A program made the translations under genes and the position numbers. This document shows positions 1 to 34,167 of a DNA stretch of 34,167 bases, piece after piece. The stretch lies in contig CAYMVB010000077.1 in NCBI GenBank assembly GCA_964393665.1, positions 1 through 34,167 of the forward strand. Reading direction: 5' to 3'. Below the pieces are notes generated by a model. It saw only the letters and a program-made list of their open reading frames with translations, ran no database searches and was not told the origin of the DNA. The number at the start of each line of letters is the position of its first letter. The first letter of the stretch is position 1. This DNA comes from an uncultured Desulfobacteraceae bacterium. Its GTDB lineage: Bacteria; Desulfobacterota; DSM-4660; Desulfatiglandales; B25-G16.

Positions 1-92
1 TTGAGCTTGATAAAATAACTGGCTTGTTGTGGTTTGGCGTATAAGATTTTCATTTCAAAATCCCCATAACAGACCAAAATATAAACCAGCAT
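1..92 (-). CDS. Probable N-terminus of a gene running off the window edge (MLVYILVCYGDFEMKILYAKPQQASYFIKL...); unknown product
   Basis: ATG at 92-90 overlaps the mtaD stop (TGATG). An in-frame second ATG at 53-51 follows GGGGA. The frame stays open to the window edge. Confidence 0.45.
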   Translation of the reverse strand, partial: MLVYILVCYGDFEMKILYAKPQQASYFIKL

Positions 93-1411
93 CAACCATT
101 CTTTACCCATTTTTTTACCATCTCAGACTTCTGCCGAGCTTTTTCCATTACATCTTCTATGTCTATGGTCAAAAGCCTTCTATTTTCCATGACAATGCGG
201 CCATGTATAACAGAGTCTTTAACATCATGGCCGTTTGCAGCATACACAATATGAGAATAAGGATTATACAGAGGCGTAAGGTGAGGTTTATTTAAATCAA
301 TGACAATAATGTCTGCCTTTTTACCCACTATCAAGGAACCAATCTTTTTTCCCAAACCAAGCACTTTGGCACCATGTATTGTTGCCATAGTAATAATAGT
401 CTTGGCATTCATAACCGTAGGGTCAAGCTTGTTTACCTTATGAAGTTTTGCAGCCATATCCATCTCACCAAACATATCAAGGTTATTGTTGGAGGCACAT
501 CCATCCGTACCGAGCCCTACGTTTATACCCCTGGCAATCATTTCAGGTACTGGCGCAATGCCTGAAGCGAGTTTCATGTTGCTTTCAGGATTATGAACGA
601 CATTCACGTTATTTTCCGATAACAATTCTATCTCTGATTCGTTTATATGGACGCAGTGATCTAAAATGAGATGGGGGCCTAAAAGCCCCAAATCCTTTAA
701 ATACTGGACAGGCCTTTTCCCAAATTTAGCTTCTACCTCTTTTACCTCATGCGTTGTCTCAGCCAAATGAAGTATTAATGGAACCCCTCTTTCAAGGGCT
801 AATTCATTAGCCCTTGATAAAAGATCTCCGCTGCAGGTAAATATAGAGTGTGGTTCCACCGCTATTTTGATGGTAGGATCATATTTCCATTTGTTTATTA
901 AGTTCTCCGTATATCTAAATCCATTCACTAAATCGCCGTAATTCGGTGATGGAAAATCATAAAGCACTTCACCGGCTATACATCTGATACCAGCCTCTTT
1001 GGCGGCCTTTACCACCTCTTCCTCAAATAAGTACATATCACAAAATGTCGTTGTGCCTGTCATTATCATCTCGGCGCATGCCAGCATCGTACCTGTCCTC
1101 ACAAAATCTTCATCCATACTTTTTTCAACAGGGAAAATATATCCGTTTAGCCATTCCATAAGTGGAAGATCGTCAGCTAAGCCTCTGAAAAGAGTCATAG
1201 CTGCATGGGTGTGACTATTGATAAGCCCGGGAAGTATGAGACCCCTCTGTGCATCTATCTTTTTTCCTGCCTGTACCGCTTCTTTATCCTTCTCCCCAAT
1301 ATAGCTTATTTTATCCCCTGTTATACATAAAAGGCCGTCTGGTATAACGGTATAATTTTCATCCATCGTTAGTATCATTCCATTGTGTATCAAAATATCA
1401 GCTTTAATCAT
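92..1411 (-). CDS. mtaD: Amidohydrolase, 5'-methylthioadenosine/S-adenosylhomocysteine (5'-deoxyadenosine) deaminase family
   Basis: PGLINSHTHAAM (HxH), RGLADDLPLMEWL, HLAET, HCVH, HNPESNMKLASG, LGTDGCASNNNLD motifs; adjacent to a nucleoside phosphorylase. Confidence 0.88.
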   Translation of the reverse strand: MIKADILIHNGMILTMDENYTVIPDGLLCITGDKISYIGEKDKEAVQAGKKIDAQRGLILPGLINSHTHAAMTLFRGLADDLPLMEWLNGYIFPVEKSMDEDFVRTGTMLACAEMIMTGTTTFCDMYLFEEEVVKAAKEAGIRCIAGEVLYDFPSPNYGDLVNGFRYTENLINKWKYDPTIKIAVEPHSIFTCSGDLLSRANELALERGVPLILHLAETTHEVKEVEAKFGKRPVQYLKDLGLLGPHLILDHCVHINESEIELLSENNVNVVHNPESNMKLASGIAPVPEMIARGINVGLGTDGCASNNNLDMFGEMDMAAKLHKVNKLDPTVMNAKTIITMATIHGAKVLGLGKKIGSLIVGKKADIIVIDLNKPHLTPLYNPYSHIVYAANGHDVKDSVIHGRIVMENRRLLTIDIEDVMEKARQKSEMVKKWVKNG

Positions 1412-1413
1412 AT

Positions 1414-2226
1414 TTATAGCCCTTTTATTATTGAGGCGAACAACCTTGCTAACTGAGAAGACGCTTTGCCAGCAGTGGACATTACCTCTTCAATGGATGT
1501 GTGATGCATACAATCCGGAATATTCACATTCGTTATAGCCAAAACAGCCAGTACCCTCAGGCCGGAATGAACTGCCTCTATAACCTCATTAACTGTTGAC
1601 ATGCCTATTGCATCACAGCCTATGTTTCTAAAAAACCTTGTCTCTGCCGGGGTCTCGAAACTTGGGCCTGTTATGCCGATATACACGCCACTGTTAATTT
1701 TGATCCCTTGCCGTATGGCATTTTCTCTTGCCAGCGATATGAGGCCCCTATCATAGGCTTGAGACATGTCTGGGAATCTCGATCCAGAGTCCTCTTCATT
1801 TCTGCCTATTAAGGGGTTATTTCCCGTTAAATTAATATGATCCAGCACGAGCATTAAATCACCTGGTTTGAACTGCGGATTCAACCCACCCGCAGCGCTT
1901 GAAATAAAAAGATATTGAATGCCCAGGGAGGCCATAACCCTTATTGGCAAGGTAATCTCAGTGATGGTGTATCCCTCATAAATATGAAATCTTCCATTCA
2001 TAACTATTATATTTTTCTCATTTACAGTGCCGTAGCGAAGCAGACCCCCATGCCCTGGAACCGTTGATTGTGGAAAGTCAGGTATATCTCTGTAAGAGAT
2101 CTCGCTTTGAATATCTATAAAATTCGCAACTGAATCAAGCCCTGTTCCTGTTATCATTCCAACAAGTGGTTTTTCCTTTATCCTCTCTTTTATAAAATCG
2201 ACAATACCGTATACATCTTTGATCAT
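1414..2226 (-). CDS. punA: Purine nucleoside phosphorylase, trimeric PNP-I/XapA type
   Basis: STVPGHGG, GRFHIYEGY, AAGGLN, DHIN, GPSFETPAE, GMSTVNE and ITN motifs. Confidence 0.88.
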   Translation of the reverse strand: MIKDVYGIVDFIKERIKEKPLVGMITGTGLDSVANFIDIQSEISYRDIPDFPQSTVPGHGGLLRYGTVNEKNIIVMNGRFHIYEGYTITEITLPIRVMASLGIQYLFISSAAGGLNPQFKPGDLMLVLDHINLTGNNPLIGRNEEDSGSRFPDMSQAYDRGLISLARENAIRQGIKINSGVYIGITGPSFETPAETRFFRNIGCDAIGMSTVNEVIEAVHSGLRVLAVLAITNVNIPDCMHHTSIEEVMSTAGKASSQLARLFASIIKGL

Positions 2227-2457
2227 GTATTTTTCCCAGCTATAGTTACGTTACTCGCTTATAAGAATCGTACATGCAGAACCTTTTATGCCCTTTTATG
2301 TTTTCGTCTTGTGTTCGCATAGAATATTTTTTCCCGTTGTTACTATCTATTTAAATGAGCGGGGCGTTAAAGTCAACACTGTTTGACGCCGCGAAATGAT
2401 ATAAAAAAGATAAAAAGGCAATTTATTACATGTAGGGTAGATAGTATTATTTTCTCC

Positions 2458-2486
2458 TTGACCCTCAGGCTATGTAAAATTACTAT
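2458..2486 (+). promoter_or_regulatory. Sigma70-type promoter for the plus-strand run starting at 2566
   Basis: TTGACC-17 nt-TACTAT, 79 nt upstream of the ATG at 2566. Confidence 0.6.
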
Positions 2487-2565
2487 GCATAGGCGCATTT
2501 TATTAGAATTATTATTATTACGGTAGGATTCTTATTCATCAATCTTAGATAAACGGTCTTTTTTT

Positions 2566-3564
2566 ATGTCTTCTTTACTAACAGATCTTTCGAAGCCGGA
2601 TAATCTCCCAGATGAAACAGCTCAGGTATCCGTCGTTCAGACACACATATCTTTTGTTTTTATAGCGGATGATTTTGTATATAAGGTAAAAAAGCCGGTA
2701 AACTTAGGTTTTTTAGATTTTTCTACATTAAAGAAAAGAAGGTACTATTGCCAACAGGAAATTATTTTAAATAGGCGGTTATCTGAAGGTGTTTACATAG
2801 ACGTATTGCCCATAAAACGTACGAGAAATACCTATATCATGGGAGAAGGGAAGGGCAGGGTTGTAGAATATGCGGTTAAGATGAGAAGGCTTCCCGATGA
2901 AATGCTTATGAAGTCTCTATTTATCAAAGGGAAACTTAAAGATGAGCATCTTAAAAAAGTTGCCATGGTACTCTCAGATTTTCATTCAACCGCTCGATAT
3001 TCAAATGAAATAAGTAACTATGGGAAGCCAGAGCTACTCAGGGTTAATACTGACGAAAATTTTGCACAAACAGAAAAATATATTGGAAGAACTATTAAAA
3101 AAAATGATTTTTCTTCTATTTTATCATGGACGGAAAATTATTATAAATCAAATACGGGGCTTTTTCTTGATAGAATTAAGCAAAAGAAAATACGTGACTG
3201 CCATGGTGATCTTCATATGGAGCATGTGTACCTCACAGAGGGCAGTCCTATAATTGATTGTATTGAGTTTAATGACAGATTCCGTTATACTGATATTATC
3301 TGTGATATCTCATTTCTTTTGATGGATCTCGAGTATCATGGTGCGTATGAATTCTCTAAAAAACTTTGGCAATTTTATAATGAGTCAGGGATTGAATCTG
3401 GGATAGAATCATTGGTCACATTTTATAAAGTTTACAGGGCTTATGTAAGGGGCAAGGTAAACAGCTTTCAGCTTGATGATGACCATATCGACGAAGAAAA
3501 AAAGGGGGAGGCTACAGAACTATCAAAAAAATATTTTGAACTAGCCAGATCATACATAGGTTAA
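2566..3564 (+). CDS. Aminoglycoside-phosphotransferase-like kinase (COG2187 type), stand-alone
   Basis: QTHISFVF, YKVKKPVNLGFLDFSTL, EYAVKMRR, DCHGDLH, DCIEFND, YRAYVRGKV motifs. Confidence 0.85.
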   Translation: MSSLLTDLSKPDNLPDETAQVSVVQTHISFVFIADDFVYKVKKPVNLGFLDFSTLKKRRYYCQQEIILNRRLSEGVYIDVLPIKRTRNTYIMGEGKGRVVEYAVKMRRLPDEMLMKSLFIKGKLKDEHLKKVAMVLSDFHSTARYSNEISNYGKPELLRVNTDENFAQTEKYIGRTIKKNDFSSILSWTENYYKSNTGLFLDRIKQKKIRDCHGDLHMEHVYLTEGSPIIDCIEFNDRFRYTDIICDISFLLMDLEYHGAYEFSKKLWQFYNESGIESGIESLVTFYKVYRAYVRGKVNSFQLDDDHIDEEKKGEATELSKKYFELARSYIG

Positions 3565-3646
3565 AGGAATGATTTAAAAAAAATATCGAAACGTAGACAG
3601 TACGATTATTACCTGCGTATGTTTTATTCACTCGTGCTTATTTATT

Positions 3647-4267
3647 TTGGAAAATCAGACGATTATGAGGGAAAATTTTTTAGATTTTATGCAAAGGGAA
3701 TTAAATCCAGATACCTTGCTTATTGCCTGCGGTCTGCCTGCTTCTTATAAAACAGAAACTACTGAGGTGATAGCTGAGTTAAAGGGTTTTGAAATATTAA
3801 GAACAGACATGATCAGGATTAATGTGTTGAAAAATGAGGATATTTTTGACGAAAAGGTAGCCTCTAATATGGAAAAAAGAGAACGTGTTTATGACGAAAT
3901 GTTTAAAAGGGCCGATGAGCTGGCAGCTAAACGTCACGGGCTGATCTTGGATGCCACCTTTATTACACAGTCTCTCAGAAACAGGGCCGCAAGCATAGCG
4001 GCAAAGTATGGCAAGGACTTTGTCATTCAGGAAACTACATGCCCAAGGGAGGTATCCTTACGCAGAATATCAAAGAGAACGAAAGAAAACTATGAATCAA
4101 ATGCACTTACTGAGCAGGCTTATTTAAATAACAAAAATAGATTTGAAGCAGTTCATTTAGATGAGCTTAAAGGCCTTTATCCCACGTTACATAGTATGCA
4201 TGTGATTGTGGATACAACATCAGATTTATCAGTTGAGTGGATCGTAATTGCTAAAGAAATAAGATAG
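3647..4267 (+). CDS. AAA_33/P-loop kinase (COG0645 type) with variant Walker A; start may be ATG 3665
   Basis: CGLPASYKT P-loop, RTDMIR, ILDATF, RISKR lid, ESNA; follows its usual COG2187 partner. Confidence 0.8.
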   Translation: MENQTIMRENFLDFMQRELNPDTLLIACGLPASYKTETTEVIAELKGFEILRTDMIRINVLKNEDIFDEKVASNMEKRERVYDEMFKRADELAAKRHGLILDATFITQSLRNRAASIAAKYGKDFVIQETTCPREVSLRRISKRTKENYESNALTEQAYLNNKNRFEAVHLDELKGLYPTLHSMHVIVDTTSDLSVEWIVIAKEIR

Positions 4268-4383
4268 ATTTCAGGATACAGGAAGCGGAACTAATTTGAA
4301 CGATAGGCGAGAGTTTTATAAGTATGATAACCAGTTGTGCTGCCATTTTTAATAATAAATAAGAAAAGATTGGTTAAAAAAAT

Positions 4384-5274
4384 ATGATGGTCCGGTTTAA
4401 ATCTGTAGGAATTATTTATAAACATGATTTTGAAGACGCGAGGCGTGAATGTCAAAGACTAAAGGCATGGTTTGAGACAATCGGCATGAACGTTTTTACA
4501 GAGGAGATGTCCTCAAAGGCCCTTCTAAGCCAATGTTTTGAAGAGGATACCAGTATTCCCGGAGATGTTGATTTTGTAGTTGTATTGGGTGGAGATGGCA
4601 CCCTGCTTGGAGCCGCACGGAAGATAGGAAGATACGGTATTCCCATTTTAGGTGTAAACCTAGGCGGTCTGGGCTTCATAACAGAGGTTTCATTAACCAA
4701 TCTCTACAAGGATATAAAAACAATTATAGAGGGTGAAAAATTACTATTTGAAAACAGGCTCATGCTTGAGGCAAGGGTTTTGAGAATGGGTCAGGAAAAA
4801 TGTGTATTTTCAGTACTCAATGATGTTGTTGTAAACAAGGCAGCCCTGGCAAGAATAATTGACCTGAGGGTCTCTATAAATGATACGTTTCTTACTACCT
4901 TCAAGGCAGATGGTCTTATTATTTCATCACCTACTGGGTCAACTGCATATAACCTATCGGCTGGAGGGCCTATACTTCACCCCAACTTAGAGGCATTGAT
5001 TTTAACCCCTATATGCCCATTTACACTGGCTCACAGACCTCTAATTCTTCCAGATACGGCAACTATTGAGATTACGGTCGGCCAAAACAGTGAGGAGGTT
5101 ACACTTACATTCGATGGTCAAGTTGGCTTCAATTTTATGCATAAGGACAGGTTATTTATTTCAAAATCAAACAAGAAATTAAAACTAATAAAATCCCCAA
5201 GCCAGGACTATTTTGAAATCTTAAGGACAAAGCTTAAGTGGGGGGAGTCCTCTTATAATAATGGAAACCAGTAG
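4384..5274 (+). CDS. nadK: NAD(+) kinase
   Basis: LGGDGTLL, GVNLGGLGF, LNDVVV, ADGLIISSPTGSTAYNLSAGGP, FDGQ, LRTKLKWG. Confidence 0.95.
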   Translation: MMVRFKSVGIIYKHDFEDARRECQRLKAWFETIGMNVFTEEMSSKALLSQCFEEDTSIPGDVDFVVVLGGDGTLLGAARKIGRYGIPILGVNLGGLGFITEVSLTNLYKDIKTIIEGEKLLFENRLMLEARVLRMGQEKCVFSVLNDVVVNKAALARIIDLRVSINDTFLTTFKADGLIISSPTGSTAYNLSAGGPILHPNLEALILTPICPFTLAHRPLILPDTATIEITVGQNSEEVTLTFDGQVGFNFMHKDRLFISKSNKKLKLIKSPSQDYFEILRTKLKWGESSYNNGNQ

Positions 5275-5485
5275 AATTATCGTATGCATACCGAAAGAAG
5301 ATATCTGTTATTTTCAATGGATAATTGAATCTTATGATGGCATGGCAAATATGAGCACTATTGATCCAGCAAAGGGAGAGGTGCAAATATCCGTAACCCC
5401 CGATTGTAAAGAAGAAATACTATCGCTTATCAAGTACCTTAAGGAGGAGGAAAGAATACATGTCGGCAAAGAAAGATTTATTTAG
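5261..5485 (+). CDS. Small DUF4911-like protein
   Basis: I.YFQWIIESYDGMA.MSTID pattern; overlaps the nadK end; GGGGGAG upstream. Confidence 0.65.
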   Translation: METSRIIVCIPKEDICYFQWIIESYDGMANMSTIDPAKGEVQISVTPDCKEEILSLIKYLKEEERIHVGKERFI

Positions 5486-5888
5486 AAGGCCTACGGGAGT
5501 TTTGGTAGTCGTTATTCTTACATTTTTATTGTTGGGCATGGGGTCATTTAACGAGGGTGCTATTGACAGTATTCCTGTGCCTGATGAAAATTTTTCGGCT
5601 AAAATCACTGATCAGCTTGATGCATCTTTTGATATTACTCACTTCAGCCTTGATGGCAAAACCCTTTTGTCAGGTAAACGTGGCGAAGGCACAGTTTCTA
5701 TTCCATGTGGTAATATCAATTCTATAGATTTTATTAAAAAAGGCAAGGATCTGTTTGCCTCTATACGTATAAAAAGTGGAGAAAGAATAGAACTAAAAAT
5801 CAATAATACTGCTACCATTTATGGTAAGCTTTCTTACGGATATTTTTCTATAAATATTGGTGAGGTAAAAAAAATAGTTATTAATTAA
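5460..5888 (+). CDS. Hypothetical exported or membrane-anchored beta-rich protein
   Basis: N-terminal hydrophobic stretch (VLVVVILTFLLLGMG); operonic position between DUF4911 and miaB. Confidence 0.65.
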   Translation: MSAKKDLFRRPTGVLVVVILTFLLLGMGSFNEGAIDSIPVPDENFSAKITDQLDASFDITHFSLDGKTLLSGKRGEGTVSIPCGNINSIDFIKKGKDLFASIRIKSGERIELKINNTATIYGKLSYGYFSINIGEVKKIVIN

Positions 5889-5910
5889 AACGCAAGAAAG
5901 GCTATGTGAT

Positions 5911-7233
5911 TTGGCCCATTCATTTTACATAAAAACCTTTGGCTGTCAGATGAATATGTACGATTCTGAGACCATGTGCAAGATTTTGCTCAATAAAGGT
6001 TATACGCAGGCAAGTAACCTAAATACTGCTGATATCATTCTTATTAATACATGTGCGGTCAGAGAAAAGGCTGAGGAAAAGGCGTTGAGTATTGTTGGCC
6101 GGCTGGCCGATTTAAAGAAAAAGAAGCCGGATATTATTACAGGTATACTTGGATGTGTGGCTCAGGAAAGGGGGTCAAATCTTTTTAAACGATTTCCTTT
6201 TCTTGACCTTATTTTAGGACCACGAAACATACATAGCATAGATACATTCATTTCTAAGGTAGAGGATGGCGGAGGCAGGGTTTTCTCTGCCGATCTGAGT
6301 GACAAGATGATGTCCTTTACCAAAAATAATGGCTATGTAAAGGGCAGGGCATCTAGCTTTTTAAAAATTATGGAGGGGTGTGATAATTTTTGCTCTTACT
6401 GCATTGTTCCTTTTGTAAGGGGAAGGGAGTTCAGCTTACCGGCCCGGGAGATTATTGCTGAGGCCGAAGATTTGATAAGCCAGGGTGTACAGGAACTTAC
6501 CCTCATAGGCCAAAATGTAAATTCATATAATGTTAAAAATAAAGCACGGCCAACATTTCCTGAGTTGCTTAAGAAACTCGATGAAATCAAAGGCCTGAAA
6601 AGACTGCGCTTTGTTACCTCTCACCCAAAGGATCTTTCCGATGACTTGATAGCATCTTTCGGTAGGCTCAGAAGCCTTTGCACGCATATTCATCTTCCTT
6701 TTCAATCCGGCTCAAATAAAATACTTAAACGTATGAACAGAGGCTATACAAGGGATAGCTATAGTGATTTGATAAGGGCTTTACGGGAGGTAAAACCCGA
6801 TATAGCGATTACGAGTGATGTTATCGTGGGCTTCCCTGGAGAAGATAGTCAGGATTTCGAGGACACGCTAAAACTGGTAGAAGATATACGATTTGACAAC
6901 CTTTTCTCTTTTAAATATTCACAAAGATCGGGAACCAGGGCAATACAGTTAAATAATAAAGTTGGAGATGAAGAAAAACAAAGGCGTTTATCAATACTTC
7001 AAGAAAGACAGAGGGAAATAACCCTGTCAAAAAACCAGGCACTTGAGGGTAAAATACTGGAAATTTTGGTAGAAGGGCCTGCTAAAAAAGGGTATAATTA
7101 CCTGGAGGGCAGAACATCAGGCAACAAGGTTGTTAATTTTCCTTCAGATATTAATGTAACAGGCCGATTAGTGAATGTAAAAATAAACAATGGCTTTCAA
7201 AATTCTCTCTTTGGTGAGTTAATCAAAAATTAA
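5911..7233 (+). CDS. miaB: tRNA-i6A37 methylthiotransferase MiaB (TTG start)
   Basis: TFGCQMN, NTCAVREKAE, LGCVAQ, radical SAM CDNFCSYC, TSHP, HLPFQSG, C-terminal TRAM domain. Confidence 0.93.
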   Translation: MAHSFYIKTFGCQMNMYDSETMCKILLNKGYTQASNLNTADIILINTCAVREKAEEKALSIVGRLADLKKKKPDIITGILGCVAQERGSNLFKRFPFLDLILGPRNIHSIDTFISKVEDGGGRVFSADLSDKMMSFTKNNGYVKGRASSFLKIMEGCDNFCSYCIVPFVRGREFSLPAREIIAEAEDLISQGVQELTLIGQNVNSYNVKNKARPTFPELLKKLDEIKGLKRLRFVTSHPKDLSDDLIASFGRLRSLCTHIHLPFQSGSNKILKRMNRGYTRDSYSDLIRALREVKPDIAITSDVIVGFPGEDSQDFEDTLKLVEDIRFDNLFSFKYSQRSGTRAIQLNNKVGDEEKQRRLSILQERQREITLSKNQALEGKILEILVEGPAKKGYNYLEGRTSGNKVVNFPSDINVTGRLVNVKINNGFQNSLFGELIKN

Positions 7234-7243
7234 TTAAAAAAGC

Positions 7244-8101
7244 ATGAAAAAAAATAACGAATACTCCAGGGAGCATATTTTAATCGTTGATGATGAGCCC
7301 GATATCCGTATGTCTTTAACCGATCTATTATCAGAAAGGGGTTTTACAACAGATATAGCTGAAAATGGAAAAGCCGCATTACATAAAATACGGAAAAATT
7401 TCTATACATTCCTTCTCACTGACATAACAATGCCAGAGCTCAATGGAATTGATTTGATAAAAACAGTTAAAAGGGAGAAATGTGAAATTAGCATAATAGC
7501 AATGACAGGCTATGACAAAAATTTTACCTATATGGATGTGGTGAATGCCGGAGCCAATGACTTCTTGATCAAACCCTTTAAGGTAGATGAAATTGAGGCG
7601 AAGATAAAAAGAATTATCATTGAGAGGGATATTAGGGAAAAATTAGCTAGATTATCAATAACAGATAGCCTCACAAGACTCTTTAACCAAAGACACTTTA
7701 ATTACAAACTCAAAGAAGAGGTCAAGAGGGCAAAACGCCAAAACCGGCCCTTATCGCTTGCACTTCTGGACCTGGATAATTTTAAGGAATATAATGATAA
7801 GCTTGGTCATCTTGAGGGAGACAACATGCTTTCAAGGGCTGGCAAGTTAATCCTTTCACATATAAGAGAAAATGTTGATGTTGCCTTCAGGTATGGGGGG
7901 GATGAGTTTGCCGTTATTTTAGTTGACGCGGACAGAAATACAGCAAACTATATACGAGATAGACTTGAAAAAGGCTTTGAAGATGGATGTGATGTAAAGG
8001 CAAGTATAGGCATTGCAACATACTCGAAGGAGATGGACGTAAAAGAATTTATAGCCCTTGCCGATACAAATTTATATAAGGCAAAGAAGGAGAAGAAATA
8101 A
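7244..8101 (+). CDS. Response regulator receiver-diguanylate cyclase (REC-GGDEF)
   Basis: ILIVDDE, LTDITMP (phosphoacceptor Asp), FLIKPF; TDSLTRLFN, DLDNFK.YND, GHLEGD, RYGGDEF, AD.NLYKAK. Confidence 0.92.
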   Translation: MKKNNEYSREHILIVDDEPDIRMSLTDLLSERGFTTDIAENGKAALHKIRKNFYTFLLTDITMPELNGIDLIKTVKREKCEISIIAMTGYDKNFTYMDVVNAGANDFLIKPFKVDEIEAKIKRIIIERDIREKLARLSITDSLTRLFNQRHFNYKLKEEVKRAKRQNRPLSLALLDLDNFKEYNDKLGHLEGDNMLSRAGKLILSHIRENVDVAFRYGGDEFAVILVDADRNTANYIRDRLEKGFEDGCDVKASIGIATYSKEMDVKEFIALADTNLYKAKKEKK

Positions 8102-8115
8102 ATGAGATACTAATT

Positions 8116-8143
8116 GTGTCTGATAATATATATTATGTAAACC
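8116..8143 (+). other. dif: dif site (XerC/XerD chromosome dimer resolution site)
   Basis: GTGTCTGATAA-TATATA-TTATGTAAACC has the 11-6-11 layout of dif (E. coli GGTGCGCATAA-TGTATA-TTATGTTAAAT). It is intergenic, and KOPS motifs and gene strand bias flip around it. Confidence 0.85.
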
Positions 8144-8186
8144 TTAAGAAAATATCTCATTTTATCTCTTTAAAATAAAAAATGGG

Positions 8187-8215
8187 TTGACTTTACTTGT
8201 TTTATATATGATTAT
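8187..8215 (+). promoter_or_regulatory. Possible sigma70 promoter for the bS22-like gene
   Basis: TTGACT-17 nt-GATTAT, about 40 nt upstream of ATG 8255. Confidence 0.4.
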
Positions 8216-8254
8216 GCCACGTCCCTGTTAAATTTTATGGAGGTTTCCAGTTAT

Positions 8255-8347
8255 ATGAGTAGCGTCGTAAAGAAAAGAAGAAAAAAAATAAAAAAACATA
8301 AGTATAGAAAACTTTTGAAATCAATGCGTCATAAAAATAAGACATAA
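8255..8347 (+). CDS. 30-aa basic protein, bS22/AURKAIP1/COX24 (DUF1713) small ribosomal protein family; absent from the ORF track
   Basis: Translates to MSSVVKKRRKKIKKHKYRKLLKSMRHKNKT*, matching the M.SV.KKRRK...K.K.RKLL pattern of bS22. GGAGG at 8239-8243; terminator directly downstream. Confidence 0.88.
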   Translation: MSSVVKKRRKKIKKHKYRKLLKSMRHKNKT

Positions 8348-8362
8348 GTCTATATAAAAAAT

Positions 8363-8387
8363 AAGGGAGGCTCTTAGAGTCTCCCTT
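8363..8387. terminator. Rho-independent terminator hairpin, probably bidirectional, between the bS22-like gene and hbd
   Basis: AAGGGAGGCTC-TTA-GAGTCTCCCTT stem with one G-T pair, A-tract on the left and GTTT on the right. Confidence 0.75.
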
Positions 8388-8431
8388 GTTTCTCAAAATA
8401 TAATTCTGTAAGTTTTTGAAATTTTCTCTTA

Positions 8432-8476
8432 ATGAACTCTCCCTGCAGCAGAGTTGCGAGGAATTCTTTCAATTAA
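8432..8476. repeat. Short imperfect GC-rich palindromic element (REP/PATE-like)
   Basis: ATGAACTCTCCCTGCAGC-AGA-GTTGCGAGGAATTCTTTCAATTAA forms an imperfect hairpin in an AT-rich spacer; single copy in the window. Confidence 0.4.
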
Positions 8477-8500
8477 AATAAATTGGAAGGATTGGAAATT

Positions 8501-9352
8501 TTATTCATACCATCCACTACCAGTCTTTTTTCCAAGCTTTCCTGCCCTAACCATTGTCTTTAAAAGATTTGGTGAAACCCACTTGCTTTCCTTGTTAAGT
8601 TCCTTATAAAAATACTCACTTACAAAATATGCTATATCAATGCCCGTTAAATCCATGAGCTCAAATGGGCCCATAGGGTAATTTAGACCATTCTTTACAG
8701 CCTTATCAACATCTTCTATAGATGCAATGCCTTCTTCAACAATTTTTATAGCCTCAATCATGTGGGGGATCATTATCCTGTTTACTATAAAGCCTGGAGA
8801 ATCCTTTTTGACCTCAACGGTTATCTTCCCCATTTTTTGAGCTAATTCGGTTGTTACTTTTATTGTTTCGTCACTTGTTGAATAACCCCTTATAATTTCA
8901 ACTAATTTCATTAGTGGAACAGGGTTGAAAAAATGCATTCCGCATATTTTTTCAGGCCTTTTCGTGCTCGCTGCTATTTCTGTTATCGACATTGACGAGG
9001 TGTTTGTTGAAAGGATAACATCAGGTTTACATAATTCATCAAGCTCCTTGAAAACGCTTTTTTTCAGGTCCAAATCCTCTATAACAGCCTCCACAACAAA
9101 ATCGACATCCTTAAGGTCGGCCATATCTGTCGTGCCTTTTATACGACCCAGGATCGTGTCTTTCTCTTTCTGCTCAAGTTTACCTTTCTCTACGCTTTTA
9201 GTTAAGAAGCCATCAATTTTTTTTAGACCACTATCCACAAACCTCATTTCAACATCTCTCATCACAACATCGCATCCAATTTGCGCGGCTAACTGAGCAA
9301 TACCATTACCCATTGTTCCTGCCCCAATAACACCAATTTTTTTTATTTCCAT
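8501..9352 (-). CDS. hbd: 3-hydroxybutyryl-CoA (3-hydroxyacyl-CoA) dehydrogenase
   Basis: GVIGAGTMGNGIA, VVEAVIE, STNTSS, GMHFFNP, PGFIVNR, YPMGPF, GKKTGSG. Start set at ATG 9352, which has AGGAGG upstream. Confidence 0.9.
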   Translation of the reverse strand: MEIKKIGVIGAGTMGNGIAQLAAQIGCDVVMRDVEMRFVDSGLKKIDGFLTKSVEKGKLEQKEKDTILGRIKGTTDMADLKDVDFVVEAVIEDLDLKKSVFKELDELCKPDVILSTNTSSMSITEIAASTKRPEKICGMHFFNPVPLMKLVEIIRGYSTSDETIKVTTELAQKMGKITVEVKKDSPGFIVNRIMIPHMIEAIKIVEEGIASIEDVDKAVKNGLNYPMGPFELMDLTGIDIAYFVSEYFYKELNKESKWVSPNLLKTMVRAGKLGKKTGSGWYE

Positions 9353-9482
9353 AATTCCTCCTTTCATAATTCAATAAATAGATAAAACATTTTATAGATA
9401 ATTAAAACGTAAACCAAAAACCAGGCTGCTTTTTTGCTAACATATGTATATATCGTTAACAATGCAAATAAATAAATCAAAC

Positions 9483-9513
9483 CAGGCCAGCTTATTTGAA
9501 ATAAGCTTGCTTG
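9483..9513 (-). terminator. Hairpin immediately after the SplB-like gene, probable terminator
   Basis: AGCTTATT-TGA-AATAAGCT core with flanking CAGGC/GCTTG pairing, next to the stop at 9516. Confidence 0.5.
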
Positions 9514-9515
9514 AT

Positions 9516-10610
9516 CTAATCTTGGGCCATCTTCCTTACCCTGTTATCAAGGTATTCAGAAAGATTGGCAGAATTTTCAGGCGACCACCCAAAGGATTGC
9601 TTCCATACGTCATCACTTTCCATACAAAGATACATGCCTAAATCATTGTGCCATTTGTTTAATCGTTCTGATAGCTTAGAATACATTTCGATTCTAATAG
9701 GTTTAAAATATCTCATTTTACCATCAAGTCCTGGCACAAACTCTCCATTAAATATGTTTGTATTGGGAAACCTTGACTTAATATCCCATTTAAGTTGAGG
9801 CATATACCTAAAAGAACCCATACTAATCCATATAATGGACTCAGGGTTTATGTATTTTTCAAGCAATCTGACTACGCCGTAATATTCATCCTCCCACCCA
9901 TCATATTGTATGAGCGGGTCGAAATGAAATGCAAGCAAAAAACCAGCCTCCTGGCATTTTTTCGCCGCTAATATTCTGCTCTTTAGGTTGGCAGTCATTA
10001 ATTCCTCTTTTTCTACTATTTTTTGTGTGTTTAATGACCATGCCATTACAATCCTTTTCCTATAATCACCTTTAATAATATTGCTTATACAGGTGGTCTT
10101 TGTTTTTAACTCCAAAATAGTATTCTGTCTTGAAGAGAAAAATGGAAGGAGAAAATCAGACCACCCTGTAATGTGGTCAAGGGCTAGGCTGTCTGTAAAC
10201 TCACCGGTTCCTATTCTAAAAATTTTCTCAGGTTTGCTATCGATATATTCACCTATAACGCCCAGTTGCTCTTTTATATTAGTGAAAATTCTCAATGATG
10301 GCTGATTAACATAAGATTGTAGGAAACAATAACTGCAGTCCATTGGGCAATTCACGCCGACATGTAAAATTTTGTAGCCGCAGCATATATACCGTTTTGT
10401 GCCCGGGCAAGGCTTCAAAAATTCACCATTAAAATGAGTAAGCCTGAGGGATTTCTTGTCCATGAAATCTTGGCAGTCTATTAAGGCAAGGTCATCGGGT
10501 TCAACCCTAGTAATTTTTACACCCGGAAGTCTTTGCGTTATCTTTTTTGTAAGAACGTCAGATTCTGCATTTCCTTCAGCTAAAATTCTCGTAATGTTAA
10601 ATCTTCTCAC
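9516..10610 (-). CDS. Spore photoproduct lyase (SplB)-like radical SAM protein
   Basis: CPMDCSYCFLQ (CxxxCxxC), DSLALDHIT, LELKTK, WSLN, RILAAKK..EAGF.LAFHFDP, DGWEDEY resemble SplB. GTG start at 10610 has GGGGAG upstream and overlaps the upstream stop (GTGA). Confidence 0.82.
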   Translation of the reverse strand: MRRFNITRILAEGNAESDVLTKKITQRLPGVKITRVEPDDLALIDCQDFMDKKSLRLTHFNGEFLKPCPGTKRYICCGYKILHVGVNCPMDCSYCFLQSYVNQPSLRIFTNIKEQLGVIGEYIDSKPEKIFRIGTGEFTDSLALDHITGWSDFLLPFFSSRQNTILELKTKTTCISNIIKGDYRKRIVMAWSLNTQKIVEKEELMTANLKSRILAAKKCQEAGFLLAFHFDPLIQYDGWEDEYYGVVRLLEKYINPESIIWISMGSFRYMPQLKWDIKSRFPNTNIFNGEFVPGLDGKMRYFKPIRIEMYSKLSERLNKWHNDLGMYLCMESDDVWKQSFGWSPENSANLSEYLDNRVRKMAQD

Positions 10611-11596
10611 GTATCTCCCCTGCCCTTCCAAAAATTAGGTACCTCTGATAACTCTGCTAATTTATGTAATTTGTTGATCTTGTCAGTAAGCTCCTCACCA
10701 CGTGAAAAATCTATTTCAAGCCGGTAATTGACACCTTCGAAGAAAGGCGGAGAGATTACGTTGACTCCCGATGGTAGAGAAAGTCGATCAAGGCCGTTTT
10801 TAAAGGCCATGTGTGCCTCTGAGAGCAATGGGAAACGTCTATTTTTTAATACCGCTGTTATTGCCTTTACTTTTTGTGGTTTATTCATATTGGTATCTGC
10901 TACTATTTCTTGTACATCGCTGCTGTTAATTATATCTGTTATTACTTGCCCTTCCCTTCTGGAAATTTCTTCTAAATATTGAAAGAGTTGTACCTGTTGA
11001 TTAATACTGAACTTCAAGGAATTGAAAAGGCTACTTATGCCTAAACGGCTTTCCCTATCAATATTTGCCATAAGGCCTGCAACCTTTAGTGATACTGCGT
11101 TTCTTGCAACCGAAACCTTAACTATTTCCTCTAACATATTTAAATTAAGATATAATAGCAGGCTATGCCTGTTCGCAGGTATCGTAAGTAGCGGCAAATA
11201 TTTTTCTATAATTTCTTCCTTCTTTAAAAAATTAACCAGCCTATCCAGTATCATAGCCTTTTCAATGCTATTGAATTCGCGATGCAGGAGGTTATCGTCC
11301 AGGTTAAACAACAGGGCATCGTGCTCGGTAAAACTATCTGGTAACACGTTGCATTCCGCACCCTTCCATCCAAGCTCATGTGCTGCCAGCAATCTTTTAT
11401 AGCCTGTTACTACAGAGTATGAGTTGTCCAGATTTTTTATAAGATACGGGGGGTTTATAATGCCATATTTTGAAATAGATTTTTTAAGTATCTCAAGGTC
11501 AAAGTCAAAGCTCATACAAAATGGGCCATCAGGCAGCAAATTGACCTCCGGGATGTTTATTCTTACATTATGAGCCTTTATTGGTCTTGTTTCCAT
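10607..11596 (-). CDS. ParB/Srx N-terminal-domain protein with extended helical C-terminus
   Basis: LKKSISKYGIINPP and YSVVTGYKRLLAA (GxxRxxA), DNLLHREFNSIEKA. ATG 11596 preferred (GAAGGT upstream); the ORF extends to 11611. Confidence 0.78.
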   Translation of the reverse strand: METRPIKAHNVRINIPEVNLLPDGPFCMSFDFDLEILKKSISKYGIINPPYLIKNLDNSYSVVTGYKRLLAAHELGWKGAECNVLPDSFTEHDALLFNLDDNLLHREFNSIEKAMILDRLVNFLKKEEIIEKYLPLLTIPANRHSLLLYLNLNMLEEIVKVSVARNAVSLKVAGLMANIDRESRLGISSLFNSLKFSINQQVQLFQYLEEISRREGQVITDIINSSDVQEIVADTNMNKPQKVKAITAVLKNRRFPLLSEAHMAFKNGLDRLSLPSGVNVISPPFFEGVNYRLEIDFSRGEELTDKINKLHKLAELSEVPNFWKGRGDT

Positions 11597-11620
11597 AAAA
11601 ATTACCTTCAAAATAGTGAA

Positions 11621-11649
11621 TATGAAAATGATAGGCTATGCTTTTCATA
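11621..11649. promoter_or_regulatory. 29-bp near-perfect palindrome, candidate operator upstream of the ParB-like/SplB-like pair
   Basis: TATGAAAA-TG-ATAG-G-CTAT-GC-TTTTCATA, about 25 nt upstream of the start codon. Confidence 0.5.
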
Positions 11650-11932
11650 CTACACGATATTTGTCAATATGATTTAAGCCCACTACAAAAAGTAAAATAA
11701 TTCAATAGGATAAAAAAACAGACAAGATATGCTCGTTACTGCTTTTTTTGTGAAAGGGCCCTGCTAACAGTTCGTGTATACCTGCGGATGGACATCGGGC
11801 AGTTAGATGGGAGAAACAATTACCTCACGTTCTATGATAGGTTAAAAAAAGTGTTTTAAAAGGGGCATTAAAACGTTATGGAAAAATTACAACGACATAC
11901 ACGCGCCTTTAAAAAAGCACCCAAAAAAGTTT

Positions 11933-13912
11933 TCATGCAGCTACCCTCATTTCATCGTGTTTTACGATACTTTTTTCATATATAAAGACAAAACAACCAA
12001 GGATTATTCCTATACCTATTTTTATTGGGTCATTCGTAAAACAAAGTAATGCTCCTGCAACCAGTATGATTCTCATGCCTGCACCGAGACTTTTTACTAA
12101 ATAGCCCATAGTTCCTGCTGCAATCATATAGACGCCCACTGTTGCAGTGGTAACGGAAAAGATAATGTTTGGCACTGATCCCAATAATAAAAGTGACGTG
12201 TTAAAAATGAACATAAAGGGCAGGATATATTTTACAATAGCAAGCCTTACAGATATCCATGCAGTTTCCAGCCAATCTGCCTCCGCTATGCCTGCGGCTA
12301 CAAACACCCCAGGGCAGACCGGTGGTGTAAGGACTGATAGGATCGCAAAGTAAAGCACAAACATATGGGTCGCAACAGGGTTAAACCCCATTTGTATAAG
12401 GGATGGCGCAACAACAGCCGCACTCAATAGATATGCCGCAGGAGTAGGAACCCCCATTCCCAGCATAAGTGCCACGATGGCCGCAAGACCTAAAGCAAGA
12501 AATGTGTTGCTGCCGCTAAGGCCAATTATAATTTCAGAGATATTCACTCCAATGCCTGTTAGGGTAATAAGGGAGACAATTATATTAGCACAGACCAAAA
12601 GTGGGACGATTTTTATAAGTGACCTGCCGACATTATCCATGCCTTTTATAAGGTTTAATGCCCTTTTTCTTATCTCAGATAAGCTAAAGGTCGAAAATAC
12701 ATGGAGTATTGAAAGAACTGCAATTGCCCAGAAAGCTGATGTTTCCGGTGTATATCCCTTCACCATCAATGCAATAAGAAGTATGACAGGTATTACTAAT
12801 GGTATAGAGCGGGATGGCCGTAATATTTCAGCCAGGCGCTTGATATAACCGTCTGGGACTCTTTCAAGATTGCGCCTGGCACTTTCAAAGTGTATGGCAA
12901 AAAAGACGGATGTAAAAAATAAATAGGCTGGGATCAACGCACATATTGCAACTTGAATGTATGATATTTCAAGAAGCTCTGCCATTAAAAAGGCTGCGGA
13001 ACCCATTATAGGAGGAGTTATCTGCCCACCCGCAGATGCTGTGGCTTCAACTCCTGCCGAGAATTCATTTCCATATTTTAATTTTTTCATGAGAGGGATT
13101 GTAAAATTTCCCGTTGTGGCAGTATTTGCTACGGCGGACCCTGAAAGCATTCCAAAGAATGCACTAACTACTACTGAAACCTTTGCGGCGCCCCCAAAAA
13201 ACTTTCCCGTAAAACGCAGCGCTAAATCCATAAATGTGTTACCAGCACCAGTGGAAAGTAAAAATCCTCCAAATATAATAAATATAGCAACAATAGTAGA
13301 AGATACCCCTGTTACAAATCCCCAAAGTCCCTGGTCACTTAAATACATAACCTGGATGATATGTTTCATGCTAAAGCCTCTGTGACCCCAGTAAGAAAAA
13401 TAATCACCTATTACTGGTATGTCCGGAATGTATTGGCCAAAGAGTGCATAAAAGAGAAAGAGCAGGGTTAACACGGGAAAGATTATTCCTATTGTTCTTC
13501 GCCCTGCCTCCAATGCAAGAATAAACGCTGCTGTTCCCAGAAATAACTGTAAATTTGTTGATTCAGCAGGATGCTCCATTATCCAGTCATAATTAAAAAG
13601 AATATAGCCACATGATACAATAGCCGTTATAATTAAAAGAATGTCTATACCAAGGAGCACAGAGGGCCACAGGCCTTTGCCCTTTTTTTTCATAAACCCC
13701 ATCAGGGAAAATGTAAGAATCAAGGCAAAACCTACATGTACTGCTCTTTGCTTTAAGTTCGGCAATGGACCGGCAAAGCCAGTGTAAATATGAAACATGA
13801 CAAACAGTATAGCTACTGCACTAAGGATAATTCTCCATGTTCCATTAAGATTGTGCTGGTCTGATTTTGTGCTATGTTCTGCTACTTCACTTTGGTTAGT
13901 TTCAAGGGACAT
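11933..13912 (-). CDS. TRAP transporter fused 4TM/12TM permease (TAXI type)
   Basis: Highly hydrophobic; GGAAKVSVV.S, SGSAVAN, EATASAGGQITPPIMGSAAFLMAE, LGMGVPTPAAY, HMFVLYF, TPPVC. Confidence 0.92.
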   Translation of the reverse strand: MSLETNQSEVAEHSTKSDQHNLNGTWRIILSAVAILFVMFHIYTGFAGPLPNLKQRAVHVGFALILTFSLMGFMKKKGKGLWPSVLLGIDILLIITAIVSCGYILFNYDWIMEHPAESTNLQLFLGTAAFILALEAGRRTIGIIFPVLTLLFLFYALFGQYIPDIPVIGDYFSYWGHRGFSMKHIIQVMYLSDQGLWGFVTGVSSTIVAIFIIFGGFLLSTGAGNTFMDLALRFTGKFFGGAAKVSVVVSAFFGMLSGSAVANTATTGNFTIPLMKKLKYGNEFSAGVEATASAGGQITPPIMGSAAFLMAELLEISYIQVAICALIPAYLFFTSVFFAIHFESARRNLERVPDGYIKRLAEILRPSRSIPLVIPVILLIALMVKGYTPETSAFWAIAVLSILHVFSTFSLSEIRKRALNLIKGMDNVGRSLIKIVPLLVCANIIVSLITLTGIGVNISEIIIGLSGSNTFLALGLAAIVALMLGMGVPTPAAYLLSAAVVAPSLIQMGFNPVATHMFVLYFAILSVLTPPVCPGVFVAAGIAEADWLETAWISVRLAIVKYILPFMFIFNTSLLLLGSVPNIIFSVTTATVGVYMIAAGTMGYLVKSLGAGMRIILVAGALLCFTNDPIKIGIGIILGCFVFIYEKSIVKHDEMRVAA

Positions 13913-13967
13913 GTTTTTAACTCAAAGTTCCTTCTAAGATAAATGGTAACGGTTTTTGATCTTTAAT

Positions 13968-14027
13968 GAAAAAACACAGTAAAGACTTAGCTAACAAATT
14001 TAAGGGGCAGCCCTTACTGTGTTTTTC
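13968..14027 (-). terminator. Intergenic stem-loop after the TAXI binding-protein gene (partial terminator or mRNA stabiliser)
   Basis: 13-bp perfect arms AAAAACACAGTAA / TTACTGTGTTTTT. Confidence 0.55.
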
Positions 14028-14035
14028 AGGTATTG

Positions 14036-15034
14036 TTATCTCGCCTCCGGAGGTATTGCTACTGCAGGTATATTTTTTGCTCCAAGTTCAGAATATGCCC
14101 TGAGCGCACCTTTATGAAGGGGGATAAGTGTCAGATCTGCAGGATCCTGAACGAGATCAAGCTCTTTGAATGCCGGCCATGCAGATATCTGGAATTCCTT
14201 GCCTTTTATGATTGCATGAACTAACTTATAGGCAAGGTCATCGTTTAGTCCCTTATCACACATCACTCCTATAGGCCTCCCCCACATTGTATATGCCGGC
14301 TGATTGGGCATAGCCTTTATCCCACCTTCCGGAACAGTAATAAATGAAATGTAGGGGATTTCAGCTAAAATTTTCTCAGTGTGCTCTTTTGTTAGCGGGA
14401 TAAGTCGCAACTTCGTAAGTGTCATTATATCTAACGTTGATGAGTCAATCTGGGTTCCTATCCCTGTTTTTACATAACCTACGATTCTGTTGTCTTTTAT
14501 TGCCTTAACAGCATCGGATACTGCACCGATATGATAATCAGGTTTTACTCCCAGAATATTAAATATCTGTTTTGTCGTAGCCTCTGAAGCGGAGCCTCTA
14601 ATTCCAGGATTGAATTTTTTACCGTTAAGGTCTTCAAGTTTTTTAACGCCACTATCTTCTCTGACCACAATAAAATCTATGCCCACTGCATAGAGCCACA
14701 GTAATCTTAAATCCGGTAAAGGATTATCCTTCCACCTTGACAAACCCTGCCATGCTTCATACATAATTTTCATAGAGCAAATGCCCATATCGATTTCCTT
14801 GGCTTTAACCCTCGTGAGGTTGTCCACGCTTGCTCCTGTCTCAACAACATTTACCTTTACATCTGGTGTATATTTATTTATCGCTTTTGCGGCGCCAACA
14901 ACATATGCGTAGTGACTTGACGCTGCTGAACTTGCCCCAAAAAATAAATATGCCTTTTTCGCCTCAGACGTCACTGGTAATGTTAGAATTAACAATGCGA
15001 TAAAGACAAAAAAGAATCCTCTATATTTTTTCAT
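14036..15034 (-). CDS. TAXI family TRAP solute-binding protein
   Basis: Signal peptide (..SEA|K), ETGASVDN, DLRLL, DLNGKK, GSASE, IPLHKGALRAY; AGGAGG upstream. Confidence 0.92.
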   Translation of the reverse strand: MKKYRGFFFVFIALLILTLPVTSEAKKAYLFFGASSAASSHYAYVVGAAKAINKYTPDVKVNVVETGASVDNLTRVKAKEIDMGICSMKIMYEAWQGLSRWKDNPLPDLRLLWLYAVGIDFIVVREDSGVKKLEDLNGKKFNPGIRGSASEATTKQIFNILGVKPDYHIGAVSDAVKAIKDNRIVGYVKTGIGTQIDSSTLDIMTLTKLRLIPLTKEHTEKILAEIPYISFITVPEGGIKAMPNQPAYTMWGRPIGVMCDKGLNDDLAYKLVHAIIKGKEFQISAWPAFKELDLVQDPADLTLIPLHKGALRAYSELGAKNIPAVAIPPEAR

Positions 15035-15109
15035 GTATCTTCCTCCTTAAAGTAACAAGGTTTTAAATCACAGTTCTGCAATACAAGCTATGATAGGTAA
15101 GTACGAAAT

Positions 15110-15469
15110 TTACCGTAATGATTCTTTTACCTCTATTTGCAGTTTATTTGGTTTCGTTTTTTTCCAGGTATTTACGTTAAATGTATAATTTTCCCCTGCA
15201 GGAACCAAATTTGGCTGGCCTTTTTTTCCTGATGCGGTAAATTGTGGCACTTGATCATCGGCCTGAACAGCCAAATAAAAGGGCTTATCTTTGCCGGATA
15301 TATTTTTTATAGTTACATATACATAATAATTTCCCTTTTCATCTGCTTTACACTCAACTTTCTCTATCTTAGCGCTATCCACACTTTTTTTCTTGATGCC
15401 AGTTGAAAAAGCACTACAGGATACCAGTAAAAAAATCAGTATCAAAGGAAACGCACGCAATCTTTTCAT
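15110..15469 (-). CDS. Hypothetical lipoprotein, probably a beta-sandwich
   Basis: MKRLR, hydrophobic core and LVSC lipobox; VTIKN.S and VPAGE..TF patterns; AAGGAG upstream. Confidence 0.7.
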   Translation of the reverse strand: MKRLRAFPLILIFLLVSCSAFSTGIKKKSVDSAKIEKVECKADEKGNYYVYVTIKNISGKDKPFYLAVQADDQVPQFTASGKKGQPNLVPAGENYTFNVNTWKKTKPNKLQIEVKESLR

Positions 15470-15525
15470 ATTTTTCTCCTTGATTTAAGTTAATTGAATT
15501 TAAATCGACCTATGTAATTATCGTA

Positions 15526-16737
15526 TTACCAGATTATTAATTGACGAGGAAATTTATTCAGGATTTCAAAGCCTTCCTCATTAACAAGCACCATATCACC
15601 AATAACTCCTGCTGCCTCATTTGGAATAAAAAGATTAGGGTGAAGCTCAAAAAGCATTCCGTTTTGAATTTTAATGGGCGATTTGTTTTGTTCTTGTTTC
15701 TCGATATCTATATTTTTTAACAAATACGGGTTTGGAAAGGCATCTGAGAGAATTGGATCATTATAGTCAAGACCCAGGCTATGACCTGTTTTTAGCCAAT
15801 ACCAATCAAGGTCTCTTACATCAGGATAATATTTTCTTAATACATTGTCAGATGCCCTCCAAACTTCATTAAGGTCTAATCCAGGCTTCATGCAGTTCAA
15901 TGCCGCTTCTTCCATCTCCAGAACAATAGTAAACACCCGTAATTGGTCTTTATTAGGGCCCCCAATAGTGCCTGTCCTTATCGTGTGCCCCCAATGCCCT
16001 TCGTACATAATAAAAAGTGCTATGAGCACTTGATCGCCCTTTTGCGGCACCCTGTTGCATTCCCTTCTTGCATATCGTGGCCTATCTGCAACTGGCCTGA
16101 TGCTCAAAAAGGTTGAGGCGTGTTCACAGCCCTCATATTTTGCAGTGTGTTCCAGGTCAGCCTGAAGCTGGTAAACCTTTTTACCCTTCCCTATCTCCCT
16201 CGTAAGAGTCTCAAGCATTGCGTCACAGATTTCAGCCGCACGCTGGTGAAAAATAATCTGAATGGTATCTTTAATAATTCTCTGTTCATCTATAATTTTG
16301 CTTGCTTCAATTAATTCTATACCCTCTGCATCCTCTCGCAACCTATCATAGACAGGTGCTGGTGTCTCATCGCGGCCGATATAACCGATTTTTTTATTTT
16401 TTGAAAAAAGAGAATGAACACCTGTTATTATTTCCTGGCCTAATTTTGCCTGTGGGGTAACTCGGATATCGTCAAACCATAGTGTTTCCTTGGCATACAG
16501 TTGAGCAGATCGCATGGTAACTAATAGTATAGGGTCTTTTTCCGGTACCACGATCAGTACAGACGGTAAATTTCTTCCATCCCACCCACAAAGATAGCGT
16601 ATGTATCCATGAGTACGGCTGCCATTACCCAGCATGCTTCCTGTAGAATATATAACAAGGCCTTGAAGATTACGGCTCTGCATTTTTTCAGCGGTATTCT
16701 TCAAGCGTTCCTTAAATATTGAATTTGGTATTTTCAA
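15526..16737 (-). CDS. M24/creatinase-fold protein with non-canonical metal ligands (TTG start)
   Basis: Creatinase N-domain (ERL....KM...L.GL, YIRYLCG), R.IK, pita-bread motifs GDQVLIAL...GHWGHTIRT, KPG, GHSLGLD, GMLFELHP, IGDMVLV..EG.E.L. Confidence 0.8.
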   Translation of the reverse strand: MKIPNSIFKERLKNTAEKMQSRNLQGLVIYSTGSMLGNGSRTHGYIRYLCGWDGRNLPSVLIVVPEKDPILLVTMRSAQLYAKETLWFDDIRVTPQAKLGQEIITGVHSLFSKNKKIGYIGRDETPAPVYDRLREDAEGIELIEASKIIDEQRIIKDTIQIIFHQRAAEICDAMLETLTREIGKGKKVYQLQADLEHTAKYEGCEHASTFLSIRPVADRPRYARRECNRVPQKGDQVLIALFIMYEGHWGHTIRTGTIGGPNKDQLRVFTIVLEMEEAALNCMKPGLDLNEVWRASDNVLRKYYPDVRDLDWYWLKTGHSLGLDYNDPILSDAFPNPYLLKNIDIEKQEQNKSPIKIQNGMLFELHPNLFIPNEAAGVIGDMVLVNEEGFEILNKFPRQLIIW

Positions 16738-16766
16738 AATAACATCCTTAGGTAAAGAACTAGCGG

Positions 16767-17141
16767 TTATTCTAAAAACGTTCGATCAGGGTTATCCGTG
16801 TCAAAGGCAGGGGCATATATAGAGAGGATAATGCAAGCAAATCTCAATGCATGGGGGGTTCCTTTTGGGACAAAAAAAACATCGCCTTTTTTGAGGATTT
16901 TCTTCTCATCTCCAATGACTACCTCGCCTTCGCCATCCAGCAATTGTATAATTTCATCGTGATCTTTATGAATATGTAATGGGATACCATGTACACTGTC
17001 CGCCATCTGTACCGCATTTAATGTACAGTGCTCACCATGGTGGAGAAATGTATAGTTAATATTGTGCTTTTCATCCCTCCCATCCTCTGCCTTGCGGGCC
17101 TTTTCTAAAACCTCTGAGGCTGACCAAAAATTATCTGCCAT
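16767..17141 (-). CDS. Cupin domain protein
   Basis: HIHKDHDEIIQLLDGEG and GDVFFVPKGTPH motifs; H, H, E, H ligands intact. Confidence 0.88.
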   Translation of the reverse strand: MADNFWSASEVLEKARKAEDGRDEKHNINYTFLHHGEHCTLNAVQMADSVHGIPLHIHKDHDEIIQLLDGEGEVVIGDEKKILKKGDVFFVPKGTPHALRFACIILSIYAPAFDTDNPDRTFLE

Positions 17142-17212
17142 ATCTAAAAATCATCTCCTTTCAATAACATATCGTAACTATTAAACGAGTATCTATTGCA
17201 CTAACCCCCAAT

Positions 17213-18538
17213 CTAATTAAGCATTAATTTAGGAAGCCATAAGGTTAATTGAGGGAATATATATAATAATATCAAAGTCGGTAATTCAATAAATAGATAA
17301 GGAACAACTCCTTTTATTATATCACCGTCTGTAACCTCCGGAGGGGCAACACCTTTTAGAAAAAATATATTATATGCAAATGGTGGCGTTATATATGACA
17401 TCTTTAAGACAACGCAAAAAAGCAACGCAAACCATACGGGCTCGGCACCTATTGTTTTAAGTATGGGAACAAATATAGGAACTATTACTAATAGTATGCC
17501 AATCCAATCCATAAACATACCTAAAACGAAAACCAGCATCAGCATAATCATGATTGAAACAAGCTTATTGCCTCCACTAATACCAAAGATAAATGCTTCT
17601 ATCACATCCGCGCCGCCTAAAGCCATAAACGATGTAGTAAAAAATCCGGCAAGCAACATGATCATAAATACCATGCCGCAGGTTTTTGCAAGGGTGAGAA
17701 GTGCCTTTTGCATGGTTTCAAAATTTAAATGGCCATAAAAGGCAGTCAGGATTACCGAGATAAAGGCTCCGACACCGGCTGCTTCAGTAGGGGAGGCAAT
17801 TCCTGCGAATATTGAACCGAGGACGCCCAGAATAAGGGCTACAGGAGGAAAAAGATCTCTAATTATTAAAAAAAGGATCGTGCCCTTTGCTACCTCTTTT
17901 CGAGTCTCAGGAGGTAATGGTGGGCCTAGCTTCGGATTGATTGCACATCTTATAGCGATATAGGTCAAATAGGATAACCCTAATATGAGGCCGGGTATTA
18001 CCGCTGCTATAAAAAGACGAGCAATTCCAATTCCTGAAGCAGGCCCGTACAAAATCAGCATTATGCTGGGCGGGATAATAACCCCTAAGCCACCTCCTCC
18101 TGCGATACATCCTGCAACCATGCTCTTATCATAATTGCGGGATAGCATTGCAGGCATGGCAACAAGGCCCATCATGACGACTGTTGTCCCTGCTATCCCG
18201 GTACAGGCATCGAAGATGATAATTGCTATCATAGTACCTAAAAGCAGTCCACCTTTTAAGCGGCCCATTAAAAGATGCATGGTGCTGTATAATCTTTCAG
18301 CTATTCCCGCCTGCTCTAACATGCATCCCATAAAGATAAAAAGTGTGATAGCCTCCATTTCGTAGCTTGTCATCATGGTCATTGTACGGGCGGGAAGCAT
18401 TGCAATGAGGTCCATACCCCACGCAATATATCCAAATATCAATGCTAAAATGCCTAAAACAAATGCAACATGAAAACCGGCTATTATGAGGCCTATAAGG
18501 CCTAAAAACATTATTACGGCAAGTTGTGTCTCTGTCAT
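17213..18538 (-). CDS. dctM: TRAP transporter large permease DctM
   Basis: LFIFMG..LEQAGIAERL, GGLGVIIPPS, LF.AA.IPG, GIASPTEAAGVGA, LGMFMDW, ITPPF. Confidence 0.92.
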   Translation of the reverse strand: MTETQLAVIMFLGLIGLIIAGFHVAFVLGILALIFGYIAWGMDLIAMLPARTMTMMTSYEMEAITLFIFMGCMLEQAGIAERLYSTMHLLMGRLKGGLLLGTMIAIIIFDACTGIAGTTVVMMGLVAMPAMLSRNYDKSMVAGCIAGGGGLGVIIPPSIMLILYGPASGIGIARLFIAAVIPGLILGLSYLTYIAIRCAINPKLGPPLPPETRKEVAKGTILFLIIRDLFPPVALILGVLGSIFAGIASPTEAAGVGAFISVILTAFYGHLNFETMQKALLTLAKTCGMVFMIMLLAGFFTTSFMALGGADVIEAFIFGISGGNKLVSIMIMLMLVFVLGMFMDWIGILLVIVPIFVPILKTIGAEPVWFALLFCVVLKMSYITPPFAYNIFFLKGVAPPEVTDGDIIKGVVPYLFIELPTLILLYIFPQLTLWLPKLMLN

Positions 18539-19038
18539 TATTCCTTCCCTTTTATGACCACTGATAGGCTGCGGATAAATTCTGCTATCCCCTGAAGACC
18601 TAACAGGCCAAAGGCTACCGGAATCATCGTTTTAATGGGATAAACAGGGGCTCCTACGGTTGTATGCCATGAGCATTCCTTTATTTCCCATGCGGTTTTA
18701 GCAAATGAAATGCCATAAAAAACCAAGAACCCGCATATAGTCAAGAGAAATAAGTAGGAAATAGAAGTAATTATTGCCTGCATCCTCGGAGGGTATAGCT
18801 TAAATAATGGGTCTACCCTGACATGTCCTTTTTCTACAAGTGTATAGGTAAATGCGAAAAGAAAAACCATGGAGTAGAACATCCAAGCCAGCTCAAAGGA
18901 CCAGTCATCTCCCCTGTGAAAAAAATATCGCTCTACAACTATGGCAACAGTAACGAGCATCTGAAAAACAACAAACCAGCTTGAAACGTTGCCTGATAAG
19001 CGACTAAGCGTGTCAATATATTTCAAAAAACGATTCAT
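18538..19038 (-). CDS. dctQ: TRAP transporter small permease DctQ
   Basis: Four TM segments, V.RY, W..EL, GHVRVD, PVYPIKT.IP; 1-nt overlap with dctM. Confidence 0.9.
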   Translation of the reverse strand: MNRFLKYIDTLSRLSGNVSSWFVVFQMLVTVAIVVERYFFHRGDDWSFELAWMFYSMVFLFAFTYTLVEKGHVRVDPLFKLYPPRMQAIITSISYLFLLTICGFLVFYGISFAKTAWEIKECSWHTTVGAPVYPIKTMIPVAFGLLGLQGIAEFIRSLSVVIKGKE

Positions 19039-19075
19039 TCCTCATACCTTTGTTTAAAGTAAACGTATCGCATGC

Positions 19076-19115
19076 CACTTCCCTTCTTTTCTTAGTTTAA
19101 AAAAGAAGGGAAGTG
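19076..19115 (-). terminator. Perfect 15-bp stem-loop between dctP and dctQ
   Basis: CACTTCCCTTCTTTT-10 nt-AAAAGAAGGGAAGTG, just after the dctP stop. Confidence 0.65.
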
Positions 19116-19121
19116 CATATT

Positions 19122-20189
19122 TTACCAAGGCTCTATGGCATATTCTTTATATTTGTCAAAAAAGACTTTTTGGTGATCAAGTATCTTTTTGGCCCAGGGA
19201 TCACCCGTGGCAATAATTCTATTTCTCGCTCTTTCTGTTGCTTTCTCAAATTCCGCCTGCATTTCCGGTGTTACCTTGATTACCTCCCATTTGTCCTGCC
19301 ATTTTTCGGCCATAACTTGATCCATATATCCACCATATTCAAAGGCATGCCACATGCTTGCATCTGCAGCATATTTAACTACCTTCTTAAGGTCATCCGG
19401 CAGTGCCTTCCATGAATCCATATTTATAAATATCTGGACGGTGGCCCCAACAGGCTGATGAATAGCTCCAACCAGCACGTATTTGGCGACATCCTCTATG
19501 CCTGATTTTGAATCTATGTAAAATGAGCTCATTTCGCAGGCATCCAATTCGCCTCTTGACATGGCCGGTGTCACATCGGTCATAGGTATAGAAACACACG
19601 TACATCCCAATTCTTCAAAGAAAACCTTATTTAAACCTGAGGTTCTAATCTTAAGCCCTTTAAAATCCTCAATTTTCCTAAGAGGCTTAATTGAATAAAC
19701 AGCCTCAGAGGCCGTGATGACAACTGGAAAACTTGTAAGATTGAATTTGCTTTGGAAATATTCATTATAGAGGTCTAAGCCTCCTCCCTCGTATAGGTAT
19801 CGTACTTGTGAAAAAATGCTCTCATTTGTCCATCCAGGCCTACTTCCAATGGAAAGCCCTGCGTACGGTAACGTGCCGGCAACATACATACCGCTATTAT
19901 GGGTCAAATCCAATCTTCCCGCTGATGTCTCAGTCATGGCCTCTATTGGCCCTACTATTTCTCCACAGGCAAACATCTTTGGGATTACGAGGCGGCCACC
20001 ACTCATTTTATTAAGTGCTTCAACAAAATATTCTGCCTCATCATGAAAAGCATCACCACGGTTCCACGCTGATTGTGCCCTCCATTTAATCACCTCATCC
20101 TTTGCTTGTGCTGGTCTTTCACAAACGATAATGAAAAAGGTAAAGGCAACTGCCACTAACATAAACAATGAAAACCATCTTTTTGTCAT
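19122..20189 (-). CDS. dctP: TRAP solute-binding protein DctP (TakP/FcbT1-like subfamily)
   Basis: Signal peptide (..AQA|K), IKWRAQSAW, MSGGRL, EDFKGLKIRTSG (conserved Arg), W.ALPDDLK. Start set at ATG 20189 with GGAGGA upstream. Confidence 0.9.
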   Translation of the reverse strand: MTKRWFSLFMLVAVAFTFFIIVCERPAQAKDEVIKWRAQSAWNRGDAFHDEAEYFVEALNKMSGGRLVIPKMFACGEIVGPIEAMTETSAGRLDLTHNSGMYVAGTLPYAGLSIGSRPGWTNESIFSQVRYLYEGGGLDLYNEYFQSKFNLTSFPVVITASEAVYSIKPLRKIEDFKGLKIRTSGLNKVFFEELGCTCVSIPMTDVTPAMSRGELDACEMSSFYIDSKSGIEDVAKYVLVGAIHQPVGATVQIFINMDSWKALPDDLKKVVKYAADASMWHAFEYGGYMDQVMAEKWQDKWEVIKVTPEMQAEFEKATERARNRIIATGDPWAKKILDHQKVFFDKYKEYAIEPW

Positions 20190-20293
20190 TTTTTCCTCCA
20201 TCTTTAAAAAATTATCACTCGATAGTTCTTTCCGATATACGTATTTTTTTAGAATGAATTCCTCCTTTCTCTTTAAGGTTAAACACATCCGTT

Positions 20294-20971
20294 TTAATTA
20301 CTTTGTCCCCTCTGGTTTCTATCTAAAATCTTTTTTTTTAGAAAATCAAAGGTGAAATTGATATGTTCTTTCATAAATTTTTTTGCTTTTGAATATTCGC
20401 CGTTCTTAATAAAGTCCAAAATTTGATTATGCTCCTCAATAGAGCGCCTGCCAGAAGTAGGGATATATAAATAAATGAATTGATACCTGGCCAAATGAGA
20501 AGAAATTGAATTATAAAAATGAATAACCCAGTTATTTCCAGTGGAATCAATAAGCTTTATATGAAAATCTACAAACGCCTCAAGGTAGCTGAATATCTCC
20601 TCGCTGTTATCCTGAGAAGGCGTGGACAGACGTGATGCTGCTTCCACTGAGGCAATGACACTGGGGAGAGTTTTTATGTTTTTCGCCTTTAATATATCAA
20701 TAGAATAGCACTCGAGCATTTCCCTTGTCTGATAAATATTTTCCAGGTCTTCTATTGAGATCGTGGTAACATTAGTCCCCTTTCTTGGACTATTTATAAC
20801 GAGATGCTCATTTTCCAAAATCCTCAAAGCCTCACGTATTGGAGGTCTGCTGATTTTAAGGCGGGCCGCTAAATCTGTTTCATTGATTCTCTGCCCAGCA
20901 GCTATCTCGCCTGTTATTATTTGTTTCCTTAGATATTCTGTTGCAATACTTGTTACGGTTTTAATTTCCAT
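20294..20971 (-). CDS. GntR family regulator with FCD domain
   Basis: LR..IITG...GQRINE.DLA.RL.ISRPPIREAL..L helix-turn-helix; RE.LE, FH, GN, EH in the FCD domain. Confidence 0.92.
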   Translation of the reverse strand: MEIKTVTSIATEYLRKQIITGEIAAGQRINETDLAARLKISRPPIREALRILENEHLVINSPRKGTNVTTISIEDLENIYQTREMLECYSIDILKAKNIKTLPSVIASVEAASRLSTPSQDNSEEIFSYLEAFVDFHIKLIDSTGNNWVIHFYNSISSHLARYQFIYLYIPTSGRRSIEEHNQILDFIKNGEYSKAKKFMKEHINFTFDFLKKKILDRNQRGQSN

Positions 20972-20983
20972 TATTGTTTTCCT

Positions 20984-21031
20984 GCCTACAGTCTACAGTC
21001 TACAATAGTTCAACACTATTACATTTGTCAA
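20984..21031 (-). promoter_or_regulatory. Sigma70 promoter of gntR overlapped by tandem 7-bp repeats (candidate GntR operator)
   Basis: Minus strand TTGACA-18 nt-TATTGT, overlapped and followed by TGTAGAC TGTAGAC TGTAGGC; AATAGT-N5-ACTATT palindrome at 21004-21020. Confidence 0.65.
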
Positions 21032-21155
21032 GAAAAAATTTGCTTGATTTTTTTATTGTACAAAAAAAAGTAGAAAGAGATTAGACGGGTGTATAAAAAA
21101 AGTATGTTTCATGAAGGGAGAATAAGAAGGAATAGGGTCAAGGTGTGGCTGTAAT

Positions 21156-21560
21156 CTATTTCTCTAAAACTTCTATAACGCCTGATGTGGCATCAACCTT
21201 GACGTAATCATCAGTTTTTATGACTGCAACTACATTAACGTCGGGGCGATCAACAGCAGGGATTTCTGTTGCTATTACTGCGCCGGATAGGACCGGTTCA
21301 CTTTCGAGACAAATTATGGCAGCGGGTGCCTTCCCGTTTTTCTTTGCATTCCAGGCAGCAAAATCGCAGCCACTGGAGCCTTTTCCAGTCGTAAATACAA
21401 AAATCTTATAAGCTAAATTTACCCCCTGCAATTTATGGCGAGGCATACAAATCTTACCTGTGACAGGGTCCAGATCTCCCAAAAAAGCGAAAGGACCATC
21501 GTATACAACAGCCCTCCCTTCTGCCTTGCCGGCACTTACCATATGTGCTTTTATTTCCAT
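21156..21560 (-). CDS. Aconitase X swivel (small) subunit, DUF126
   Basis: G.AEG.A.V, F.FLGDLDP.TG.I...H.L.G.NL..KI.VF..GKGSS, APAAII, IPAVD. ATG 21560 overlaps the end of the large-subunit gene. Confidence 0.88.
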   Translation of the reverse strand: MEIKAHMVSAGKAEGRAVVYDGPFAFLGDLDPVTGKICMPRHKLQGVNLAYKIFVFTTGKGSSGCDFAAWNAKKNGKAPAAIICLESEPVLSGAVIATEIPAVDRPDVNVVAVIKTDDYVKVDATSGVIEVLEK

Positions 21561-22810
21561 TTTGGTATTTCTCCGTTCCACGTTCCTGTTATGGCAGCAT
21601 GTATGCATTCTTCCTCAGTACCAAAAAATACCTTGACACCACAGACAGAGGCAATATAATGCGCACTTCGCGCAGAGTTTGTCGCAGCACTTTTTGCTTG
21701 CTTGTCCCCAGCAATATCCGCCCTGGTGAAAGGATTTGCAATAGAAGGACAGGCAGGGAGAAAGTGGCCTCCTGCCTTCTCAATAATAGTTGCCCAGCCC
21801 TGCTGCCTTGCGAGGGCTTCAACAGGTGCGGAGGCCCCTATCAACATGGATGTTCTTAAGGTTTTACCGTCAACAAGGGAGGCTATTCGTCCAATCTCAT
21901 CAATCGTTGCATGGGGACATCCAAAGGCGACGTGTTCTACGTTATCATCATCCCATACATTAAGCCTTTCCCATGTTTCTTGCATTTCTCGTTTTCCAAC
22001 CTTAATTACCTGCTGATTTTTTCTATTTCCCAGGGCTGCCTCGAGTGTAGGCGCTTCTGGTGTGGTACCCACGATATGCGCCAGCGTAACAGCGCCTGAG
22101 CTAGGCATTGATATGACTAATGCCCTGGCAAAATCAAATGGTATATTCGGTGGCAACCCTTTTACTGCAATAGGCTTGAAGCCTGGTACCTGATCGCCAA
22201 TATAGTAGCCAAGACAGTGATAATGCGCAATAGTCCAGTCTGATATGTCCAAATCCTCCACATCAACGATATAGTCTGCGTAACGGTTTTCAGGGATAAG
22301 CAGGCCCATTAATGGAGTTCGGCCGCATACTGCGGCAGCTAAAGATACAAGAATTCCCATTCTATCCACTCTTGCGCCAAACAGGCTATTGTTGGCTACC
22401 TGCATGCAGCTCCCACCCATAGGCACTATATCACCTTTTCTTGGGAATATACCAAGAAGATACTCGGCACAGGTCTCTGTGCGTAACCATCCCAGCTCAA
22501 GATACCGTTTTAGTTTTTCATTATGTTCCTTCTCCCAGGTACCCGCGAAACTCAAACCCCACTCTTTCCACTTCTCAGGGGAATAAGACGGATGAGTAGT
22601 AACCCTGTGCGGGGTGCTGGTTAGATCCTCTGTAAACATATCCCAGAAATCCTTCGGACAAAAGTCATAGCTGATGTGTGCATACGTAATCGGGCTTAAT
22701 CTCTCTGCATCAAAGGAATCTCCAAGTTTCACTATTAGTTCTATTGATCTCTGAACACCACTTCCATATTTCCCACCGAGCATCCGTTTTTCTTCATCCG
22801 TAAGAACCAT
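21551..22810 (-). CDS. Aconitase X catalytic (large) subunit, DUF521
   Basis: LTDEEKRML.G, AHIS, TCAEY, NSLFGAR, AAAVCGRTP, SGAV.L.HIVG.TPEA, GCPH, PAC, TNSAR.AHY. Confidence 0.88.
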   Translation of the reverse strand: MVLTDEEKRMLGGKYGSGVQRSIELIVKLGDSFDAERLSPITYAHISYDFCPKDFWDMFTEDLTSTPHRVTTHPSYSPEKWKEWGLSFAGTWEKEHNEKLKRYLELGWLRTETCAEYLLGIFPRKGDIVPMGGSCMQVANNSLFGARVDRMGILVSLAAAVCGRTPLMGLLIPENRYADYIVDVEDLDISDWTIAHYHCLGYYIGDQVPGFKPIAVKGLPPNIPFDFARALVISMPSSGAVTLAHIVGTTPEAPTLEAALGNRKNQQVIKVGKREMQETWERLNVWDDDNVEHVAFGCPHATIDEIGRIASLVDGKTLRTSMLIGASAPVEALARQQGWATIIEKAGGHFLPACPSIANPFTRADIAGDKQAKSAATNSARSAHYIASVCGVKVFFGTEEECIHAAITGTWNGEIPKWK

Positions 22811-22950
22811 CTTTATTACCCTTTATTACCATACGGTAAATAGCAGCCTTGCTCCATATGTTTCCCTATTCTGTTTATGCATCTACAAAAACCTCGACAT
22901 CTTCAAGAGGGAGGAGGCCTTATAGGAAGATCAAAAAACGCAACCTCACG

Positions 22951-23421
22951 TTATTTATAGATCAATTTCTGGTATGCCTCCTGGATTTCTTTAAATCTTG
23001 CCTCTGCGAGCTCTTTAAACTCATCGCCAAGATAATTTACCTTGTCGGGGTGATACTTTCCAGCCAATTTCCTGTAGGCACTCTTTATTTCTTCTTTTGA
23101 GGCGTTTTTATCTACACCCAATATTTCATACGGAGCAGGGCCTGAAAATCTGTTATTTTCTTTAGAGGTTCCCTGCCCTTCCTGGTAATTGCTACCTTCA
23201 CTGTCTGCCCGTTGCTGGTAGCTTGCCCGATTATATCGTTCTCTCTCATATTTTTGCCTTGCCTTTGCAGGTCTATGTATAAAGTGATAATAATAGAGTC
23301 CCCCTAATACAATCAAATCGTCAATCCAACCAAGCCCTACTAAAAAATCAGGTAAAAGGTCATAAGGACAGATTGCATAAAGTATTGGGATTAGATAGAT
23401 CAGTATTCTCACTTCAAACAC
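22951..23421 (-). CDS. DUF1232 membrane domain fused to a DnaJ J-domain (GTG start)
   Basis: [16 protein letters not shown]; PYEILGV...[17 protein letters not shown]...F.EIQEAY. Confidence 0.85.
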
Positions 23422-23423
23422 GT

Positions 23424-24386
23424 TTATCCAAATGTTACCTTTGTGCCGACACTATTCAGTGCAAAGGATGAAGGGAATTCCTCTGAGAATCTTTTGATAG
23501 CATTCCAGCCAGTGCAGTGCATTGGAGTGATAAGTTGAGGGTCCATTTTCTTAAACTCCCTGATTGTTTCCTCAATTATAGGCTCAAATATAGGTCCTGA
23601 TAAATGGAAGCCTCCTAATACACCGTAAACCTTCTCAACGCCGGTTACCTTCTTTGCATACATGATGGTGTTAACAATGCCTGCATGAGCACAACCTGAT
23701 ACAACCACAAGACCTTTTCCCTTAACATGTACGGCAATTGCCTGGTCATCTAATATGGGATCAAACAGGCTTTTACCATCCTTTTCATAGGTTGCGTTTG
23801 GCAGTCCTTTTTCAAAACTTGTTACTCTCTCTACCTCCCCTGTTATCAGTATCATGTCTTCTGCCAGCAAATACGGCAATTTATTCTCAATGATATTGAT
23901 CCCTGCAGCAAGCATTTCTTCTTTTTTTAGGGTTTGGGGAAATTTAATCTTCCTCCCGTCATCAAGGCCAAAGAATCGCGGTGAAACAAAGGCATCCGGG
24001 TGAACTATTAAGGGGATTTGTCTTCCTACAGCGGCCATTACGGGATACAGTGAACCAGTATGGTCCATGTGTCCATGGCTAAGAACAATGGCCTCTATAT
24101 CTTTTGGATTTATACCTAAAAGATCCATATTATGAGGAACGCCGATATTTGTGTATCCACAATCGAAAAGAATTGTGTGAGATGCATCACCCTTTTTTAC
24201 GGTAAGCAAGAGGGATAGGCCATGTTCCGCTAAAAGTGCATCAGCAGGAATATCGCCGCCTATAGCTAAAGGTGGTCTTCTGACACCGGGTGAATTTCTA
24301 AGAAGAACATCCACATAATTATCCATCAGTGTGGTTACCTCGAGGGTATCCACCTCTTTCATTGTATCTTTCATTGTATTGATCAT
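23424..24386 (-). CDS. MBL-fold metallo-hydrolase (COG1237 type)
   Basis: [43 protein letters not shown]. Confidence 0.88.
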
Positions 24387-24427
24387 GTTTACCTCGAAAA
24401 ATTTTGTTATGAGAAAAGCCTCTCAAA

Positions 24428-24505
24428 ATGAAATAGTTTTATTATTTCATACCCCATACAGTTAAAGATTATCTTTATTTGTTATTCTATACCTGTATTA
24501 TATCA
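24428..24505 (-). promoter_or_regulatory. Extended -10 promoter and downstream palindrome before the MBL hydrolase gene
   Basis: Minus strand TG-A-TATAAT at 24505-24497; ATGAAATA-N7-TATTTCAT at 24428-24450. Confidence 0.45.
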
Positions 24506-24508
24506 TAT

Positions 24509-25504
24509 TCAACCATGATTCCAGGGAAATACATCATCACGTTCAAAATCAGGGATAACATGATCTTTAGATTCAAATGGAGCAGGTTGTGTGTAGACGT
24601 TTTCGAAACCCAATTCCTTAGCCCTTTTCAAGACAGCAGCATACTCCTCCCTGAAGACACGCCTCTTTATGTCTTTCGTTGGTTTATGGCACGGATAGTA
24701 CTGACTCATGATACTAATAAATACCTCATGTGAGAGATTTTTTGCTATCCATTCTAATATCTGGCATGACTCATCAACATGATTTGGCAAAACAAGGTGC
24801 CTTATGAGTAAGCCTTTTTTTGCATTTCCCTCATCATCAATCTCAAGGTTTCCCACTTGCCTGTACATCTCCTTTATTGCATCAGTCGCCTTTTCAGGGT
24901 AATCAATGGCGTTAGATAATCTAAATGACGTATCTTTATTACAATACTTAAAATCAGGTAAATATATATCTATAATCCCATTAAGCTTGGAGATGGTTTC
25001 ATAGGAATCATAGGCGCTTGTATTATAAACTAAAGGTATGGTGAGGCCCTGTTCAAATGCCTTTTTTAATGCCTTAAGAAGAGGGATGATAACATGGGTA
25101 GGCGTGACCAGATTAATATTTAAAGACTTTCTTTTTTGCAGGGAAAGGAAGGCAGATGCCAAATCATCAATAGAGAAAATAGAGCCATGAATATGCCAGC
25201 TAATCTGATAATTTTGGCAGTAAACGCACTTCAAATTACAACCACTAAAAAAAACGGTTCCTGAGCCACAAAGGAAGGATTGTGTCTTTTTATTGTTGTT
25301 GTAGTCGTAATATCCACTCAAACAAGGCTCTTCGCCAAAATGAAGGTCATAACTTGATACTACCGGCAATGCCCCAACTCCGCAGATACCAATTTCCCCC
25401 TTATCTCTGTTTACATGGCATTTCCTGGGGCACAAACTACAGCTAACAAGGTTTTCCTCAAGATCATTGAGCGCTTTATTAATCAAATCTATTTTTTTAT
25501 CCAT
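24509..25504 (-). CDS. PflX-like radical SAM protein (COG1313 type)
   Basis: CSLCPRKC.VNR..G..G.C, HFGEEP, GSGTVFFSGCNLKCVYCQN, NLVTPTH, DIYLPDFKY, RHLVLP, MSQY.P. Confidence 0.88.
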   Translation of the reverse strand: MDKKIDLINKALNDLEENLVSCSLCPRKCHVNRDKGEIGICGVGALPVVSSYDLHFGEEPCLSGYYDYNNNKKTQSFLCGSGTVFFSGCNLKCVYCQNYQISWHIHGSIFSIDDLASAFLSLQKRKSLNINLVTPTHVIIPLLKALKKAFEQGLTIPLVYNTSAYDSYETISKLNGIIDIYLPDFKYCNKDTSFRLSNAIDYPEKATDAIKEMYRQVGNLEIDDEGNAKKGLLIRHLVLPNHVDESCQILEWIAKNLSHEVFISIMSQYYPCHKPTKDIKRRVFREEYAAVLKRAKELGFENVYTQPAPFESKDHVIPDFERDDVFPWNHG

Positions 25505-25536
25505 TTTATCTCAGAAATAAATATTTTTAAAACTAT

Positions 25537-26592
25537 TCAAGCGATAGACTTAGTCATTACAGATGATAAACTGGATAAAAGTTCTAAAATTTTTTTTGCT
25601 ATTTTCGGTTCTAATGTTCCTACCCCACAAGCAGGTGTAAGGATAGAGCGCTCAGATATGGTTTTTTTAGTGACCCCCCAATGGTGAATTACGTTAATCC
25701 CTTTTTCCAATCTCTCTTTAAGGTCAGCAACTGTTTCTTTCCCTGTGTATGATGTTGTAGGAACTATGCCCCACGCGATCGTGCCGCCCTTTTCTATAAA
25801 TTCTATTATGGATTTCTTGTAAAGGAGAAAATAGTCCATGTAATCAAAGGCATCAAAATTTACTATATCAATTCCCGTTTCAATTATCATAGACCAATCA
25901 GTGTTTCCGCAGCAATGGATGCCTATCAATGTGTCAGTGCGTGATCTTAAATAATCTATGATTTCTCTTATATATGTAATAACATCCTGTCTCTGTATGG
26001 GCGTAAAAGCCGAGCCAAAGCCGGAAAGGTATGGTTCATCAATAAAAAGAATGGTTTGCCTATTTGCATGAGACATCTTTTTTACAGCCCATAAACCTTT
26101 TATAGCAAGTCCCTTTATTATGATATCCATAATTTCATTGTTATAAAGCGCGGTTTTACCTGCTTTATCTATAAGACTCCCTGCGAAGGTAATAGGCCCA
26201 GCTATTTGACCCTTTATAAAGACACCTTGGTTATCCTGATTAGTATCAATTACGTCTAAAAGCTTAAATATACCTGCTGCGTATTCCGGACTAAAGGCAA
26301 AGTAATCTGTATCCTCAGACATAAAATGTTCATAAAAGGAGGTAAGCTCGCTATGATTATCATCGAAGTGGTTAATATAAAGTGATCTTTTCTCGGTGTT
26401 AACTTTTATGAGCGGCAAACCCTCACTTACCTGTACAGCCATATCTTCAAATAGATTTCTTTTAACAAATTGCGGCCAGAATGGAAATTTTGGAAAATTT
26501 TTAAGGATATCCCTGCATGACCCTTCTACGTCTAAGAATGGAACACTGCCAACACCGGTAGCAAGAAAGTTGAAGGAGATATTTTTTTTCAA
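25537..26592 (-). CDS. Single-domain 'core' methionine synthase (MetE C-terminal/URO-D fold, MesB-like); TTG start overlapping the efp stop
   Basis: TGVGSVP, WPQ, KGQIAGPIT, DEPYL, GIHCCGNTDW (HxC), FDAF, AWGIVPT, TPACG.G; 351 aa with no N-terminal folate-binding half. Confidence 0.72.
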   Translation of the reverse strand: MKKNISFNFLATGVGSVPFLDVEGSCRDILKNFPKFPFWPQFVKRNLFEDMAVQVSEGLPLIKVNTEKRSLYINHFDDNHSELTSFYEHFMSEDTDYFAFSPEYAAGIFKLLDVIDTNQDNQGVFIKGQIAGPITFAGSLIDKAGKTALYNNEIMDIIIKGLAIKGLWAVKKMSHANRQTILFIDEPYLSGFGSAFTPIQRQDVITYIREIIDYLRSRTDTLIGIHCCGNTDWSMIIETGIDIVNFDAFDYMDYFLLYKKSIIEFIEKGGTIAWGIVPTTSYTGKETVADLKERLEKGINVIHHWGVTKKTISERSILTPACGVGTLEPKIAKKILELLSSLSSVMTKSIA

Positions 26593-27161
26593 TTTTGCCC
26601 CTGTCCTACCCTTTCGATATATTCTCTTGTTCGCGTGTCAACCTTTACTAAATCGCCTATATTTATAAAAAGGGGAACCTGGACAATACCTCCTGGTTCA
26701 AGGGTAGCAGGCTTACTGCCTCCGGATGCAGTATTTCCCTTCACCCCCGGCTCTGTATCTATTACTTCAAGATCAATGAAATTGGGCAAATCAATAGCAA
26801 CGATTTTGTCGTTATACATGAGTGCGCTAACATTTATATTCTCTTTTAAAAAAAGCTTGCTTTCCTTTAGCTGTTCCCCTGTTAAAAAAATTTGTTCAAA
26901 TGTTTCGGTATCCATAAAATAGAAGTCACCCTTATCCTGATATAAATACTGCATTTGCTTTTCCTGAATATTTGGCTCTCCAACCTTCTCACCAGCCCTG
27001 AATGTCTTCTCAAGAATTTGGCCTGTCAGCATGTTCTTTAACTTAGTCCTTACAAATGCCCCACCCTTCCCGGGTTTGACATGCAAAAACTCTACAATGA
27101 TAAAAGGTTTTTCATCTAATTCTATTTTTAATCCTGTTTTAAAATCTGATGTCGAATACAT
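26589..27161 (-). CDS. efp: Elongation factor P
   Basis: HVKPGKGGAFVR.KLKN, FMD.E.FEQ, PGVKGNTA, KPATLE, VPLFI..G...VDTR..Y..R; AGGAG upstream. Confidence 0.97.
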   Translation of the reverse strand: MYSTSDFKTGLKIELDEKPFIIVEFLHVKPGKGGAFVRTKLKNMLTGQILEKTFRAGEKVGEPNIQEKQMQYLYQDKGDFYFMDTETFEQIFLTGEQLKESKLFLKENINVSALMYNDKIVAIDLPNFIDLEVIDTEPGVKGNTASGGSKPATLEPGGIVQVPLFINIGDLVKVDTRTREYIERVGQGQN

Positions 27162-27274
27162 GTATAGTTACTCTCCTTTTGGATATTAAAGCTCTATCTT
27201 ACCTATAAATTCTAATTTTTTTAATCGTTAACTTTGATGGTTTCGCAAAAAAGGTTTCAAGAAAAACTTAAATT

Positions 27275-27952
27275 CTAGGCACTTAAAGCCTTTCTTTTGT
27301 CCAAAATATCAAGCCACTTTTCTAATATACTGATTAACTTCAATTTCTTTTCTTTAGTTTTATCCTTTTCTCCTTCATCCACCTTTTGGGGTGCATTCAT
27401 ACCCTCCAATTCATTCAGTCTTGTTCTGTACTGTTTATCATCGGGGAATGCCTTCACAATTTCCCTGTATATATTCATAGCCTCTTCTATCTCTCCTTGC
27501 TTGAAATAAATTTCGGCCATTGTGGGGGTTATTAAAACGGATTTCTCCTCTCCCGCATTGGCAACAAGCTCTGATAAAAGACCATGTGCTTCCTGATCGT
27601 CAGGGCAATGTACGGAATATAATTGCAATGATTCTATTGCCTCAGCAAACCTTCCCTCTTTCTTGTAGAGTTTTGCCCTCACCTTATATATTTTTGACAT
27701 CTCATCTATGTTACGACAGATAGTGTCTATTTCAACCTCGGCCAGTCCGGCGTAACCCTGTTCAAGATAAATTTCTGCCAAGATTTTCCTGACAGCAATA
27801 TCGTCCGGAGACGTTTCTAACGATTTTAGACAGGCCTTAATTAGGCTGCCTGTATCGCCATGGTCTCTTAACAGCTCAATAAGTGAAAGATTCGACTGGG
27901 GTCTTGCTATCTTATCCATGATTTTATTATATGTTTCATCTGATAAAGCCAC
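27275..27952 (-). CDS. Tetratricopeptide repeat protein (GTG start)
   Basis: TPR-like helices (LAEIYLEQG, TPTMAEIYFKQGEIEEA..IY) and LEKWL C-terminus. Confidence 0.75.
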   Translation of the reverse strand: MALSDETYNKIMDKIARPQSNLSLIELLRDHGDTGSLIKACLKSLETSPDDIAVRKILAEIYLEQGYAGLAEVEIDTICRNIDEMSKIYKVRAKLYKKEGRFAEAIESLQLYSVHCPDDQEAHGLLSELVANAGEEKSVLITPTMAEIYFKQGEIEEAMNIYREIVKAFPDDKQYRTRLNELEGMNAPQKVDEGEKDKTKEKKLKLISILEKWLDILDKRKALSA

Positions 27953-27969
27953 TTTTAGCCCCCTATATT

Positions 27970-28296
27970 TTATTCCAACGATTTTCCCTCATCTAACCCA
28001 TCTACAAAACCTTTTTTAAACCGGTAAATCTTTTCGTTTTCCTTTACCAGGCCCAGTTCCTTTCTTGCAGTCGATTCAAGGTATTTTTTATCTTCCCTGA
28101 GACGTCTAATCTCAGAGACAAGTATCTTATTCTTTTCCTCTAGCTGCTTTATTATAGTTACATACTTTTCCTTCTCGTTCTGCACTTTCTTCAATTCAGA
28201 ATACCTAACATAGCCGGATTTCAAAAACGCGAAAAAAATTATACCCGTACATGAAAGAATCACAATATAGATAAAATACTTTCTTATAAAGTCCAT
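27970..28296 (-). CDS. ftsB: Septum formation initiator, FtsB/DivIC family
   Basis: N-terminal TM segment, coiled coil, YLE..ARKELGLVKENE.IYRF. Confidence 0.85.
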   Translation of the reverse strand: MDFIRKYFIYIVILSCTGIIFFAFLKSGYVRYSELKKVQNEKEKYVTIIKQLEEKNKILVSEIRRLREDKKYLESTARKELGLVKENEKIYRFKKGFVDGLDEGKSLE

Positions 28297-28301
28297 TACA
28301 T

Positions 28302-28721
28302 TTAAAAGCCCTCTTTAGTATGCCATTGGGCCGAAATTGTAATTGATTTAAGACCTGCCTTTTTAGCTACATCCATTATATCTACAACACGTCCGTGACT
28401 TACATCTTTATCTGCGCTAAGTATAAGGCCAATATTTTTTTCAGAGGCGTATACCTTCATGGTCTCATAAAGTGAGCGTAAGGAAATTCGCCTTTTTTCT
28501 AAATAGCAATCACCTTCTTTATCTAAAACCACTGTTATCTTTTCCAGTGCATTCGTTGAAGGTTTAGCCGAAAGGCTAGGCAAGGAAATATCTATACCTG
28601 GTGAACTATCAAGATGAGATGTTACCATAAAAAATATGAGGAGTAAAAACACAATATCAATTAAAGGTGCCATGCTTATGCCCAGGCTAATCTCCTCTCT
28701 CCTTGGCCTGCTAAATCGCAT
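28302..28721 (-). CDS. exbD: Biopolymer transporter ExbD/TolR
   Basis: APLIDIVFLLLIFFMVT, I.LP, ADKDV.HG.VV.IMD..K.AG. ATG 28721 has GGAGGG upstream. Confidence 0.9.
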   Translation of the reverse strand: MRFSRPRREEISLGISMAPLIDIVFLLLIFFMVTSHLDSSPGIDISLPSLSAKPSTNALEKITVVLDKEGDCYLEKRRISLRSLYETMKVYASEKNIGLILSADKDVSHGRVVDIMDVAKKAGLKSITISAQWHTKEGF

Positions 28722-29328
28722 TGTCTTTTTTCCCCTCCATAGCATCAATAAGTTTTGTGGAGCTTTCCTCCATCTGAAAAATCAACATTTGCGCCTTGTC
28801 CAGTAGAAAACGATATACTACAAGGGTTGGAATAGCAACTAAAAGGCCGGCAGCAGTAGTAATTAAGGCCTCTGCAATACCTCCTGCAAGAGGTGCAGCC
28901 GAGCTGACATTATAGGTTGAAATGGTGTTAAAAGATTTTATCATACCTGATACGGTCCCCAATAGCCCTAATAATGGCGACAGATTAGCTATGGTCAATA
29001 ATACGCCAATATTTCTTTCTAAAAGAATGCCCTCTCTTCTCCCCTTTTCTTCAATTGACTCTTTTACCAGCCACATACCAAGTCTCGCATTTTTGAGGCC
29101 GGCTAAAAAAATCTTCGCTATCGTAGAGTCATTTCCGTGGCATAAAAAAATTGCATCCTCTACCTTATCTCTTTCTACAAGCTCTTCCACCTTTGATATA
29201 AAATCAGTTGGAAGAATCAACTTCTTCCTTAATGCCCAGAGTCTCTCTAAAAATATGGCTAGAGACAGAACTGAGCAAAAAAGAATGGGATACATAAAAG
29301 GGCCGCCTTTAATTACAAGCTCAAGCAA
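28711..29328 (-). CDS. exbB: MotA/TolQ/ExbB proton channel protein (TTG start)
   Basis: GG.FMYPI, ERL, SPLLGLLGTV.GMI..F, LAGGIAEALITTAAGL.VAIP. Confidence 0.9.
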   Translation of the reverse strand: MLELVIKGGPFMYPILFCSVLSLAIFLERLWALRKKLILPTDFISKVEELVERDKVEDAIFLCHGNDSTIAKIFLAGLKNARLGMWLVKESIEEKGRREGILLERNIGVLLTIANLSPLLGLLGTVSGMIKSFNTISTYNVSSAAPLAGGIAEALITTAAGLLVAIPTLVVYRFLLDKAQMLIFQMEESSTKLIDAMEGKKDNAI

Positions 29329-29410
29329 ATATTTTTCCTCAGTAAATAAAAATAGTTATCAGATAGTCTCTTACGAAAGGCATTATGTACGTTCTACATA
29401 CGACGAGGCT

Positions 29411-29439
29411 AAAATACCTTTTAATCTATTCAAAGTCAA
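29411..29439 (-). promoter_or_regulatory. Possible sigma70 promoter for exbB-exbD-ftsB
   Basis: Minus strand TTGACT-17 nt-TATTTT, about 80 nt upstream of exbB. Confidence 0.35.
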
Positions 29440-29519
29440 GCGTGCTATGTAATGTGCAATATTGACAACGTATCAAAACATCAGGCGTAATCTTTTTTGA
29501 ATGCCAATAAATTATCACA

Positions 29520-30170
29520 TCAGGGCGTAACTGAATGAAACCTTTTTTCAGGAAGCTCCAAGCAGGTTAAATAATTACCATAAACAGCACCAGTATCAAT
29601 AGCTATCTTGTTTTTCATAATCATCGGTTTTTCAAATGCGGTATGTCCAAATATTACAACCTTTCCAAAATCGTAATCAGAATAAATAAACTCATCTCTT
29701 ATCCATATCATGTCATCTAAATCCTGATCCTCTATGTTTATATAGGGGCGAAAACCAGCATGCACAACATAATAGTTATCAAGCTCTATCATTGGCAAAA
29801 GGGAGGAAAAGAAATTAAGGTGAGACCGCGGAAACAATTGCTCACTGCCCTTCAATCTTCCCTTCTTATAACTCCTTAATGTTGCATCTCCTCCGTTCAT
29901 CAGAAAGCTTTGACGGTCAACGCCCGATAAATAGTCAAGCAACATCTTTTCATGATTACCAACAAGACACCTCACGAAAGGGGATTGTTTTTTTACATTC
30001 AAGATAAAGTCGACCACACCTTTAGGGTCTTCTCCTCTATCAATATAGTCACCAATAAAGATAAGTTGATCTGTCAAAGGATTCCAATCTATCTTGCCCA
30101 TAAGCCTTTTTAACATGTCCAGGCAACCGTGTATATCCCCTACAATAAAAATTCTTTCTTTGTCATTCAT
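29520..30170 (-). CDS. PPP-family metallophosphoesterase (Ser/Thr protein phosphatase-like)
   Basis: GDIHG, GDYIDRG, GNHE, VHAG, WIR, FGHT, IDTG. Confidence 0.9.
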   Translation of the reverse strand: MNDKERIFIVGDIHGCLDMLKRLMGKIDWNPLTDQLIFIGDYIDRGEDPKGVVDFILNVKKQSPFVRCLVGNHEKMLLDYLSGVDRQSFLMNGGDATLRSYKKGRLKGSEQLFPRSHLNFFSSLLPMIELDNYYVVHAGFRPYINIEDQDLDDMIWIRDEFIYSDYDFGKVVIFGHTAFEKPMIMKNKIAIDTGAVYGNYLTCLELPEKRFHSVTP

Positions 30171-30366
30171 AAAAGTATCTCGTGTTGCTTCCTTATTACT
30201 TCCTCGTATATAAAAAAGTTTCTAAAAGGTTAACCTCCGCATATTTTTTTATGAAGTATGTACAAGTTAACAATTATAATAGTACATGCAATTTATTAAT
30301 GGAAGATTAGAGATTATTTTATTATTACATGTATACTAATAATTTATTTTTCGCAGGGTAAAAGCC

Positions 30367-30978
30367 ATGAAAAAGCCACTCTTAATATTAGGAACCTACA
30401 ACAAAGGAAAGGTGCGGGAATTTAAGCTTTTGTTTCAGAAATTACCTATAAAAACTAAGGAACTCTCTGGTTTTACTAATATACAAGGGTTTGAAGAACA
30501 GGGGGATACATTTGCTGAGATAGCAGCTAACAAGGCAAAATTTATATCAAGAATATTGCATGCCCCTGCGTTAGCCGACGATTCAGGTCTTGAGGTAAAA
30601 TCATTACATTGGGCTCCAGGTATATTTTCCGCCCGTTATGCAGGCGAAACAGCTGATCAGGCACAAAGAAACTATAAGCTTCTTGAAGAAATGAGTGGGA
30701 AAAAAGATCGCAGCGCAAGATTTAGCTGTTCTATTGCAATAGCAAAGCCATCTGGAGAGACATTAATTTATCATGGACAATGTTATGGGGCAATATTACG
30801 TGAGCCTCTCGGTACAAATGGTTTTGGATACGATCCACTGTTTTATTACCCCCCCCTAAAAAAATCATTTGCGCAGCTTTCCCCCGAGGAGAAGGCGGCA
30901 GTTAGTCATAGGGGAAAGGCAATAGCTAAATTAATTAATGATTTTGATACAATCATGGCATGGATACAAAAAAGTTAA
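30367..30978 (+). CDS. rdgB: Non-canonical purine NTP (XTP/dITP) pyrophosphatase
   Basis: T.N.GK..E, E.G.TF, KA, DDSGL, PG..SAR, GFGYDP.F, SHRGKA. Confidence 0.93.
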   Translation: MKKPLLILGTYNKGKVREFKLLFQKLPIKTKELSGFTNIQGFEEQGDTFAEIAANKAKFISRILHAPALADDSGLEVKSLHWAPGIFSARYAGETADQAQRNYKLLEEMSGKKDRSARFSCSIAIAKPSGETLIYHGQCYGAILREPLGTNGFGYDPLFYYPPLKKSFAQLSPEEKAAVSHRGKAIAKLINDFDTIMAWIQKS

Positions 30979-30997
30979 AAAAACATTTCTATTTTCC

Positions 30998-31027
30998 TTG
31001 ACCTTTTAAAATTTCTTTTAATATACT
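30998..31027 (+). promoter_or_regulatory. Sigma70 promoter for the NuoE/F/G-like operon
   Basis: TTGACC-18 nt-TATACT, 41 nt upstream of ATG 31069. Confidence 0.55.
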
Positions 31028-31068
31028 ATAAAATTGTTTTTATTTATGAAGGCGACAGGTAAAGTAAT

Positions 31069-31599
31069 ATGGAAGGAATAGAACAAGAAGAAAAGGCTAT
31101 GCTGGATGACATAGCTCGTATGATTGAGGAATTTGAAAAGGACAGGGGAAAGCTTATACCCATCCTGCAAATAATACAGGGAAAACATCGCTACTTAGCC
31201 CCTAAGGCATTAAAAATGGTCGCTCAACACCTTGATATTTCAAGCTGTGAAGTTTATGGGGTTGCTACCTTTTATAATCAGTTTAGATTTACACCACCTG
31301 GAAAGCATGAAATTAAGGTTTGTTTAGGAACTGCTTGTCATGTCAAGGCGGGGGGTATAATTCTTGAAAATTTTGAAAGAAAACTTGAAATTAAGGCAGG
31401 CGAAACGACCCCTGACAGGGAGTTCAGTATTGAACGAGTAGCCTGCGTAGGTTGCTGTGCATTAGCTCCTGTTGCTATTATTGGTGAAACAGTTTACGGA
31501 CATATGGCCCCCAGCAAGGTTGAGGGCCTCATAATGGGCTTTGAGATAGAAAAAGAAAAAGAGAAAAGAGAGAAAGAAAAAATTGAACAAAAACAATAA
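31069..31599 (+). CDS. NuoE/HydC/HoxE-like [2Fe-2S] subunit
   Basis: LIPILQ, GVATFY.QF, VCLGTACHV, VACVGCCALAP. Confidence 0.9.
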   Translation: MEGIEQEEKAMLDDIARMIEEFEKDRGKLIPILQIIQGKHRYLAPKALKMVAQHLDISSCEVYGVATFYNQFRFTPPGKHEIKVCLGTACHVKAGGIILENFERKLEIKAGETTPDREFSIERVACVGCCALAPVAIIGETVYGHMAPSKVEGLIMGFEIEKEKEKREKEKIEQKQ

Positions 31600-33520
31600 A
31601 AAAACCGCTGAAGACAACTACAACATTTTGCTGCACGATGCAGAAAGACGCCTTAAAGAACTCAAAAACGAAGATCATGCTTGTATCTATATAGGAATGG
31701 CAACATGCGGTCTTGCCTCTGGAGCAATGGATGTAAAAACTGCATTTGAAGAGGGACTCAAAGAATATGGCGTTACCGCGGACATTGTTCCTGTAGGTTG
31801 CATTGGTCATTGTTATGCCGAACCACTTGTCATTATTGCCAAGCCAGGATTTCCGCCGATACTCTATAATGAAGTAACCCCGGGAAAGGCAAAATTATTA
31901 ACCAGGGCTTTTTTAGGCGGGGAGGATCCCTTATTTGAATACATGTTGGGGGCCATGGAAGAAAATGACATGGTTCCATGGGTCATGGAGTTTCCAAGAT
32001 TCAACCATGAAAAAAAAGTTATTATGGGGCAAAGCGGCGTAATTGACCCTCATGATATAAAACAATACATTGAAAAAGGAGGATACAAGGCCTTTAGTAA
32101 GGCCTTATGTTCCGGGCCGGAAAAAAACTTGAATGAAGTTCTGGAATCAGGCCTCAGGGGCAGAGGGGGCGCAGGGTTTTTAACCGGAAGGAAATGGCAA
32201 TTTGTTCGCGATGCTGATGGAGAAAACAAAACGGTCATTTGTAATGCTGATGAAGGCGATCCAGGTGCGTACATGGACAGAACTATCCTGGAAAGTAACC
32301 CCCATCAGGTTATAGAAGGAATGGCCATAGCTGCATACACTGTTGGTGCACAGAGGGCAATTTTTTATATAAGGGCAGAGTATCCCCTTGCTGTAACAAT
32401 AATAAGTAAGGCAATAGAGGAGGCCAAGGAGCTTGGGCTTTTAGGAAAGGGGGTTTTGGGTACCGATTTTGATTTGGAGATCGATGTATTTCAAGGTTCA
32501 GGAGCCTTTGTTTGCGGCGAAGAAACAGCCCTCATACAATCAATACAAGGTTCAAGGGGCATGCCTCAGTTAAGGCCTCCTTATCCAGCACAAAAAGGTT
32601 TATGGGATCAGCCCACCTTGATAAACAACGTAAAGACCATGGCATCTATTCCACCAATCATAATGAATGGTGCTGATTGGTATAAAAAAATAGGCACCGA
32701 TAACAGCCCCGGCACAGCAATATTCTCTGTTGTGGGAAATATAGTCCACGCGGGCCTGGTCGAAATACCCACCGGGGTAACCCTTAGGAGTCTCATATTT
32801 GATATATGTGGCGGTATCCCTGAACAGAAAAAATTCAAGGCAGTACAGATAGGAGGTCCCTCAGGAGGATGCCTTCCCGAAGAGTTCCTCGATACGCCAA
32901 TAGATTTTGATTCCTTGACCCAGGCAGGGGCCATGATGGGCTCAGGCGGGATGGTGGTAATGGATGAAAATAGCTGCATGGTAGATGTCGCTAAATTTTT
33001 TCTCGATTTTACGCAAAAAGAATCATGCGGAAAATGCACATTTTGTAGAATAGGCACAAAACATCTCCTTGACATTTTAGATAGAATAACGAGGGGAGAA
33101 GGAAGAGAGGGAGACATCGATCTCCTTGAGAGCCTTAGTATGGACATAAAGAATGGATCACTCTGCGGATTGGGTAAGACTGCACCTAACCCTGTATTAA
33201 CAACCATACGGTATTTCAGGGATGAATACGAGGCACATATTAAGGAAAAACGCTGCCCGGCTATGATGTGCAGGGAACTTATAGCCTATTACATTGATTT
33301 GGATACATGCGCCAGGGGTTGTGATGCATGTGTAGGAAGTTGTCCCACAGAGGCTATATTCACTACAAGCAACAGAAAAAAGGGTGTTGATCAGACCTTA
33401 TGTGTTAAATGTGGAGAGTGTGTTTCAGCGTGCCCCCCTGAATACGATGCTGTAAGAAAAGTTTCACCCCCAAACCTTGCCCCAATCGTAGAACGCCCAA
33501 AGGAAGACAAGAATGATTAA
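31583..33520 (+). CDS. Long NuoF/HydB/HoxF-like FMN- and NADH-binding subunit with extra Fe-S domains (TTG start)
   Basis: N-terminal TCG...GCIGHCYAEP, SGLRGRGGAGF, NADEGDPG, GAFVCGEETAL, NNV.T, GGPSGG, ESCGKCTFCR, SLCGLG, C-terminal 2x[4Fe-4S]. Confidence 0.92.
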   Translation: MNKNNKKTAEDNYNILLHDAERRLKELKNEDHACIYIGMATCGLASGAMDVKTAFEEGLKEYGVTADIVPVGCIGHCYAEPLVIIAKPGFPPILYNEVTPGKAKLLTRAFLGGEDPLFEYMLGAMEENDMVPWVMEFPRFNHEKKVIMGQSGVIDPHDIKQYIEKGGYKAFSKALCSGPEKNLNEVLESGLRGRGGAGFLTGRKWQFVRDADGENKTVICNADEGDPGAYMDRTILESNPHQVIEGMAIAAYTVGAQRAIFYIRAEYPLAVTIISKAIEEAKELGLLGKGVLGTDFDLEIDVFQGSGAFVCGEETALIQSIQGSRGMPQLRPPYPAQKGLWDQPTLINNVKTMASIPPIIMNGADWYKKIGTDNSPGTAIFSVVGNIVHAGLVEIPTGVTLRSLIFDICGGIPEQKKFKAVQIGGPSGGCLPEEFLDTPIDFDSLTQAGAMMGSGGMVVMDENSCMVDVAKFFLDFTQKESCGKCTFCRIGTKHLLDILDRITRGEGREGDIDLLESLSMDIKNGSLCGLGKTAPNPVLTTIRYFRDEYEAHIKEKRCPAMMCRELIAYYIDLDTCARGCDACVGSCPTEAIFTTSNRKKGVDQTLCVKCGECVSACPPEYDAVRKVSPPNLAPIVERPKEDKND

Positions 33521-34160
33521 GATTACTGTTGACAATAATGAGATAGAAACTGAAGAAAATCTATCAATACTCCAGGCATGCCTTAACAATGGAATTTATA
33601 TTCCTAATCTTTGCTATATGAGCGATATGAAAGAGCCTCCCGGTGCATGCAGATTATGTTTTGTTGAGGTTGAAGGCTTCAGCCAACCAGTACCCTCATG
33701 CACGGTAAAGGTTAAAGAAGGCATGATAGTTAAAACAGATACCGAGCAGGTAAAAACATTACAGAGAACCGCGTTTGAACTCCTCCTTTCTGTTCATACT
33801 GTGGACTGCAAAAATTGCCCTGCTCATGGAAAGTGCGAGTTACAACGAATTGCAAAATTTCTTCATTTTGGATTAAAGCTTAAAAAACTGGATGCTATTG
33901 AAAGAGATATCAAACGTGACGATAGCCATCCATATCTTGACTATCATCCTGATAAATGCGTATTATGCGGTAAATGTGTTTTTGTCTGTCAAAGAGAAAA
34001 CGGAAGGCCTCTTCTGGCGTTTGCAGGCAGAGGGCTTGATACCGTAATAAGTTTTTTTGGGAGTGAGGAAGATGCAAAAAATCGGTGCAAGAACTGCAGT
34101 TTATGCGCGGATATCTGTCCCGTAGGCGCCATTACAAAGAAGCGAATTGTTGCAGCTTGA
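33513..34160 (+). CDS. Short NuoG-N/HoxU/BamI-like Fe-S subunit with no catalytic domain
   Basis: IPNLC, GACRLC.VE, PSC, H.VDC..C...G.CELQ, KCVLCGKC..VC, CKNCSLCADICPVGA; stops at 215 aa. Confidence 0.88.
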   Translation: MIKITVDNNEIETEENLSILQACLNNGIYIPNLCYMSDMKEPPGACRLCFVEVEGFSQPVPSCTVKVKEGMIVKTDTEQVKTLQRTAFELLLSVHTVDCKNCPAHGKCELQRIAKFLHFGLKLKKLDAIERDIKRDDSHPYLDYHPDKCVLCGKCVFVCQRENGRPLLAFAGRGLDTVISFFGSEEDAKNRCKNCSLCADICPVGAITKKRIVAA

Positions 34161-34167
34161 AACCAAT

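Follow-up and report, generated by a model that had tools for sequence, protein, structure and literature searches.

The closest described systems are spore photoproduct lyase (SPL, SplB) on one side and ParB proteins on the other. The roles of individual SPL residues used here are those given by Benjdia et al (2012) (PMC3467042). The same paper states that the usual radical-SAM GGE motif is missing from SPL, and that the position of the clostridial donor cysteine, occupied by Ser77 in Bacillus, is that of an alternative hydrogen donor, located 4.2 Å from the 3'-thymidine; the clostridial position is also treated in PMC5368176. For ParB, O'Toole et al (2026) (PMC13229309) describe phage homologues that activate thymine dioxygenases and in which mutations of the NTP residues are without effect. 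In these phage 5mYOX systems, according to the same paper, the N-domain is required, and glycosyltransferases adjoin the ParB-independent class of enzymes, whereas it is kinases and amino-acid transferases that are linked to the ParB-dependent class.

The window, that is, the whole stretch of 34,167 nucleotides analysed here, originates from an uncultured Desulfobacteraceae bacterium and carries two overlapping genes on its minus strand. The first (10607..11596) encodes a full-length, divergent ParB paralogue of 329 residues, referred to below as the partner or adaptor, and the second (9516..10610) encodes an SPL-fold radical SAM enzyme of 364 residues. The two reading frames share positions 10607..10610 (minus strand), where a GTGA stop/start overlap preceded by GGGGAG can be read; this overlap had been reported in the first-pass annotation, and translational coupling through it is likely. 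The annotated features of the enzyme were also recovered, with RIGTGEFTDSLALDHIT and CPGTKRYICC found in the protein ahead of C88xxxC92xxC95. The absence of parA from the window was confirmed among 56 ORFs of at least 80 aa inspected by eye. We identified the canonical parA-parB of this genome, together with a parS-type 16-mer, on contig C162, and it follows that the ParB-like paralogue of the pair is not the partition protein. A genome-wide search for four parS variants gave no match beyond that contig.

The inverted repeats noted on either side of the pair both exist, and the functions that they might imply fared less well. The upstream repeat (11621..11649) is imperfect, with 14-nt arms that are 86% complementary. 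Its frequency is at chance level, as TGAAAA-N13-TTTTCA occurs in 3 copies genome-wide compared with 1–5 copies for four other spacers, its right arm is lost in a same-genus relative, and it has no motif in common with the lexA or recA promoters. It was therefore rejected as a conserved operator, parS site or SOS box. The sequence TACAG was present in 25 of 81 upstream regions, with an expectation of 0.46 per region. The downstream repeat (9476..9520) spans the stop codon with 22-nt arms that are 77% complementary; it is a possible terminator or processing hairpin, and the terminator scan did not call it. Promoter and terminator scans of the locus as a whole returned signals at the level of shuffled sequence. 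Short, low-depth metatranscriptome contigs from three runs of one study fall inside both genes, for which DNA carry-over is a possible source. The metagenome runs that contain DNA of the window are aquatic or from sediment, and the named relatives are Desulfobacterota-type MAGs.

The enzyme scored 99.7 bits against the Pfam SPL profile (above 27), 111 bits against TIGR04070 (below the cut-off of 400) and 40 bits against TIGR03886 (compared with 437). Its predicted model superposes on SPL from Geobacillus thermodenitrificans (PDB 4FHC) with Z 28.8 and rmsd 3.0 over 311 aligned residues, the next fold reaching Z 11.5. The radical SAM motif CxxxCxYC (10326..10349, minus strand) provides C88, C92 and C95, and is followed by F96 in place of the relay tyrosine of SPL. 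The GTGE-xTDS motif (10188..10211, minus strand) contains E137 and D140, the latter equivalent to Asp143 of the G. thermodenitrificans enzyme. The YLCME motif (9618..9632, minus strand) contains Y327, equivalent to Tyr339, followed by C329, M330 and E331; these three residues are located at or past the end of canonical SPL and are invariant, even in a clade that has lost the cysteines discussed below. In an alignment of 370 family rows, conservation is 96–100% for the residues that contact SAM and the cluster (D140, K171 and S192) and for those that contact phosphate (R268 and K298), the latter two reaching 99–100%.

The substrate pocket between these contacts is rebuilt, in line with the earlier proposal that the enzyme acts on a different lesion or base. 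Of the three residues that read dihydrothymine in SPL (Arg193, Glu268 and Tyr339), only Tyr339 is kept, as Y327. Arg193 is replaced by A190 (Ser, Ala or Gly in 100% of the family) and Glu268 by S263 (Ser in 98%). The position of relay residue Tyr98, here F96, is a tyrosine in 12% of the rows and mostly Ile, Phe or Val, and the hairpin tip (Arg304/Tyr305) is affected by a six-residue deletion. With two of the three thymine readers gone, thymine is not indicated as the substrate.

The position of the hydrogen-donor cysteine (Cys140 in G. thermodenitrificans, Cys141 in Bacillus subtilis) is occupied by E137, as had been noted. This residue ends the GTGE sequence, and GGE is the ordinary radical-SAM motif; E137 is probably the ancestral GGE glutamate and no special substitution. 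The proposal that the hydrogen donor is lost holds for this position, but C68 sits exactly at the alternative donor position, aligned with clostridial Cys75 and Bacillus Ser77 by both MAFFT and hhalign, and is thus a candidate for the relocated cysteine that the first-pass annotation had itself named as a counter-argument. The donor argument alone thus leaves spore photoproduct repair standing. C68 is also the first residue of a three-cysteine loop, C68-PGTKRYI-C76-C77 (10380..10409, minus strand), in which a 6-residue insert adds two further cysteines to the 3'-thymine loop. Three to four cysteines are present in this loop in 362 of the 370 rows, although their placement varies: C76 only was found in 299 rows, C70 only in 58, both in 4 and neither in 9. 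On a FastTree phylogeny of 306 rows with the loop columns removed, the exchange between C76 and C70 is distributed over about 18 separate clades, many of them single tips, and requires 20 parsimony changes. Since the number of cysteines is kept while their positions swap, this pattern suggests metal or cluster ligands, and the loop may represent an auxiliary metal or Fe–S site. One clade (support 1.0; six genomes) has lost all three cysteines in a single event and also lacks the glycosyltransferase described below; in family f76 the cysteines are kept without it (0 of 2 genomes, 99% complete).

The partner had been described as a ParB-N-domain protein. The N-domain is indeed present, but the protein is a full-length paralogue that, aligned to the canonical ParB of this genome, follows it from the N-domain through the HTH region to the C-terminal domain, with an altered HTH and a helical insert. 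Its scores are below the family cut-offs (21.8 bits against 26.3 for Pfam ParB_N and 31.8 against 58.45 for TIGR00180), and its predicted model matches ParB/Noc structures in Foldseek (E 3e-8). The N-terminal, CTP-fold domain (11276..11569, minus strand; residues ~10–107) superposes on PadC with Z 11.5 and rmsd 2.3 over 99 aligned residues. The CTP motifs of ParB are degenerate here: NPxQPR (NPLQPR in the canonical protein) corresponds to PDGPFCMS, GERR to GYKR, and ENxQR to DNLLHR, in which N..R is kept. The recognition helix of the HTH is altered as well. The ParB-type C-terminal, dimerisation domain (10664..10789, minus strand; residues ~270–311), assigned by alignment with canonical ParB, adopts a helix-strand-strand-helix arrangement in the predicted model.

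The helical insert (10817..11032, minus strand; residues ~189–260) is the part of the partner that persists when the remainder is lost. ParB-N and HTH are absent from the partner in several families, and in L114, L125, L129, L157–L159, L168 and L169 only the C-terminal ~170 residues are left; all of these truncated partners keep the insert of ~70 residues. The partner profile is matched by 18 longer proteins out of 150 that represent the family. One of them, P0229, represents a full ParB-enzyme fusion and is a single sequence, and in about 16–17 of the 150 the helical insert is fused to the enzyme without the rest of ParB. Partner residues 189–260 align with the N-termini of these fused enzymes over 72 columns with an hhalign probability of 99.0 and E 3.4e-18. 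The structure search gave no clear match for the fold of the insert, where a weak or missing match is not informative. Based on this distribution, the insert is likely the functional adaptor that binds the enzyme. Binding or turnover of CTP in a clamp, by contrast, is probably optional and dispensable, to judge from the degenerate NPxQPR and GERR motifs and from the families without N-domain and HTH, and the suggested role as a ParB clamp or NTPase is weakened accordingly. An apparent ParB-SPL fusion in G104 was discarded, because a stretch of N in the sequence creates it artificially. A resemblance by eye between the helical insert and the linker that joins the PNP and SPL parts of a Fusobacterium protein received no support as homology (hhalign probability 0.2; nothing found by HMM).

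The pair is conserved and coupled, as the first-pass annotation had supposed. In the best 80 of 596 confirmed GTDB loci, the partner is encoded on the same strand directly upstream of the enzyme in 74, and four of the six loci without it are contig ends. Across 301 genomes of the phylum, searched with family profiles and with the best 6–8 candidates per genome scored, both proteins were found in 175, the enzyme only in 6, the partner only in 4 and neither in 116. These counts include related, non-independent genomes and rest on E-value cut-offs chosen after the scores were known, by which 10 of 191 enzyme hits (E > 1e-60) and 48 of 227 partner hits (E > 1e-25; mostly at the level of canonical ParB) were discarded as weak. 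In five of the six genomes with the enzyme only, a short or divergent partner adjoins it. The two proteins also co-occur when their genes are unlinked, for example in L143, L149, L151–L155 and L162–L164, and in some lineages they are fused. Their distribution is single-copy, scattered and lineage-wide. Viral contigs gave 82 pattern matches and 0 confirmed relatives, annotated phages 2 weak matches, and plasmids 31 distant matches, of which 0 had 80% query coverage. A Fusobacteriota row in the Atlas, with a score of 0.83, is recorded as a lead only.

The same survey identified a third member that the earlier annotation does not mention. Clustering of neighbouring genes placed one family of GT2 glycosyltransferases directly upstream and co-oriented in 21 loci from several families. 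In the 301 phylum genomes, enzyme and GT2 were both found in 168, the enzyme only in 13, the GT2 only in 4 and neither in 116, with 7 of 179 profile hits discarded as generic GT2 (E > 1e-65, a cut-off likewise chosen once the scores were known). The enzyme and its partner are thus two-thirds of a three-gene system, whose members are co-inherited, encoded in operons and sometimes fused. Beyond the phylum sample, the GT2 is near the enzyme or fused to it in 13 of 77 metagenome loci, and in L216 a single ORF, observed on one contig only, combines GT2, helical insert and enzyme, which are split into separate genes in a related locus. A second search of 12 of the 13 enzyme-only genomes, in which every candidate was scored, gave no GT2, and neither did tblastn of the assembly in the 13th, which is the present genome. 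In a genome of the same genus, the GT2 gene comes after an ispH-like gene. The ispH-like gene of the present assembly breaks off where contig C162 ends, and the rest of the gene is absent. A contig from run X5, a run which contains 0.92 of the words of the window, has the gene orientation of the present genome and extends in collinear order past the ispH-like gene to the GT2. The present organism therefore probably carries the GT2 in an assembly gap. Members of the GT2 family are mildly basic (9 of 10 with positive net charge, a figure without a control set), and none of the solved structures is specific to this family. A dedicated glycosyltransferase had been overlooked when the pair was proposed as a DNA repair module, and its presence moves the reading from repair to modification.

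Taken together, we consider the prospects close to even, and no better, that the trio makes a sugar-bearing modification of a nucleic-acid base without the use of oxygen. Within this reading, DNA is the likelier place of the modified base, which is itself a tentative proposal, and RNA, for example tRNA, is the less likely one. In this scheme, the helical insert of the partner would bind and activate the enzyme, and the ParB scaffold, where present, would dimerise the enzyme or load it on DNA. Because the SAM and phosphate contacts are conserved, the 5'-deoxyadenosyl radical formed by the enzyme is envisaged to abstract a hydrogen atom from a base held by its phosphate backbone. The three-cysteine loop would line the site of the second thymine in SPL and bind an auxiliary metal or Fe–S cluster, which may capture or oxidise the base radical and so leave an OH or SH handle. 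The GT2 would then attach a sugar to this handle, and the nucleosidase linked to the system in some lineages would remove 5'-deoxyadenosine. In function, the ParB-activated phage thymine dioxygenases come closest to this scheme. Applied to host DNA, such a combination of an auxiliary-cluster SPL-derived enzyme, a ParB-derived adaptor and a GT2 might constitute a chromosomal, anaerobic route to a base-J-like glycosylated base, which we put forward as a speculative possibility. The argument for a DNA target is made weaker by partners without ParB-N and HTH and by fusions without the ParB scaffold. Single-copy, lineage-wide inheritance looks like that of a housekeeping function (tRNA, cofactor) and unlike that of phage or defence DNA modification. 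The lack of a confirmed viral member and the lost thymine readers also count against DNA.

The same observations can be read differently. A pathway that tailors a nucleoside, cofactor or lipid, in which the enzyme adds the adenosyl radical to an acceptor of low molecular weight, adenine is cleaved off by a nucleosidase, the resulting product receives its sugar from the GT2 and the partner is an accessory subunit, is not very likely in our view. It draws on the PNP_UDP_1 nucleosidase that precedes the insert-enzyme fusion in the single polypeptides P0271 and P0274 (the latter from a cluster named Elusimicrobia), that is encoded directly upstream in L208-type loci and that stands ahead of the GT2 in L216 and L226; the dispensable ParB-N and HTH and the housekeeping-like distribution would also fit. 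However, the 28 gene clusters that most often adjoin the phylum loci include no nucleosidase, the entire SPL architecture is retained, including its N-terminal domain and basic phosphate contacts, and a full ParB scaffold is kept in most members. The nucleosidase may merely clear 5'-deoxyadenosine, which is inhibitory.

Two readings would keep the enzyme in DNA repair. That it is a clostridial-type spore photoproduct lyase, with C68 as hydrogen donor, a ParB-like partner that loads it on DNA and the GT2 as a fellow traveller, appears improbable. The position of C68, an SPL fold far ahead of all others (Z 28.8 versus 11.5) and the retained Y327, R268, K298, K171 and D140 agree with such an activity, and SOS-linked splB homologues are known from non-sporulating alpha- and betaproteobacteria, as described in PMC3323433. 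Nevertheless, the equivalents of R193 and E268 and the R304/Y305 hairpin tip are gone, whereas cyanobacterial and acidobacterial SPL-family proteins retain R193, E268 and the donor cysteine. The 3'-thymine loop with its insert and two extra cysteines is a further departure; a single donor leaves the conserved cysteine count unexplained, and the GT2 would have no role. The host itself, presumed non-sporulating in the first-pass annotation, offers no sign of spores either: neither Spo0A_C nor SASP was found in its 92.6%-complete genome, in searches that were both positive for the Bacillus subtilis control, and the DNA is found in aquatic or sediment metagenomes. The lexA and recA promoters have no motif in common with the upstream region of the pair. 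Repair or processing of another lesion (a cross-link or a sugar adduct, for instance), which the GT2 would tag or cap either ahead of the radical step or following it, would account for the SPL ancestry, the ParB scaffold, the retained phosphate contacts and the rebuilt base pocket. We regard it as quite improbable, given that the conserved neighbours include no repair gene and that an SOS-box signal is absent; a GT2 that takes part in direct reversal is not known to us. A slim chance is left that none of these readings applies.

If the sugar-bearing base modification is indeed made on DNA, an unrecognised mark would be present in about 60% of the sampled phylum genomes and in several other lineages. 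A product on either DNA or tRNA would represent a new kind of radical reaction on nucleic acids, comparable to TET/JBP oxidation but anaerobic, and would add a cellular enzyme activator of ParB fold to those so far known for phage enzymes. In sediment bacteria that do not sporulate, proteins annotated as "DNA photolyase" or "spore photoproduct lyase" number in the thousands, and these names would be wrong wherever the protein belongs to the family described here; 7,536 hits were obtained among 7,999 candidates scored (90% clustering), a figure that includes more distant SPL relatives. On the reading of a DNA mark, the canonical lyase might have arisen as a specialised branch within this wider SPL-fold family. 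The trio itself is an orphan pathway of three small soluble proteins, and the open full-text literature, a scope that largely leaves out subscription journals, contained no account of the pair or the trio.

Compared with SplB (G. thermodenitrificans structures 4FHC–4FHG and 4RH0, TIGR04070, Bacillus and Clostridium types), the enzyme shares the whole fold, the CxxxCxYC motif, equivalents of D143, K174, S195, R273, K309 and Y339, and a cysteine at the clostridial donor position. It differs in the Glu equivalent to C140, the lost R193 and E268, the mostly Ile, Phe or Val residue at Y98, the deleted hairpin tip, the extra CC insert that forms the three-cysteine loop and the invariant C-terminal CME extension. 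Moreover, unlike SplB, it needs or carries a helical adaptor and is linked to a GT2, and its TIGR04070 score of 111 bits is below the cut-off of 400. HpnH/HpnG/HpnI of hopanoid synthesis and MqnE/MqnB are radical adenosylation pathways that resemble the present system in combining a radical SAM enzyme with a PNP_UDP_1 nucleosidase and a GT2 in some lineages. They differ from it in that the enzyme here has an SPL fold and a ParB-derived partner, and in that the nucleosidase is an uncommon neighbour in the phylum loci. With the CTPase clamps ParB/Spo0J and Noc, the partner has in common the order of N-domain, HTH region and C-terminal domain, whereas its NPxQPR and GERR motifs and recognition helix are altered, a helical insert of ~45 residues is present relative to canonical ParB and no parA or parS is adjacent. 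With ParB-dependent 5mYOX, the likeness is a ParB fold, with N- and C-terminal domains and a helical part between them, paired with an enzyme of a fold that acts on pyrimidines; the NTP residues seem dispensable in both, and sugar transferases occur in related pathways. However, the 5mYOX enzymes are O2-dependent Fe(II)/2-oxoglutarate oxygenases of the TET/JBP type and the enzyme here is an SPL-fold radical SAM protein, and the trio, unlike the phage systems, is chromosomal and lineage-wide, with the N-domain lost in some lineages. The system is assigned neither to SplB nor to ParB proper.

A small NifU/NfuA-like Fe-S carrier gene lies directly 3' of the SPL-like radical SAM gene and in the same orientation at 38 loci of close relatives (within L030–L086; for example, L046:5148–5405). 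In the window, no NifU/NfuA-like gene was found directly downstream of the SPL-like gene. This neighbour would fit the auxiliary cluster, the metal or Fe-S site proposed at the three-cysteine loop of the SPL-like enzyme, or may reflect local synteny.

Gene neighbourhoods were more elaborate at four loci (L205:1396–6374, L208:1691–6970, L209 and L212) in which the helical insert of the ParB-like partner is fused to the SPL-like enzyme. Upstream of the fused gene, these loci carry a B12-binding radical SAM gene and a second SPL-like radical SAM gene, together with either the dedicated GT2 glycosyltransferase or DUF362 and a nucleosidase. We read these gene sets as an enlarged form of the pathway of the trio formed by enzyme, partner and GT2. 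Across the entire assembly of the window's genome (G000), Pfam identified a single GT2 match. Gram-negative bacteria would be expected to have far more, so the envelope loci of this genome may be reduced or may be missing from the assembly.

Other SPL-like subfamilies were also encountered. In one, from a Fusobacterium vincentii record (L134:352–2223), the SPL-like protein carries a fused nucleosidase-like domain, and an SDR gene comes next. Some genomes have, as a second copy, a member of another subfamily with the upstream motifs RCAKFYK and LGELCDP (L196:3371–4558; L284); the L196 copy adjoins genes of mobile appearance.

Within the window, miaB-like, GGDEF and 3-hydroxyacyl-CoA dehydrogenase genes (5911–9367) adjoin the ParB-like/SPL-like pair, an order conserved in close relatives and not phylum-wide. 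The region 11933–22810, a putative uncharacterised catabolic cluster, contains two TRAP-type transporter sets, a peptidase-like gene, a cupin, a GntR regulator and an aconitase-X-like pair; these names were read by eye from the ORF list, with profile confirmation for DctM only. At 24509–26592, profile matches identified a PFL-activase-like radical SAM gene beside the gene for a 351-residue protein whose sole match, to methionine synthase, was weak. At 2566–4267, they also revealed a phosphotransferase-like gene (APH, weak match) adjoining an AAA_33 kinase-like gene; these parts, usually one fused gene, are separate here.

On contig C335 of the G000 assembly, three TACAG repeats span the -35/-10 region of the lexA promoter (L285:607–642), and none were seen upstream of recA. 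Upstream of the ParB-like/SPL-like operon, a contig from sequencing run X3 departs from the window sequence at 11696–11713. The loose end of the contig, beginning GTCAACTAC, is reminiscent of the ends of IS200/IS605-type elements, a candidate strain-level insertion 5' of the operon.

Follow-up and report, generated by a model that had tools for sequence, protein, structure and literature searches.

A putative modular uptake-and-catabolism locus with an unusual aconitase X and an altered M24-fold enzyme in an uncultured Desulfobacteraceae bacterium

An eleven-gene block in the window (the whole 34,167-nt stretch of DNA that we analysed) is best explained, with moderate confidence, as a substrate-inducible uptake-and-catabolism locus that consists of three recurrent modules joined by a single FCD-type GntR regulator. 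The first module is an unusual aconitase X (AcnX), the second pairs a regulator with an importer, and the third pairs a rewired M24-fold enzyme with another importer. Judged by sequence comparison, they are linked by one orthologous GntR clade and one operator-like repeat. The locus probably imports and breaks down a nitrogen-containing organic acid. No paper on this locus was found in a literature search.

Gene content and layout

The preliminary description had listed eleven genes and their families, and these assignments hold: all eleven open reading frames (ORFs) are present on the minus strand between positions 11,933 and 22,810, and each has a family match when the ORF list is compared with Pfam and NCBIfam profiles (Table 1). 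The genes are contiguous, and the gaps between them are short. Two starts most likely differ from those of the longest ORFs. The acnX-S gene most likely starts at 21,560 rather than 21,608, because the solved small subunit (7cnr_B, residues 4-131; 88 bits) aligns from the methionine encoded there onwards, and acnX-S would therefore overlap acnX-L by 10 nt. Similarly, the position of the signal peptide and the spacing in the related locus L130 place the dctP start most likely at 20,189 or 20,201, not at 20,288.

That all eleven genes are co-oriented is correct, but this is weak as evidence, since the region 8,501-29,328 holds minus-strand genes exclusively. The flanking genes (DnaJ/DUF1232, MBL-fold, radical SAM, EF-P, ParB_N-like, SPL-like and 3-hydroxyacyl-CoA dehydrogenase) are generic and lie outside all cluster families, in agreement with their earlier description as unrelated. 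Also as described, the usual AcnX partners are absent: neither proline racemase/epimerase and Pyr2C reductase nor UbiD/UbiX or mevalonate genes were found among the window ORFs scanned. The host genome is of sediment origin and sulfate-reducer-like.

Table 1. Features of the eleven-gene block, 5′ to 3′ on the minus strand
Feature	Coordinates	Strand	Evidence and remarks
acnX-L	21551..22810	-	PF04412, 294 bits, full length; split type-II aconitase X, large (catalytic) subunit
acnX-S	21156..21560	-	PF01989 (AcnX_swivel), 76.8 bits; small swivel subunit
gntR promoter-like site and tandem TGTAGAC repeat	20984..21031	-	Promoter scan; repeat conservation
gntR	20294..20971	-	PF00392, 56.4 bits; PF07729 (FCD), 63.5 bits
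dctP	19122..20201	-	PF03480, 98.3 bits; TRAP solute-binding protein
dctQ	18538..19038	-	PF04290, 80.4 bits; TRAP small membrane subunit
dctM	17213..18538	-	PF06808, 245 bits; TIGR00786, 278 bits (cut-off 268); large permease
Cupin, 124 aa	16767..17141	-	Cupin_2, 51.5 bits; small, single-domain
M24/creatinase-fold enzyme	15526..16737	-	PF00557, 96.2 bits; PF01321 (Creatinase_N), 43.2 bits; TTG start
Lipoprotein, 119 aa	15110..15469	-	Signal peptide and VSC lipobox
TAXI solute-binding protein (SBP)	14036..15034	-	PF16868 (NMT1_3), 168.8 bits; TIGR02122, 151 bits (cut-off 84)
TAXI-type fused DctQ-DctM permease	11933..13912	-	TIGR02123, 555 bits (cut-off 320); Pfam DctM, 295

GntR regulators, the TGTAGAC repeat and recurrence of the modules

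The promoter-like site of gntR (TTGACA-18-TATTGT, 21,031-21,002; 10 of 12 matches) is followed by a tandem TGTAGAC repeat at 20,984-21,004, which is a candidate GntR operator. The tandem is the sole site with zero or one mismatch in the 2.53-Mb genome. It is also conserved at the promoters of orthologous gntR genes: 15 loci in the 2.26 Mb of sequence fetched contain it, and in 13 of them it stands directly upstream of such a gene. Like the FadR/FCD-type GntR repressors of acid catabolic operons, the window GntR combines a winged-helix domain with an FCD domain, its gene heads an operon of transporters and enzymes, and the candidate operator overlaps the promoter. The operator of this regulator type is usually a short palindrome, whereas the candidate here is a direct tandem heptad (TGTAGAC, 2-3.5 copies). 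A sister GntR clade, found at M24-TAXI-methyltransferase loci, has TGTGCACA-type palindromes. In a phylogenetic tree, one clade unites the window GntR with those from M24-TAXI and AcnX-DctPQM loci. Within it, the proteins of the window, L132 and L013 group together (support 99/95) as sisters to those of AcnX-DctPQM loci (90/90), with moderate support (83-90) at the deeper nodes.

The view of the eleven genes as one conserved pathway unit does not stand, as L011 and L130, two near-identical relatives (86-97% protein identity), are the only other loci with the full set, and L131 and L203 have fragments of it. Close homologues do co-occur in other genomes, but as recurring modules. One such module, of which several gene orders exist, combines acnX-L/S and gntR with dctPQM and a small cupin-type gene. 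Among 61 informative AcnX loci, acnX-L/S adjoins an orthologous gntR in 12 and dctPQM in 17, and all three are adjacent, with DctPQM proteins 63-77% identical, in at least three gene orders (types L172, L165 and L182). In L155, both acnX genes come after the repeat and gntR (repeat-gntR-acnXL-acnXS) and are thus downstream of the gntR promoter. Another module, gntR-M24-(lipoprotein)-TAXI SBP-permease, is seen in 13 of the 14 loci whose M24 protein is at least 50% identical (the exception is L017), with gntR directly 5′ of M24 in seven (L013, L016, L018, L020, L021, L031 and L032).

It is conceivable, though rather unlikely, that these parts came together by chance, with a resident acnX-L/S pair standing beside an older gntR-M24-TAXI operon into which dctPQM-cupin was inserted, and with unrelated substrates. 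M24-TAXI modules do exist without AcnX: three of five such genomes (G432, G433 and G434) have no AcnX match at E<=1e-10, another (G431) has AcnX genes that are just 31-33% identical, and in G430 a 69% identical AcnX orthologue lies about 1 Mb from the M24 locus, beside an IS200-like transposase. Locus L132 has acnX-gntR-M24-lipoprotein-TAXI without dctPQM-cupin; a Fic gene separates its acnX-S from gntR, and downstream are the same ParB_N/SPL genes as in the window. Moreover, acnX in the window was indeed, as the preliminary description had it, upstream of the gntR promoter that carries the operator-like repeat, and no full TGTAGAC tandem precedes acnX, only a single TGTAGAT. RNA libraries (one study, four runs) contain contigs with 0-1 differences from dctP, dctQ/M, M24 and TAXI SBP; they are a weak hint of expression of the window genes, being blind to strand and to membership of a single transcript and coming from libraries possibly contaminated with DNA. 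The AcnX-matching contigs, in contrast, differ from the window by 15-36 letters and therefore possibly derive from another strain. A chance origin nevertheless has to accommodate the adjacency of acnX, gntR and dctPQM through at least three rearrangements and the gene order of L155. It also has to accommodate a single GntR clade and a single repeat serving both module types, which is hard to reconcile with unrelated effectors.

We also consider it unlikely that all eleven genes form one linear pathway, in which the M24 enzyme would hydrolyse or ring-open a single imported organic or cyclic imino acid, the cupin would carry out an isomerisation and AcnX a dehydration. The tight spacing and the overlap of the acnX genes, the intact set in L011 and L130, the company of acnX, gntR, M24 and TAXI in L132, and the GntR clade and repeat common to AcnX-type and M24-type loci are all consistent with such a pathway. 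However, beyond the near-identical relatives the complete set is not seen, just two of the 61 informative AcnX loci (L130 and L132) have M24/TAXI next to AcnX, and most of the M24-TAXI genomes discussed above have no AcnX match. The cupin is very rare (36 protein clusters in all at E<=1e-8, and a homologue with 38% identity in 1 other genome of 400 in the phylum), and in loci of the L165, L172 and L182 types a PF04115 protein, unrelated to it, takes its slot after dctM. Finally, the presence of two different importers suggests two substrates or two entry points. Cupin homologues do occur in other AcnX loci, one of 65% identity directly after acnX-S in L145 and one of 55% in L159.

Altered active sites of the AcnX and M24-fold proteins

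The best solved relative of acnX-L is TkAcnX (7cnr_A, 155 bits), the archaeal mevalonate-5-phosphate dehydratase (AcnX type IIb, 7cnr/7cns), which is likewise split into large and small subunits. In 73 of 75 related loci acnX-S directly follows acnX-L, and the remaining two contigs stop before that point. Residues C114, C298 and C354 align with the cluster ligands C110, C283 and C342 of TkAcnX, and all 13 subfamily members compared have them. Both enzymes also have the small-subunit GKGS motif and a tyrosine (Y385, Y365 in TkAcnX), and we predict that the window AcnX is an Fe-S dehydratase. It differs from TkAcnX in that the phosphate-binding G48-V49-S50 stretch is deleted, N53 and N79 are replaced by F and Y, K361 corresponds to Arg381, and the conserved Glu129 corresponds to Gly133, which adjoins an invariant Cys135. 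The host is, moreover, bacterial, and mevalonate genes are missing from the window. With C3LHyp dehydratase it has the AcnX fold in common (117-122 bits) and retains equivalents of the swivel-domain catalytic Ser and of Tyr534. In contrast, the contact residues W35, C71, T72, D203 and I206 (PMC8184944) are changed to L, S, G, S and F, Ser449 is a Cys, and a hydroxyproline gene context is lacking. By alignment to solved AcnX proteins and by NCBIfam score, the window AcnX thus lacks landmark residues of both characterised functions and fits neither, in line with its earlier description as divergent.

Foldseek matches the model of the M24 protein (AF2 pLDDT 90.1) to prolidases, to DoeA and to creatinase, with identities of about 20%. 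Its Creatinase_N domain and pita-bread fold are those of prolidase/aminopeptidase P (M24B; P. furiosus, 1pv9), and prolidases are its top sequence and fold matches (TM 0.73-0.79). However, alignment to 1pv9 reveals that four of the five canonical metal ligands are lost (D209 to A240, D220 to H251, E313 to H366 and E327 to G380), and only H284 is retained, as H319. All 18 sequences compared share H248, H251, H319, E364, H366 and D381, and three of these residues (H251, H319 and H366) correspond to ligand positions of one metal in prolidase, which makes them a candidate three-His site. The enzyme is thus rewired, as had been proposed.

Standard C3LHyp dehydratase and prolidase (Xaa-Pro peptidase) functions are therefore largely refuted and very improbable: although these are the best NCBIfam names (the latter as PepQ), and although an amidohydrolase-type Xaa-Pro-dipeptidase-like gene (310 bits, cut-off 500) is nearby in L013 and an M20 dipeptidase-like gene is found in L031 and L032, neither score comes near its cut-off (189 for a threshold of 700, 79 for one of 630), the contact residues and four of the five metal ligands are replaced, and the proline-related partner genes are missing from the window.

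Creatinase and the ectoine hydrolase DoeA/EutD, which are non-peptidase M24 proteins, have the same two-domain fold as the window protein and are C-N hydrolases acting on small zwitterionic carboxylates. Sequence likeness of the M24 family profile to them is weak (creatinase 1chm, E=1.6e-10; DoeA, E=2e-7), the NCBIfam DoeA score is 34.5 (cut-off 613), and the His-rich site presumably differs from the ligand replacements of creatinase. A creatininase-family gene is close to M24 in L016. Ectoine is imported by TRAP systems. A TRAP or TTT carboxylate transporter gene lies within 7 kb in 64 of 77 M24 loci. Neighbouring enzymes in 64 more distant M24 loci are mostly C-N hydrolases (amidase 23, DUF2848 14, D-Glu-cyclase-like 9, GLUCM_C 5, hydantoinase A/B 5).

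Importers, lipoprotein and proposed catabolic route

The window has a full DctPQM set, as does the lactate/2-oxo-acid TRAP branch, which includes the best solved relatives of its DctP: lactate-binding TTHA0766 (2zzv, 102 bits), 2hzk (with 2hzl) and ketoacid-binding 7ug8. DctP orthologues (71-77%) adjoin AcnX in L165, L167, L171, L172, L174 and L182. The TAXI SBP is closest to 8s4j, 9ibo, 9oz4 and 1us4 and, as in known TAXI-TRAP systems (8s4j, 9ibo, 1us4), is paired with a fused permease. Matches of the window SBPs to any solved binding protein reach just 80-102 bits, and their ligands are not readable from sequence. Unlike known TAXI-TRAP systems, the window has a conserved lipoprotein gene inserted before that of the TAXI SBP. 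This gene always lies between M24 and the TAXI SBP, its product is 63-79% identical across seven other loci, and in seven loci, out of nine that contain both, it is better conserved than M24. The model of the lipoprotein is an Ig-like beta-sandwich (AF2 pLDDT 81.6) with weak Foldseek matches to Cj0090 and DUF1425 lipoproteins (TM about 0.5).

In the modular locus that we favour, GntR would probably bind the tandem heptads just past the -10 element of its own promoter, and would keep gntR-dctPQM-cupin-M24-lipoprotein-TAXI repressed as long as no small-molecule effector occupies the FCD domain. The two ATP-independent importers would take up carboxylates, DctP belonging to the lactate/2-oxo-acid-binding branch and the TAXI system being nearest to amino-acid-binding TAXI proteins. 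Having lost the binuclear peptidase site, the M24 enzyme would most likely be a mononuclear metal hydrolase (or lyase) directed at a C-N bond, other than a peptide bond, in the substrate of the TAXI system; this bond would be of the amidine, guanidine, ureide or lactam type. The AcnX pair would dehydrate a 3-hydroxy-carboxylate across C2-C3 as an oxygen-sensitive Fe-S enzyme, and the small cupin beside AcnX, which carries His/His/Glu...His motifs, would be an isomerase, tautomerase or lyase. It may be that the AcnX and M24 steps concern the same carbon skeleton.

A point against this reading is that six other Desulfobacterota loci have MtaA-like (URO-D family) genes next to the M24-TAXI module, and four of the six loci also carry a corrinoid-protein gene. 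By tblastn, the 92.6%-complete genome of the window has no MtaA-like homologue, and a B12-binding homologue (40-41% identical) is found on another of its contigs (C202).

Gene content and recurrence of the modules

The cluster lies in a 2.53-Mb assembly of 380 contigs (G000, 92.6% complete), of which the window is contig C77. Eleven minus-strand ORFs fill the cluster interval, and the gene families named in a preliminary description of the sequence were all confirmed by Pfam and NCBIfam. The eleven ORFs of that description also stand, with the starts of acnX-S and dctP revised; the start now considered most likely for acnX-S would give a 10-nt overlap with acnX-L. As a much longer stretch around the cluster is entirely minus-strand, co-orientation by itself is no evidence for one unit. 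The flanking genes are generic and lie outside the cluster families (DnaJ/DUF1232, MBL-fold, radical SAM, EF-P, ExbBD, a ParB_N-like gene, a spore-photoproduct-lyase (SPL)-like radical SAM gene and 3-hydroxyacyl-CoA dehydrogenase). One flanking ORF has no Pfam match, its sole match being a weak one to a MetE-like methionine synthase model (45.9 bits, cut-off 258). The low GC content and the SPL-like gene had raised the possibility of a Firmicute origin, which we rejected, since MAGs with the titles Deltaproteobacteria, Desulfobacteraceae and Desulfatiglandales are its nearest named relatives.

Coordinates of the features discussed
Feature	Sequence	Positions	Strand	Remark
Minus-strand stretch	window	8501-29328	-	
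ParB_N-like and SPL-like pair	window	9516-11611	-	3′ of TAXI permease
ParB_N-like and SPL-like pair	L132, an AcnX metagenome locus	13607-15237		3′ of TAXI permease
Eleven-gene cluster	window	11933-22810	-	
Lipoprotein gene	window	15110-15469	-	119 aa
dctP start	window	20189 or 20201	-	most likely
acnX-S start	window	21560	-	most likely
MBL-fold gene	window	23424-24386	-	
ORF without Pfam match	window	25537-26592	-	351 aa
Second FCD-type gntR region	contig C246 of G000 (L212)	1-6031		

The eleven genes had been proposed to form one uptake-and-conversion route. Comparison with other genomes does not support one conserved pathway: the partners are split there into recurrent modules, and AcnX and the M24/TAXI genes occur together at only two (L130 and L132) of 61 informative AcnX loci. 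We favour a reading in which recurrent modules have become fused, in this lineage specifically, under a single GntR regulator.

The AcnX comparison covered 75 metagenome loci (74-96% identity), of which the 61 with at least two other genes were informative. In 73 of the 75, acnX-S follows acnX-L, and the other two contigs end first. Genes for dctPQM (63-77% identical), gntR (50-56%) and a PF04115 protein stay beside acnX in three orders: acnXLS-gntR-dctPQM-PF04115 (L172, L174), the same gntR-dctPQM-PF04115 block inverted (L165, L167), and gntR-dctPQM-PF04115-acnXLS (L182). At L155, gntR is immediately 5′ of acnX-L. At L132 (AcnX 86% identical) the order is acnXLS, an 89-aa ORF, a Fic gene, gntR, M24, lipoprotein, TAXI SBP and TAXI permease, after which the ParB_N-like and SPL-like genes of the window recur; neither dctPQM nor the cupin gene is found at this locus.

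Neighbours of acnX (61 informative loci) and of distant M24 genes (64 loci; these counts are lower bounds, as ORF calling is crude in high-GC loci)
Anchor	Neighbour	Loci
acnX	DctPQM of some kind	17/61
acnX	Orthologous gntR	12/61
acnX	SBP_bac_5 ABC system	11/61
acnX	GlcD-like FAD oxidase and/or CCG Fe-S protein	9/61
acnX	Galactarate-dehydratase-like protein	8/61
acnX	Second AcnX pair	7/61
acnX	MBL-fold gene	6/61
acnX	2-oxoacid:ferredoxin oxidoreductase genes	5/61
acnX	PF04115 (ureidoglycolate-lyase-like) protein	5/61
acnX	Class I fumarase subunits	4/61
M24	Amidase	23/64
M24	LysR regulator	15/64
M24	DUF2848	14/64
M24	D-glutamate-cyclase-like protein	9/64
M24	GLUCM_C	5/64
M24	Hydantoinase A/B	5/64

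Two further observations concern these AcnX loci. Relatives of the window's MBL-fold gene lie near acnX at L157, L160, L162, L202, L179 and L130, in one of two layouts (5′ of acnX and co-directional, or 3′ of it and convergent), and this family may belong to the AcnX module. Several contigs carry two or three acnX-L/S pairs (L141, L144, L149, L150, L159, L164, L166 and L188), often together with galactarate-dehydratase-like and GlcD/CCG genes; the presence of several pairs on one contig suggests a family of related hydroxy-acid dehydratases.

The M24 protein belongs to a family of 145 protein clusters (E≤1e-10) that is rare: a collection of 185,579 species genomes yielded 77 loci. Of 40 relatives of the window's genome, three have close orthologues (89% in G003, 81% in G021 and 83%, partial, in G002), and the next best match is at 28%. 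M24, lipoprotein, TAXI SBP and TAXI permease genes form a conserved unit, found in 13 of the 14 loci with an M24 protein at least 50% identical (the exception is L017), although the lipoprotein is absent from four of the 13 (L020, L031, L032 and L052). Only one of the 77 loci, from the same genus (L011, M24 89% identical), has acnX-L/S, the cupin gene and close dctPQM genes alongside M24. When five M24-TAXI genomes were searched with AcnX-L (E≤1e-10), three genomes of unreported completeness (G432, G433 and G434) gave no match, G431 has AcnX genes only 31-33% identical, and G430 has an orthologue (69%) about 1 Mb from its M24 locus and adjoining an IS200-like gene. Shared flanking synteny with G430 was rejected, as the MBL-fold genes adjacent to its AcnX and in the window are not orthologues (25% over 52 aa).

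At seven loci (L013, L016, L018, L020, L021, L031 and L032) gntR is directly 5′ of M24. Six loci (L014, L016, L020, L021, L031 and L032) have MtaA-like (URO-D family) methyltransferase genes beside the M24-TAXI module, four of them with a corrinoid-protein gene and three with DUF6951, which hints at a methylated substrate or product in those Desulfobacterota loci. L014 and L016 additionally have PrpD, a SAM methyltransferase and a GlcD/CCG pair, and L016 also a creatininase-family gene. A corrinoid methyltransferase step in the pathway of G000 was considered and set aside: tblastn recovered no homologue of the URO-D-type methyltransferase, DUF6951, creatininase, PF04115 or galactarate-dehydratase-like proteins, negatives that, at 92.6% completeness, do not prove absence. 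A B12-binding homologue (40-41% identity) is present on contig C202.

More distant M24 relatives (64 proteobacterial loci, 30-44% identity) are accompanied by DctPQM or TctABC transporters, and a TRAP or TTT gene lies within 7 kb of M24 at no fewer than 64 of the 77 loci. This pattern of a carboxylate importer together with C-N hydrolases leads us to interpret the M24 protein as a hydrolase of non-peptide C-N bonds. A set of LysR, M24, DctPQM, DUF2848, amidase and D-glutamate-cyclase-like genes recurs in Xanthobacter, Bosea, Variovorax and others (L058-L087 and further loci), with TctABC and hydantoinase A/B instead at some loci of this type. For DUF2848, a full-text literature search found no paper.

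The GntR lineage, its candidate operator and expression

The gntR product has an N-terminal GntR winged helix (PF00392, 56.4 bits) and a C-terminal FCD domain (PF07729, 63.5 bits), and is thus a FadR/FCD-type regulator. A tree built from 29 GntR sequences, of which 27 are distinct, unites all 21 Desulfobacterota members in one clade (support 84/74). The window's regulator groups with those of L132 and L013, both M24-TAXI loci (99/95), and this group is sister (90/90) to the GntRs of AcnX-DctPQM loci (100/99). The regulator of L155 branches next, followed by those of M24-TAXI-methyltransferase loci.

Upstream of gntR, a promoter-like TTGACA-18-TATTGT is immediately followed by TGTAGAC-TGTAGAC-TGTAGG. 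The tandem heptad, in 2 to 3.5 copies, is also found 5′ of gntR at L011, L130, L131, L203, L013, L155, L163, L165, L167, L171, L172, L174 and L182. Within 2.26 Mb of fetched loci it occurs at 15: these 13, the window itself, and L149, where a GlcD-like gene next to AcnX begins 319 nt 3′ of it. With 0-1 mismatch allowed over 14 nt, the 2.53-Mb genome has no other site. Only one heptad is present at L132, and the outer GntR clade has TGTGCACA-type palindromes in place of the heptad. The TGTAGAC repeat is a conserved candidate GntR site. A TTGTACAA-type palindrome was rejected as the gntR operator: the window has 18 matches, where chance would give about 31, and there is no conservation in relatives. 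One GntR lineage with one apparent DNA specificity therefore heads dctPQM (with or without acnX) operons, M24-TAXI operons and, in the window, both; this common lineage and repeat across different cargo is the best evidence that the modules share one metabolic theme.

The region 5′ of the window's acnX has no tandem repeat, only a single TGTAGAT. We found no terminator-like site in the acnX-S/gntR spacer, so read-through is possible. Seven DNA sequencing runs contain at least half of the sampled words, and four metatranscriptome runs, all from one study, contain 24-47%. Contigs of the four RNA libraries match dctP, dctQ/dctM, M24 and TAXI SBP with 0-1 differences, one of them spanning the dctP-dctQ spacer. 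AcnX-matching contigs have 15-36 differences, and one continues into the upstream DnaJ-like gene. The library contigs do not cover gntR or the acnX-S/gntR spacer, and so have no bearing either way there. Since RNA libraries may contain DNA and their contigs lack strand or transcript structure, these matches are a weak hint of expression.

A different repeated element of about 100 bp, which includes a tandem TGAAGAC heptad and a conserved flank, is present on at least ten contigs of the genome (C18, C85, C125, C129, C137, C260, C268, C325, C343 and C365), and not in the window. In several cases only a few hundred bases or fewer separate the element from a contig end, and it may represent a dispersed repeat or the terminus of a mobile element.

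Residues and relatives of the AcnX, M24 and accessory proteins

We know of only two functions assigned to the AcnX family. The acnX-L product matches PF04412 over residues 1-403 of 419 (294 bits), and the adjoining, probably overlapping gene encodes a separate swivel subunit (PF01989, 76.8 bits), which is the organization of a type II (split) AcnX. The large subunit is closest to TkAcnX, the archaeal mevalonate-5-phosphate dehydratase (7cnr, 155 bits), with the bacterial cis-3-hydroxyproline (C3LHyp) dehydratase lower (7cnp, 117 bits); the small subunit gives 88 bits to 7cnr_B. With residue roles taken from the structure paper (PMC8184944), C114, C298 and C354 correspond to the Fe-S ligands C110, C283 and C342 of TkAcnX, the last with a one-residue shift in the alignment, Y385 corresponds to Y365, and the small subunit retains the GKGS serine motif. 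The three cysteines are invariant in all 13 subfamily members compared (61-100% identity).

The preliminary description had called this AcnX divergent, and landmark residues of both solved functions are indeed replaced (roles again from PMC8184944). Among the contacts of the C3LHyp dehydratase, W35 is replaced by L, C71 by S, T72 by G, D203 by S and I206 by F (from the alignments to 7cnp, with a numbering offset of 10 deduced from the tagged chain). Relative to TkAcnX, the phosphate-binding G48-V49-S50 is deleted in a three-residue gap, N53 is F and N79 is Y. A Glu conserved in both solved enzymes (E292/E129) is Gly133 here, beside an invariant Cys135, and the lysine K530/K361 is Arg381. According to this 2021 paper, the landmark residues of either function are missing from bacterial AcnX types IIc-IIf.

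The score against the hydroxyproline-enzyme equivalog NF051439 is far under its cut-off (189.3 versus 700), which makes the pair an uncharacterised split AcnX. A Pfam scan of window ORFs gave none of the usual hydroxyproline partners (epimerase/racemase, Pyr2C reductase). Sediment metagenomes commonly contain the subclass, with 601 clusters at E≤1e-20, the best 120 of the 601 at 61-100% identity; a sample of 400 other genomes from the phylum gave nothing closer than 42% identity.

The AlphaFold (AF2) model of the M24 protein (pLDDT 90.1, pTM 0.90), Pfam and Foldseek agree on a pita-bread fold with a Creatinase_N domain. At about 20% identity and TM 0.73-0.79, Foldseek matches it to prolidases (E=1e-26), the ectoine hydrolase DoeA and creatinase; the similarity to creatinase is one of fold and profile. 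Scores fall far below the cut-offs for PepQ (79 versus 630) and for ectoine hydrolase DoeA/EutD (34.5 versus 613 for TIGR02993 and 34.6 versus 575 for NF038259), and a Protein Atlas search returned generic M24 names only.

For the metal site, we compared the family profile with P. furiosus prolidase (1pv9) by alignment and verified the numbering by counting. D209, D220, H284, E313 and E327 of 1pv9, which we take to be its five binuclear-centre ligands, correspond to A240 (A/G/S in the family), H251, H319, H366 and G380, so only the His of the canonical D, D, H, E, E set of M24 metallopeptidases is kept. H248, H251, H319, E364, H366 and D381 are invariant in all 18 sequences (40-100% identity). 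In M24 enzymes, the second Asp, the His and the first Glu bind one metal together with a bridging second Glu, while the first Asp serves the other metal. From these roles and the replacements we infer that one metal site has probably been lost and the other has probably become a three-histidine site. The earlier characterization of the M24 enzyme as rewired is borne out by these replacements and by the PepQ and DoeA scores.

The dctP, dctQ and dctM genes together encode PF03480, PF04290 and PF06808 proteins, a DctPQM system (TIGR00786, 278 versus a cut-off of 268), with DctP below the NCBIfam cut-off (46.8 versus 50) and above that of Pfam. The nearest proteins to DctP are the lactate-binding TTHA0766 (2zzv, 102 bits), 2hzk/2hzl and the ketoacid-binding protein 7ug8. 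The second importer is a TAXI-TRAP system (SBP TIGR02122, 151 versus 84; fused permease TIGR02123, 555 versus 320), whose SBP is nearest to 8s4j, 9ibo, 9oz4 and 1us4 (78-88 bits).

The 124-aa cupin belongs to a tiny family (36 clusters at E≤1e-8) found in one other genome of 400 in the phylum; homologues occur near AcnX at L145 (65%, after acnX-S) and L159 (55%). Homology to the PF04115 protein that occupies the same place after dctM was rejected, with no alignment at E≤100. The lipoprotein, 63-79% identical across seven other loci, is modelled as an Ig-like beta-sandwich with weak fold matches (Cj0090, DUF1425 lipoproteins). It is more conserved than the neighbouring M24 protein in seven of the nine loci having both (for example, 69% versus 59% at L014), contains an invariant TASGKKGQP stretch and matches no Pfam family above threshold.

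Proposed mechanism and candidate substrates

In the mechanism that we propose for the fused modules, GntR would repress at the TGTAGAC repeat until relieved by an effector, and import would proceed through the two TRAP systems. The M24 enzyme, with a mononuclear His site, would cleave a non-peptide C-N bond, AcnX would carry out an Fe-S-dependent 2,3-dehydration, and the cupin would act as an accessory isomerase or lyase. Taken jointly, we give these steps about an even chance of being right.

A more specific reading, which we consider improbable as a whole, combines a new pita-bread family with a mononuclear three-His site, a third AcnX function and an undescribed route of anaerobic sediment Desulfobacterota. 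As parts of this same improbable combination, M24 would cleave a non-peptide C-N bond of a small heterocyclic, guanidino or ureido carboxylate imported through TAXI-TRAP; AcnX, in the same network, would dehydrate a 3-hydroxy acid or a 3-hydroxy cyclic imino or amidino acid; and the route would serve an abundant nitrogen-containing solute, a hydroxylated ectoine- or creatine-like one being a candidate by analogy. Literature searches found nothing on the cluster, the M24 variant or the AcnX subclass.

Hydroxyectoine-like, creatine-like and glutamate-lactam-like substrates are chemical analogies only. M24 DMSP lyases and cupin lyases are known, which prompted a DMSP reading; we considered it and a creatine reading (the latter from the creatininase gene in L016) as possible family analogies. 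An ectoine pathway as such was rejected and stays a chemical analogy, as DctP gives only 32 bits to the ectoine-binding 2vpn/3gyy and the DoeA models score far too low; furthermore, the cupin has no ectoine-synthase Pfam match at E≤0.01.

Ligand screening could give access to a third AcnX function, since this subclass comes with a regulator, a candidate operator and a binding protein. The M24 family, if our reading is true, would represent a new catalytic solution in a textbook fold. Should the substrate prove to be an abundant solute, the route would be relevant to the turnover of carbon and nitrogen in anoxic sediment. One GntR clade and repeat over different cargo in each genome also makes for a clean example of modular operon assembly.

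The window's genome encodes a second FCD-type GntR (39% identical to the window's), on contig C246, with a TTGTCGACAA palindrome after a TTGACA box. Downstream of it are genes for a GlcD-like FAD oxidase, a CCG Fe-S protein, a SAM methyltransferase and DUF1847, and then a PrpD-family gene of which only the beginning is present. Just 5′ of their M24-TAXI modules, L014 and L016 have the FAD oxidase, CCG, methyltransferase and PrpD genes as well, with 51-71% identity for the first three.

Follow-up and report, generated by a model that had tools for sequence, protein, structure and literature searches.

The window, the whole stretch of 34,167 nucleotides that was analyzed, carries on its minus strand a gene for an M24B-fold protein (M24x, positions 15526 to 16737), the open reading frame of which encodes 403 amino acids with a Creatinase_N plus Peptidase_M24 architecture. 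It starts at a TTG codon with AAGGA located 8 nucleotides upstream, and its homologues start at the same M-K/T-I-P. The genes around it are all on the minus strand. On one side are a small predicted lipoprotein of 119 amino acids with the lipobox LVSC (15110 to 15469), located between M24x and a TAXI-family TRAP solute-binding protein (14036 to 15034; PF16868, E value of 2.6e-49; TIGR02122, 151 bits against a cut-off of 84), and a fused TAXI-TRAP permease of 659 amino acids (11933 to 13912; PF06808, E value of 9.8e-88). Profile searches assigned the lipoprotein to no family above cut-off, and the binding protein matched only TAXI proteins in the PDB, with E values of 1e-24 or weaker, giving no clue to the ligand. 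On the other side, Pfam identified a block (16767 to 20288) made up of a 124-amino-acid cupin (16767 to 17141), DctM (17213 to 18538), DctQ (18538 to 19038), and DctP (19122 to 20288), followed by a GntR/FCD regulator (20294 to 20971) and, upstream from the regulator, by a two-subunit aconitase X (21156 to 22810; swivel subunit at 21156 to 21608 and large subunit at 21551 to 22810). The curated model nearest to the latter was the NCBIfam cis-3-hydroxy-L-proline dehydratase, at 189 bits for a cut-off of 700.

Several of these genes recur among the 59 loci that we compared. The lipoprotein occupied the same place in 10 of them, the TAXI binding protein was adjacent in 13, and permease copies 60 to 94% identical followed the binding protein in 11 related loci. 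The GntR cluster was found in 16 of the 59, and in relatives the regulator lies directly upstream from M24x (immediately so in L003, L005, L008 to L010, L012, and L016). The DctPQM and cupin block between regulator and M24x was present in the window and in L001 only, and aconitase X also appeared in just two of the 59 loci, so that all of these were rejected as obligatory partners of M24x. The link between aconitase X and M24x is weak.

The original prediction of an M24-fold protein on this open reading frame was confirmed by Pfam, AlphaFold2, and Foldseek. Residues 11 to 155 belong to Creatinase_N (PF01321, E value of 7e-11, 43 bits) and residues 165 to 387 to the pita-bread Peptidase_M24 domain (PF00557, E value of 3e-27, 96 bits), both above cut-off, and the model fold agrees with this combination, which is that of the M24B metallopeptidases. 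Genuine prolidases were the top matches in both sequence and fold. The best sequence match in the PDB was the Pyrococcus horikoshii prolidase 1wy2 (phmmer, E value of 5.7e-20), against which the AlphaFold2 model (mean pLDDT of 92.1, pTM of 0.91) gave a Foldseek TM score of 0.86 to 0.88, normalized by target length. Matches in the ESM Atlas were confined to generic M24 clusters. Two long homologous open reading frames (668 and 676 amino acids, in L021 and L023) were considered as fusions and rejected; their N-terminal extensions had no family match and were treated as over-extension during ORF calling.

Of the Asp, Asp, His, Glu, and Glu that ligate the dimetal center of M24B enzymes, M24x keeps the His only, with the pattern A-H-H-H-G. 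The original prediction had read these replacements from motifs, and every motif that it quoted (VLIALF, WGHTIRT, GHSLGLDYND, ELHPN, and VIGD) is present in the translation; the PepP residue numbers it used, retained here, are those of the mature protein. The equivalences agree along three routes, namely phmmer against 1wy2, hhalign of a 43-row M24x family profile against Escherichia coli K-12 PepP (98% probability, 367 aligned columns), and mafft --add of PepP to the representative alignment. As had been claimed, the four carboxylate ligands are lost and two of them have become His. Asp260, which binds the second metal only, is replaced by Ala240 (codon at 16018 to 16020, minus strand like all those that follow), the bridging Asp271 by His251 (15985 to 15987), Glu383 by His366 (15640 to 15642), and the bridging Glu406 by Gly380 (15598 to 15600), while His354 is kept as His319 (15781 to 15783). 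The helper histidines of PepP are also missing, as His361 corresponds to Asn326, and His243 lies opposite Arg221 in the hhalign alignment (the same column is a gap in PepP in the mafft alignment). Arg221 belongs to a loop formed by residues 218 to 226 (16060 to 16086). Two further residues distinguish the protein: Glu364 (15646 to 15648), family specific (Thr in PepP) and located two residues ahead of His366 on the same strand, and Tyr325 (15763 to 15765), found in the motif GLDYND that is GLDVHD in PepP. Since His251, His319, and His366 occupy the columns of PepP Asp271, His354, and Glu383, which presumably ligate the same metal ion in PepP and MetAP structures, the three imidazoles may well be clustered around one point.

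We compared 59 homologues that span 25 to 89% identity to the window protein, with a mean pairwise identity of 40%. All 59 show the pattern [A/S/G]-H-H-H-G, with Ala in 7, Ser in 7, and Gly in 45 at position 240. Only 18 of 381 well-filled columns were invariant, among them H251, H319, H366, E364, Y325, G380, R254, W249, D235, and P367. The loop at 218 to 226 was conserved almost as well (D218 in 58, R221 in 57, with His in the other 2, and E226 in 57), and column 326 contained N, S, or E. The conservation of the His triad, proposed as a check with the original prediction, thus extends to 59 of 59 sequences down to 25% identity, which excludes simple decay of the active site.

The same design characterizes a much larger group. 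In a wider survey of 125 sequences (the window protein plus the 124 of 150 listed representatives with at least 330 amino acids), positions 251, 319, and 366 were H-H-H in 56 and Q-H-H in 35, 14 had the canonical D-D-H-E-E, and 20 had other combinations. A branch with SH-like support of 100 separated 104 rows, including all H-H-H and Q-H-H ones, from 21 rows that included all the canonical ones, and the window protein (A-H-H-H-G) falls in a 31-row clade, also with support of 100, nested within the 104. M24x shows the residues that characterize the proposed H/Q-H-H clade (Gly at position 380, His at both 319 and 366, either His or Gln at 251, and a small residue or Glu at 240). The Gly at 380 is found in nearly all H-H-H and Q-H-H rows, basal members have Glu at 240 (E-Q-H-H-G), and real decay was seen in isolated rows only, such as P0127 (G-G-Q-Q-G). 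Position 251 has switched between His and Gln repeatedly in the wider clade (13 and 11 label changes, at least 10 and at least 7 of them forced by well-supported branches). Such switching is commoner for a hydrogen bond donor than for a metal ligand, although it fits either role.

No curated NCBIfam model covers the clade, as the window protein and 39 representatives scored far under every cut-off. The best score of M24x was to the archaeal/bacterial PepQ equivalog NF040821 (79.2 bits against a cut-off of 630), and its membership in the DoeA, PepQ, or PepP equivalogs was rejected on these grounds. In the PDB, we found no solved structure with the variant site; M24x and the Q-H-H representative P0225 matched canonical enzymes only, at approximately 20 to 30% identity. 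Literature on the H/Q-H-H family or its operons was not found either, judging mainly from search listings. The hosts of these proteins include Desulfobacterota, Alpha-, Beta-, and Gammaproteobacteria, and a Methanosarcinaceae MAG. Many are marine (for example, the Roseobacter group, Desulfobacterota, and the Methanosarcinaceae MAG), there are anaerobes among them, and cultured hosts include Bosea, Variovorax, Xanthobacter, Paracandidimonas, and Pigmentiphaga. M24x is an accessory gene, present in 4 of the 41 genomes searched, the window's own included. This last genome also encodes, on contig C86, a separate M24B protein with canonical residues (D-D-H-H-E-E).

M24x is predicted to form a homodimer, with a model score of 0.92 against 0.00 for the best of three controls. 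Among solved structures, 20 of 30 same-chain pairs attained this mark, as opposed to 1 of 23 single chains. Contacts agreed by at least 95% between runs, with a partner pLDDT of 91. As like dimers have been solved for creatinase, prolidase, and DddP (PMC4108388), this result may reflect likeness alone. The predicted interface takes in residues 35 to 39, 53 to 57, 122 to 131, and 218 to 226, and because the conserved loop 218 to 226 meets conserved N-domain loops of the partner in the model, the active-site pocket is probably completed across the interface.

Gene context in other lineages points to the uptake of small carboxylates. Within 8-kb flanks, 57 of the 59 loci contain a component of a TRAP, TAXI, or TTT carboxylate transporter, and there is no peptide transporter nearby. 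Two orders recur, one in Desulfobacterota (GntR, M24x, in some cases the lipoprotein, TAXI binding protein, and permease) and another in Proteobacteria (LysR, M24x, DctPQM, DUF2848, amidase, and UPF0317 hydro-lyase). Amidases were found in 25 of the loci, DUF2848 in 23, the hydro-lyase in 21, and HyuA/HyuB in 4. A relative of the cog1228-type (amidohydrolase-type) Xaa-Pro dipeptidase is present in L003 and L022, PuuE-like genes are present in L026, and L006 and L008 have a gene of the creatininase family upstream. The DctP of L042 was nearest, weakly (E values of 1e-14 to 1e-17), to 4n4u, 2pfz, and 2pfy, the last two of which we take to be Bordetella pertussis DctP6 and DctP7. The structures of DctP6 and DctP7 have 5-oxoproline bound (PMC13274462). 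DUF2848 had no match in the PDB and no mention found in the literature, and search listings for DUF1445/UPF0317 yielded nothing on a bacterial operon. Corrinoid methyltransferase genes neighbor M24x in seven loci, all from Desulfobacterota; their URO-D proteins were nearest to a methylcobalamin:CoM methyltransferase and gave no clue to the substrate. We found no match to the URO-D family in the window's own genome (92.6% complete), so that the methyltransferase link does not apply to this organism, for which these enzymes were rejected as obligatory partners. A literature search for work linking sarcosine, creatine, corrinoid methyltransferases, and anaerobic life found none.

The analysis shows the fold, the substitutions and how well they are conserved, the contexts of the gene, and the dimer model, and it is the metal, the hydrolytic reaction, and the substrate class that we infer. 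The reading that we favor, to which we give an even chance, is that M24x is a functional, cytoplasmic M24B-fold enzyme that is no dimetal peptidase and acts as a mononuclear-metal C-N hydrolase of a small carboxylate. The second-metal site would have been removed by the change of Asp260 to Ala, Ser, or Gly and of the bridging Glu406 to Gly, and the former M1 site would have been rebuilt from the imidazoles of His251, His319, and His366 as a mononuclear site for which Zn, Fe, Ni, or Mn are all possible. The metal would activate a water molecule for the hydrolysis of a C-N bond in the small carboxylate, be it that of an amide, a ureide, an amidine, or a lactam, and Glu364 is a candidate for the general base or the fourth ligand. 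In the homodimer, the loop 218 to 226 of one chain would rest against the conserved N-domain loops of the other. In the window, the adjacent TAXI-TRAP transporter may deliver the substrate, with the module under the GntR/FCD regulator. As M24x sits in small-molecule uptake operons, it is probably a hydrolase rather than a peptidase. The claim of the original prediction that this is not a peptidase seems supported by the invariant His triad, the large clade of the same design, the carboxylate-uptake operons, and the separate canonical M24B protein.

A possible, although unlikely, alternative is a hydrolase that works without metal in the manner of creatinase, in which the histidines (or Gln251), Tyr325, Glu364, and Asp327 bind and polarize the substrate directly and one of them is the general acid/base. 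Creatinase needs no metal, and its former ligand positions bind the guanidinium group. It has the same fold (1chm; E value of 5e-7, TM score of 0.75 to 0.76), all four carboxylates, which are the preferred Mn/Co ligands, are gone from M24x, and position 251 is His in some members of the clade and Gln in others. Yet this position never varies within the 59-sequence family, the three invariant imidazoles are exactly where MetAP and PepP presumably hold their tight-binding metal, and Arg221 stands in the PepP His243 column, which we take to be that of the catalytic His of creatinase.

We consider it very unlikely that M24x is an Xaa-Pro/Xaa-Hyp dipeptidase or an N-acyl-proline acylase with merely changed metal chemistry. 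Both helper histidines and four of the five ligands are replaced, the transporters nearby are for carboxylates instead of peptides, and a canonical M24B protein is already encoded elsewhere in the genome. The proximity of prolidases in sequence and fold would favor this explanation, as would the Xaa-Pro dipeptidase relative that adjoins M24x in L003 and L022 and the aconitase X upstream in the window, with its hydroxyproline-related nearest model, although the latter accompanies M24x in only two loci. There is only a slim chance that the pita-bread scaffold supports a nonhydrolytic reaction here, that of a lyase, isomerase, or cyclase. The DMSP lyase DddP demonstrates that lyase chemistry is possible on this fold (PMC4108388), and the marine origin of many hosts and the corrinoid methyltransferase genes of seven loci are compatible with it, but the metal-binding residues are kept and invariant in DddP lyases, unlike in the M24x family, the proteobacterial partners (amidase, hydro-lyase, and HyuAB) suggest C-N chemistry, and occurrence in anaerobes is an argument against O2-dependent reactions, which are typical of iron sites with three His. 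A catalytically dead binding protein like EBP1/PA2G4 or the N-terminal domain of Spt16 is highly improbable, since, despite the lost ligands and the presence of the Spt16 domain among the weak sequence and fold matches, the polar pocket residues H251, H319, H366, E364, Y325, D235, and R254 are invariant, the gene is inside transporter and catabolic operons, and decay is restricted to isolated rows.

Returning to the mononuclear C-N hydrolase, the recurring neighbors elsewhere seem to act on five-membered N-heterocyclic or imino-acid carboxylates, a theme that we assembled from weak matches to a D-glutamate-cyclase-like hydro-lyase, oxoprolinase/caprolactamase-like HyuAB, PuuE-like ring amidohydrolases, the amidohydrolase-type Xaa-Pro dipeptidase relative, aconitase X, and the amidase. 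The substrate is probably a small imported carboxylate, maybe a lactam or an N-substituted imino acid, and because of this theme we would guess at an N-substituted compound of the proline, pyroglutamate, or sarcosine type. A single substrate for the whole family is unlikely, as the neighbor sets vary by lineage (corrinoid methyltransferases in the seven Desulfobacterota loci, amidase plus DUF2848 in Proteobacteria, and aconitase X in the window). A bolder and decidedly unlikely extension is that M24x founds a new mechanistic class of mononuclear three-His (+Glu), ATP-free C-N hydrolases of imported carboxylates, which would either split imino acids that carry an N-carbamoyl, N-amidino, or N-acyl group or open a lactam or ureide ring. 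In anaerobes, such enzymes might gate a hitherto undescribed route that begins, for instance, with creatine, N-carbamoylsarcosine, or a compound of the N-methylproline type and ends in an N-methyl amino acid, from which the adjacent corrinoid methyltransferases would remove the methyl group. In Proteobacteria, they might start a DUF2848/amidase/UPF0317 hydro-lyase pathway, likewise undescribed.

To our knowledge, the M24 fold is a textbook scaffold of dimetal peptidases with few repurposings, namely creatinase, ectoine hydrolase, DddP, and the noncatalytic EBP1 and Spt16. Here, a whole clade (91 of the 125 nearest representatives) has a His-rich site in place of the dimetal site made of carboxylates, and its members are annotated everywhere as Xaa-Pro dipeptidase or aminopeptidase. 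If our interpretation is true, this systematic misannotation would be corrected, an old fold would gain a new active-site solution, and two or more conserved catabolic operons without described function would become approachable, one of them tied to corrinoid methyltransferases in anoxic sediments. The cultured hosts make the question directly testable.

M24x resembles the M24B peptidases (1wy2 and PepP) in the two-domain Creatinase_N plus pita-bread fold, in the predicted homodimer, and in retaining the equivalent of His354 and the arginine of D-x-x-R-T (R254). It differs from them in the remaining ligands (D260 to A, D271 to H, E383 to H, and E406 to G), in the helpers H243 and H361 (R and N), in the new invariant Glu364 and Tyr325, and in operons for small-carboxylate transport, not peptides. 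The original prediction named creatinase and ectoine hydrolase as precedents, and both are indeed fold relatives by sequence and structure matches. Creatinase is metal free, with Glu at former ligand positions, a catalytic His232, and a substrate clamp formed by Glu262 and Glu358. Like the activity proposed for M24x, it is a nonpeptidase C-N hydrolase with a small N-substituted amino-acid carboxylate as substrate, although the sequence similarity between them is only weak. Creatinase 1chm shares the two-domain fold, and it forms an embracing homodimer (PMC4108388) like that predicted for M24x. Ectoine hydrolase DoeA/EutD (6twk) has the same fold (TM score of 0.77 to 0.78) and hydrolyzes a ring C-N bond in a carboxylate osmolyte. 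Ectoine is a TRAP substrate. In sequence, M24x is far from this enzyme (34.5 bits against a cut-off of 613 for TIGR02993, 34.6 against 575 for NF038259, and a PDB E value of 0.009), and the representative that scored highest with the DoeA models, P0266 (I-E-H-E-S), is not part of the H/Q-H-H clade. Finally, DddP is likewise a homodimer with the M24 fold that has been turned to a new use, with a small zwitterionic carboxylate as substrate, but it has invariant metal-binding residues and a binuclear center (PMC4108388), whereas in the M24x family only one of the five canonical ligands is left.

The gene of M24x, the M24B-fold protein of the window (15526-16737, minus strand, the same coordinates as in the original prediction), is a single open reading frame of 403 aa with a TTG start, which lies 8 nt downstream from an AAGGA motif and whose start residue is shared by the homologues. 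Pfam recognized Creatinase_N at residues 11 to 155 (E = 7e-11) and Peptidase_M24 at residues 165 to 387 (E = 3e-27). The AlphaFold2 model obtained from a 43-row alignment (mean pLDDT 92.1, pTM 0.91) falls among the two-domain M24B enzymes by Foldseek, with target-normalized TM scores of 0.86 to 0.88 for prolidase 1wy2, 0.78 for the ectoine hydrolase EutD (6twk) and 0.76 for creatinase (1chm), all of them alike at 16 to 22% identity.

Ligand equivalence with E. coli aminopeptidase P (PepP, numbered as the mature protein) was established by three routes: phmmer against the P. horikoshii prolidase, hhalign of the M24x family profile against the K-12 PepP record (98% probability, 367 columns) and addition of PepP to a 125-row alignment. 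PepP D260 corresponds to A240, D271 to H251, E383 to H366 and E406 to G380, and H354 is kept as H319. Thus, all four carboxylate ligands are gone and two are now His, as originally predicted from motifs that were all found in the translation. In addition, PepP H361 maps to N326 and, in the hhalign profile alignment, H243 maps to R221.

To evaluate conservation, we recovered 151 homologues at E<=1e-5 among 4249 candidates; the 120 matches listed ranged from 100% down to 40% identity, and 43 full-length rows were picked from them to span this range. When one genome per species was scanned, 59 of 108 pattern matches were confirmed, which yielded 58 loci in Desulfobacterota and in Alpha-, Beta- and Gammaproteobacteria; cultured strains of Bosea, Xanthobacter, Variovorax, Paracandidimonas, Pigmentiphaga, Roseomonas and the Roseobacter group are represented. 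Across the resulting 59 sequences, which share 25 to 89% identity with M24x and average 40% identity in pairs, just 18 of the 381 well-filled columns never vary, and these include H251, H319, H366, E364, Y325, G380, R254, W249, D235 and P367. Position 240 is Gly in 45, Ala in 7 and Ser in 7, position 248 is His in 48 and Tyr in 11, D218, R221 and E226 are kept in 57 to 58, and H43 and R47 of the N-domain are found in 56 each. The invariance of the His triad, on which the original prediction depended, dismisses simple decay; the predicted set of substitutions is real and highly conserved.

An exhaustive search of representative proteins with M24x returned 3972 matches at E<=1e-3, of which 581 passed E<=1e-10 and 75 passed E<=1e-30. 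Aligning M24x with the 124 representatives of at least 330 aa among 150 listed (26 shorter ones were omitted) gave 125 rows. Residues 251/319/366 read H-H-H in 56 rows and Q-H-H in 35, while the canonical D-D-H-E-E set (positions 240-251-319-366-380) appeared in 14 and other patterns in 20, always among the representatives listed. The tree was built quickly, with FastTree, and its root was placed on the canonical rows; it has many open forks, so we rely only on its starred branches. One of them, with an SH-like support of 100, separates 104 rows containing every H-H-H and Q-H-H member from 21 rows containing every canonical one. Basal members of the 104-row clade carry E-Q-H-H-G, and M24x sits within a 31-row clade (support 100) of 28 H-H-H rows and 3 others. 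The label changes 13 times for H-H-H and 11 times for Q-H-H, at least 10 and at least 7 of these being forced by well-supported branches. Neither M24x nor any of 39 representatives reached an NCBIfam cutoff, and no solved structure was nearer than the canonical prolidases for M24x or for the Q-H-H representative P0225. One protein inside the H-H-H clade, P0127, has G-G-Q-Q-G, with Cys for Tyr325 and Ser for Glu364; judged by these residues, genuine decay seems to have occurred in this member, which could act as a natural negative control.

The assignment of each ligand to the first or second metal in PepP and MetAP is known from published structures, and the first metal is the tight-binding one. 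In M24x, D260, which serves only the second metal, and the bridging E406 are replaced by residues unable to bind metal, and each of the three positions around the first metal holds an invariant imidazole. We infer a single metal site built from three His, in which Glu364, two residues before His366 on the same strand, would be the base or an extra ligand, and which would hydrolyze the C-N bond of a small carboxylate. M24x is closest, in sequence and in fold, to true prolidases, which counts against this single-metal hydrolase. A metal-free, creatinase-like mechanism also stays alive because of the His/Gln switching at 251 across the wider clade, which suits a hydrogen-bonding role.

The homodimer model scored 0.92 compared to 0.00 for the best of three controls, on a scale whose pass mark 20 of 30 solved same-chain pairs attain, as does 1 of 23 single chains. 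At least 95% of contacts were common to the runs, and the partner pLDDT was 91. The modeled interface joins the conserved loop 218-226 to conserved N-domain stretches (35-39, 53-57 and 122-131), which fits a pocket that would be completed across the dimer. However, like dimers are described for creatinase, prolidases and DddP (PMC4108388), and therefore the pass may reflect likeness alone.

In the window, the minus strand carries all the genes from aconitase X through the TAXI permease, which follow one another as aconitase X large (21551-22810) and swivel (21156-21608) subunits, a GntR/FCD regulator (20294-20971), DctP (19122-20288), DctQ (18538-19038), DctM (17213-18538), a cupin (16767-17141), M24x, a 119-aa predicted lipoprotein without family assignment (15110-15469), a TAXI binding protein (14036-15034) and a fused TAXI permease (11933-13912). 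The nearest curated model to the two-subunit aconitase X (21156-22810) is cis-3-hydroxy-L-proline dehydratase, at 189 bits versus a cutoff of 700. Directly downstream from the permease (9516-11611, minus strand) are a 334-aa open reading frame with no family match and a spore-photoproduct-lyase-like radical SAM gene of 371 aa; the two overlap over 25 bases.

A TRAP, TAXI or TTT component was present within the fetched flanks of 57 of the 59 loci. The TAXI binding protein adjoins M24x in 13 and GntR accompanies it in 16; the lipoprotein, which stands between M24x and the TAXI binding protein in 10 (63 to 97% identity), may assist the TAXI system. Only the window and an 89%-identical relative (L001) have aconitase X, the cupin and a DctP of the window type with M24x. 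Seven Desulfobacterota loci (including L006, L008, L009, L010, L012 and L016; example, L012:1345-9803) have corrinoid-methyltransferase genes before or after the GntR-M24x-TAXI module: a URO-D family gene, a B12-binding (corrinoid) protein and a second URO-D, plus DUF6951 in L006 and L012 and a RACo-type activator in L006, by gene content a complete-looking corrinoid demethylase set. Upstream in L006 and L008 are creatininase-family, PrpD-like, SAM-methyltransferase and FAD-oxidase/CCG genes. No URO-D (HemE/MtaA) match was found anywhere in the window's own genome (92.6% complete); Desulfobacterota commonly use the siroheme-dependent heme route instead.

The recurrent operon of Alpha- and Betaproteobacteria (L034-L058; example, L042:6471-15099) combines LysR, M24x, DctPQM, DUF2848 (23 of 59 loci), an amidase-signature amidase (25 of 59) and a UPF0317 "putative hydro-lyase" (Pfam D-Glu_cyclase; 21 of 59). 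No role in bacteria is described for any of its enzymes in the literature searched, from which DUF2848 is absent. Elsewhere, the neighbors of M24x include TctABC, HyuA/HyuB (4 loci; the nearest model is caprolactamase, 544 bits versus a cutoff of 1000), PuuE-like genes (L026) and an amidohydrolase-superfamily relative of Xaa-Pro dipeptidase (310 bits in L003 and 274 in L022, versus a cutoff of 500). A 60%-identical homologue (L004:1-7854) differs from the other loci in its itaconate- or citramalate-type context, with DctPQM next to genes for a MaoC dehydratase, an enoyl-CoA hydratase and proteins that resemble succinyl-CoA synthetase and citrate lyase beta/RipC.

Carboxylates of the five-membered N-heterocyclic or imino-acid kind are the substrates of several partner families. 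For the DctP of L042, a proteobacterial locus, the closest solved structures, all weak matches, are 4n4u, 2pfz and 2pfy, of which 2pfz and 2pfy are the B. pertussis DctP6 and DctP7. According to PMC13274462, the structures of DctP6 and DctP7 contain bound 5-oxoproline. Both clues lead us to favor N-substituted proline, pyroglutamate or sarcosine-type compounds as the substrate class, the weakest step of our reading, with the neighboring transporter importing what would be the small-carboxylate substrate. As neighbor sets differ, different lineages probably use different substrates.

M24x is an accessory gene: of 41 genomes, the window's own and those of 40 relatives, 4 had it at E<=1e-30. A second M24B protein of the window's genome (contig C86:779-1933, plus strand) is canonical, with the full D-D-H-H-E-E set, and from its residues is probably the housekeeping Xaa-Pro peptidase. 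The literature searched, which included a minority of the subscription journals, contained nothing on the M24x family, DUF2848 or the associated operons. Measured against that literature, M24x joins a known fold to a new variant of the active site. It has the fold of the M24B peptidases but fails their defining ligand set, and it fails the curated models of PepQ, PepP and ectoine hydrolase. Creatinase and DoeA are like it in fold. DddP, as described in PMC4108388, retains its own metal ligands, whereas M24x has lost four of the five canonical ones.
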